DNA from: Tubiluchus corallicola
Taxonomy: Eukaryota > Animalia > Priapulida
DNA: 64,000 nt
Assembly (NCBI GenBank): GCA_030141605.1
Contig: JAQGDQ010000350.1
Span: forward strand, 42,098 to 106,097
Direction of reading: 5' to 3'
Shown: one piece after another, positions 1 to 64,000 of the stretch
Numbering within the stretch: position 1 is the first letter of the stretch
How the letters are laid out: the number at the start of each line of letters is the position of its first letter
Position numbers and translations under genes: made by a program
The notes under the pieces: generated by a model
The model's database searches: none
Seen by the model: only the letters and a program-made list of their open reading frames with translations
What the model was told of the DNA's origin: nothing

Positions 1-246
1 TCAAGAATGTAAAGTGTCCTGCGTAAAAGAGCAATGTGAGGCAGCTTTGTAATGTAAAGTATGTCAAGGCTGATTAAGTAACTGAAGATTTTTATACAAT
101 ATGATAAACAATTGATTTTCAAGCAAAATAAAAGCTAAAAATTATGCATTTGGAAAGCCTCCAGAGATTCCGAATATGAAATCAGTTTGTCTTGATTTTT
201 GTCATTTTGTGGTCATGTTGTAGGAGCCGCGTGTTCCGTGTGTGTG

Positions 247-278
<32 letters not shown>

Positions 279-596
279 CATGCATGCATGTGTGCTTGGA
301 ATTATGTGTTATGTTTCTAGTCATTACTTTAACATCTAAGATTGGGCAGACATTGTGTTTAGATCTCCGCCAGTAGAGTTTGAAGATAGTGAGTAGAGAC
401 TGAAGTCTGTATCTTTCCCAGTCACTCACCTGATGACCCTTTTTCTTTGTGTGGTGATTTTGTACATGTGTGTGCATTGTTGATTGCATGATTAACAGTT
501 GTTTGTCTCTCTTCTTTGTTTGTGTGTAGTGTTTCGTTTAGAGCACTTCTAGTGTAAGCTTTTTTTGTTAATATCATTTTTACTTTACTATTCTAG

Positions 597-722
597 ATTC
601 GTCTTTCGCTTGTGCGGTCATTTGTCTCCATGGACGTGTTTAATGAAGATTCATTGAAGCAAATAGCTAGTTTACTGAACCGAGCTACTCAAGTGGAGAT
701 TGAAATGACTTCTCAGTCGTGG
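597..722 (+). CDS. PKD1L exon 1 in window (REJ-end/GAIN-A helices, IRLSLVRSF...[14 protein letters not shown])
   Basis: ttctag|ATT ... TGG|gtttgt; 126 nt open; family-like helical motif. Confidence 0.75.
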
Positions 723-3700
723 GTTTGTTTCTAATCTCTCTTTCACTAGTGGAAAGATCATTTATAGTGTGGCAGACAGTAGCTGCCAGATTTTGTAATG
801 TTTTCACCGATTTTGCTATAGGCTATGCTTTTATCAATTGACTCAAGGTAGCATTCTGAAATGTCCAATGTAACGTATTATCAGTTGACTCAAGGTAGCA
901 TTCTGAAATGTCCAATGTAACGTATTATCAGTTGACTCAAGGTATCATTCTGAAATGTCCAATGTAACGTATTATCAGTTGACTCAAGGTAGCATTCTGA
1001 AATGTCCAATGTAACGTATTATCAGTTGACTCAAGGTAGCATTCTGAAATGTCCAATGTAACGTATTATCAGTTGACTCAAGGTAGCATTCTGAAATGTC
1101 CAATGTAACGTATTATCAATTGACTCAAGGTAGCATTCTGAAATGTCCAATGTAACGTATTATCAGTTGACTCAAGGTAGCATTCTGAAATGTCCAATGT
1201 AACGTATTATCAATTGACTCAAGATAGCAGTCTGAAATGTCCAGCATATTGTGAAAATAATAGATGGAAAGAATTTGAATTTAAAGCATTATGTCAAACG
1301 CTGAGTAGCAACTAAATGCTCACCTGTTGGCCACATTGCAAGCTTCACTCTACTGTTTGTATTAGTGCGACTCAAAAAAGAATAGTGCTTAGCTTTGTTA
1401 ATGAACTAGTGAAATTGCTTGTAACCTATCTAATAATTGCACAAACCATTTGGTACCCTGAAGAGCATGCTGGTGTTAAACTTTCATGGCCTACTGTTAT
1501 AGTGCTGAATGATGTAGCAACAGTAATGGTTATGGTAGATGATGAAATAGCAAATATTTGAAGCTAATGTGGCAAAGAATACCTTTCAGAAGAAGCTTGC
1601 AGGCAGCTGCCCATCCAATTATAATCCAGATCCAGACTTGTTTTTCTATAATGTACATCTGTTAGAGTAATTTTGTCTGTACTTTCCACTAAAATAGGAA
1701 GTTAATTTTTCGCGTTGAAACTTAATGCCAAAGCAGGGCCGTCTTAATGCATCGGCACATTGGGAAGTTGCCCACGGACTCCAGTCTAATCCATGTGTTG
1801 TTGAGGCTTGTTATCAATAAATAAATACTAAACTATGAATATATGCTATTCTGTTGCAAGTGGACATTGGCTCTGATTTAGTCACCAGGTCACCTCTGAA
1901 ACCTTCTGTGCAGAATCTCATGCTTTACATAATGTACATGCTCTACATAAGTCAATTTTTTACAAAGACACAATCTTCAGATAAATAATAAATAATCAAA
2001 AGTAATTTCGTGCTTTACCATCTCCATTTTGTATAGTTTATCAATTGTGTAGCATTTATATGTTGAATCTTTTAAGTTTTCAAAGCACATCTTATGTTGT
2101 TCAAACACTTGTGTTGATTCATCTTCGCTGTACAGCATGTTTTTTAGCACATCTTATGTTGTTCAAACACTTGTGTTGATTCATCTTCGCTGTACAGCAC
2201 GTTTTTTAATATTTAAACACTTATTTTGTTGGAAGTACCAATACAATAAATATAAGTTTAATTTTCTCGTCTATCCCCTCTTAATAAGACCCCATTTGAA
2301 ACTACTACATTTAATAATCATATTTACTGAATAATTGTATTGTTTTGTTTAGATTTAGGTATCTAACTTTATTATTTTTTGTTTTCAGTTCTTTTTGGAT
2401 AATTTGTATCATTTATACTGTTTTTGTTGTTATTTTTTTCTTATTTGTTTTTGTTTTTGTTATCTGCACCATCCCAGTTAATTTTTAATGTGACTAATCT
2501 AATCTCTCTGACTAATAAGAAAGGACAGGAGACTAGATAACCCTATGGTCCTTCCCTGCCCTGCTCCATGATTATAATTACTTAATATTTAAAAAACTTT
2601 TGATGTTAAACTAATTGGAGAAAATAAATGTTCTATGTCTATGTCTATTTACGTTTTTATTCCTGTGAGTCGTTGTGTAGGTAGGGGTGCCAGTGCATTG
2701 CTTTGCTCGGGGGCCTATAATGCTGTTAAGAAGGCATTGATGACTGTAGAAATTTATTGCTGTATCTATTTGCTTTGTCGTGCCATTGTGATAAGGTTAT
2801 TGATTTCTCTGTTTTTTTCTGAAGTATTTCCAGCTTCTTATTTTGCACAAACTATCGCCACTAGGACATTAACTTAGTAAATGCTTGTACCAAATGGTAC
2901 CTCATGAACGTCACCTAGTTGAAAAAGCTTCCTGATTCAGTGAAGCATTTTGCTGTTAAAAAAGGCAACGAAAAAGCTGATGCAGAAGCAGTAACTTTTG
3001 GGCAGTCATTCTGTAAACACTCTGTCTTTCATGCACTCTGTCTCTGGTGAAACAGGCTTTAAACTGCTTCAAAGTTTGGCTAATTGGAAAAGGTTATTTA
3101 CAAGGTGTTGTGGTAGGAAAAGTCAAAACAGAAAAGCGATTTATCTTAAAATAAACAGAATTGAACTCTAAACCTGCAGCTCAGTGTATTTCTACCAGTG
3201 CAATGTACTACGAAACGACCGTGGAAGAGAATCTTCACAAAAGACCACAATAACATCGTACTAGTGTTTAGCTTTAACCATGCTGTTTGTCCTTTCTTGT
3301 ATCTCGTTTATTTTGTTTTAGTAAAAAAATTCAAGTTCTAACATGACGGTGGTGTAGCGTTGTACATTATTTATGTTTATTTACAGGTAACTGCAATGGG
3401 GAAGGTTGCAAGTTTTGGAAAGTTCATGAAACAAACTTACAACACTGTTAACATAGACGCTGATGCAAACAAAGTGAAAAACATTTCACAGTAAGTTGTT
3501 GAAATCTCTTATACACGATAACAGCTGCCAGGAAAAAAAGTCCTGAGTTCGAATCCGGGTGAAAATTATTTTTGGTCATTTCCTAATTTGTTTATGATGC
3601 AAACTATGAATCTAGGGTATTTGCGACTTGAAGCCTTGATAAATGGCAGAAATTCTGAAAATTTATAAAATTATATATTACAAGAAGCTCGCCAAACTTA

Positions 3701-6700
3701 GGTCTTTTAAGATGTTATGAATTTATCTTAAAATCATGATGTCTTTGTTTTATTTGGAAATTACTAATGCCTGAGTTATCATATTAGGACAGTTTCAGGA
3801 TAATTTTTAAAGCTTTATTTGCTATGAATCTTTTCTTGTGCTTTGACTTTATATCTGAAAACTGTTTATATCTTGAAATCATGGCACTCGGTTACAGGGA
3901 AGTGATGGGCTGTGTGTCGAATGTGTTGGCTGGAGCGCTTGCACAGTCAAAAGAGGAGAACAATGCTAGTAAGACGGAAGATATGGGAAGGGAAGACAAT
4001 AGAACTCTAGCAGAGAAGCATAAACAGGTTGATTTTTTTTGCAAAGAAATGTCATCATCATTATCATCATGTCTTTGTCATCATTGCTATGGCTTGATTA
4101 CTAATGAATAGTTTACATAATAATTAATAATTGTCGGAAACTCATTTCTGAAGTAAGCAGATTAATATTTGCTGTATTAATTTATTAATTTCGTATTAAG
4201 TATTGCAGGACTGACGCGGCAAGGCACTTCATCACTAACACTGGCCCTAGACTTTGGAATAACGTCAACGAATACATAAAAAATTCTTTATCTATAATAA
4301 CTTCAAAATAAATTTCAAAAGTGAAATCTTTTCTAATTATACAGAATAAATCAATTTGATTAATTACACTGCTGTCCCTGTCGGAATCCATTGCCTTGCT
4401 GGCTATGTCAATTTTTAAATTTCTATAGGTCATGTTACTCATACAGATACTACCACATCTTTCTCCTTTTTATTCTCTATTAACCTTTCCTTCTACTCCT
4501 TTACTGCTCTTTTCTATTACACTCAGTCCACATTCATTTGGGGTACTCTAAACAAGTAATTACTTCTTGAGTACCCCACGGGTCATTTGCGGCTTGGCAT
4601 CTTGAACACATAATAATAAATATATTATTAAATACTTTTATGTACAATGCTGTAATGATCATTGTGGATATATTTAATAAATAAATAAATAAATAAAATA
4701 ACTGTACGAAGTACACAAAGAAGGAGTACATAATTACTTTTGTAGTTTTACTGAACAAATATGTATGTATGAAACCTATCTTATCGTATCATTATCCATG
4801 TAGCTGTTTAAAGGCAAAGCTATCTCTAAACTTAATAAAGATGCTGTAGGTATTGGGGTAGAAATTACCGTGGTAAAATTATGAATTGTAATATATTGTG
4901 ACACTAACACATTTTCACTTACAATTGTGTATTATGAAGTGATAAAGTAAATAAGTACATCATCATGTTTTAACTCGTTTGTTTATTGTTATTATTTACA
5001 AATACATACAAATGACACGGCAGTGGACATCAAACACTAATAATACTTTTTGAGAACTAACTTTTGATAGAAAAATTCAGTCTAGCACATTAAACGAAAA
5101 TTGAAAACAATTTTTATTCTTGTTCTCGACATTAGCCATTATTAATTTATTTATTGTTATCGTAATCATCATCATCATCATCGATTGTCGTTGGAAATGA
5201 TAAAAGAATCTTTATTTATTATTCGTGTTATTGTATTTGGGTAATCACATTTCTGAAGTTTCTGCTGCTGCTGCTGATGATGTTGATGATGATGATGTTG
5301 CCGCCGCTGTTTAAGAATTATTGCACCACAGAACATACTTGCATCATTCATGGTTGACGATGTTATTGATTTTTTCAGATGAAAGTGATAACTGAATCTT
5401 GCGTGAAAGTGATTAAAGATGTGACCGATTCGATTATAACTTATAAACATGCTAGTGAGGAAGCAGAGCTCCTACAGACCGAATTTGTCACCATTTACGC
5501 TGATCGCATAGAAGCAAGCAAACTAGCCGGTGAGCTTGTTCAACAGTTTATTTCAGTCCATTTTATTTACCATCATTAGTATATTTACACGGTCAGTAAG
5601 AAATAACGCCATTATGTAGCTGAGAAGATGCAGCAAATGATCTGTCGATCGCCAGAAAATGAGATGAGTGGTGCGTATTGGAAAACATCTGTTTTCAACA
5701 ATCCATAGACATTAATGAAAAAACACTGAATGTTTTATTCTTCATAGACGATTTGACAAAAATGTTTATTACAGTGTACGCTCACTTATCTCAGGTATTG
5801 CGTACCAGGCCCACCCGTGATATGTGAATTCCCACGAAGTAGGGACACTGCTTGTTTTAGTAGTCTTACATTATTTGAAGTCTTTATAAATCCTCCCCAC
5901 ACTCTTATACATAACCCTTTCCCATTCCCTTAATAACTTTTTCCGTTCTGTACATGTATCTTTTAAAAAACTTTACTTAAATATTCATATAAAAATGTTT
6001 TAAACTCATAAACCGAGATACGTAATTTTAAAAATTTTATATGGGCACTCACCATTGAGTAGCATCTCAAGTGGGTGCAAGTACTACATTTCATTTTTGG
6101 TGTGTATTCATCCGCCGAATAAATTTACTATTTACTGTAAATGGTAATTTTTTATGATTTATAATATTCTTTTAATGTTAGAATTAATGTTTTTAATATA
6201 TTTTTATACATTTTGCGATTTTTTATGCAAAATTCATCAAATCTGTACAATACGTACGTGCTGCGCATGTGCAAAAATACTTTAGACTTAGTACCGCAAA
6301 AACTAGCGAAACAGCAAAAATACCGCAATAAATATTTACATTAATACTTTTGAAAACCTGCGAAACATCGAATCCGCGATAAACGAACCTCTAAGTAGTG
6401 AGGGAACACCGTATACATACAAAATTACAAAGTTCACAAAAATTAAGCAAAAGACAGAAAAACGAGCACACTTTATCATCTCTTTCCGTGCCGATTCCTA
6501 CTGACCAATAAAAAACTTTCATGATTTCACATGCCTCCCATTCGCCGCAGTGTGACAACATTCGAAATAACTAGTAATGATTCAAATTGTTATTTTTAGG
6601 GGATAAGTTAATTAACTTACGTAGATATGCACGGTTATGTACCTTAGACTAATTGAAATAATGTTGACATAAATGATTATGATAATATGATTTTATATAC

Positions 6701-9700
6701 AACATTTTTGTATCATTATTATGCATCCAGTATTAAATTTTAATTGCTTGATGTAATTGCAATTGTTCTGTGTTTAGGTAAAACATTAAAGATTAAAGAC
6801 ATGGGAGAATTCAAGATGCCGTACAATTTCAGTGACAAATACGAGGATAATGACGTATTTGATGTGGAGGTAGAACAGCCTGTATTCGCTGAGCTGTCGT
6901 CACGTTGTGCTTTTTCCTGCATGTTCCGTTCATTTTACTGCTGACACTTAAACTTAGCAAAATATAGAAAGGAAGTGTGAAAATATTTCCTATAAAACAT
7001 AAACTTGTTTAATACTACCGCATTATAGAAATTTCACGCGCAGCTGTAGTCGCCATTCACTTCAAATTGTGATGTAATTTGTGGACTTCGTGACTTTCCG
7101 TAAGCGTGCGCTGCCTAAATTCAAACTTCTGCGGCTTTCCTAATGTTCCTGTAAAAATATCAAAAAATTAGCTATCTATTTTTTGTTAAACTTATTACAC
7201 TTTTGATGGAAATTGACAGTGCGCTGGTTTTCTATGGCCGACGACAGACATTATTGATGCAAAAATGCGTTTAAAATGGAGGCACTCAAGCATAAAATGA
7301 TTTTAGTAATTACACGAGGAGCTCATTGCACTTTCATTACTAAGCTTTCTAATATTTTTCGCAATAGTCGAAGTAAGCCTAACTTCCCCGAAGGCTTAGC
7401 CTCTCCTTTATATATACGTGTGCTTGCAAACCAAAATCACCCGTAAGTCGGCATAGTTAAAACTACGTTCTGATGCTTCAAAGTAGAATTTTGTCAAATG
7501 TCAATTCTTTGTTTTTTTATAAAAGCAAATGCTAAATAGTTGGAGTTTTTGGTTCCAGCATCAAAATTATCAAGAAAATGTTCAAAAAAATGCCAAAAAT
7601 CTTATTTTATAGTTTCGTACTCACTTCTCTAGGTAGAAACTAGTACTGCAATTGTAAAGAAATTGTATTTTAAAACTCTGATAGTAGTTCGTGGAAGCAG
7701 TCATTTTGCTTGGGTTTTTTTGCCAAGCCCAAGTCTTTGCCAGGAAGAACCATCTACTGGATTTAAACATAACATGGGCTCTTCAAAGTCCATAGCAATC
7801 AGGATTTGTGCAGTTGTTAAGTGTTTTGTAGAAACGTGACAAAAAACGGTGGCTAACTTTAACAGTGATTTTCTCAAGATTATGTTTTTCTGTACGTAGC
7901 CTGCACCTCAACTTCAACGTGGATTGTCTCAGCTTAGTATTAATAGAGAGCAATGAGCTTGATATCAAAATGATCCTCATGAAATGGAGTTTCAGGATAT
8001 GCGAATAACTAGAAAAGCTTAATTGCCTATTTAATAAAGTTTGATTCTTACCTGCATATTGTATGTTTTCTTATTACAGCTGTATCAAATCAAGCAGAAT
8101 CCTTACATCTGGTCTGATTCATCGACTATTGTCAACACACCCGTAGCAAGTATTGCTATTAGGAGATCTAATGCTGATGGTACAACCGAGTCTACAATCT
8201 CACTACCTTTAGAGTACTTTCTAGAATTACCAGGTAATCACCTTTCATTTACTGCAATAAATGCATTGAAGTGTAAAATCTCTGAAATTTTATGTAAGTT
8301 TATATAGCGAAAAGTAGCCGAGTGTTCACTGTCAAGTTGTGTAAGTTAAACAACACTCACCCTGGTTAGTAAATACATGCTTGGCTGCTTCAGAGCGGTT
8401 TCGCCTGCCGTAAGTTTTTCAGATTTTTGTTACCGTGTGTTTGTCCAAACTCGACTAAGATGCCTCTATGGGATTAGTGCCTTGCATTAGACAATTCATG
8501 TTGATCTAGATCCTAGTCCTTCCACAACCATCTACTTTATGCGCATTTTATCATTAAGTGTTTGTTTGTGTCTTGAATTGCATAAAAATGAAGAGCATGA
8601 AGGTTAAAATTTAAACAGCGGTGCTGACATCTAGCAATCTTTTTACCAATCGATTGTCTGACAACTGACTTATTAACACAGCATTCATGGAAGTAAAATA
8701 ATGGAATTTTTTGCACTCACACACATGCACACACGCACGCACACATACACAGGCGCACACACACACACACACACACACGCACACAAACACACAATTAACA
8801 ATGCTTTTATTTACTGGTTTGTCTAGACTTGATGTATGTCATTAAAACATTTAAAATTATCTCAACTAACAATGCTTTTATTTACTGGTTTGTCTAGACT
8901 TGCCGTATGTCATTAAAACATTTAAAATTATCACAACTAACAATGCTTTTATTTACTGGTTTGTCTAGACTTGCCGTATGTCATTAAAACATTTAAAATT
9001 ATCACAACTAACAATGCTTTTATTTACTGGTTTGTCTAGACTTGCCGTATGTCATTAAAACATTTAAAATTATCACAACAACAATGCTTTTATTTACTGG
9101 TTTGTCTAGACTTGTCGTATGTCATTAAAACATTTAAAATTATCACAACTAACAATGCTTTTATTTACTGGTTTGTCTAGACTTGCCGTATGTCATTAAA
9201 ACATTTAAAATTGTCAAACTAACAATGCTTTTATTTACTGGTTTGTCTAGACTTGTCGTATGTCATTAAAACTTTTAAAATTATCACAACTAACAATGTT
9301 TTTTTTGTTGACTTGTCTAGACATGACATGGTTTCAATCACATTACACGACCAGCACAAGGGCACTAGAAAGCAAACACATCACTGTGCATTCCATCACC
9401 AACAACCCGGAGATGCACCTAGTACTTGCTTTCAGACATTTGTCCAGCTCGGCCATATTGAAGGTAACTTGCTACTAAAGCAGCTATTATTATCCAAACA
9501 AAATTTTAATATAGCTGATTTGTTTCTGCATGGAGAAATTACTCCTACTGATTTTACGTCAATGACTTGAATGTGTTTAGCATAATTTATGTATCAATTA
9601 CTTTATTGGTCTGCTTATACATTACCTATTTGGCTTTTGTTAATTACTTAATTAGTGCACAAAAGGCTCTGCCTATATTAACTGGTTGTATGTTTTTAAA

Positions 9701-12700
9701 ATTTACCACGGCCGATGATGGCAGTAGTCTGTGCAACTGTTTGGCAAGTTTTTAACTATGTAAAGTAAAAGTTTTAATGAAGTTGAGTTGTTTTAACTAT
9801 AAATGTTTTTAAGTGCCTGTATTAAGCAAAGCACATTGTTTACTTTTCTTAAGTTGCGAACTGATTGTGGGGAATTGAAGGAACCAATGTGCTGTAAGAT
9901 AATGTCCCAAAAATTTGTACTTTTGTTAACCATTTCTATTTTACAGGTTTTATTCAAGCAGGATGACCGGCCAGTAATTGATGACTATGATGGGCGTCGA
10001 CCGCTGTATCGTATTCCAGTTCCTCGCGAGGATGAATACATAGCAATTCAACCAAATTACATTCTCAGCATTTACAATCCTCTGCCTGAGAACGTCACTT
10101 ACCAAATTGGCATTCTGTTTGATTCTGATGAGATACCTCCGTGTTACGAGCCATCAGTGGCGTGCAGACGACATGCGAATGAATGCAGTGTTACCTCGGA
10201 TACGTGCTCTTCATCTGAGAACCTGATGGAATGCTGGGATCAGGCGTGTCGAGAGCCTGATGAATGCGACGTTACCGCAGATACGTGCTCGAAGAATGTC
10301 AAGGAGTGCATTGAGGAGAAATGTAGTGTAGATTTTTGCCTAGAGAGGGAGCTTTGCTACGACGACTGGGTGGAGCACTGTAGAAACATTTCCAGAAGTT
10401 GTGGAAAAGCACTGGCTGGGTGTCGGTTCTACTCAACAGAGTGGTGTCGGCGTTACCATGACGCTTGTTTGATCGAGTGCACCTTAGATGAAGACGAGTA
10501 TCAGGGACATTGTGAAGTACTTTGTACATGGCAGCGTGAAAAGTGCATTGAAAAATTTGAGTGCGAAGCCGTCGCACCGTGCATCCACCGCACAGATGTT
10601 GACTGTACGTTGACGCTGCACGAGGATTCCAAGCGACAGGCGTGTAGGGACATTTACAACAATTGTACGATGGAGCACACGGATGCTTGTATGTTGGACA
10701 TGTCTCAGTGTAACGCTACCTGTTACAGTTGCCTGCCGCTTTGTGACTCTGCGCTGGCGGACGATTGTACGGCAGTGTGTCAGCAAAGGCTAAGAGTATG
10801 TTTACAACCCATGAACGAAACGTGTGTGAACGTGACCCACGAGACACTGGTGCTGTGTATGACTTACTGGTGGATGGAGAATCCCGCACTGATAGCCGCA
10901 CGGTTTAACAATGAATCTGAGCCAGAGTTACAAGGTGAGTCAGTGAGAATTGTCAACATGTCATCTGACTTCTGCCTACTTGTTTAGACTAAATTACTGA
11001 AACTGCAGCTTATAAGCATTTTTGTCTACAACAAACAGAAACGCCGTGTAGCGACCAAGCCAACTTTGAATACATTTTGTTAAAACTGTAACGTTTTGGC
11101 TATAATCTGTAGCCCATTGTCACTCAAAACAGGCAAAAATTAGGATTATGTTCCAACTTCTCTGGATTAAAGCACAAGGTAGTCTTTTACTTATGTAAAG
11201 CTTAAAATTTTGTACCACTTACATGCTGTCTTATTGCATGTAAGGCTTGCCTTATCAGTAACGCTGTATAATACTTGAAAATTTAAAATCACGTGATGAC
11301 CGTTAGACCAACCATTTTGATAATAAGTCATTTGAAACAAGTTTATTTAACACTGAGTACAGTTTTCAAAAGAGCTTTCATTTCGTAGACTTCACTAAGC
11401 AAAATTTTAAATTTACTGTATCTTGTCAATAAAATTTAAAAATATGTTTTTTTGATGAGTGAGCGGCACACTGGAAAGGTAAGTCAACGACATTTTACAA
11501 AGTTAGTGTGATGTTTCTACTTTAATCAACATTTTTAACAAAAATAATCCCCAGATGCTTTTATGATAAAATTTTTAAGAAAAATCAGTTGCAGTCCTTC
11601 TCAAATAGCTGTTATAGTAGCCTGATTTGATTTAATTTTTTAACCAATTAACTTCTTCACGACTGTATCGTTCAAAATACGTCTTATAAGACCTATGACT
11701 TTTCCGTTACTGTATGTGCACAGATACAACTAATGATTACAAATTAGGTACTGTTCTATTCAGGAGGATCTCAGCTATTCAATCATGCCTTTTCTTTAAA
11801 TAAGTGGTTTAATTAGATAAAATTAAGAGAAACGTACCCTTTTCATGCTCTGTAACTTAGCCTATTGAGCAGTAGCTTAGTCTGGCGTACACTTGCATGA
11901 TCGTACCCACTACTCTATTGATCCCCTGCTTGTTGCAACCCGAGAAAATCATCTGCTGTACAGAGTTCCAGGATCAGCCAAGGATAAATTAAGATCGTTT
12001 CATCTTTTAACAGGAATTTATGATTTAAAAATTTATGAGTAGACCTGAGGCCAAAGCGTATCAGAGTGTTGTGTCTGGATAGTTGAAATTTTCTGCATTA
12101 GCTGATTTCACACAAGTGATACTGTATGTTGTTACAGTGCAAACACTGTAGTTACTGAAAACTTCCAATTTTTTGTAAAAAATCAACTTTTAATTTGGCT
12201 AAGGTAAGCAAATGCATTTCATATATAATTTTGAATGAAAATGTAAAATGTCGGTTTCTACTTCATTGTGTGGGGAGTAGAAACGTATAAAAATTATCAA
12301 ATCATTGCATAGTGAGAGCATTTGTTCATGAACCCATGCAAGATGCAGCAAACAATTTCAGTCCTGATGGAGTTCTGAACCATTTTGTTTCCTCATTGTA
12401 GCTTCATTGTGAAACCCTTATAGAGTGAAAAACTTCTTAGATAACAGTACAAAATCCTTCAAAAATAGCTCGTTTATTCAAAAAATACACCTTGGCAGTG
12501 CTTCGTACATTTCACTCGGATTTTCTAAAACAAATTTTACTGTAAATATCCCCAATTATGTTGCACAAGTGCATTGTTATTTCATATAGATATGTGTAAA
12601 TACTTGCACAATTCGTTTGTTTTGCAGCCACCATTGCTCCATACAAGATTGCCACTTACACTGCTGATGTGAAATTTGCCGGTACGAGCGCTTCCGTGTA

Positions 12701-15700
12701 CGTGATGCTCCACGGTGAAAGAGGTGACTCTCCCATTTTCAGACTCTTCGAGAAGATCCAGAACTTTGCACAGGGAAGGTAAAATTAGCTTTGTACGTCG
12801 TAGTGCAAGCACTTGTAAAAATGAATTCATGAAAGCCAAAATTGTCTGCAAAGTTTCTCACTTGGTTTCTTAGGCACAATAATTGAATAAAATGCCATTA
12901 AAATTTTGAACTGCAATTGCTTTAACAAATAGTTAATTTCTATAACCTTTTAACCCTTTCAGTCCCAAATTATTTTTTTAATAAGAAAAAAATGGCTTGG
13001 TACTTTTGTTCAGTATGTCCATCTTGTTTACACATAATAATTATTTTTTCTACCTGTGCCCATGTGCTAAATATAGCCTGTATCCCACGGGATACATTGG
13101 GATTCAATGGAAGCATAAAATGCGCTTCATTTTGGAACTGCTGATAATTTTTTAAAGTATTTAAGAGATTTAGTATGCATGCTATGCTGATCTGTACAAA
13201 GTCGTCTCTAAAGTACTGTACCTTGCACAGTTTTTTATGCTATGTAGATTTTCTAGTTTGCCATTTTATCACAATTTTTAGTCTATTGTTATTGGCTTAA
13301 ATCAAAATAACTATTAACAGATCAAATGACTGTCAGTTTTAAAATTTTATTAATTTTAAAGGCAGAAAATATTCTCGTATCCCACGGGATACAACGGGTA
13401 TGAAAGGGTTAAGCTATGCTTTTTTAATATTCTAAACAGAAGTTATATGCAAAAATTCAGAAACATAACATTAGGGATGGTAAAAATTTGGCGATATGAC
13501 ACCATAGTTTTTCTAACAAAACAATGACTATAATATATTTGTAGATAATACTCAAGCAATAAAAACAATACTGAAGTTAGACAATTTAAGCAACAGCAAA
13601 AAAGTATAATTAATAAATAAAATTGTTTAGCACTTCCATGCATACTTACATGGCTGCTAGTTATGAAACACAAGTTTGTTTCTCATAATGATGTAAAACT
13701 AAGTAAGCTAATGACAGACAAACATATTACTAATATTTATCTTTGTGAGCTGCACATCTTCAGAAAAGTGTCACTAAGAATACAGTACAGGGTGTTTGAG
13801 ATCCCTGCATCAGTACCAACGTGTGTAAAGGATCTATATACTTTGTCAGTGTGATTCAGAATGAAGATTGCCCTTATTGCCAGGCGAAAATGTTTCGGCA
13901 TCTAACAAGCTGCTACTTTTAAATGATTATTTTTATCCATGTTTTGAGGAATTATTGTAAATAAATACAAAGTAAAAGTAAACAAAGTATAGTTTCATTT
14001 TACCTAACATTGTTGCTTAGTTACTGCAAAAGTCTGTGATGAATTAACAGCTTAAATGATCACAGATTATGAGCCTGAGACATCTGTGATTCTACGTTAC
14101 AGTCATTGTAATATTGTTAAATGCAAATGTCATCGAAAGAATTTGTTTATTTTCAGAGTGGACTGGTTTGACTTTAGTATCTTATCCGTGGGTCTCATAC
14201 ACAGTATTACCGTGTTCCACGACAATGGAGGGTTTAGTCCAAGTTGGTTATTAGAGAAGGTGACTGCTATTTACTCACAGTCTACTTGCAAATGAGAATT
14301 CCGGTTGAAAAGTAGTTTTATAAACTGCATTAAAGTTAGTGTTCAAAAACACCTCCTAAATAGAACAAGATCAATGGTATTTGGCTGGTGAAATTTCTAC
14401 AATTCTACAATTAGAATGTATTTTACATCATTAGGTTTATTTCCCAAGCTGAAATCTTACTTGATGGCCCTCCAAATTCTCTAAATATCCTTGCAAATAA
14501 GTTGGTGTCATTTGGACCCCATGATCAGAGATGGGTGAATATCACTTTCTCGTTTATCTGCAACGCAAAATCTCAATTTTACATATCCACATCCGAAAAA
14601 TTGTAGGCAACAAATTAACTAGCTTTGCTCTACCTGCCCTATTGTTAAAAACTGTTTTTTTGTATGAAGCTAGGAGTTACAATCACAAATCACTAGCCAG
14701 ACCCCAATTTTGCTTGTAAACTTTTAACAACAACTCACACAGCACGATGTACATAGTACGTCACTCAACCATATCATGCCCATCATCAACACACAACAAA
14801 CCATGATAGGCTGGAGTAAAAATGATAATATTTGTAATTATGAGCAATGATTTGCATCTGGGAACTTACAGAAGCAACAGGTGATGAAAACATCTTCAAA
14901 TAAACTAGTGATGAAAGACATTTAGTGTGGCAACAAGCCTTTTAATGCACAAGGGAATGTTTAATGAACTGAAATTGTGTAAACTGTTTGTGCAAACAAT
15001 TGAAAATTTATTGTACAAAAGTGGATTTTTGACGCTATAATTTTGAGTAAAATCCGCGATTTTGCGCCATAAAAATCCACAGAGCGCATATCCGTACATA
15101 ATTCACTATCCACAATCCACTTATCCATAGAATTATTGCGGATTCTGCAACCACATGACTGTAAATTCACTATCCGCCCATCTCCTCTCATAATATGTTG
15201 CATAAGTTCTGTACACTGCAGGCTTATATCCCGTGGTCTTTTTATTTTGCTCCTGGGTGTAGCAGGACAGGTGACGTATTTACCATCAATGACAATCCTC
15301 TCAGATGATATACTGCACCAACAGAAGTGCCTTAGCCCGGTTCAGATCCATTACATTTTCTTTCAGTAAAGTAATAGCTTGTGTGGTGAAGCAAATAAAG
15401 TTGTTCGAAAGGAATTCTTTTGACAATTCATTTGCGAACCATGCCCAGACTTGCTGAGCTTTGGTAGCTAAGCTGAGTATTTCAGAGTTTCCATGAAAAA
15501 AATATTCAGTTATTTGCTGGCTGATAAATTTCTTTAGTTCCACTTTAGTTTCAGTGTTGATTAGTCCAGTTTCTGGTGTACCACTGCTCTTGGTGTACCA
15601 GCATTCTTGGTGTAACACTGCTCTTGGTGTACCAGCATTCTTGCTGTAACACTGCTCTTGGTGTACCAGCATTCTTGGTGTAACACTGCTCTTGGTGTAC

Positions 15701-18700
15701 CAGCATTCTTGGTGTATCACTGCTCTTGGTGTAACACTGCTCTTGGTGTACCACTGCTCTTGGTGTACCAGCATTCTTGGTGTATCACTGCTCTTGGTGT
15801 ACCACTGCTCTTGGGGTAACACTGCTCTTGGTGTACCAGCATTCTTTGGTGTATCACTGCTCTTGGTGTACCACTGCTCTTGGTGTAACACTGCTCTTGG
15901 TGTACCAGCATTCTTGGTGTAACACTGCTCTTGGTGTACCAGCATTCTTGGTGTATCACTGCTCTTGGTGTACCACTGCTCTTGGTGTAACACTGCTCTT
16001 GGTGTACCATTGCTCTTGGTGTACTACTGCACTTGGTGTACCACTTCGCTTGGTGTACCATTGCCCTTGGTGTACCATTTCTCATGGTTCACCACTGCTT
16101 TTAATGTACCACTTCTCTTGGTGTGCCTGTGCTCTTTGTGTCCCAGCTGTCTTTTTAGTGGATTCGTTTATATTTCCTCTTCTGCATCTCCATACCTGTT
16201 GACAAAGTTCAATGAAGGAGTACTAATTTCCCTTTAATATGCAAATTTCTATTTTGTGGAAACATCAGTGCTTTATCTACATCAGATAATTGTCTTGCTT
16301 AAACGTCTTGTTTTTGTGTGCCGTAGATACTTATAGTTGATGGTTATCTTGAAATGATCTGCGCATGTGGACAGTGGTTGGAAGGAGTACCTCCGCTAAA
16401 TGTGAAGACGTTCCCGTGTGTGCTCCATCAGAATAATACTCCACCTGGTAAGCTATGATAATCGTTTTTGTTTTAACCAATATAGTGCACATCAGCGTTT
16501 GTGTGTGTGTGTGTGTGTGTGTGCATGTGTGTGTGTGTGTGTGCATGTGTCCATGCGTGTGTGCATGTGTGTGTGTGTGTGTGCATGAGCGTGCATTTGC
16601 GTGTGCGTGTGCTTGCATGTGCGTGCATGTGTGTGCATGTGCGTGTGTGTGTGTGTGTGCATGCGTGCGTGTGTGCGTGCGTGTGCGAATGAGTGTCTGT
16701 GTGGGTGTGGGTGTGGGTGTGGTGTGTGTGCGTGCATGTGTGTATATGTATGTTACCTCCAGGGTGGGAGGCGAGCACACTACCATTGAGCTGCTTCACC
16801 CTGTGTAGTGGTGCTTCAGTTGTTAATGTTACCATCAGGCTGCTAATGAAAGACCTCAGGCTGCAAATATTCACTATGTCTAGAAAACTAATGTTATTAT
16901 GTTCACGCTATTTGCAGCTTTTTCATTGCAATACATTGTTAGTGCTTTGGCTCGGGTCTTATGTGATAAAGCTTTTTTTTCATTAAAGTGAATGTTAGTG
17001 TGACATCGGTAAAGGAAAACACGATGATTTATCATATCAAATCCCATTTTGAAGTAAAGGAAAACGTATACATCTCAACATCATTAATACTGCAAAACTA
17101 TTAATGGTAATTAAATAATAGATTGTTTTGACCTACAGTTCAAGGTTGCATCAAGGTCTCCGTTAAGTTGGAATTAACAACACAGTATGTAGTTTTATTC
17201 TGGTTGCAAAAGTAAAAATTTACTGTAACTATACTTAGCAGTACATAAGATTATGTACCCCAGTACTGTAACTATACTTAGCAGTACATAAGATTATGTA
17301 CCCCAGTACTGTAACTATACTTAGCAGTACATAAGATTATGTACCCCAGTACTGTAACAATACTTAGCAATACATAAGATTATGTACCCCAGTACTGTAA
17401 CTATACTTAGCAGTATATAAGATTATGTACCACAGTACTGTAACTATACTTAGCAGTACATAAGATTATGTACCCCAGTACTGTAACTATACTTAGCAGT
17501 ACATAAGATTATGTACCCCAGTACTGTAACAATACTTAGCAGTACATAAGATTATGTACCCCAGTACTGTAACTATACTTAGCAGTATATAAGATTATGT
17601 ACCACAGTACTGTAACAATACTTAGCAGTACATAAGATTATGTACCCCAGTACTGTAACTATACTTAGCAGTACATAAGATTATGTACCCCAGTACTGTA
17701 TCTATACGTAGCAGTACATAAGATTATGTACCACAGTACTGTAACTATACTTAGCAGTACATAAGATTATGTACCCCAGTACTGTAACTATACTTAGCAG
17801 TACATAAGATTATGTACCCCAGTACTGTATCTATACGTAGCAGTACATAAGATTATGTACCACAGTACTGTAACTATACTTAGCAGTATATAAGATTATG
17901 TACCACAGTACTGTAACTATACTTAGCAGTACATAAGATTATGTACCCCAGTACTGTAACTATACTTAGCAGTATATAAGATTATGTACCCCAGTACTGT
18001 AACAATACTTAGCAGTACATAAGATTATGTACCCCAGTACTGTAACAATACTTAGCAGTACATAAGATTATGTACCACAGTACTGTAACTATACTTAGCA
18101 GTACATAAGATTATGTAGCCCAGTACTGTAACAATACTTAGCAGTACATAAGATTATGTACCCCAGTACTGTAACAATACTTAGCAGTACATAAGATTAT
18201 GTACCCCAGTACTGTAACAATACTTAGCAGTACATAAGATTATGTACCCCAGTACTGTAACTATACTTAGCAGTACATAAGATTATGTACCCCAGTACTG
18301 TATCTATACTTAGCAGTACATAAGATTATGTACCCCAGTACTGTAACTATACTTAGCAGTACATAAGATTATGTACCCCAGTACTGTACCTATACGTAGC
18401 AGTACATAAGATTATGTACCACAGTACTGTAACTATACTTAGCAGTACATAAGATTATGTACCCCAGTACTGTAACTATACTTAGCAGTATATAAGATTA
18501 TGTACCCCAGTACTGTATCTATACGTAGCAGTACATAAGATTATGTACCACAGTACTGTAACTATACTTAGCAGTATATAAGATTATGTACCACAGTACT
18601 GTAACTATACTTAGCAGTACATAAGATTATGTACCCCAGTACTGTAACTATACTTAGCAGTATATAAGATTATGTACCCCAGTACTGTAACAATACTTAG

Positions 18701-21700
18701 CAGTACATAAGATTATGTACCCCAGTACTGTAACAATACTTAGCAGTACATAAGATTATGTACCACAGTACTGTAACTATACTTAGCAGTACATAAGATT
18801 ATGTACCCCAGTACTGTAACTATACTTAGCAGTACATAAGATTATGTAGCCCAGTACTGTAACAATACTTAGCAGTACATAAGATTATGTACCCCAGTAC
18901 TGTAACAATACTTAGCAGTACATAAGATTATGTACCCCAGTACTGTAACTATACTTAGCAGTACATAAGATTATGTACCCCAGTACTGTAACAATACTTA
19001 GCAGTACATAAGATTATGTACCACAGTACTGTAACAATACTTAGCAGTATATAAGATTATGTACCCCAGTACTGTAACTATACTTAGCAGTACATAAGAT
19101 TATGTACCCCAGTACTGTAACTATACTTAGCAGTACATAAGATTATGTACCCCAGTACTGTAACTATACTTAGCAGTACATAAGATTATGTACCCCAGTA
19201 CTGTAACAATACTTAGCAGTACATAAGATTATGTACCACATTACTGTAACAATACTTAGCAGTATATAAGATTATGTACCCCAGTACTGTAACTATACTT
19301 AGCAGTACATAAGATTATGTACCCCAGTACTGTAACTATACTTAGCAGTACATAAGATTATGTACCACAGTACTGTAACAATACTTAGCAGTACATAAGA
19401 TTATGTACCACAGAAGAGTTGTTTAAACCTACTGTATTCCTGCTACATGTTTCTTTTGTGAACAGTAAATCATTTCAAACTTTTTTATTTCTCCCATGAC
19501 ACTTCATTCAGCATAAATGATCTAGGCTTGTCCTGAACCATGAACTTTGATAACCAGTATCTTATAGTTGTGCAAAACAGCTGTAAAATTCATTAATTAT
19601 CTCTTAATTAGCACTTAATTATCTCTCCATTTCATTTGTCTTAAAGCCTTGAACGCTTCTTGTTATGAAAAATGTTAATCTTTCTTGTTAATCTTTCAAT
19701 GACGTTTAACTTAACGTAGTTTCGGATATTTTTATGCTTATTTGCTTGTAGCGCCGGCTGTCATCAACGAAGTGAACTTTACTCTTGGTTTCTTCATGAC
19801 AAAGTGTCTTTACTGGAATGAGACGACAGAAGAATGGGTAGATAAAGGCTGTAGGGTAAAAATTCTTCAGTTGTTTTTCTCTTTCGTAACTTATTCACTT
19901 CCTCTCATTTTAGTTTTAAGCTTTGGCATCAGTTAAACACAGACATAGACATTCTTATTTATCTCCTCATTCACACCAGAATACAAATATACTATAATTG
20001 TTATAATTATTAATTAATTAGGATGAATTATGCATAATGGGAAGTGTTACCGGGTGCAGAGGAAATGTTAGCCAAAGGAAAGCTTGTCATCAAGTCAGCT
20101 AGTCTTACACAGCTTTATACAGAAAAAGTTTATAAATGGTGTGAAATAAATGCACGTCAAAATTTCATTGTTCTAGTTGTACATATTTTTTATTGAAGCA
20201 TTTTTTTTGAGTATTACATACTACTGGATTCGAACCACAGACTAATTCATTCATAATCCATCACATTTAATTGAAGTTTATCATACTTTTTTAATAGAAG
20301 AAAGTGAAAATTTTGTATTTTGGTGAAAATTTGATGGTAGAACGTCTTCAGAAAAATAATTCTAGTAATTTTTAGCACTTAAATGGTTCAAAAATGTAGA
20401 GATTTCATTCCTAATGCCATTTCATGATGTTCAACTTTTACTGAAAGTGAATAAGAGTCATAGGTTTAAATGCTACAGTGTATAGAGAAGGATGGCTAAA
20501 CTCATACAGAAAGTGAAGCAATCATTGCTGCCATGGTTCATAATGTGTCATAATGTAAATTCCATGGTTTGCTGTAAGGCAAGCAATGGCTACCATGTTC
20601 TAATACAAAACTGCATTTACTTGATAGGCAGAAACAGTCATTGACTGACAAACTTTTGAAGGTTTGAAGTAGTCATTGATATGAAGTCTAGCAATTTCTC
20701 TCTGTGCAGTTGCGGTGTGACAATCTATGAATAGGTTTTACTTGTGGTGCCATCTATTGCTTGAACATCCAACTAAACTTTTTGCTCGCCTCTCTGTATT
20801 TGCAGGTTGGACCGCTCACAACGGAAAAGAGGTTACATTGCAAGTGTGACCACATGAGTACATTTGGTGGGAGCATCCTCGTAGCTCCGAACAAAATCAT
20901 GCCCTTCAAAGAGGCCGTTCTTTTCCTGCAATTTTTCGACAATCCAATCACCATCATCATCGTGGTTTTTGTTTGGATCATCTATTTGTTTGTCATTCTG
21001 TATGTGAGATCAAAAGATAAAGCGGATTTTTTACAGGTTTGTAAAATAATTTCTAGCTAAAAGGAATGGACAAAAAACAGTTCAAAGGTGTGTGCATGTC
21101 TGACAAAATATTAACCCTTTTGCCACGTTGTTCCCTTTTAACTGGACCATATTGACTTTTGCACATTTGACAATAACTTCGTGTTTTGTGTTACTAAAAC
21201 AATACTAAAATCTTGTAAATAAACAAATAAATGTTATTAAGTACTAATATTACATATTAATTTTATTTCTACACATCCACACACATGTGAACACACATGC
21301 ACTCACGCACACAGACGCACGCACACACACACACACACGCATTTTATAAGTATGCAGAACGATCAACTAAATGTGCATTTTATCAATGATGTACAAGTGA
21401 TTTTGCGTGAGAACATAACATACAGTACAGTATTGTGGAATGCACCTGGTTTAAGGCTAAGCCTGTCCCTTGCATGAAAAACATAGGCGGCAGTGAGCCA
21501 CCTTCCGTAGTGGAAGGGTTAATAAAAAAATGTCACTGTTTCCAGTTTGCTGCATTAAGTACAATCTAGTGTGAACATTATGCTTGCCTTTCTTGCCCAG
21601 ATTCATCATTCAGTGGCAGAGTACATTTGATCTACATAGTTGTGAATCTGTGAATAATAGTCCTGTACGCTAAGACTTTACCTGCCAAGGTAGCTTGGAT

Positions 21701-24700
21701 ACATTCAAATGTACGCTAAGACTTTACCTGCCAAGGTAGTTTGGATACATTCAAATGTACGCTAAGGCTTTACCTGCCAAGGTAGCTTGGATACATTCAA
21801 ATGTACGCTAAGGCTTTACCTGCCAAGGTAGTTTGGATACATTCAAATGTGCGCTAAGACTTTACCTGCCAAGGTAGTTTGGATACATTCAAATGTATGC
21901 TAAGACTTTACCTGCCAAGGTAGTTTGGATACATCCAAATGTACACTAAGGCTTTACCTGCCAAGGTAGTTTGAATACATTCAATTGTGCACTAAGACTT
22001 TACCTGCCAAGGTAGTTTGGATACATTCAAATGTATGCTAAGACTTTACCTGCCAAGGTAGTTTGGATACATCCAAATGTACGCTAAGGCTTTACCTGCC
22101 AAGGTAGTTTGGATACATTCAAATGTACGCTAAGACTTTACCTGCCAAGGTAGTTTGGATACATTCAAATGTACGCTAAGACTTTACCTGCCAAGGTAGT
22201 TTGGATACATTCAAATGTGCGCTAAGACTTTACCTGCCAAGGTAGCTTGGATACATTCAAATGTACGCTTTGGATACATTCAAATGTACGCTCAGACTTT
22301 ACCTGCCAAGGTAGTTTGGATACATTCAAATGTACATTAAGACTTTACCTGCCAAGGTAGCTTGGATACATTCAAATGTAGAATAAATTTTTTTCTACAT
22401 TCACTTACTTACATGATGCAGTCATATAAAAGCACTATTTTCATTTAAAACGTAAAACACAATAATTATTATAACATCGTTGTTTTGGAGACGCACGATG
22501 CGGCCATGTTTTTCCACTCCTAACTCTCGGCCAGGGTTGCCATTTTGTATGCTGCTAATTGTATTGGAGGCTAAAAAGTATGGAATTTTCTGCCAAATCG
22601 GTGCATTAATGGATGGGTAGTGTTGCCGCTTTTACCATAATCATCAGAACATACTTGCATTCATATTGCAAAAAGAGACTATACAATAATCGTTAATTAT
22701 ATGATAATTTAGCAATGTGCAACTAAAAAACAAAGAGTGAACAAATGTACAAACGTTATTGCTAACCAGTGGAAATAAATAAACTTTGATTTCAACTGAT
22801 TTTAAATATCCCACAATTCAGTTTTAAACGGTCACAAAGCTTTAAAAAAAATTTTCCTCCCATCGTACTGACATCTTTTAAGCCCATTGGGGAGACAGAA
22901 ATATTTTTTTGTTGTTTGGCTTCAGCCTTGTGGCCTGTAGTTTTTAATTTTGCTGCTACTGCATTTGAAAAAAGTCCAAGTGGAAAAAACTCAAGTTGTT
23001 GTAGCTGTTGCTGTTACTGTTGCTGTTTTGTTGCTTTTACTGTTGTTGTTACGGTGATTAACATGTTTGTCAATCACAAGGTGGTAATGAATAGATAGTA
23101 ATTGTGCTTTGTTGTTGTTGTTTTTGTTTACAGGTTGGTGTTACGTTTCTAGAAGACAACAACCCAAATGACCAGCATGCTTATCTTATCATTACTTACA
23201 CGGGTATCAGGCAAGGTGCTGGAACTACGTCCAATGTGTTTATTATCCTGAATGGTGAGTTTGTGTAAGTCATCTAAATAGGCTATGCAATAGTTTAGCA
23301 ACACTTGGCACGGTTTGTAAATAAATAGGAGACCAAAGTAAATTTCTAAGTGTTTTTATCTCCATACTGCCTCTGTGCATTGCTTGCATCGATGGAAGAC
23401 GTGTACATGGGTACTGAACTGCTGTTAGTCCAGTGATTCCCCTTAGATGATTATTCTTAACATTGAGCTAGATTCCAGTCTAGCCGCTGTCTCAGCTATG
23501 ATTAGTAAGTAGGCACTGTTGTTGAATGCTGGTATCAGCTTGCATAGGCCAAACATTTTGTAATAAGTACCGTGGCGACCATTTCTAGCCGTATCTAGTT
23601 TACGTTTGTGGAAGGTTAATGTTTTAGCAAATTTAAAAAAAATATATTTAATTCAATAGATTTTAAACTGTCCCATTCTTCAGACTGACAAAACGTCATA
23701 GCTTGGGAATCGAACCAATGACTTTCTACGACTCTGTTATTCATATATGCTAGATAAGTTGTAATGTACTTATATAATCTGTTCAAATAACTACGTAAAC
23801 AGCTGTACCACCGTTTACTGAGGCTTCCATCTCCCACCTGTCTGGCAATCCACACTCTTGACCTAATTTGCCAAACAGCTAACTGGTATAACATTTGCCG
23901 GTTATCAGAACTACACACCACCAGTATTTAAAAGACTAAACTTTCTAAACATTTATGACATTAACAAGTTCCAAACTGCTATTTTCATGTACAGTTTCAC
24001 TCATACAAATTATTGCCACACTTATTTATTGATTATTTTTTGTTTGAATGCTGAAATGCATAATTATAATACATCATATAGTCTTAACTATGACCAGGGC
24101 CTATTTCAAGGGGGGAAGTGGGGATACGTCCCCGGGGCCTCACCCTCCAGGGGGGCCTCGCGCCGAGGTAACATTATTTTTTTTACTTTATGCGAACATA
24201 CTGTATAACTCCATATTTTCTCTTCGAAAATGCTTCTCCGGCGTTCTAGCAGTTCAAAAATTTGTTCAAAAAGCGTTTCAATCCCCGAGGAGGCCTGGCA
24301 CACCCCACTTCCCCGGGCCTCGCTTAGGCTGAAATAGGTCCTGACTATGACTACACAAATGTAAGAAAAATTTCTATTACATACAATGGCTCTTACTTAT
24401 TAAATTCATTTGCTCCAGCTATAAAAATGCCAACTCGCTGTTCATGTTCAAAAAAGTATGTAAAGTACACTTACTTGAAACATATAACTGATCACTCAAT
24501 CATAATTTGTTGTTGTTTTTCATTTTCAACAGCTTCCCCTCTAGTACAATAATATTAGTTCCCACCTGTATATATATATATATATATATATCTATAGTGC
24601 ACACCTCCATATAGTCTAATCAAGTGTTGCCTCCTCCACAAATGCTTAGCAAATGTGTTAAAGCATTTATCATTTTTCTGGACCGTACATCTGTTTACAT

Positions 24701-27700
24701 CGTAACTATGAAATACTACCAACTCCCACTGTAACTCACACTAATTATTAGTAATTATTTCCCTTGCTACTAATTCTAGTGACCTCACATAAGCTGGCTT
24801 CTTAGGTCTCTAGTGCAGAATTCAACAATTGTATCTTAATTTTGTTCTACTAACAAAAATTCAATTTATAAATGTACTTGTGATGTATTAGCATTTGTTT
24901 ATTAATTAATAATTAGTAGTAATTAATAAATTAATTGAATTGAAAAATAATTTTTCTCATATCACCTGGTGCTATACAATAAGGTCAGAAACTGTCCTTA
25001 ACACAGATTTATAAACTGTCATTCCACCTGGAAGGTTCCGGGAAATTTTTTATTCATCTTTCTTGATTTATTTCTAGTTTAGAATCTTGCATAAAATTTG
25101 TTCACGACTGTTCTAGGGGAGTACGGGAGCAGTTTCCCTACTGTCCTCATTGACAGGTTTCGCCCATTCATGACGACCGGTTCAGTTGATTGGTTCATAA
25201 TGACCACTTGCTTCGCTCTGGGGGATCTAAAGAGCATCAAGGTGTGGCACGATAACCACGGACGTGACCCGTCGTGGTAAGTGACTCAGAAACATGCCGA
25301 AAATGTTTAAAAATATTTTTCAAATAGGAGAACTGCGTCGTGCAATATCTTTTGTTTGCATAAATTACACTGACTGGCTTCTTTCTGCAGCACATTGGTT
25401 TCGTTTCATGGTAAATATTGAATTTGTAATAGATACTTAATAATCTGTAATATCTGTAGTATACTAAAGTATCTGTAATACTTACGAGAAACAATAAGAT
25501 TGAACGGGGCAGAGTTGAAAAGAGTAAAGACCTTTAAGTATCTGGGTTCAATGATAGACGAGACTGCAGGAATGGAAAAGGAGGTGAATTTCAGGATTCA
25601 TTGTGGTTGGAATAACTGGCGAAAAGTCTCGGGTGTGATGTGATAAGAGTATTCCAGCGAGACTTAAAGGTGAAGTTCACAAAGCAGTGGTCAGACCCGC
25701 CCTAATATATGGGCGGGAAGTAGCACCTCTAAAGAAGACCGAAGAGAAGAAAATGGATGTGGCGGAGATGAGGATGTTGAGATGGATGGTGGGAGTAACA
25801 AGAAGGGATAAAATCAGGAATAGTAATATTAGAGGAACAGTGAAAGTAGTGGAAGCCTCGAAAAAGATACAAGAGGCAAGATTGCGATGGTATGGACACC
25901 TGAAAAGAAGAGTCGGGGAAAATAACGTGGGAAGGGAGGTCATGGAAATGGAAGTGCTGGGAAATAGAAGAAGAGGACGACCCAAGCTGAGATGGTTTGA
26001 ATGCATAAACTGAGACCTTAGAGAGAAGAACATAAATGAAGAGATGGTCAACAACAGGAATGCATGGAGAAGACTTATTCACAACGGCGACCCCACATAG
26101 GGAAAAGCTGGGAAGAAGAAGAAGAAGATTGAACACTTGATCTAATGAGTACTGCAGTAGCACGTGTGTTAGTGATATGAAAGTGCACTTTCTCATTTTC
26201 TTCTCAACCGCTAGGTGGTGTCGTCTTCCTCCATGCCATTAATGTTATTCATAGTCGCACAGTTTAGTTACAAAATGTGTAGTTTGCTAGGATGATGCAT
26301 TGCAAAACTATCACTTCTGATAGCAGGCTTTTTAATGTTCACTCAGAAAATTTTAAGACTGCACTTGCTTTTGACTTACATACATATTATGTAAAATACT
26401 ATTGCAGGATTATGTTATGGCGGGTGGTGGTTTGTGTGAGCTGTGTGAGTTGCTTGAGCTGGGTGAGTTGTGCGAGTTGCGTGAGCTGGGTGAGTTGTGT
26501 GAGTGGGGTGAGTTGCATGAGCTGGGTGAGTTGCATGAGCGGGTTAGGTTAGTTGCGTGAGCTGGGTGAGTTGCGTGAGGTGGATGAGTTGCATGAGCTG
26601 GGTGAGTTGTGTGAGCTGGGTGAGTTGTGTGAGGTGGGTGAGTTGCATGAGTTGGGTGAGTTGTGTGAGTGGGGTGAGCTGGGTGAGTTACATGAGCTGG
26701 GTGAGTTGTGTGAGTTACGTGTGCTGGGTGAGTTGCATGAGCAGCGTGAGTTGTGTGAGCTGGGTGAGTTGTGTGAGCTGCATGAGTCGTGTGAGCTGGG
26801 TGAGTTGTATGAGCTAGGTGAGTTGTGTGAGCTGGGTGAGTTGCATCAGCTGGGTGAGTTGTGTGAGCTGGGTGAGGTGGGTGAGTTGCATAAGTTGGGT
26901 GAGTTGTGTGAGTGGGGTGAGTTGTGTGAGTGGGGTGAGCTGGGTGAGTTGCTTGAGCTGGGTGAGTTGCATGTGTTGGGTGAGTTGCATGTGTTGGGTG
27001 AGTTGCATGAGCAGCATGAGTTGTGTGAGCTGGGTGAGTTGTATGAGCTGCGTGAGTCGTGTGAGCTGGGTGAGTTGTATGAGCTGGGTGAGTTGTGTGA
27101 GCTGGGTGAGTGGCATCAGCTGGGTGAGTCGTGTGAACTGGGTGAGTTGCATGAGCAGTGTGAGTTGTGTGAGCTGGGTGAGTTGTATGAGCTGCGTGTG
27201 TCGTGTGAGCTGGGTGAGTTGTATGAGCTGGGTGAGTTGTGTGAGCTGGGTGAGTCGTGTGAACTAGGTGAGTTGTGTGAGCTGTGTGAGTCGTGTGAGC
27301 TGGGTGAGTGCTTTCCATAGTGCTTTGCAATTATCAATCGTTGTTGAAAAATTCTCAAAGAGTTTAAGAGTTTTGAAATGACGCAAACTTCCTGAATTAC
27401 TTTACAGGTTTCTGCGAAAAATAATCGTAAGGGATTTAAACTCCGACAAATTTTGGGTGTTCATCTATGGTGATTGGTTGGCTGTTGATCTTGGACCAAA
27501 GACACTCTACTGTCATCTTTTCCCAGAAGATCCTGAAAACCTACAAGTATGTAAATGCTAGCAGTGGACTGTCAGTAGTTAAAAATATTTGCTAACAGAT
27601 GTCACTAGCATAATGTGATGTTAGAATAAGAGCTCAGGTTACTATCTATTATTGCTGCACGTGTTATCAGCATCATTGAAAAGAAGTCGACAACAAGTTG

Positions 27701-30700
27701 TGGAAAACGAACCTTTTTTCACTGATATTTCCTATACTTTCTTACTATGTAACTTTATAAACAGGTTGCTTTCGCTGTGAACCCGGTTTCGTTCTCGTTG
27801 CCGTTGTTGTTCATGTAATAAGTTTTTGCTAATTTTTCTATTGTGACTTTACAATAGAGTAAGTTATAAGTTCTTTCTCTAAACTTTTACAATAAAATGG
27901 ATTCTACGACAACAATAAACGGAATTTGAATCGACATATCTTGGTAGTTGAGCAGAAAAAGGCTAACTTTGTAATGAAATGATTCTCATTCTTGCTTTGT
28001 TTACCAACTGCTTGAGAATGTTCTTTTATTTTCCAATATTTTCCTTTATCCGCAAAGACATTCTAGAAAATTATTGTGTGGTTTTAGTAGTTTTTGTGGC
28101 CATCTTAGTCACAGCCTGCTTGTGAAATGCTAACGTTTCATGAAGTGTTTAATTAAGGTTTTTGTGGAGTTCTCCTTGCATATTGTGAATAACGAAGGTG
28201 CTCGTGTAAACGGAGCTGTTTACGTGTTGATGTTTGTTTGTGGTGTGTTAGCTGAAAGTAATGTTAAAATTGTACAGTTTACCTTATGTGAACTATTGAC
28301 TGTTTTGTGTTTTAACATGAGTAGTATGTCAGTTTTTCTTTGCATGAATTTCCTGTTTTCTGAAGTAACAGCAGAACAGTTTGTTGACTAAGTAAGCATG
28401 GTTAGGACGAATAGCTGAGTAGTCGCAGTGTGTGCTTTGTGGCCGAAGTTAAGCAACATGAATGGCATTATGTTACTGGATGGGTGTTGTTTTTGCAGAC
28501 TTTTGTTCACGTGTTCAAGGAGAAAGCGCTCGGTGATCTACCGGATGGGCATCTGTGGTTGAGTGTTTTCATGAAGCCACCTCAGAGTGACTTCACAAGA
28601 GTTCAGGTTAGAAGTTCCAATTTCAAGTAAACTGTTTTTCTTCTTGCAAAATGTGCAAGCTTGTTGATGTTGAAGTGATCATTAGCTTTCATACGTTCGT
28701 ATATTTAGTTACATAAGCACATCACTTTACCACGACATCGAAAAGACCACGAAGTTTCACAACATCACAGACCTAACTGGACCTTGTAATGTCAATGCTG
28801 TCAGTTTTAAATAAAAAAATCATGTTATTTAACTGTTGCATCTGGTTTTTCATTTTAAAAGTTATTGGGTTTTTGTTACTGTACGATATGTTTTGCTTGC
28901 TACTCATAGTGATGTTCTAGCACATTATGTTCTGTTTCAACAAGTTGCACGTATGGTGTGTGCAACACTTTATAACATGATCGTGCACATCATGTTTTAT
29001 TTCAAAAATAAAATATGCACTATCTTTACTGTTCTCTTGCACATAATGTTGCTTTTCAACGAGTTACATGTGTGTTATCACAGCTTTTTAGAATAGTACT
29101 CTTGCACATTATGTTCCCTTTCAGCGAGCTACATGTGTCTTATCACTGCTTCTCACAACAATGCTCACGCACATTATGTTTTTTGGCATTCCCACTGATA
29201 ATCCTGAAGATCAAGTAGCATTTCGCAACATACAATTTTCTATAGTACCGGTCATGGTTGGTAAGATTGCTCATATCAATTTCATATCAATATCGTTTCT
29301 CCATGTTATTTCTCAGTAACTTTTATCGTGTTTTAGCATCATTAAGTTAGATTATTAACACTTGATTATCAATATTATCAATAAATTTCATGTAATTCAT
29401 CATGTTTACTGTGTTTATAGTTATTGAGAGTGTCACTATCATCTATCCGGTGCACATATTCCTCGTGCTGTTGTTTCCATGTAACTCATCATGTTTACTG
29501 TGTTTATAGTTATTGAGAGTGTCACTATCATCTATCCGGTGCACATATTCCTCGTGCTGTTGTTTCCATGTAATTCATCATATTTACTGTGTTTACAGTT
29601 ATTGAGAGTGTCACTATCATCTATCCGGTGCACATATTCCTCGTGCTGTTGTTTCCATGTAACTCATCATGTTTACTGTGTTTATAGTTATTGAGAGTGT
29701 CACTATCATCTATCCGGTGCACATATTCCTCGTGCTGTTGTTTCCATGTAATTCATCATATTTACTGTGTTTACAGTTATTGAGAGTGTCACTATCATCT
29801 ATCCGGTGCACATATTCCTCATGCTGTTGTTTCCATGTAACTCATCATGTTTACTGTGTTTATAGTTATTGAGAGTGTCACTATCATCTATCCGGTGCAC
29901 ATATTCCTAGTGCTGTTGTTTCCATGTAACTCATCATGTTTACTGTGTTTATAGTTATTGAGAGTGTCACTATCATCTATCCGGTGCACATATTCCTCGT
30001 GCTGTTGTTTCCATGTAACTCATCATGTTTACTGTGTTTATAGTTATTGAGAGTGTCACTATCATCTATCCGGTGCACATATTCCTTGTGCTGTTGTTTC
30101 CATGTAACTCATCATGTTTACTGTGTTTATAGTTATTGAGAGTGTCACTATCATCTATCCGGTGCACATATTCCTCGTGCTGTTGTTTCCATGTAACTCA
30201 TCATATTTACTGTGTTTACAGTTATTGAGAATGTCACTATCATCTATCCGGTGCACATATTCCTCGTGCTGTTGTTTCCATGTAACTCATCATGTTTACT
30301 GTGTTTATAGTTATTGAGAGTGTCACTATCATCTATCCGGTGCACATATTCCTTGTGCTGTTGTTTCCATGTAACTCATCATGTTTACTGTGTTTACAGT
30401 TATTGAGAGTGTCACTATCATCTATCCGGTGCACATATTCCTCGTGCTGTTGTTTCCATGTAACTCATCATGTTTACTGTGTTTATAGTTATTGAGAGTG
30501 TCACTATCATCTATCCGGTGCACATATTCCTCGTGCTGTTGTTTCCATGTAACTCATCATGTTTACTGTGTTTACAGTTATTGAGAGTGTCACTATCATC
30601 TATCCGGTGCACATATTCCTCGTGCTGTTGTTTCCATGTAACTCATCATGTTTACTGTGTTTATAGTTATTGAGAGTGTCACTATCATCTATCCGGTGCA

Positions 30701-33700
30701 CATATTCCTCGTGCTGTTGTTTCCATGTAACTCATCATGTTTACTGTGTTTACAGTTATTGAGAGTGTCACTATCATCTATCCGGTGCACATATTCCTCA
30801 TGCTGTTGTTTCCATGTAACTCATCATGTTTACTGTGTTTATAGTTATTGAGAGTGTCACTATCATCTATCCGGTGCACATATTCCTCGTGCTGTTGTTT
30901 CCATGTAACTCATCATGTTTACTGTGTTTATAGTTATTGAGAGTGTCACTATCATCTATCCGGTGCACATATTCCTCGTGCTGTTGTTTCCATGTAATTC
31001 ATCATGTTTACTGTGTTTACAGTTATTGAGAGTGTCACTATCATCTATCCGGTGCACATATTCCTCGTGCTGTTGTTTCCATGTAACTCATCATGTTTAC
31101 TGTGTTTATAGTTATTGAGAGTGTCACTATCATCTATCCGGTGCACATATTCCTCGTGCTGTTGTTTCCATGTAACTCATCATGTTTACTGTGTTTATAG
31201 TTATTGAGAGTGTCACTATCATCTATCCGGTGCACATATTCCTCGTGCTGTTGTTTCCATGTAACTCATCATGTTTACTGTGTTTATAGTTATTGAGAGT
31301 GTCACTATCATCTATCCGGTGCACATATTCCTCGTGCTGTTGTTTCCATGTAACTCATCATGTTTACTGTGTTTATAGTTATTGAGAGTGTCACTATCAT
31401 CTATCCGGTGCACATATTCCTCGTGCTGTTGTTTCCATGTAACTCATCATGTTTACTGTGTTTATAGTTATTGAGAGTGTCACTATCATCTATCCGGTGC
31501 ACATATTCCTCGTGCTGTTGTTTCCATGTAACTCATCATGTTTACTGTGTTTATAGTTATTGAGAGTGTCACTATCATCTATCCGGTGCACATATTCCTC
31601 GTGCTGTTGTTTCCATGTAACTCATCATGTTTACTGTGTTTATAGTTATTGAGAGTGTCACTATCATCTATCCGGTGCACATATTCCTCGTGCTGTTGTT
31701 TCCATGTAACTCATCATGTTTACTGTGTTTATAGTTATTGAGAGTGTCACTATCATCTATCCGGTGCACATATTCCTCGTGCTGTTGTTTCCATGTAACT
31801 CATCATGTTTACTGTGTTTATAGTTATTGAGAGTGTCACTATCATCTATCCGGTGCACATATTCCTCGTGCTGTTGTTTCCATGTAACTCATCATGTTTA
31901 CTGTGTTTATAGTTATTGAGAGTGTCACTATCATCTATCCGGTGCACATATTCCTCGTGCTGTTGTTTCCATGTAACTCATCATGTTTACTGTGTTTATA
32001 GTTATTGAGAGTGTCACTATCATCTATCCGGTGCACATATTCCTCGTGCTGTTGTTTCCATGTAACTCATCATATTTACTGTGTTTACAGTTATTGAGAG
32101 TGTCACTATCATCTATCCGGTGCACATATTCCTCGTGCTGTTGTTTCCATGTAACTCATCATGTTTACTGTGTTTATAGTTATTGAGAGTGTCACTATCA
32201 TCTATCCGGTGCACATATTCCTCGTGCTGTTGTTTCCATGTAACTCATCATGTTTACTGTGTTTATAGTTATTGAGGTGTTTTTTTGCACATATTCCTGT
32301 GCTGTTGTTTCCATGTAACTCATCATATTTACTGTGTTTACAGTTATTGAGAGTGTCACTATCATCTATCCGGTGCACATATTCCTCGTGCTGTTGTTTC
32401 CATGTAACTCATCATGTTTACTGTGTTTATAGTTATTGAGAGTGTCACTATCATCTATCCGGTGCACATATTCCTCGTGCTGTTGTTTCCATGTAACTCA
32501 TCATGTTTACTGTGTTTATAGTTATTGAGAGTGTCACTATCATCTATCCGGTGCACATATTCCTCGTGCTGTTGTTTCCATGTAACTCATCATGTTTACT
32601 GTGTTTATAGTTATTGAGAGTGTCACTATCATCTATCCGGTGCTCATATTCCTCGTGCTGTTGTTTCCATGTAACTCATCATATTTACTGTGTTTACAGT
32701 TATTGAGAGTGTCACTATCATCTATCCGGTGCACATATTCCTCGTGCTGTTGTTTCCATGTAACTCATCATGTTTACTGTGTTTATAGTTATTGAGAGTG
32801 TCACTATCATCTATCCGGTGCACATATTCCTCGTGCTGTTGTTTCCATGTAACTCATCATATTTACTGTGTTTACAGTTATTGAGAGTGTCACTATCATC
32901 TATCCGGTGCACATATTCCTCGTGCTGTTGTTTCCATGTAACTCATCATGTTTACTGTGTTTATAGTTATTGAGAGTGTCACTATCATCTATCCGGTGCA
33001 CATATTCCTCGTGCTGTTGTTTCGCTTTGCGCGGAGACATGAGGTGAAGAGTCGTTCCTTGAGGAAACCTACAATATGTTCTGAACACGGGTAAGACCTA
33101 AATTACTAGATTCATGCAACGCAGTCTGCCATTTTCCTGTTTTGCTTCCTGTCTCATTAACAAAAAATAGTGCTAACCTTTTGCTACGATTAAGGCCTTT
33201 TGTTGTTCACATCAGTTCAGTTATTAACGTGGATTCTCTTGTATTGAGTGTTATTAACGTGGACACTCTTGTATTGAGTGTTATTAACGTGGACTCTCTT
33301 GTGTTGAATGTTATTAACGTGGACTCTCTTGTACTGAGTGTTATTAACGTGGACTCTCTTGTACTGAGTGTTATTAACGTGGACTCTCTCGCATTGAGTG
33401 TTATTAACGTGGGCTCTCTCGTATTGAGTGTTATTAACGTGGACTCTCTTGTATTGAGTGTTATTAACGTGGACTCTCTTGTATTGAGTGTTATTAACGT
33501 GGACTCTCTTGTATTGAGTGTTATTAACGTGGACTCTCTTGTACTGAGTGTTATTAACGTGGATTCTCTCGTATTGAGTGTTATTAATGTGGACTCTCTT
33601 GTATTGAGTGTTATTAACGTGGACTCTCTTGTATTGAGTGTTATTAACGTGGACTCTCTTGTATTGAGTGTTATTAACGTGGACTCTCTTGTATTGAGTG

Positions 33701-36700
33701 TTATTAACGTGGACTCTCTTGTATTGAGTGTTATTAGCGTGGACTCTCTCGTATTGAGTGTTATTAACGTGGACTCTCTTGTATTGAGTGTTATTAACGT
33801 GGACTCTCTTGTATTGAGTGTTATTAACGTGGACTCACTTGTATTGAGTGTTATTAACGTGGTCTCTCTTGTACTGAGTGTTATTAACGTGGACTCTCTC
33901 GTATTGAGTGTTATTAACGTTGGCTCTCTTGTATTGAGTGTTATTAACGTGGACTCTCTTGTATTGAGTGTTATTAACGTGGATTCTCTCGTATTGAGTG
34001 TTATTAACGTGGACTCTCTTGTATTGAGTGTTATTAACGTGGACTCTCTTGTATTGAGTGTTATTAACGTGGACTCTCTTGTATTGAGTGTTATTAACGT
34101 GGACTCTCTTGTATTGAGTGTTATTAACGTGGACTCTCTTGTATTGAGTGTTATTAACGTGGACTCTCTTGTATTGAGTGTTATTAATGTGGACTCTCTT
34201 GTATTGAGTGTTATTAACGTGAACTCTCTCGTATTGAGTGTTATTAACTTTGGCTCTCTTGTATTGAGTGTTATTAACGTGGATTCTCTTGTACTGAGTG
34301 TTATTAACGTGGACACTCTTGTTTTGAGTGTTATTAACGTGGACTCTCTTGTACTGAGTGTTATTAACGTGGACTCTTGTGTTGAGTGTTATTAACGTGG
34401 ACTCTCTTGTATTGAGTGTTATTAACGTGGATTCTCTTGTACTGAGTGTTATTAACGTGGACTCTCTTGTTTTGAGTGTTATTAACGTGGACTCTCTTGT
34501 ATTGAGTGTTATTAACGTGGACTCTCTTGTATTGAGTGTTATTAACGTGGACTCTCTTGTATTGAGTGTTATTAACGTGGACTCTCTTGTATTGAGTGTT
34601 ATTAACGTGGACTCTCTTGTACTGAGTGTTATTAACGTGACTTCTTTGAGTGTTATTAACGTGGACTCTCTTGTATTGAGTGTTATTAACGTGGACTCTT
34701 GTACTGAGTGTTATTAACGTGGACTCTCTTGTATTGAGTGTTATTAACGTGGACTCTCTTGTATTGAGTGTTATTAACGTGGACTCTCTTGTATTGAGTG
34801 TTATTAACGTGGACTCTCTTGTATTGAGTGTTATTAACGTGGACTCTCTTGTATTGAGTGTTATTAACGTGGACTCTCTTGTATTGAGTGTTATTAACGT
34901 GGACTCTCTTGTATTGAGTGTTATTAACGTGGACTCTCTTGTATTGAGTGTTATTAACGTGGACTCTCTTGTATTGAGTGTTATTAACGTGGACTCTCTT
35001 GTACTGAGTGTTATTAACGTGAACTCTCTCGTATTGAGTGTTATTAACTTTGGCTCTCTTGTATTGAGTGTTATTAACGTGGACTCTCTTGTATTGAGTG
35101 TTATTAACGTGGACTCTTGTACTGAGTGTTATTAACGTGGACTCTCTTGTATTGAGTGTTATTAACGTGGACTCTCTGTTGGTTTTGTGTTTTGTTGAGT
35201 GTTATTAACGTGGACTCTCTTGTTTTGAGTGTTATTAACGTGGACTCTCTTGTATTGAGTGTTATTAACGTGGATTCTCTCGTATTGAGTGTTATTAACG
35301 TGGACTCTCTTGTATTGAGTGTTATTAACGTGGACTCTCTTGTATTGAGTGTTATTAACGTGGACTCTCTTGTATTGAGTGTTATTAACGTGGACTCTCT
35401 TGTATTGAGTGTTATTAATGTGGACTCTCTTGTATTGAGTGTTATTAACGTGGACTCTCTTGTATTGAGTGTTATTAACGTGGACTCTCTTGTATTGAGT
35501 GTTATTAACGTGGACTCTCTTGTATTGAGTGTTATTAACGTGGACTCTCTTGTATTGAGTGTTATTAACGTGGACTCTCTTGTATTGAGTGTTATTAACG
35601 TGGACTCTCTTGTATTGAGTGTTATTAACGTGGACTCTCTTGTATTGAGTGTTATTAACGTGGGCTCTCTTGTACTGAGTGTTATTAATGTGGACTCTCT
35701 TGTATTGAGTGTTATTAACGTGAACTCTCTCGTATTGAGTGTTATTAGACTTTGGCTCTCTTGTATTGAGTGTTATTAACGTGGATTCTCTTGTACTGAG
35801 TGTTATTAACGTGGACTCTCTTGTTTTGAGTGTTATTAACGTGGACTCTCTTGTACTGAGTGTTATTAACGTGGACTCTCTTGTGTTGAGTGTTATTAAC
35901 GTGGACTCTCTTGTATTGAGTGTTATTAACGTGGACTCTCTCGTATTGAGTGTTATTAATGTGGACTCTCTTGTATTGAGTGTTATTAACGTGGACTCTC
36001 TTGTACTGAGTGTTATTAACGTGGACTCTCTTGTACTGAGTGTTATTAACGTGGACTCTCTTGTATTGAGTGTTATTAACGTGGACTCTCTTGTATTGAG
36101 TGTTATTAACGTGGACTCTCTTGTATTGAGTGTTATTAACGTGGACTCTCTTGTATTGAGTGTTATTAACGTGGACTCTCTTGTATTGAGTGTTATTAAC
36201 GTGGACTCTCTTGTATTGAGTGTTATTAACGTGGACTCTCTTGTATTGAGTGTTATTAACGTGGACTCTCTTGTATTGAGTGTTATTAACGTGGACTCTC
36301 TTGTATTGAGTGTTATTAACGTGGACTCTCTTGTATTGAGTGTTATTAACGTGGACTCTCTTGTATTGAGTGTTATTAACGTGGACTCTCTTGTATTGAG
36401 TGTTATTAACGTGGACTCTCTTGTATTGAGTGTTATTAACGTGGACTCTCTTGTATTGAGTGTTATTAACGTGGACTCTCTTGTATTGAGTGTTATTAAC
36501 GTGGACTCTCTTGTATTGAGTGTTATTAACGTGGACTCTCTTGTATTGAGTGTTATTAACGTGGACTCTCTTGTATTGAGTGTTATTAACGTGGACTCTC
36601 TTGTATTGAGTGTTATTAACGTGGACTCTCTTGTATTGAGTGTTATTAACGTGGACTCTCTTGTATTGAGTGTTATTAACGTGGACTCTCTTGTATTGAG

Positions 36701-39700
36701 TGTTATTAACGTGGACTCTCTTGTATTGAGTGTTATTAACGTGGACTCTCTTGTATTGAGTGTTATAACGTGACTCTCTTGTATTGAGTGTTATAACGTG
36801 GACTCTCTTGTACTGAGTGTTATTAACGTGGACTCTCTTGTACTGAGTGTTATTAACGTGGACTCTCTTGTATTGAGTGTTATTAACGTGGACTCTCTTG
36901 TATTGAGTGTTATTAACGTGGACTCTCTTGTATTGAGTGTTATTAACGTGGACTCTCTTGTATTGAGTGTTATTAACGTGGACTCTCTTGTATTGAGTGT
37001 TATTAACGTGGACTCTCTTGTACTGAGTGTTATTAACGTGGACTCTCTTGTATTGAGTGTTATTAACGTGGACTCTCTTGTACTGAGTGTTATTAACGTG
37101 GACTCTCTTGTATTGAGTGTTATTAATGTGGACTCTCTTGTACTGAGTGTTATTAACGTGGACTCTCTTGTACTGAGTGTTATTAACGTGGTCTCTCTTG
37201 TATTGAGTGTTATTAACGTGGACTCTCTTGTACTGAGTGTTATTAACGTGGACTCTCTTGTACTGAGTGTTATTAACGTGGACTCTCTTCTATTGAGTGT
37301 TATTAACGTGGACTCTTGTACTGAGTGTTGCATTTTATTGCTTAGATTCACCATTCCATCTTCCTTAAGAAAAAGCAGAACAAGTTCCATGAGACGGCAA
37401 TCTAAATTATCGGTAAGTCAACACTATTCAATATGTTGTGTAAAAACATTTGCAATTTTTAGATATAACAATTGTGTATCATTAGTAGGTCCTGTCCGTC
37501 TGCGATAGATCTGTTTCACTCTTACCTTGTCCTCTCTTATTTCTGCATTGCACTACTATTTTACCCAGTCTTCTTTTTTCATTTTTCTCTTTGTTTTGCT
37601 TCGCGGTTTTCTGCTTTTGTTTATCTTTACACTTTATTGCATTTCCAAGTACCTCACTGCACTCGGTGATGTTGCAGTGGTGATGTTGCAGTGGTAATAG
37701 TGAACAGAATGTGCCAAACGTTCATTCCTACATTTTGTAAAAGAGTTTAAGGATTTCTCCAGACACTCCCAGTCGTCTGGACTATTGTTTCTTTCTTTAT
37801 GAAATACCTAATCGATCATATCTTGTTTTTTCCGAAATTTTTTACTAAAAAGTCTCCAAAACACCTAAAATTCATCAATTTGTGCCCTTGTCGGGCGCTG
37901 CTTCATACCTTTTTGAGGAAGTCTCCAGTGTGCCACCCACTCCCCTAGTGTGTGTTTAGAGATCTCCATTACTTTTTAAAGCTAATATCACCACTGCTTT
38001 TACCATATCTGTTCTATTCCATGTCATTCCACAATGTTTATTTTGTTCTGTCCCATGCCATTCTACTGTATTAATTCTCTTTTCTTACCTTTAATTTCCA
38101 CCTCTTTTTCGTGTAAAGGTGGAAAGTGAAACTTCGAGCAAGAGGCGCTGGGAAGCCAGGGACCTGAACTTCGGACTGTTGCTCCCATTTGAAACGGAAG
38201 ACGACTGGCTGGAGTGGGTCAGGCGCACGGGTCAGACACTAGACTCTGATCTCCGGGAAGTTTCCGAGCAACTTGATGGGACGTGGATAGTACTTCAGGA
38301 ACTGAAACGAAGCATTGACTGTGACACCGACCAACCATCCGAACTGTGCTCGGAAACCGGGCCGTACCGTTGCATTCATCGCGTTGATCTGAAAAAGGCA
38401 AAGAAAAAGCTTTCAAGGGTCACGGCAATGTCTGGTGACATGATTGATGATGACCGCGATCCTCTCCCGTTCCCGGATTGCTTGTATACTTGTGCCACAA
38501 AAGAAACGTCGTCATCATTCTCGTTGCCGTGGTTTTGCGTTTACATCGGATGGTTCATTGCCGTATTCCTTTCACTCTTGTGTTCGTACCTAGTCATGCT
38601 GTACGGTCTAAAGTTTGGTTATGCTAAGAGTGCTGACTGGGTGATGTCTATGATTCTGTCCGTCTTTCAAAGTATCTTCATCTTTGATCCACTCCAAGTC
38701 GTCTTGTACGCCGCCATCGTTGCCTACAACTTTCCCAGGCCTTGGGAATTCAAGCATAGCAAAGTTGACGTACCAATTCTGCAAGAAGATTACGAGTGGT
38801 TAGAGGAATGGCATGAGAAGTACAGCAGGTACTTTGATCATGAAAGATAAAACTCTACATATAACTGATTGACCCCTAACAAAACGACTTCTCAATATGT
38901 TTTCGTTGTTTACAATGTTTGCAAAGTATGTAGCTTATTATATGCTGCTTATTTTTCCTATTTTCCTATTTTGGAAGCAGGTAAACTAATTAGACTGTAA
39001 GACTTGCATGACAACGTAAAAGTTCAAAACAATGTTGTATCTGAACACAAACTTGCTTGATTGTGGTAATTTGTGTTGATTCGACCTCGTATCTGAACAC
39101 AAACTTGCTTGATTGTGGTAATTTGTGTTGATTCGACCTCGTATCTGAACACAAACTTGCTTGATTGTGGTAATTTGTGTTGATTTGACCTCGTATCTGA
39201 ACACAAACTTGCTTGATTGTGGTAATTTGTGTTGATTCGACCTCGTATCTGAACACAAACTTGCTTGATTGTAGTAATTTGTGTTGATTCGACCTCGTAT
39301 CTGAACACAAACTTGCTTGATTGTAGTAATTTGTGTTGATTTGACCTCGTATCTGAACACAAACTTGCTTGATTGTAGTAATTTGTGTTGATTTGACCTC
39401 GTATCTGAACACAAACTTGCTTGATTGTAGTAATTTGTGTTGATTCGACCTCGTATCTGAACACAAACTTGCTTGATTGTAGTAATTTGTGTTGATTCGA
39501 CCTCGTATCTGAACACAAACTTGCTTGATTGTAGTAATTTGTGTTGATTTGACCTCGTATCTGAACACAAACTTGCTTGATTGTAGTAATTTGTGTTGAT
39601 TCGTCCTCGTATCTGAACACAAACTTGCTTGATTGTAGTAATTTGTGTTGATTTGACCTCGTATCTGAACACAAACTTGCTTGATTGTAGTAATTTGTGT

Positions 39701-42700
39701 TGATTTGATCTCGTATCTGAACACAAACTTGCTTGATTGTAATAATTTGTGTGGAGTTCGACCTCGTATCTGAACACAAACTTGCTTGATTGTAGTTTTC
39801 ATTCACAGATCGATTTTCGTCTGAAAAAACTGAAACATAAATGGGTGTGCAGTGTGGAAAAAGTTGCATTGTTTGTGTGTGAGTGCGTGTTATGTATGTA
39901 CGTGCATGTGTGCATGTGTGTGTGGGTGCTCGCATGCAAGTGTGAGTGCGTGTTTTGTATGTACGTGTGTGTGTGTATGTGTGCGTGCATGCATGTCTGT
40001 ATGGGTGTTCGCATGCAAGTGTGAGTGCGTGTTATGTATGTATGTGCGTGTGTGTATGTGTGCGTGCATGCATGTATGAGTGGGTGTTCGCATGCAAGTG
40101 TGAGTGCGTGTGTGCATGTGTGTGTGCATGCGTGTGTGTATGGGTGTTCGCATGCAAGTGTGAGTGTGTGTTATGTATGTACGTGCGTGTATGTGTGTGT
40201 GCATGCATGTGTGAGTGTGTGTTATGTATGTACGTGCGTGTATGTGTGTGTGCATGCATGTGTGAGTGGGTGTTATGTATGTACGTGCATGTGTGTATGT
40301 GTGTGTGCATGCATGTGTGAGTGGGTGTTATGTATGTATGTGCATGTGTGCATGCATGCGTGTGTGTATGGGTGTTCGCATGCAAGTGTGAGTGTGTATG
40401 TGTGCACAGAATGAGTGTTTTCATCATCTTCAATTAATGTGCCACACCTATTACCTAATTGCCTTAAGCATTATGTCTCTCTCAATGTGCATTCTGGATT
40501 ATACCCCACAGAACGGTACAGAGTTTTTCTTCCTCGATTAATTAGCCGTGACGTCCTAATAAGGGTGTGTGTTGCTGCAGTAAAAAAAATTTAATTTTTG
40601 TCACAGCATGTGAGAGAGAAATGATTAGACTTAAACTAAACTAAATCACCAATCAAACTATGTTGATTAAATTTGTTCAAACTGAATCTGATCTGAATAT
40701 GACTAATATTTGGTTTAGCAAATGGAGCTCTATCAGGTAGTCTGTACACTAAGCTAGATTTTCATTGCTAATCGTCTGTTTCAGTACCGTAAAGAAGCAT
40801 CGTAGTCAGTACACGTTCATTCCTCCCACCATTGAGCTAATCATCTGTTTCAGTACCGTAAAGAAGCATCGTAGTCAGTACACGTTCATTCCTCCCACCA
40901 TTGAGCAGGTGCTGAAAGCGAGGGAACACCGGAAGCACCAAAAAGTGATGAGTGACACCACCTGGGAGTTAGCTCTCTTCCTTCTTTTCATCTTCTTTCT
41001 GTCCAACATCGTCTATCGATTTCGTGATGAGAGGTAAGAGGAAACAAGACCTCTGGCAACTCGAGGTATCGGAGTACAGTAAAAAGCTGATAATATGATT
41101 ACATGTCAGATATTGAATTCACTGTTTTGCTGGGGCAACTAGATATTTCTGTAGATGATCGTTTTTGAACTGAATGAGGTGTAGTTGTCACGGAACAAAT
41201 TTATAGTAATGAATTCCATAGATATGAAGCTCATTTCTCTTCAGTTGTTTTTTATTTGACTGATTTGCAACACAAAACATTAAACAATTTACTTAATGAT
41301 AATAACAATACAATAGTAAAAACAGAAATGGTTTGGAAATCGTACAAACCAGCCTCGAGTAGAGTAGGAAGATGAGCTTTCAAGACTCACCACTAGATGG
41401 CGCAAACACATTCATGGTGCAGACAGAGTATTACATACAAAATAGTTCAAAGTTTTAAAACAGTATTCAGTTATAAAGACGATGAATGATAATAATACAC
41501 ACAAATGAGATTAGAGGTAATTAGAAAAAGCTCTAGCAACGAAAAACTAGGTCTGTGAAGCACACAGTAAAACACTTTTTGTGTATTCTAAGATTGCATG
41601 CATGTATCTTTAGCTGCAATTCACTGAATTGTAAATAACTTTTATGATTTTCATCTACTTTATAAACAAATTTCGGAAAAGAATGGATGGGGAGAAAAAC
41701 AGTGTCATTTGGGTACATAGCAAAATGCTAATATTTTTCTCCTGTCTACAAGAGTGGATGAGGAGAAAAACAGTGTCATTTGGGTACATAGCAAAACGTT
41801 AATATTTTTCTTCTGTCTACAAGAATGGATGGGGAGAAAAACAGTGTCATTTGGGTACATAGCAAAACGTTAATATATTTCTCCTGTCTACAAGAATGGA
41901 TGGGGAGAAAAACAGTGTCATTTGGGTACATAGCAAAACGTTAATATTTTTCTTCTGTCTACAAGAATGGATGGGGAGAAAAACAGTGTCATTTGGGTAC
42001 ATAGCAAAACGTTAATATTTTTCTTCTGTCTACAAGAATGGATGGGGAGAAAAACAGTGTCATTTGGGTACATAGCAAAACGTTAATATTTTTCTTCTGT
42101 CTACAAGAATGGATGGGGAGAAAAACAGTGTCATTTGGGTACATAGCAAAACGTTAATATTTTTCTTCTGTCTACAAGAATGGATGAGGAGAAAAACAGT
42201 GTCATTTGGGTGCATAGCAAAACGTTAATATTTTTCTTCTGTCTACAAGAATGCATGGGGAGAAAAACAGTGTCATTTGGGTGCATAGCAAAACGTTAAT
42301 ATTTTTCTTCTGTCTACAAGAATGGATGGGGAGAAAAACAGTGTCATTTGGGTACATAGCAAAACGTTAATATTTTTCTTCTGTCTACAAGAATGGATGG
42401 GGAGAAAAACAGTGTCATTTGGGTACATAGCAAAACGTTAATATTTTTCTTCTGTCTACAAGAATGGATGGGGAGAAAAACAGTGTCATTTGGGTACATA
42501 GCAAAACGTTAATATTTTTCTTCTGTCTACAAGAATGGATGGGGAGAAAAACAGTGTCATTTGGGTACATAGCAAAACGTTAATATTTTTCTTCTGTCTA
42601 CAAGAATGGATGGGGAGAAAAACAGTGTCATTTGGGTACATAGCAAAACGTTAATATTTTTCTTCTGTCTACAAGAATGGATGGGGAGAAAAACAGTGTC

Positions 42701-45700
42701 ATTTGGGTACATAGCAAAACGTTAATATTTTTCTTCTGTCTACAAGAATGGATGGGGAGAAAAACAGTGTCATTTGGGTACATAGCAAAACGTTAATATT
42801 TTTCTTCTGTCTACAAGAATGGATGGGGAGAAAAACAGTGTCATTTGGGTACATAGCAAAACGTTAATATTTTTCTTCTGTCTACAAGAATGGATGGGGA
42901 GAAAAACAGTGTCATTTGGGTACATAGCAAAACGTTAATATTTTTCTTCTGTCTACAAGAATGGATGGGGAGAAAAACAGTGTCATTTGGGTACATAGCA
43001 AAACGTTAATATTTTTCTTCTGTCTACAAGAATGGATGGGGAGAAAAACAGTGTCATTTGGGTACATAGCAAAACGTTAATATTTTCTTCTGTCTACAAG
43101 AATGGATGGGGAGAAAAACAGTGTCATTTGGGTACATAGCAAAACGTTAATATTTTTCTTCTGTCTACAAGAATGGATGGGGAGAAAAACAGTGTCATTT
43201 GGGTACATAGCAAAACGTTAATATTTTTCTTCTGTCTACAAGAATGGATGGGGAGAAAAACAGTGTCATTTGGGTACATAGCAAAACGTTAATATTTTTC
43301 TTCTGTCTACAAGAATGGATGGGGAGAAAAACAGTGTCATTTGGGTACATAGCAAAACGTTAATATTTTTCTTCTGTCTACAAGAATGGATGGGGAGAAA
43401 AACAGTGTCATTTGGGTACATAGCAAAACGTTAATATTTTTCTTCTGTCTACAAGAATGGATGGGGAGAAAAACAGTGTCATTTGGGTACATAGCAAAAC
43501 GTTAATATTTTTCTTCTGTCTACAAGAATGGATGGGGAGAAAAACAGTGTCATTTGGGTACATAGCAAAACGTTAATATTTTTCTTCTGTCTACAAGAAT
43601 GGATGGGGAGAAAAACAGTGTCATTTGGGTACATAGCAAAACGCTAATATTTTTCTTCTGTCTACAAGAATGGATGGGGAGAAAAACAGTGTCATTTGGG
43701 TACATAGCAAAACGTTAATATTTTTATTCTGTCTACAAGAATGGATGGGGAGAAAAACAGTGTCATTTGGGTACATAGCAAAACGTTAATATTTTTCTTC
43801 TGTCTACAAGAATGGATGGGGAGAAAAACAGTGTCATTTGGGTACATAGCAAAACGTTAATATTTTTCTTCTGTCTACAAGAATGGATGGGGAGAAAAAC
43901 AGTGTCATTTGGGTACATAGCAAAACGTTAATATTTTTCTTCTGTCTACAAGAATGGATGGGGAGAAAAACAGTGTCATTTGGGTACATAGCAAAACGTT
44001 AATATTTTTCTTCTGTCTACAAGAATGGTGGGGAGAAAAACAGTGTCATTTGGGTACATAGCAAAACGTTAATATTTTTCTTCTGTCTACAAGAATTGAT
44101 GGGGAGAAAAACAGTGTCATTTGGGTACATAGCAAAACGCTAATATTTTTCTTCTGTCTACAAGAATGGATGGGGAGAAAAACAGTGTCATTTGGGTACA
44201 TAGCAAAACGTTAATATTTTTCTTCTGTCTACAAGAATGCATGGGGAGAAAAACAGTGTCATTTGGGTACATAGCAAAACGTTAATATTTTTCTTCTGTC
44301 TACAAGAATGGATGGGGAGAAAAACAGTGTCATTTGGGTACATAGCAAAACGTTAATATTTTTCTTCTGTCTACAAGAATGGATGGGGAGAAAAACAGTG
44401 TCATTTGGGTACATAGCAAAACGTTAATATTTTTCTTCTGTCTACAAGAATGGATGGGGAGAAAAACAGTGTCATTTGGGTACATAGCAAAACGTTAATA
44501 TTTTTCTTCTGTCTACAAGAATGGATGGGGAGAAAAACAGTGTCATTTGGGTACATAGCAAAACGTTAATATTTTTCTTCTGTCTACAAGAATGGATGGG
44601 GAGAAAAACAGTGTCATTTGGGTACATAGCAAAACGTTAATATTTTTCTTCTGTCTACAAGAATGGATGGGGAGAAAAACAGTGTCATTTGGGTACATAG
44701 CAAAACGTTAATATTTTTCTTCTGTCTACAAGAATGGATGGGGAGAAAAACAGTGTCATTTGGGTACATAGCAAAACGTTAATATTTTTCTTCTGTCTAC
44801 AAGAATGGATGGGGAGAAAAACAGTGTCATTTGGGTACATAGCAAAACGTTAATATTTTTCTTCTGTCTACAAGAATGGATGGGGAGAAAAACAGTGTCA
44901 TTTGGGTACATAGCAAAACGTTAATATTTTTCTTCTGTCTACAAGAATGGATGGGGAGAAAAACAGTGTCATTTGGGTACATAGCAAAACGTTAATATTT
45001 TTCTTCTGTCTACAAGAATGGATGGGGAGAAAAACAGTGTCATTTGGGTACATAGCAAAACGTTAATATTTTTCTTCTGTCTACAAGAATGGATGGGGAG
45101 AAAAACAGTGTCATTTGGGTACATAGCAAAACGTTAATATTTTTCTTCTGTCTACAAGAATGGATGGGGAGAAAAACAGTGTCATTTGGGTACATAGCAA
45201 AACGTTAATATTTTTCTTCTGTCTACAAGAATAGATGGGGAGAAAAACAGTGTCATTTGGGTACATAGCAAAACGTTAATATTTTTCTCCTGTCTACAAG
45301 AATGGATGGGGAGAAAAACAGTGTCATTTGGGTACATAGCAAAACGTTAATATTTTTCTTCTGTCTACTTTTGACTGCAGTGTAAATGAAACTCTTCTTC
45401 TAATCCCCAAACTTAGTCTCCTCCAGTAGAAAAAGCTAATGACACACTTGCTGCAGGTTTTAACAATAGTGACAAACAATATTATAGATTTATCTGACTT
45501 CATTTGTCATTTATTTTTTGATTTGAAACTTCTGACCTAATCTAAGACAATGACCTAAATTTTTTGTGTTTATACGCTAAGCATCTGTAACATTAGTGAA
45601 GTGATTTTTTAGTGATTCCATTATTTCGTTTTTTGTAATATATTTGTGAAAACATTGGCATTTTTTGCATCACCCAGTACATTGTATCTCACTGTTGTTT

Positions 45701-48700
45701 ACATTGAAAGTATGAACATTCTGAGGTCTAATTTGATGGGCTAAAAATGAACTTGATTTATAGATCATTTTGGGTGACGAAGACAGTAAATAATCTCGTA
45801 ATAAATGGAGACTACGCAGGACACACTGGCTTCTATGAAGTAAGCATAATCCTATATGCAACCTTATTAATAGCAGTAGCTTTCTGTTATGTCACTGAGG
45901 TCTGTACTTCAGGACACACTGGCTTCTATGAAGTAAGCATAATCCTATATGCAACCTTATTAATAGCAGTAGCTTTCTGTTATGTCACTGAGGTCTGTAC
46001 TTCAGGATACACTGACTTCTATGAAGTAAGCATGATCCTATATGCAACCTTATTAATAGCAGTAGCTTTCTGTTATGTCACTAAGGTCTGTACTTCAGGA
46101 CACACTGGCTTCTATGAAGTAAGCATAATCCTATATGCAACCTTATTAATAGCAGTAGCTTTCTGTTATGTCACTGAGGTCTGTACGCAGGACACACTGA
46201 CTTCTATGAAGTAAGCATAATCCTATATGCAACCTTATTAATAGCAGTAGCTTTCTGTTATGTCACTAAGGTCTGTACTTCAGGACACACTGACTTCTAT
46301 GAAGTAAGCATAATCCTATATGCAACCTTATTAATAGCAGTAGCTTTCTGTTATGTCACTAAGGTCTGTACTTCAGGACACACTGACTTCTATGAAGTAA
46401 GCATGATCCTATATGCAACCTTATTAATAGCAGTAGCTTTCTGTTATGTCACTAAGGTCTGTACTTCAGGACACACTGACTTCTATGAAGTAAGCATGAT
46501 CCTATATGCAACCTTATTAATAGCAGTAGCTTTCTGTTATGTCACTGAGGTCTGTACTTCAGGACACACTGACTTCTATGAAGTAAGCATCATCCTATAT
46601 GCAACCTTATTAATAGCAGTAGCTTTCTGTTATGTCACTAAGGTCTGTACTTCAGGATACACTGACTTTTATGAAGTAAGCATGATCCTATATGCAACCT
46701 TATTAATAGCAGTAGCTTTCTGTTATGTCACTAAGGTCTGTACTTCAGGACACACTGGCTTCTATGAAGTAAGCATAATCCTATATGCAACCTAATAGTT
46801 GTAAGGCCCATGTCATACAGAGAAAGGTGCACCAGGAGAAACCCATTATACATAATCCATCTCCCATCAGGCATCTTCCATCTTCCATTAGGCATATATC
46901 ATGATCTGCTGTATACATCTTACTCTATGTAAATAGCAAGGCCACAATACGTTTCTACAATTCACTCACGTAATTGCAGTATTAATGGAATGGTCGCAAT
47001 AACCCATTCCACAGTTTTGCTATGTGCATGAGCAGTTTCTGTAGGTCAAAGGTTGATTGTACCACAGCAACGTGTCTTAACTACAGCCGTCATGTGACGT
47101 ATGGGTAATGCAAAGCCGTCTGCTGCAAAAATTCCGTTATGTCAGTTGTTTTACGTGAACTTTGTTTATTAATTATGCCTTAGAGTGATTTACCAGCAAA
47201 ATCTTGCTTGGGAACAAGAAAAAATGAACTAGGCAAGGTTGCAGGTAGCCGCTAAAACATGCTAGAACTCTAACAATTACAATAGCATGGGCTGGGAGGC
47301 GTTGTCAAGCGTCTCATACACAAATGTGTTGTCTCATACACTTAACCTTTGACCTTTTCACAATCATCCTCTATCGCTGGAACTGTAAAAAGAATTATTT
47401 GAGTTATCAAATCAAGGCAGCAGCACGATCTGAGACCTCACACGTCTGAAAATCATTTCAACTTTTTCCCAGCAGATGACACCACGTGCTTTGCATAATA
47501 TGTCAGAGTAAAGTATTTACAATATCATTGTCTTTCCATTTGCAAAAACCATGTAAGCTTAAGTGCAAATTTATCACTTCATTTTGTACCATTTTTAACA
47601 AGACTTCTTGATTCGTTTGTTGCTCTATTTTAGATAAAAGATGTTAATAGCATGTGGGATTACTTATTAAACACACTGGAGCCGAGTTTATTCATGGAGA
47701 ATGATGATCCAGTTGCTCCTGGATTCACCCGAGACTCATCCACCTGGCTTGTTGGTGTAGTGAGACTTAGACAGCTTCGTATAGCTAAAGGTTTTTACAT
47801 AATCGTCTCGTGTTATAAAAAATTATTTGTGATTTGCAATAGCATTTGAGTGTGTTGATGACATTAAATACGTAAGCACCATGTTATCCGTAAAACTACA
47901 TTTTGCAAGAACTTAAATTGTGTTATTTTAATTCATTTGGTTTTCACAAGTCTGCGCCAATGTGCTGTGTTCGCTGGTAGTGCCACTACTAAAATTAAGC
48001 CGGGTTTTCAGGAGGTCAGGACGTTTTTGCGACAATTCAAAATTTTCTGTGTTTTGTGGCAAATTGTTTCCTGTGCAGTTCATGTGACTTTTGACGCTCT
48101 TTGGTGAATTTCAGGCTTTTTCTTGAGTGAAACTCATGAGAATGTAGCACGAGCTTCGCATGACATGTTTGGTTAATTTTGCGACACTTAAGTTGACAAA
48201 TGTCGCTCGACATTCGCACAAGTATTCTGTGATCATTTCATGAAATTTGCACGAGAATTTTCGTAGGAAAAGTGTGAGACAACCCAGACAGCTCGCCAAA
48301 ATGTCGCAAAATGGTCGCACAAAGGTAGTCACAAAGTCGTGGCAACATCCTCAAACGAACATGGCAAAATGTTCGCCAACTTGTCCCGGGTCCTGAAATG
48401 TCGCGGCAATTTGACGACAAATTTGCAAACGTCTGGTGAATGTTACGACAACTTTATGACAGTTTTACGAAGTTTTGGCAAAGTTGCGAGTTTTGCGACC
48501 ACGGCGACCAATTCTAAACATTTTAAATTTTTTGGCAAAGTCGGCAGAAACCCGCGAGTGTTTTGTGACTATTTGGTGATTTTTAGTTAAGCGCCAAAGT
48601 CGCGAACCCCATGAAAGCCTGGGTTTAGTAACACTGGAGAAAGCACACTACAGTCAACCCTCGTTAAACTGGACTAATTGGGGGGGGGTCCAGTTTAGCC

Positions 48701-51595
48701 GATTGTCCGATTTATCCGATATGTCTATATATGGTCTACATTATACAGGAATAATCACCTTAATAAGGCCTATATACATTGCACTATATACTGTGCACTA
48801 TATACTATACTGTATATTAATGTAAAATAGTTAACCTGTGTGAATAGAATAAAGAAATTATTGTACAGTTTAAATAAAAATGGCTTCGGCCCGTCAATGG
48901 CTCGTGGTGAGTTGGTAGGCCGTGTTGTGTTTAGCGATCTGGCTCGGCTGGAAATCGGCCAGTATCCTTTACCACGGTTGACGTCCGTCGTTTCCAATAT
49001 CCGGGCTAACGGGATCCGGTTTATCGAGGGTCGACTGTATTTTGAAGATAATTAGTAGTGATAATTTATAATTCATTACTGTTTCTGAGTAACGCTGTAA
49101 TGGCACTACAGCAGTACATTTAAATCTTGCCGTTGACAGTTAATGTCTTCGAAACTCATCTGTGTTTTCATAGCAGCTGAAGATTTCCACAGGTTTAGTC
49201 AACTGTGTACTTGCAGTTATAATGATCTCGGGCACAGTAAAGCAGCACTTTGATACGTCACGTGCCTGGGTGGTCGTTGCTATTCCCTGTGACTCTGTGA
49301 CGCTCTTGAAAATATTTCACCCAGAAGTGAACTGTTTTTGCTTAGTGATGCCCAGGGCAGATTTTTGTGCCCTATGGAACACCCTGTACCTTCTCTCCCA
49401 GCTCTCTGGTCACCACGTGTATCTCTGCTCAAAGCGTACATATTATTTGATACAAATTATGCAACATTATATATAAAACAAACTCTGTTGCTCTATATAG
49501 GTTTACGTCCCATAAATTCTTCACTCAGTTCAAAAGGAAATTTTAATTAAAATCATTTATTTGACTGAAAAATGTATCATATGTGCCTACAGAGCAAACA
49601 GTTGACCAAAATTTGTTTTTAATAACATTCATTTCACGATTCTTAAACCATTCATTTCATGGCAAAAAAAGAATTGCAAAGTTTGTTAAAATGGCTCATT
49701 TTACAATCTTTTGTTGCATAATGAGCAGCTAATAAATTTTTTTATCTTTTTTTTAGAAAAACCCATATTTTCTATTTTTAGTTGGTGACATCGTTTTCGG
49801 TTAAAACTTCCAAAAACTTGTTAACAATTGTGTTCATGCGGCACCACAGTTTACTTTGGATAAGTTTTATGTTGTCAGACATTCATGATAAAATGTTTAA
49901 CTCTTTGCTACAAGAAGAAAAGCCACAATGATAAGATGTTTGATATCTTTATCCTTTTCTCAACTTTCACAAAAATTATTTCAGCATTTGCATTTATTCT
50001 AGGTTTGTGTAAACCTCCTCGGATAGTACAGCCATTTGGACGGCGGTGTGTCGGCAGCTATTACTGGCCGCTGCAGGATAAGGTGTCGTATCGTTCCGGG
50101 TGGCGCTACCGACAGTACCCGAGGTATCCTCCTGATCAGTGGACATTTCAGTCAACCACTGAGTTAGAGACATTACCACTAGTAGGCAAGTAAACTTAAA
50201 CATTGTTAAACGTTATGACCAGGTATCAATACAGAAATGCACAGTTTATTAGTAGTACCATGCTTAAGTGCGTTTCATGGCTTAATTGGATACTCTGCAT
50301 AAAAACGAATACCTCAAACTGCTGTCATTGTCAAATAAACCGTTAAAATGTTTACAAAAATGCACTGCTGTATTATAACCATCAAAATAATGCTTCATAA
50401 TGACTTTGATAACTAAGTCAATTTTATTCCTAATAAAATTCATGCTAAACTAGTAATGCTAAGCTGATGTATCTCCAATTGTTGTCTAATTATTGATTTT
50501 TTCACAGGTCGTTTCGCTGTGTACAGTGGCGGAGGCTACGTACAAGAACTAACACGCAACACGACCGAAAACAGACAAATATTCAATCGCCTGATTAACT
50601 CGCGCTGGATCGATGACCAAACTCGTGCTGTGATGATCGAATTCACTCTTTTCAGTGTTAATTCACAGCTATTCAGCATCGTCAGTCTGATGGTGGAGTT
50701 CCACGGGACAGGTGGAATTTTCCCCTATCAGTCCATATTCACTCTGAACCTATACAAGTACGTTCAGTCGAGTGCTTTGTCTCTACTTGCAAGCGAGGTG
50801 ATCTATGTCTTGCTTCTGCTTATTTTCATCTACCGTGAAGTCAAGAAGATTTATAACAAACGAATGAAATACTTCAGCAAATTCTGGAACTGGTTGGATC
50901 TTGCCATTGTGCTGCTATCCATCGTATGCATCATCTTGTTCACAAAAAAGGCGATAGTCGTGAGAAAATTACTAGAGCGGTACTCCAAAAGTGATAAATC
51001 CGTGTTCATCAGCTTCTACGAAGCCGCATTGTTAGATTTCTCGCTGACGGGTGGGTTGGCGTTGTTAGTTGTCTTGGTAACCATCAAACTATGGCATGTT
51101 CTCATCTTCAGCCGTGTCATGTCAGTGTATTTTTTCAGTCTAGCGCTGTCGATGAAACCGCTGTTGCATTTTTGTTTGTTTCTGCTTTTTACCTTACTAC
51201 CGTTTGCAATGTTTGGGATGTTAGTATTTGGTCTGGAAGCGAGGCAATTTACCACATTCATCTTGAGTCTTGAAACTTTGTTTAACATGATCGTGCGGGC
51301 TGAAGAGTTTAAAGTTTTCGAAGCCGCACATTCGAGCCTTGGCCCGTTGTTTTTCACTATCTACACGATGTTCTCTCTCATATACGTGTTGGGTATATTC
51401 AAGGTACTTCTTATGCATTCGTACGACTCCATGGTGAAACAGATGAAACATAAACGACATTACGACATTGCCGAGTACATAGCCAAGCGAGTGTCTTCAC
51501 TCACACGATTCAATCAAATCAAGCAAGCTCGAATAAGACGTCGACAGTCAAGAAAAATTAGTCAATCGCTGGATATTGAAGAAATTTATGCTTGA
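597..51595 (+). CDS. PKD1L: Polycystin-1-like (PKD1L/REJ family) gene, 5'-partial, 26 exons, ~1948 aa in window
   Basis: All 26 exons join in frame with GT(GC)-AG sites. Family motifs: GPS (CLYWN..W...[15 protein letters not shown]), PLAT after TM1, [66 protein letters not shown]. Exact subfamily not resolvable by eye. Confidence 0.95.
830..1243. repeat. 47-bp minisatellite, ~9 copies
   Basis: unit TTATCAGTTGACTCAAGGTAGCATTCTGAAATGTCCAATGTAACGTA. Confidence 0.95.
1734..2739. mobile_element. Degenerate hAT-like MITE split by a LINE-tail-like insertion
   Basis: CAGGGCCGTCTTAA ... TTAAGAAGGCATTG imperfect TIR; inner segment ends AATAAA-(TCTATG)n at ~2650; no clear TSD. Confidence 0.4.
3387..3490 (+). 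CDS. PKD1L exon 2 ([16 protein letters not shown]...)
   Basis: ttacag|GTA ... CA|gtaagt; phase 0-2 fits both neighbours. Confidence 0.75.
3898..4027 (+). CDS. PKD1L exon 3 ([14 protein letters not shown]...)
   Basis: ttacag|G ... CAG|gttgat; phase 2-0. Confidence 0.75.
5379..5529 (+). CDS. PKD1L exon 4 ([15 protein letters not shown]...)
   Basis: tttcag|ATG ... G|gtgagc; phase 0-1. Confidence 0.8.
5772..6411. mobile_element. Degenerate Tc1/pogo-type MITE
   Basis: TA-CAGTGTACGCTCACT ... AGTGAGGGAACACCG-TA; CpG-richer subterminal regions. Confidence 0.6.
6778..6869 (+). CDS. PKD1L exon 5 ([15 protein letters not shown]...)
   Basis: tttag|GT ... GAG|gtagaa; phase 1-0. Confidence 0.8.
8080..8233 (+). 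CDS. PKD1L exon 6 ([13 protein letters not shown]...TPVASIAI)
   Basis: ttacag|CTG ... G|gtaatc; NP(F/Y)xW motif typical of polycystin GAIN. Confidence 0.85.
8797..9320. repeat. 71-bp minisatellite, ~7.5 copies, ending at the exon 7 acceptor
   Basis: unit AACAATGCTTTTATTTACTGGTTTGTCTAGACTTGCCGTATGTCATTAAAACATTTAAAATTATCACAACT. Confidence 0.95.
9321..9463 (+). CDS. PKD1L exon 7 ([14 protein letters not shown]...)
   Basis: gtctag|AC ... AAG|gtaact; phase 1-0. Confidence 0.8.
9947..10934 (+). CDS. PKD1L exon 8: GAIN-B strands followed by a ~240-aa Cys-rich insertion
   Basis: ttacag|GTT ... G|gtgagt; 988 nt open, GC-richer than flanks; RPVIDDYD and TYQIGI GAIN motifs, then 36 Cys. Confidence 0.9.
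12628..12778 (+). CDS. PKD1L exon 9: extra (ectodomain) PLAT, part 1
   Basis: ttgcag|CC ... AG|gtaaaa; [34 protein letters not shown] matches PLAT consensus. Confidence 0.9.
12954..13408. mobile_element. piggyBac-type MITE
   Basis: TTAA flanks; CCCTTTCA/TGAAAGGG termini; two internal GTATCCCACGGGATAC near-palindromes. Confidence 0.8.
14157..14259 (+). CDS. PKD1L exon 10: extra PLAT, part 2
   Basis: tttcag|A ... AAG|gtgact; [30 protein letters not shown]. Confidence 0.9.
15574..16130. repeat. 17-bp minisatellite with variant units
   Basis: CTTGGTGTA(A/C/T)CACTGCT and CTTGGTGTACCAGCATT; decays toward the 3' end. Confidence 0.95.
16327..16447 (+). CDS. PKD1L exon 11: extra PLAT, part 3
   Basis: ccgtag|ATA ... 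G|gtaagc; [14 protein letters not shown] matches the PLAT C-terminal CxxWL. Confidence 0.85.
16497..16750. repeat. Compound (TG)n microsatellite
   Basis: TG/TGCA/TGCG runs. Confidence 0.95.
17221..19413. repeat. 43-bp minisatellite, ~51 copies, palindromic unit
   Basis: unit TACTGTAACTATACTTAGCAGTACATAAGATTATGTACCCCAG. Confidence 0.97.
19752..19855 (+). CDS. PKD1L exon 12: GPS first half
   Basis: ttgtag|CG ... AGG|gtaaaa; [27 protein letters not shown]. Confidence 0.95.
20806..21036 (+). CDS. PKD1L exon 13: GPS cleavage motif, stalk and TM1
   Basis: ttgcag|GTT ... CAG|gtttgt; [22 protein letters not shown], hydrophobic TM, RSKDK. Confidence 0.95.
21115..21518. mobile_element. Degenerate piggyBac-type MITE
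   Basis: TTAA-CCCTT ... AAGGG-TTAA; imperfect 13-bp TIR. Confidence 0.55.
21664..22380. repeat. 46-bp minisatellite, ~15 copies
   Basis: unit TGTACGCTAAGACTTTACCTGCCAAGGTAG(C/T)TTGGATACATTCAAA. Confidence 0.96.
23134..23254 (+). CDS. PKD1L exon 14: canonical cytoplasmic PLAT, part 1
   Basis: ttacag|GTT ... G|gtgagt; [36 protein letters not shown]. Confidence 0.95.
23880..24870 (+). mobile_element. Degenerate 3' end of an L2/CR1-group LINE, interrupted by a MITE
   Basis: [22 protein letters not shown]...MHNYNT resembles the post-RT C-terminus of L2/Crack/Daphne ORF2; frameshifted. Confidence 0.5.
24095..24343. mobile_element. hAT-type MITE (249 bp)
   Basis: 14-bp TIR CAGGGCCTATTTCA/TGAAATAGGTCCTG (1 mismatch); perfect 8-bp TSD ACTATGAC. 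Confidence 0.9.
25117..25276 (+). CDS. PKD1L exon 15: canonical PLAT, part 2
   Basis: ttctag|GG ... TG|gtaagt; [30 protein letters not shown]. Confidence 0.95.
25496..26134 (+). mobile_element. 5'-truncated RTE-clade LINE fragment
   Basis: [61 protein letters not shown]; (GAA)n tail; 10-bp TSD AAGATTGAAC at 25496-25505 and 26125-26134. Confidence 0.92.
26434..27310. repeat. 9/18-bp GTGAG-based minisatellite
   Basis: GTGAGCTGG-GTGAGTTGT and variants. Confidence 0.96.
27408..27546 (+). CDS. PKD1L exon 16: canonical PLAT, part 3
   Basis: ttacag|G ... CAA|gtatgt; [23 protein letters not shown]. Confidence 0.95.
28499..28606 (+). CDS. PKD1L exon 17 ([21 protein letters not shown])
   Basis: ttgcag|ACT ... 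CAG|gttaga; family signature motif. Confidence 0.95.
28915..29185 (+). repeat. Old degenerate ~65-bp tandem repeat overlapping the start of exon 18
   Basis: GCACAT(T/C/A)ATGTT at 28920, 28985, 29039, 29104 and 29169. Confidence 0.75.
29125..29260 (+). CDS. PKD1L exon 18: TM2 ([21 protein letters not shown])
   Basis: tttcag|CGA ... G|gtaaga; phase 0-1. Confidence 0.92.
29386..33023 (+). repeat. 89-bp array (~41 copies) = 32 nt intron end + first 57 nt of exon 19
   Basis: unit CATGTAACTCATCATGTTTACTGTGTTTA(T/C)AG|TTATTGAGAGTGTCACTATCATCTATCCGGTGCACATATTCCTCGTGCTGTTGTTTC. Confidence 0.97.
32967..33090 (+). CDS. PKD1L exon 19: TM3 ([20 protein letters not shown]...)
   Basis: Last unit of the 89-bp array runs into unique sequence ending GG|gtaaga; matches family xIESxxIxxPxxxxIxxLFR. 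Confidence 0.88.
33220..37330. repeat. 30-bp minisatellite, ~137 copies
   Basis: unit GTATTGAGTGTTATTAACGTGGACTCTCTT. Confidence 0.98.
37346..37412 (+). CDS. PKD1L exon 20 (cytoplasmic loop)
   Basis: gcttag|A ... TCG|gtaagt; phase 2-0 is needed to bridge exons 19 and 21. Confidence 0.75.
38119..38828 (+). CDS. PKD1L exon 21: loop, TM4 and TM5
   Basis: gtaaag|GTG ... AG|gtactt; [32 protein letters not shown]. Confidence 0.93.
39037..39795. repeat. 52-bp minisatellite, ~14.5 copies
   Basis: unit GTATCTGAACACAAACTTGCTTGATTGTAGTAATTTGTGTTGATTCGACCTC. Confidence 0.96.
39870..40410. repeat. Compound TG/TGCA microsatellite
   Basis: TG-rich runs with recurring GTTCGCATGCAAG. Confidence 0.93.
40768..40906 (+). 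repeat. 69-bp tandem duplication spanning the exon 22 acceptor
   Basis: CTAATC.TCTGTTTCAG|TACCGTAAAG...CCATTGAG occurs twice. Confidence 0.95.
40854..41033 (+). CDS. PKD1L exon 22: TM6/S1 (alternative in-frame acceptor at 40785)
   Basis: tttcag|T ... AG|gtaaga; [23 protein letters not shown]. Confidence 0.9.
41679..45368. repeat. 71-bp minisatellite, ~52 copies
   Basis: unit AAGAATGGATGGGGAGAAAAACAGTGTCATTTGGGTACATAGCAAAACGTTAATATTTTTCTTCTGTCTAC. Confidence 0.98.
45764..45839 (+). CDS. PKD1L exon 23: start of TOP/polycystin domain
   Basis: ttatag|A ... GAA|gtaagc; phase 2-0; FYE joins to [11 protein letters not shown]. Confidence 0.85.
45817..46793 (+). repeat. 93-bp array (10.5 copies) = last ~23 nt of exon 23 + donor + 70 nt of intron
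   Basis: CAGGACACACTGGCTTCTATGAA|GTAAGC recurs 11 times. Confidence 0.97.
47634..47790 (+). CDS. PKD1L exon 24 (MWDYL...[11 protein letters not shown])
   Basis: ttttag|ATA ... G|gttttt; RLRQLR signature. Confidence 0.93.
47996..48627. mobile_element. Probable non-autonomous DNA transposon (PIF/Harbinger-like)
   Basis: CpG-rich block with repeated GCGAC/GTCGC motifs, imperfect inverted ends, TAA/TTA flanks. Confidence 0.45.
48651..49037. mobile_element. Tc1/pogo (Tigger-like) MITE
   Basis: TA TSD; TIR CAGTCAACCCTCGTTAAAC / GTTTATCGAGGGTCGACTG. Confidence 0.85.
50003..50185 (+). CDS. PKD1L exon 25 (TOP domain; GC donor)
   Basis: ttctag|GT ... GTAG|gcaagt; only this donor preserves [13 protein letters not shown]. 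Confidence 0.85.
50508..51595 (+). CDS. PKD1L terminal exon: polycystin channel S2-S6 and short tail
   Basis: tcacag|GT; [27 protein letters not shown]; TGA ends at 51595. Confidence 0.97.
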
Positions 51596-52249
51596 ACCTT
51601 AATTGTGGTTAAGTAAATTATTGTAGCTGCAACAAAGCATTTGGATATATATATAAACTGTGATGTGTAGGCTAGGTTTTAATATAAGGGCATCCATTAC
51701 ACACACACACGTATTATGGAAGGGTGCGATTTTTCAAAATTTATGTGGTACCGAAAATTACCTAGATTTACATTGTAATTATCTAACATTGCAAAATAAT
51801 TAGTATTCAGCATCGCATACTTTTCGACATAATTCTTGTTTTAAGCTGGTTAATTGGACTCAGTTGTGCTTGTGTTATTTTCTTTAATGCCGAAAGAAAG
51901 AGTTAAAAAGAGTGTGTTAAGTGACATTTGATGTAAGTAAGATCGAAAGAGTGGCTATGAGTTTAACCATGATTTGATAATAACTGCCTTAATTAGTCTT
52001 TTTTGGTGAGTATGATTTCCAATTATGGTCCAATTTTGTACGATTATAGTAGTGCATAATATATCATATATACATACATTCATATTTGACATATATTCAT
52101 ATATATATTATAATAGTCACTTGTCCAGTATTACTGTGATTAACTTATAACTTTCGTAGATACTATTATTATATACATTGAAATTAACTAATAGCTAATT
52201 TTTTACATATTTAGCAGATCTGTAATTTTATATAGCCATTTATTTATTT

Positions 52250-52255
52250 AATAAA
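52250..52255 (+). promoter_or_regulatory. Candidate polyadenylation signal of the PKD1L gene
   Basis: AATAAA ~650 nt after the stop, followed by T/GT-rich sequence; the region is AT-rich, so specificity is low. Confidence 0.3.
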
Positions 52256-52339
52256 TTATTTATTTTACTCTTGTTTTTAGACTGTTGTCACCAAAACGTA
52301 TTTCTAGTACATCTAGTTATAAAATTTTTAGTGCACAGG

Positions 52340-53728
52340 AAGAAAAAGAGAGTCATTATTTCTTTATAACCTCTCTTTGAGATGACTACTCCACTAGAAA
52401 AAGAGAGAGTCATTATTTCTTTATAACCTCTCTTTGAAATGACTACTCCACTAGAAAAAGAGAGAGTCATTGATTTCTTTATAATCTCTCTTTGAGATGA
52501 CTACTCCACTAGAAAAAGAGAGAGTCATTATTTCTTTATAACTTCTCTTTGAGATGACTACTCCACAAGAAAAAGAGAGAGTCATTGATTTCTTTATAAC
52601 CTCTCTTTGAGATGACTACTCCACTAGAAAAAGAGAGAGTCATTGATTTCTTTATAACCTCTCTTTGAGATGACTACTCCACTAGAAAAAGAGAGAGTCA
52701 TTGATTTCTTTATAACCTCTCTTTGAGATGACTACTCCACTAGAAAAAGAGAGAGTCATTGATTTCTTTATAACCTCTCTTTGAGATGACTATTCCACTA
52801 GAAAAAGAGAGAATCACTGATTTCTTTATAACCTCTCTTTGAGATGACTACTCCACTAGAAAAAGAGAGAGTCATTGATTTCTTTATAACCTCTCTTTGA
52901 GATGACTACTCCACTAGAAAAAGAGAGAGTCATTGATTTCTTTATAACCTCTCTTTGAGATGACTACTCCACTAGAAAAAGAGAGAGTCATTGATTTCTT
53001 TATAACCTCTCTTTGAGATGACTACTCCACTAGAAAAAGAGAGAGTCATGATTTCTTTATAACCTCTCTTTGAGATGACTACTCCACTAGAAAAAGAGAG
53101 AGTCATTGATTTCTTTATAACCTCTCTTTGAGATGACTACTCCACTAGAAAAAGAGAGAGTCATTATTTCTTTATAACCTCTCTTTGAGATGACTACTCC
53201 ACTAGAAAAAGAGAGAGTCATTGATTTCTTTATAACCTCTCTTTGAGATGACTACTCCACTAGAAAAAGAGAGAGTCATTGATTTCTTTATAACCTCTCT
53301 TTGAGATGACTACTCCACTAGAAAAGGAGAGAGTCATTATTTCTTTATAACCTCTCTTTGAGATGACTATTCCACTAGAAAAAGAGAGAGTCATTGATTT
53401 CTTTATAACCTCTCTTTGAGATGACTATTCCACTAGAAAAAGAGAGAGTCATTGATTTTTTTATAACCTCTCTTTGAGATGACTACTCCACTAGAAAAAG
53501 AGAGAGTCATTGATTTCTTTATAACCTCTCTTTGAGATGCTATTCCACTAGAAAAAGAGAGAGTCATTGATTTCTTTATAACCTCTCTTTGAGATGACTA
53601 CTCCACTAGAAAAAGAGAGAGTCATTATTTCTTTATAACCTCTCTTTGAGATGACTATTCCACAAGAAAAAGAGAGAGTCATTGATTTTTTATAACCTCT
53701 CTTTGAGATGACTACTCCACTAGAAAAA
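52340..53728. repeat. 57/58-bp minisatellite, ~24 copies, between the convergent genes
   Basis: unit AGAAAAAGAGAGAGTCATTGATTTCTTTATAACCTCTCTTTGAGATGACTACTCCACT. Confidence 0.96.
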
Positions 53729-54764
53729 CCACAACATGTTTCTTATTTTATCAAAACAAAATCTGACATTCAAATGCAGAGAAACTTTCTTAACAATGGA
53801 AAAATATTGATTACGTGACTTCGGGGCAGTTGAATGTTACGAATTATAGAAAAACGGAAACGAAATTTTTGTAAAACATAAATTATTTACAACAGAACAT
53901 TTTTTCTGTGTTTATATAAGTTTATTTGCATATTCGCAAATAGACACATCATATAATATAATTATTGTACATTATATTAAAATCTTTTAAACTATTAAAA
54001 GTGGGAAAACACATCAAAGTCCAATATGTCCATTATTATATATCCGAATGATATTTCATGTGTATATTAATTATCATCATAATTTGAAGTCAATAAACGC
54101 TAGTATAAGTTGTGTACAAAATATAATAGCAATTTTTAAGAAAATCTTTACATTTTAAAACTGTTTAATACATAAACACATACACACATGCATCAGGACA
54201 TATACATGATGGATAAAATTGGGAACCACAAAGTTAAATGTAACCCCATTCGTTTTCTTAAAAACAGAATTCGCCAGATCAATACTTGATTTGGAAAACT
54301 ATGCACACTACAACACCTTGATACTTAGTAGAATTCTTTACTTGTCTGTTTCAAAAAAAAACCACAACAGTAAAAAATGTCTTAAAAATAAGTTTATCAC
54401 TACAGTAAATCACGTAAATCTGTGCTGTCATGCACTGCAGTTAGAAGGCACTTGTAAGGCACTACTGGAAGATGTTACAGTGCTCTTCTGTATTAACAAA
54501 ATGATAATCACAATGTTTGTTGTGCCACAACGCTGCTTTTAAATAACCTATATCACAATGCAGTTATAAGGCTTTGCTGTACAAAATTACACACGTCAGA
54601 ATAGCACTAAAAGTTTTGTGGAATATCATACCTGTATACATAATCAATTATTTACTTCACTGCTACATGTCACATTCACAAGGTTGCATTACACTTTTAA
54701 GGTTGAGCTGCAAGATATCGCACTTTTAAGTCTGGAATGTTGTAAACTAATGTATCACACTCAC

Positions 54765-55007
54765 ATGGCTAGGGCCAGTCTTGATATTTTCAACCACTTT
54801 TGTTTAGATGTTTCCTCGTGTATGTTTCCTGACTCTTCGGCGAGATTACAGCTTCTCCAATGGCTTCTATTTTATCTCCTCTGCCTCTCATTTTTTTTGT
54901 GTAACTTGTCCTCTTCTGCACTTTTTCATCGCTTGTTTCCTCTCACGTTCCATCGTATTCTTCGTCTTCATCCTCCTTTGCTAACGTTTTCCAACTTCCC
55001 TCACTTG
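54765..55007 (-). pseudogene. Possible decayed charged (cytoplasmic-tail-like) exon of the LRR gene
   Basis: ttttcag| ... |gtgagt; purine-rich, KEDEDEEYDG followed by an in-frame TGA. Confidence 0.3.
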
Positions 55008-55089
55008 CTGAAAACGTATGCTTGTTACATGCTTAACTTATGTACTTAACAAAAAACTTATAGGGACTTTATTGAGGTTTTATGAATAC

Positions 55090-55450
55090 GTACAATGGTT
55101 GATAAAGGGTTTTTATATGGCTTGAAAACTTACAATGGTTGATACAATGTTTTTATAAGGATTGAAAGCTTACAATGGTTGATAAAATGTTTTTATAAGG
55201 ATTGATGAAAACTTACTGTGGTTGACAAAGGGTTTGTATAAGGCTTTGTGAAAGCTTACTGTGGTTGACAAAGGGTTTGTATAAGGCTTTGTGAAAGCTT
55301 ACTGTGGTTGACAAAGGGTTTTTATAAGGCTTGATGAAAGCTTACTGTGGTTGACAAAGGGTTTGTATAAGACTTTGTGAAAGCTTACTGTGGTTGATAA
55401 AGGGTTTTTGTAAGGCTTGATGACAGCTTACAATAGTTGATGGTTGATAA
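55090..55450. repeat. ~43-bp degenerate minisatellite
   Basis: GAAAGCTTACTGTGGTTGACAAAGGGTTTGTATAAGGCTTTGT and decayed copies. Confidence 0.85.
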
Positions 55451-56208
55451 AATATTTGATAAGATTTGATGAAGGGTTGTTGTAGGATTTGATAATGGTT
55501 TGAAGAAGGCTTCTTACAAAGAAGTTTGTTAAAGACTTATTGTAGGATTCGATAAAATTCGTCTCATAAGACTTGATAGAGGCTTTTTGCAAGGCTTGAT
55601 ACTGGCTTCTTATAGGGTTTGATAAACGGAATTTGCAAACCTTGACAAAAGCTCACAAGGCATGATCAAGGGTTCTGATAAGTTTTGACAAAAGCTTAAA
55701 AAGCATCATAAAAGGTTATTGTAGAGCTTGATAAAGGCTTGATAAAATTCTTTTTATAAGACGTGACCTAGAAGCTTTTTTCAAGGCTTTACAAACCTTT
55801 TTGTGGGGCATAATAGAGGGAAGTTAGAGGGTCGGATAGGGTTTGATGAATTTTTCAGTTTATAGGGCTCAATACATATTTTAAGGCTTGATAAAGTTAC
55901 TGTGTTGGCTTCGGTAAATTGCGTGAAAACGTGAAAGCAAGGGAAAATGAAGCAACCGTAAACGCAGGTAATCAAGCAAATAATCAGCAAGCACACACAA
56001 TAAACTCAACATTATTATGAGGAAGACAGTCAGGCCACTTAAGTTTGGAAAATTAAAATCACTGCAAGTAACGCCATTTTAGAAAAGATAATAATAGCAC
56101 GTTTATTTTCTTCTGATACTCGGATGTATGAACAAGATTATTACTGGAAGATCTTTAACTAAACTGCCATTTGCCAGACTTCCTAAATGACTTAAACGAG
56201 ATATCTAC

Positions 56209-56568
56209 CTGCAGCATAGAAAATCAATCAATAATAGGAAATATCTACAGAAAAAGAGACGCGCAAGCAGATGTGTAAACCAACTTGATAGACTCCGCTG
56301 ACTTCTGCGGCTGCATCAAGTAGCGCTTATGCAGCATGGGTGGGGGGATAGATTATGTAGAATGGTGGGTAGGGGGTGTAGATAACTCCATACACGTTAT
56401 TCTTTTTCTGCAGGTACTTCCCATAGAATTTTTTCGCAGATGGAAACGGCATCCGCGTCCTGTTGCTATGTAAACCGCATCCTGTTGCTATGTAAGCGCC
56501 ACCTAAGAGTGAAACTGTTAAGTGCAACTGTAGTTGTCTCTCAGCCATTACAGCTGAATGCAAAACCT
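56209..56568 (-). pseudogene. Possible decayed juxtamembrane/TM exon of the LRR gene
   Basis: tttcag| ... |gtagat bounds; GC-richer; hydrophobic pieces ending FLCC spread over several frames with stops. Confidence 0.3.
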
Positions 56569-58998
56569 CTGAAAGACGAACATGAGTAATGATTAATTCA
56601 AAATAATTTGTCAGCAGTGTACTCAGTATTATTTTCGACATTCAGAACTGTTAACAATTATAGGAAACGTTTGAGCATCTCTATGGTTACAATGTTTTGG
56701 CAGTTTACAGACGGGACAGGACACCTGGACAACTGATAGATAGATGCGAGCAATGAATAGGTGTGCTGGGAGGTCAGCTATGAAGTTCTCGGGACAACGA
56801 ATAAACAGATTTTAAACCAAAGTTGTCTGATTAGTAATGCTCTGTTCAGGTGGGAAACCAACATAGACAATGACAGAAATGATTAAGTCGGTTTCCATAA
56901 CTGAAATGCCGAAACAAACCAAAATAACTGCTTTGTTAACTCACAACATTTTACTAAAGCTTTAAATCATAAAATGATTGACAATAGTTTAATCTGATGT
57001 TATCTGCAGCATTCCATCTTTCTTGAGAAAGAATACTAAACTAATTCTAAACTGTTTGTAATAGATTAGTAGAAATTTAGAAATTCTTCAAAATATTCTT
57101 TAGTGACTTTTTTACTAAAATGTAAGATGTATATATAGGTCTGGATCTACCAGAGCTACAACTACAAATCCATCATATAAATTCAGTTAACAAGTACAAA
57201 TCATTTTTTGGATTACTGGTAATACAGAGATAAGACTTCATGCTAGCATAAGGCTTAGTTATTATCCCACACTAAAAATAATTGCATTTCCCATGCCATA
57301 TTTAACACAGTCCAAAGTACAAGCTACAATTACTGACAAATAATTTATATTACATGTGAATGTGCAGATTTTTGTTGCTTTGCTATTGTTGCTCAATAAT
57401 CTATGATGGGCTTTCTCTATCCCGCCTTACAGGCTAAACATAAGTCTCTTAATAATAACACATAACAAAATAGATGTGAAACATATCTCTGTCCTAGAAC
57501 CTCTTGAGATGCTGCAGTTACAAACAAGACGGCTCACTAAAATAAAATAATTCATCCTGGAAAAAGCTTGTTTGTTCCTGCATGGTAAGACTAGCTTTGT
57601 AATGCCTAATAGCTAGCAACAAACTTGTACCAAATCAGACATTAATGGTAGAAATCAGAAGATCATTTTGCATCGAAGAGAAAAGTATACTACACCTAAT
57701 AGCTGTTTAAAAATTTTCTTATTTTTCTAGGAAATACACACATAGAGTTGGAAATTTATCTCATTTCAGTTGCACCAACAAGCTTACTGAAAACGTTAGT
57801 CACTTAATTTCCATTACAAAAGTGTCGAGCGGCAAAGAAAATGCTAAATTCCGTTTATATTTACTATTTGATATAATTATAGAGCCTAGATTCGTCACGA
57901 CGATCATTCTTCTTGACCTGACATTTACTTTTCTCTGTGAAGAATCTACTGCTACGAAGCTTCATTGTTGACAATTCTTTCAGTTTAATATGACCGGTGA
58001 CAAATATGGTAATTTTTGTATCAATGTGCTAGAGTGAATCTTCTTGTTTTACTACAATTCAAACCTGGACGTTTCTTTTGCGTATAGCGAAACATTAGTT
58101 TGTTGATGGTACTTGGATGCAAAACATTAGGTATATGACATCTAATTGCAATAGTAGAAAAACACCCGAAATGTTATGGATGTGAAGTAGTAAAATAATT
58201 TGGTGACAGTTTATTTATTCTTGTGGTTAAAGCTAGTTGCTGATTACTGTTGTTTATTGCGTGGCATGTGAGGTAGCCACGATGGGCATGGCAAACTATC
58301 AAGACTTTATTTAATGAGCAACACATTTATTAAATATCAAACACAACACGGTGAATGTAAGAAGATAGTAATGCCAGCCCTCTGTTTTTCAAGTCTACGC
58401 GGAGGTGCGGGCCTCAAAACACTTTCATCTAACTACCTAATGCCCCGTGAGCTTCTGCGTATAAGGATTACATCATCCATTTTTACTTCTGAGTCAGCCA
58501 GTCCATCAGCTGGTCACGTGATGCCACACCTCTAACTAGGCTTCTAGCCACGACGATAGTTTAATCTTGCATCGTCAAGCATTTAATTTTGAATTATTAA
58601 TTTAATATTTATTCGCCGATTTAATCAAAATCATAATTTAACACAGCTTTCCTATACCGTATGTAGTGGGTTTTTATGCGTGACGTGTGGAAAAAACTAG
58701 CTTTTGTTACATGCGCAAGATGGTTTAATAGCTAAAGATTCTAGGCCAAATATTCGTATTGTGATTAATATATGTTGCGCACATAACAAATCACAACGGC
58801 CACTTTAGTTTTTCTCTGAAAGCCTGCAAAAAACATTATTGGTGCTTATTTCAAAGCCACAATTTGTGCTATTTTTTCAGTTCCCTTAAATTTAAAAATA
58901 AAACTCGATATTCTTGTAAGATTATGCAATTAAGCTTTAAATGAAATACCAGCACTTAATTTGGTGCAGCAAAGCCCAAAACAACAATAAAAACTCAC

Positions 58999-59724
58999 AC
59001 GTTATCTCGAGAAGAATATAAGAGTATGATCGATCCTTGTGCAGAGTTGGCGTGTTCATTTGTGATATATTTGTTCCACTAATGATAATGGTAAAAATGG
59101 CTTTGTTGTTTGATAAATCCATCTCCATAGATACAAGCTGCTTACAGTTCCTGATGACAATCTGTTCCACATAATTCATTTTGTAAAATGCTTTAGGGTG
59201 TATTGATTTCAACTCTTCATTATCGAACAGTTCAATTATTGATGTCACATTTCCATAAATGGCTTCTTCGTCCAATGTCTCAATATCTGCCATTCTTAAT
59301 GTGAACTGCCGTACTGTCTTCCCATCCAGAAACTTTCTTGGCAATTCTTTCTCTTTATAATCGATAATTTTTAGAAGATTTGTGCTCCGAGGCAACGAAT
59401 GCCAGATATCTACCAACTTGTCCATGAAGAGAACACTACCATAGTCACCACATATTATATTACATTTCTTAGTTTGTTGCCAATTTATCCACACATCGCA
59501 TTCAGGTATTGGGAGATCACAGACTGGATTGTGCGTTGTTGATTCAGAAGGCACTTTTGTTGTAGTCAAGACACAGTCCTTTAATGATTCCTTCACTTCA
59601 TCAATAGAAAATTTAACACAGTACAACTGCCAATCACACTGCTTGTAACACTCAACCTTACTTGATTTGTGCCAATGTTCACTTTCAGCCCACTTCAAAT
59701 AACAATTGCAAAGAAGTCTATTTC
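58999..59724 (-). CDS. LRR-module exon 4 (intact, 726 nt)
   Basis: ttacag|GA ... T|gtgagt; GNRLLCNC..W, CNIICG, IHPKAF, MDLSNN. Confidence 0.8.
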
Positions 59725-60015
59725 CTGTAATACAATTAAGTTCCATAACAATAAGTTCTCCACAGAAATTTTATGAGAAACAATTGGTATCTGGTAATAT
59801 ATTGCAGCAAATAAAAAAGACAGCATTTTCATTTTTGTAAAACTAATATCATCATCATTGTGTCATCATCATCATCATCATCATCATCATCAACAACAAC
59901 AACATCATCATCAACTTGAATTTTAACTCAGGATCTAGTAGCTGTTGAAATAGCAGTGAGACATGGCACGGTAGTAAATTGAGAAATTATTTAAAAAATT
60001 CAGTATTGTCGCTAC

Positions 60016-60681
60016 CTTTCAGCATGAGTTGAATGTTCTTGGAGTCATATATACATGTGTAATTTGGGTTTTTCCATGTGCATCATTCCAGTTTTTTCAA
60101 TGTCAATTACACTAAGTTGACGATTATTAGACAAATCCAAATTTATAGTTTCTAATTTGCGGCAGGTTAGGATGACTATATTTTCAACAGTGTTTATCCA
60201 GTAAAATGCTTTTGGGTCGAGAACAGTTAATTCAGGAAGGCGTTTCAAAATGAGAGCAATCCTAATCGTTCCACGAATTGCTATTTTTCCAATTGTTTCT
60301 AGCTTTGAATCAGTAATTTCTAAAGTGTCGACAGTTTTCCTTCAAGGAAACTACTGGGAAGCTCCTTTTCCTGAAATTTAGCAATATAGAAATATCGAGT
60401 CCAGTGAGGGAGTCCTTCGACGATTTCCTCCATGTCAGTTATGAAAAGTGGATCATAATAACCACAAGCAACAAAACAACCAGTTAAATTATCAAGATAT
60501 TCAACAACAATGCACTCATGAAGCACGATGCCACAGTCAACCGTTAAACATCCAATGAATTCTCCAATTTGTATTTCTCTTGTTGTATGATTTACTGGTG
60601 GATCCTTACAATCGATAGCTGATTCTTTCCAATCTTTTGCTTTAATCCACTCCATGCTACAATCACATTGTAATGGATTTC
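60016..60681 (-). pseudogene. LRR-module exon 3 with two frameshifts (~60336 and ~60050)
   Basis: GNPLQCDC..W, CFVACG, LDPKAF, LDLSNN. Restoring one A gives GKTVDTLEITDS; second shift lies in a TA run. Confidence 0.7.
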
Positions 60682-61134
60682 CTGTAAATAAATCAATAAC
60701 TAATCAAATTTGTTAACAAGTTGACATTGAAATCAGTTCTTATGCTCTATTCAGTCGAATTTGAAATTTTAGTTATACCGACTTTTAGTTTGGTTGAGCT
60801 TATATACTGATTTGATATTGTTTGCTGACTGACTGACTGACATCACGTCTTTGTGATCGCTGTGGTTAATAATCAATTCTGAAACACCACGTATTCATAA
60901 GTTTGTCATTACATTTCCATTGAAAAATACCTAACAAATTGTCATAGAATATAGCTCAAAGAGTTCATTGGCACGTTTGTACCCAAAGGTCGGTGTCAGC
61001 ATTTTCATTGAAAAATTTTCTTGGATTAATTGTGCCAAAAAATGTTTGTAAGATTCTATTATTGATTATTGTTTTTTACCTGTTAGCGAGGCTAAACAAA
61101 GCTAAATATAAAATTATCACGACTTATATTTTAC

Positions 61135-61849
61135 CTGTTAGTTTTATGATTAGCTGATCAGGAGTTCTGCCTGGATGAAATGATGGCATATCCATTCGCG
61201 TGATGCCAGTTTTGTCTATTACAAGCGTTTGCAAATAATGACAGTTCCGTAATTCCAAATTTATGTACGTAAGACGTGGAGCATCTGAAATTAATATGTA
61301 TTTAACATAAGGCTGTAATTCAAACGCCCTTGGGTCGACGTAGATTAGATTGTCACAGCCTATGATTCTGATATCTTTCTCAACTTGGCAAACAATTTCC
61401 GCAAAACCAACACTCTCTATACTGCTGTATTTCAGTTCGAAGATGTTGATTACTTTGTAGTGCAAAAATTCACTTGGTAGTCGCTTTTCTATGTAATTAC
61501 TAATGTACAACGCATCTAAATAGGTGGGAACGGTTTTTTCTATCACATCTAAATTTGAGAAATTAAGTATCCAAAACCAGCCACACTGAATCTGGCACGG
61601 ATTTGTATTCAAAAAACGACATACTGGTAACTCTTGGCTGTGGTTTTGGCGTGGTCGTAGGAGGGTTCGTCCATGTAGGGTGGATAATTGTTCTGATGGT
61701 TGACTCAGTGGGGCATCCCAAGAATTCGTCAAAATCTGCAAGAGTCATAGGTGGATTTACTCTTGGAGGGTCCAGGCATTCTATTCTGGAAAAATACCAA
61801 TTCACAGCTTTTGTCCACCGCATTGGACAGTTACAAATCATTGGATTTT
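61135..61849 (-). pseudogene. LRR-module exon 2 (LRRCT-like cap, Thr/Pro linker, module 2) with one frameshift near 61630-61660
   Basis: NPMICNC..W in one frame, CQIQCG...VDPRAF in another; 715 nt is not divisible by 3 for a phase 1-1 exon. Confidence 0.7.
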
Positions 61850-62369
61850 CTAAAAAAATCAGCACAACTTAATGAATGTATTATTATTTATTTGGTACAC
61901 CTATTACATTTGTAACTATTCGTAAATTATATAATTCTAATATAAAGTTTGTAACTTGTTTGCAAAAAAATGTTGTCCGATATAATTGGCAATGGAAATA
62001 GCAAAGGATGTTGAAGAAACTTTGCACTAAGTCTGAAAACCAGGCACACTGAATGTAGCAGTGTTTCATACAAAAAGGCTACAGTAATTCTGGGCAGCAT
62101 GGTTTTGAGTCCTTTTGTCTGGGAGGTGGGGTGGCAGAAGAATAAAAATATTAATAATTCCTTTGATGCTTTTGGTTTTTATTTGAAAACCAAGATTTCT
62201 GTTTCGCCTATTTGCATCGTTTTAACTCTGGAAACTTTATATTGTTCACCATTCAATATTCATTATTAAACATTAGCCTCCTTGTTCATTTCATCGTGTT
62301 GTTCACATTATATTTTTATTACAGTTTTTCGAAGCAACAGTGAAGACTAGCTAGAAATGATAAGCTTAC

Positions 62370-62955
62370 CATCAAGCATTATACTGAATGATGCAGGTCG
62401 TCTGTCTGGATGCAATGTGAACATTCGCATGAAATCTGTGCCGGTATCCTTTATCATGATATCCGTGAGATCTGGGTTATCGTAAAAATCAAGATGTTCT
62501 ATATCCGACTTTCGTGCGGTAATAATATGTATGATCTGTATAGTCTTTAACTTTGAAAAAGCTCTAGGATGCATTTCAGTTAACTTCCAACTGTTTTGCA
62601 AAAACAGCCAGTGTACGGTGAAATTTTCTGGAAAATCATCTTCACCGAATTTTTCAATATTAGAGTCATCAATGATTAACCAATTTATTTTTCTTCCCTC
62701 AAGTATTTCTGGATACCAACGGGATTCAGCATATTTCGTGATAATCAGACGCGTTATCAAACTAGGTGCACCTCGTATTATGTCATTTATCACAGGTAGA
62801 CTAAGTTTAGGCTCTAATTCACTGCCACACCACTGATAACTATCGATAACTGGAACAGTGTAAATTCTAACTTCATAGTAGCTACAATTCATTTCCCAAA
62901 TATAAAGCTCACACTTAAAACACAACAAGAGTACACCTAATAGACAAAGAAACAT
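62370..62955 (-). CDS. LRR-module gene, first coding exon: signal peptide and LRR-like module 1
   Basis: MFLCLLGVLLLCFKC signal-like; LxIxxS..I, LxxMHPRAF, LxxNPDL repeats; donor G|gtaagc; acceptor near 62993. Confidence 0.75.
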
Positions 62956-64000
62956 GTTTTCAAACTTCAAAAAAGGTTTCAGTTCTGTAGCACCTAGCAA
63001 CCATAAGAATCCTCAACTTAGAATTAAAATGAGAAATTTAATATTGTTGTGAAACAATGGTTTATCAGACAATAAAATACTGGATTCTAGGTTGTCATTT
63101 TATTCTGCATAATTGATTGCAAGTTTAGAACTTGCTTGCAACGAATGAGCGGGCCTAACCATAAAGTAAAACCAGATCTAATCTTAAACTGTAAGTCAAT
63201 CTACTCTTTAAAATATAGAAAGGAAACATAATTATTATTTTTTTCAAAAATGACTTACGTGACAGATTAATTACCACACAAGCACAATTTCACGTTTGCA
63301 CCACTAGTTCTTTGCTGCTACATGCATTTCGCCATTCGTTAGTAGGCCTCAGTTCAGATGTGCTAGTTTATGACAAACTGCGCACGTTCAGCAGCTCATG
63401 CGTGAGCAGAATTGTAAATTTGAAATTTGAATTTTTATCTTAAAACTTGCCTAGTTTCAGTGCAACGAACTGAACTTCTTATAATAGCACTGTACTTCAA
63501 CTTTCGTTTTCGCAAACACGTACAACAGCTCAAGGAATATTTTTGCTGTGGAAAATTATGTTTGCACATGATGTCATGAATGGTTGGGCTGGCCCGCGTT
63601 TAATTTTTTAATCTATTATATAATTATCAGCAACGCTTTTGCAGTATTAATTTTTGTAATATGTATTATTTTTATCGGACGAAAATTGGGTAGTATATAA
63701 AAAAATCATCCTGTCTTCCTACAGGAATTTCTTATAATAATGCCAATAGAAATGGTGCAGCTGCTACAAAATGCATTTGCACAATTATGTAAAAAAATTC
63801 TAGAAAAAAAATCAATTTTTAGAAAATCGATTTCCATAATTTACTCGTGATAGTATTTGTTATGCTTACATTACGAATGTCAATGTTAAACTTGCAAATT
63901 TCTAACAATATCCTAATTAAGATTAACACAGAAAACAGTCAAACGGGGTCTTTTGTCTTTAAGAATGCATTGGTTACAGTATTAGATTTGACAGAGTGAA

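Follow-up and report, generated by a model that had tools for sequence, protein, structure and literature searches.

Can a polycystin-1-like protein carry a PLAT domain on the outside of the cell, within the very domain that holds its cleavage site? According to the available part of PMC1934368, human PKD1, PKD1L1-3 and PKDREJ and sea-urchin SpREJ have a GPS before TM1, a PLAT after TM1 and 11 helices, and the PLAT of polycystins is stated there to be always intracellular. In a 64,000-nt stretch of DNA from the priapulid Tubiluchus corallicola (referred to as the window in the following), a first-pass annotation had placed a second PLAT, encoded by exons 9-11, inside the GAIN domain of such a protein. 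The reading we favor, at a probability of roughly 0.55, is that of an intact polycystin-1-like gene in which captured PLAT exons are spliced behind a 36-cysteine extension into a GAIN surface hairpin, and would there give the cleaved N-terminal fragment a module for binding outside the cell.

The in-window gene model comprises 26 exons (597..51595, + strand) and 1,948 codons with zero internal stops, and the 5' start of the gene lies upstream of the window. Its parts are as follows:

Exons 1-7, 597..9463, + strand: helical GAIN-A region, GAIN-B strands and first half of the extra beta-sandwich (open frame, GAIN profile columns 53-306, residue map).
Exon 8, 5' part, 9947..10123, + strand: strands of the extra beta-sandwich, ending with the strand ahead of the insertion (GAIN profile, residue map).
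Exon 8, 3' part, 10124..10934, + strand: insert of about 270 residues with 36 cysteines (cysteine count, low-confidence model, family searches).
Exon 9, 12628..12778, + strand: N-terminal part of the inserted PLAT, phase 1 to 2 (Pfam, frame, Atlas, profile scan).
Exon 10, 14157..14259, + strand: middle of the inserted PLAT, phase 2 to 0 (frame, second sequence version, profile scan).
Exon 11, 16327..16447, + strand: C-terminal part of the inserted PLAT and linker, phase 0 to 1 (frame, PLAT profile and tree, splice-site scan).
Exon 12, 19752..19855, + strand: long strand closing the extra sandwich and entering the first half of the GPS (Pfam GPS at E=0.0025, GAIN profile, residue map).
Exon 13, 20806..21036, + strand: second half of the GPS with the triad H-M↓S, stalk and TM1 (Pfam, profiles, GPS motif scoring).
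Exons 14-16, 23134-23254, 25117-25276 and 27408-27546, + strand: ordinary cytoplasmic PLAT after TM1, phases 0, 1, 2, 0 (Pfam, model, profile, residue map).
Exons 17-26, 28499..51595, + strand: TM2-TM11, TOP/polycystin domain, PKD channel domain and stop codon (Pfam, hydropathy).

With GAIN and GPS directly before TM1, 11 helices, a PLAT between TM1 and TM2, and TOP/polycystin and PKD channel domains, the predicted protein is PKD1-like. Its last exon matches PKD_channel (PF08016, E=1e-38) and Polycystin_dom (PF20519, E=1e-19) in Pfam, while the helices are Kyte-Doolittle peaks above 1.7 in a hydropathy scan. The GPS occupies aa 771-817 and TM1 aa 837-855 of the model. The cleavage triad HMS fits H-x↓T/S; among 168 scored GPS motifs, HLT occurs 158 times, HLS three times and HMT twice.

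The identity of the inserted domain was assessed with a PLAT profile built from fetched relatives, from which the window sequence was excluded. Two matches flank the GPS, as the first-pass annotation had proposed: the ordinary PLAT after TM1 (aa 883-990, 122 bits) and the second one upstream of GPS and TM1 (aa 635-733, columns 1-103, 56 bits). Over the profiles built from relatives, the inserted PLAT matches at full length with 56-75 bits across about 103 columns, and its core strand pattern and signature motifs are retained there. The domain had been called complete; judged by these profiles, it is a near-complete PLAT encoded by three exons. Scanned singly, exon 9 reaches PLAT (PF01477) in Pfam at E=6e-4, with 20.9 bits against a cut-off of 23, and exons 10 and 11 each have no Pfam match. 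Likewise, all 30 Atlas matches of exon 9 carry PF01477 (best 0.94), a recognition under the tool's threshold; its comparison with longer proteins yielded two candidates and zero matches, and that with PDB sequences yielded 11R-lipoxygenase alone (E=0.42). In a six-frame scan of the window with PLAT profiles (E<0.5), scores are confined to the frames of exons 9, 10 and 14-16, and exon 11 alone has none. The first hydrophobic helix predicted by hydropathy in the in-window model starts at aa 837, with none before it, and the inserted PLAT should be extracellular, provided that the cassette is included. A C-terminal cysteine pair was rejected as a mark of an extracellular PLAT, since two cysteines also occur there in 131 of the 197 PLATs scored, almost all of which are cytoplasmic.

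The coordinates and in-frame chaining originally given for exons 9-11 are exact at the DNA level: all three exons have AG/GT ends, their phases chain 1, 2, 0, 1, and no stop intervenes. The join 9947..21036 is stop-free both with the cassette (566 aa) and without it (441 aa). The scores of the six cassette splice sites lie inside the range that the gene's remaining sites span under leave-one-out and at the 90-99.9th percentile of intronic AG/GT, and the GC content of the cassette exons is exon-like (0.43-0.50, compared with 0.36 in introns). Furthermore, run X1, which we take to be DNA because introns are covered and splice joints are absent, contains exons 9 and 10 in a second version, and the frames are open in both versions. 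Run X2 aligns only to two brief stretches of intron; the joints 14259|16327 and 16447|19752 lie outside what the two runs cover, and neither run bears on expression. Frame and splice signals thus predict that exons 9-11 are probably spliced into the polycystin transcript. None of the 176 relatives has these exons, which would suit pseudo-exons or remnants of a nested same-strand PLAT gene that never enter this transcript; however, both outer phases fit the host intron (a chance of 1 in 9), stops follow within about ten codons past exon 11 or before exon 9, the introns hold no further PLAT-like frame in the six-frame window scan, and the frame is open in two versions. We consider this reading very unlikely. 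A less remote alternative, albeit still an improbable one, is an alternatively spliced cassette, whereby the gene would make one receptor that bears the outside PLAT and another that lacks it, and the short form may dominate. The cassette measures 375 nt with phase 1 at both ends, its skipping as a whole leaves the frame open, and the lowest score among the six sites falls on the acceptor of exon 11 (2.5 bits, 90th percentile). Yet the phase symmetry is equally required by exon capture, the other five sites match the gene's typical strength, and partial skipping breaks the frame, since each exon shifts the phase. As regards the long form, alternative splicing is compatible with the captured module that we favor.

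Where, then, does the cassette enter the protein? The match to a GAIN profile made from 50 relatives is split into two collinear pieces, columns 53-306 (E 3e-26) and 319-376 (E 8e-27), with about 400 residues between them; with a shorter sub-profile of 123 columns, the upstream half of the window GAIN was not detected at E<0.01. The distance from the hairpin strand to the GPS is 13-71 residues in 53 relatives compared with about 410 in the T. corallicola protein, and among relatives length varies more at the insertion hairpin than anywhere else in the region. In the model of the relative P0041 (pLDDT 86), which superimposes on the GAIN domains of aGPCRs (Z 15.5, rmsd 3.2, 167 aligned), the insertion falls into the loop that joins strands 248-257 and 264-280. 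Residues 155-274 of P0041 form a separate sandwich, resembling collagenase PPC/collagen-binding domains (Z 8.7, rmsd 2.8, 90 aligned), and window residues align to every one of its strands, in an alignment onto the relative's model rather than a fold of the window protein. This sandwich agrees with the additional beta-sandwich that the polycystin GAIN has between an extended S9 and S10 according to the accessible part of PMC11697300, a study with 2,738 PKD GAIN models, where it is known from predicted models only and no function is given for it. The proposed location inside GAIN is thus upheld by the split profile, but the predicted site lies in the polycystin-specific extra sandwich, at its last hairpin, and not in the GAIN-B core. 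Lying in a hairpin loop, the insert is predicted to leave GAIN able to complete its fold, and the protein would retain GPS cleavage (H-M↓S).

The insert does contain the PLAT, but is larger than first annotated: it spans about 400 residues and begins with the 36-cysteine region (10124-10934), the PLAT making up its final quarter. In this 3' region of exon 8, the cysteines are mostly spaced by 6-7 residues. The region is helical by a low-confidence prediction (pLDDT 41, too poor for a fold search), belongs to no Pfam family and has no Atlas match at 0.9 or more.

As to its origin, the inserted PLAT has zero intron positions in common with the gene's own PLAT, and their end phases are 1-1 and 0-0, respectively. 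It scores higher with LOXHD1 repeats, sampled from one gene only (P0168), than with polycystin PLATs (75 vs 63 bits), and a P0168 repeat is its best pairwise match (36% over 105 aa), followed by the gene's own PLAT (41% over 87 aa). In the tree, it falls outside the polycystin PLAT clade (95/97) on a long branch (2.3), and it has two LOXHD1-type acidic residues that are rare among polycystin PLATs. Since the intron positions differ from those of the own PLAT and the residues lean towards LOXHD1, the cassette was likely captured as exons from another PLAT gene. The 41% identity across 87 residues, together with an AU test that does not reject the grouping of the two window PLATs (p=0.34), would also suit a diverged duplicate of the gene's own cytoplasmic PLAT. 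This we regard as rather unlikely, given the different intron positions, the end phases of 0-0 vs 1-1, which would make exons copied at the DNA level incompatible with the phase-1 intron, and the higher scores and characteristic residues of LOXHD1 repeats.

The inserted PLAT is acidic at positions 11, 52, 72 and 83 of the LOXHD1 profile and has S, A and S at the LOXHD1-conserved acidic positions 18, 47 and 57. With these three substitutions, the initial label of a lipid/Ca2+-binding type is so far not supported; a protein or glycan would be at least as likely a partner as a calcium-bridged lipid. The two versions of exons 9 and 10 differ in three synonymous and three amino-acid-changing codons, one of which gives the consensus W. 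For the cassette, pN/pS is 0.35 (p=0.17), a synonymous excess that is not significant with small counts and one other version; including the 3' part of exon 8, it is 0.40 (p=0.03, with no correction for transition bias). This pN/pS of about 0.4, against one other version, does not support positive selection on the insert. The PLAT might also be included as a mere passenger or spacer, tolerated by a permissive loop, weakly selected and devoid of its own ligand. The variable length of the hairpin (13-71 residues before the GPS in relatives), the long tree branch, the loss of conserved acidic residues and the 3 of 34 residues of exon 10 that differ in the second version point in this direction; the intact core strands and signature motifs over 103 columns and a pN/pS below 1, from small counts, point away from it, and we think it improbable.

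In the favored reading, then, three in-frame PLAT exons from another PLAT gene would have been spliced after the 36-cysteine exon extension into the GAIN surface hairpin, and the cleaved N-terminal GPS fragment would carry the resulting binding module. A bound protein, matrix or opposing membrane could put load on the stalk-holding subdomain and thereby tune the activation of the channel complex; such loading is conceivable because the insert appears to end just before the long strand that enters the GPS. More speculatively, and in our view doubtfully, the extra sandwich may have turned into a display platform for a polymorphic, disulfide-rich recognition domain and a captured PLAT that grips the opposing cell surface, both coupled to the strand that leads into the GPS. 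Contact would then pull the stalk-holding subdomain and gate the channel, with in-frame skipping of the PLAT as an on/off switch. If the favored reading is true, the GAIN fold, and probably GPS cleavage too, tolerates about 400 residues with a whole folded domain in one sandwich hairpin. This hairpin would be a candidate place for tags or force handles in PKD1-family proteins, with which the control of the stalk by the ectodomain could be probed. Such a protein would also break the stated rule of an always intracellular polycystin PLAT, as a case of one gene in one genome seen at the DNA level.

The architecture with a predicted PLAT within GAIN before the GPS, which the first-pass annotation could not place among characterised polycystins, occurs in 0 of 176 fetched GPS+PLAT proteins, is not described in the literature searched, which was largely without subscription papers and supplements, and is not mentioned in the available parts of PMC12716839, PMC8051682 and PMC8740744. 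With the insert absent from all relatives, cross-species conservation gives no argument for function. Three PKD1-like records with two PLATs (P0141, P0170, P0172) were examined and set aside: each of their PLATs comes after its own GPS, and they represent tandem repeats or fused gene models with no GAIN insertion.

The sequences most similar across GPS-TM1-PLAT, at up to 43-44% identity, and also the closest branch to the cytoplasmic PLAT, are molluscan polycystin-1-like protein 2 from Haliotis rubra (P0033, XP_046574496.1), Ylistrum balloti (P0128, XP_060069517.1), Gigantopelta aegis (P0121 and P0068) and Mytilus californianus (P0040). They share the order GAIN-GPS-TM1-PLAT-channel, but have a single PLAT and no cysteine-rich insert, and in all except P0040, which starts too late to be measured, about 21-24 residues separate the hairpin strand from the GPS. 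Receptors of the s-Themis type are marked by a multi-allelic hypervariable ectodomain, a fibrinogen-like partner gene within their first intron and sperm expression. Ciona s-Themis-B, a sperm self-recognition receptor, is a PKD1-like channel receptor with REJ, GPS, a single LH2 and a polymorphic extracellular region, whose hypervariable part is named before REJ in the accessible text of PMC7018956; unlike there, the variable part of the T. corallicola protein sits inside GAIN, with a pN/pS below 1 (one other version). Human PKD1, PKD1L1-3 and PKDREJ and SpREJ share GPS-TM1-PLAT and 11 helices (PMC1934368, in part) and the extra GAIN beta-sandwich (PMC11697300, in part) with the T. corallicola protein, which differs by its second PLAT ahead of the GPS. 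Lastly, LOXHD1 strings together up to 15 PLATs and was detected by a method for submembranous epitopes according to the available part of PMC11387651, whereas the T. corallicola protein would have a single LOXHD1-leaning PLAT fused into its ectodomain.

As read from the DNA, the PKD1-like gene in the window has an architecture that is real and so far undescribed, in an ordinary family and with one gene known. The window is intron-rich animal DNA of 36% GC, and we placed 26 exons of this gene on the plus strand (597..51595); its 5' start lies upstream of the window. With 24 GT-AG introns and one GC-AG intron, the model comprises 1,948 codons and no internal stops. The GC donor belongs to the last intron (50185/50186), where the rest of the context is consensus, and it is required for an open frame. 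The last exon matches the Pfam families PKD_channel (E 1e-38) and Polycystin_dom (E 1e-19), a hydropathy scan of the model protein shows 11 peaks, beginning with one at aa 837-855, and the GPS-TM1-PLAT stretch finds its best matches mostly among molluscan PKD1L2-like proteins (39-44% identity). Between 29390 and 32990, tandem units of ~89 bp (judged by eye) carry dozens of copies of the exon 19 acceptor and the opening codons of that exon (32967), which places many decoy acceptors ahead of the real exon; the end of exon 23 with its donor recurs in tandem (~93 bp, by eye) over 45850-46790, and a single additional copy of the start of exon 22 with its acceptor lies at 40786-40853.

Two further features were found in the window:

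58937-63012, minus strand: open frames of 277, 98, 127, 206, 101 and 221 aa with LRR-like stretches and recurring cysteine caps, by eye
~25470-26100, in intron 15: a frame similar to the 3'-terminal part of the reverse transcriptase of RTE-type retrotransposons

The former probably belong to a single LRR gene of several modules that runs convergently with the polycystin gene; one of its LRR-like frames was scanned against Pfam and had no match. The latter matched no Pfam family.

Exons 9-11 (12628-12778, 14157-14259 and 16327-16447), hereafter the cassette, encode the inserted PLAT. The first-pass annotation had placed them exactly: their phases run 1|2|0|1 over 375 nt in total, and the reading frame is open with them and also without them. 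It had also claimed a PLAT on both sides of the GPS and TM1, and a PLAT profile built from 61 fetched domains indeed matches at aa 635-733 (56 bits) and again after TM1 (122 bits). Against Pfam PLAT, exon 9 alone reaches 20.9 bits, slightly below the cut-off, and exons 10 and 11, scanned singly, have no Pfam match. All six cassette splice sites fall inside the range of the gene's remaining sites, the exon 11 acceptor being the weakest, and the cassette exons have a GC content of 0.43-0.50 versus 0.36 in the introns. Both the architecture and the frame of the gene are direct observations. Since no helix is predicted between the inserted PLAT and the GPS, and given the family topology described in PMC1934368, this PLAT would lie outside the cell, on the N-terminal fragment.

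The proposed insertion within the GAIN domain is supported, and its site can be specified further. A GAIN/GPS profile of 376 columns, built from 50 relatives and covering the GPS and 330 residues upstream of it, aligns to the model protein as two separate, collinear segments (columns 53-306, E 3e-26; columns 319-376, E 8e-27) with ~400 residues between them: ~270 encoded at the 3' side of exon 8 (10124-10934), including 36 cysteines, then the PLAT and short linkers. The strand-to-GPS distance is 13-71 residues (median 23) in 53 of 57 relatives with a measurable upstream match, and ~410 residues in this protein. As the shorter sub-profile used for the distance measurement did not detect the upstream half of this protein at its threshold, the placement of the insert rests on the full 376-column profile. 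The cleavage triad reads H-M|S here and HLT in 158 of the 168 motifs scored.

Folded with a 48-sequence alignment (pLDDT 86, pTM 0.82), the GAIN region of the relative P0041 matches aGPCR GAIN domains (Z 15.5, rmsd 3.2, 167 aligned; best Foldseek match 4dlo). Its residues 155-274 form a separate sandwich that resembles collagenase PPC/collagen-binding domains at a middling score (Z 8.7, rmsd 2.8, 90 aligned). The same extra sandwich, between an extended S9 and S10, is reported for ~2,700-2,900 PKD models (PMC11697300), and the words 'PLAT' and 'insertion' do not occur in that article's main text. In an alignment to the P0041 model, the insert falls in the loop that joins strand 248-257 to strand 264-280, and this latter strand runs on into the GPS. 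On this mapping the layout is nested: GAIN-B contains the extra sandwich, and the last hairpin of the sandwich contains the cysteine-rich region with the PLAT behind it. The insertion site is predicted to be a surface hairpin, with the GAIN fold retained.

Introns interrupt the inserted PLAT after its first and second thirds, and its ends are in phase 1; the gene's own PLAT (exons 14-16) has other intron positions and phase-0 ends. Profiles of LOXHD1 repeats and polycystin PLATs score the inserted domain at 75 versus 63 bits and the cytoplasmic one at 77 versus 135 bits. A tree was built from 71 domains: 15 repeats from a single LOXHD1, the two window PLATs and 54 polycystin PLATs selected from the collected set, with most vertebrate near-copies omitted and lipoxygenase, lipase and other PLAT classes unsampled. 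In it, the inserted PLAT sits on a long branch outside the clade of polycystin PLATs (95/97). It could instead be a copy of the gene's own PLAT, and an AU test does not reject the pairing of the two (p=0.34), but a direct exon copy would not fit their different intron positions and end phases. We consider it likelier that another PLAT gene supplied the inserted PLAT, which would have been captured as a phase 1-1 module.

The sequencing run X1, which covers introns, is DNA and contains another version of the locus, which may be an allelic, paralogous or close-species copy. Compared with the window, this version has one synonymous difference in exon 9, and two synonymous and three amino-acid-changing codons in exon 10, one of the changes giving the tryptophan of the consensus. 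Within the 3' part of exon 8, six codons differ synonymously and ten change the amino acid among the 40 of 85 differences listed, one short block being left out of the count, and both listed differences within cysteine codons are at third positions. For the cassette, the pN/pS ratio is 0.35 (p=0.17); the overall ratio is 0.40 (p=0.03, without transition correction, among the differences listed). These values weakly favour coding constraint; the comparison of the two versions gives no support for positive selection. In the cysteine-rich exon, the X1 data cover the 3' part (10591-10952) with one contig that has 30 differences over ~360 bases at depth 19, and the 5' part shows 10 differences over 854 bases at depth 60; the 10591-10952 pattern may reflect multiple copies or strongly divergent alleles.

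Three sequence searches provided 286 proteins (among them the best 150 of 3,524 and the best 120 of 977 matches), 176 of which have both GPS and PLAT (17 + 42 + 117 by search). This sample is biased, as the sets of 17 and 117 are almost all vertebrate PKD1L2/L3 and the set of 42 is the diverse part. Among the matches listed, none of the 176 has a PLAT between sandwich and GPS, and three carry a pair of PLATs, with a separate GPS ahead of each. In P0170, a Lingula anatina record, the GAIN-GPS-PLAT unit occurs twice (aa 2191-2583 and 2922-3314) and its two PLATs are identical in sequence; the duplication probably arose in assembly or annotation. Passages in five articles (PMC1934368, PMC12980990, PMC4890752, PMC11448475, PMC7018956) describe a single PLAT each for proteins of sea urchin, abalone, coral, planarian and Ciona, and our literature search found no account of a PLAT-in-GAIN layout. 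The annotation's remark that the architecture is not known from characterised family members agrees with this sample and with the literature searched.

PC1 is described as tethered-agonist-responsive (PMC13197933), and calcium as mediating membrane binding by lipoxygenase PLATs (PMC9682198). The inserted PLAT, however, has lost three acidic positions that LOXHD1 repeats conserve, leaving calcium-mediated binding as a candidate mode for this domain. Together, the cysteine-rich region and the PLAT could make up an arm of the N-terminal fragment that binds a ligand or a surface; as this arm would be joined to the strand entering the GPS, binding or tension would reach the stalk and act on it. PLATs are at work outside the cell in secreted lipases and alpha-toxin, which makes an extracellular PLAT as such less surprising.
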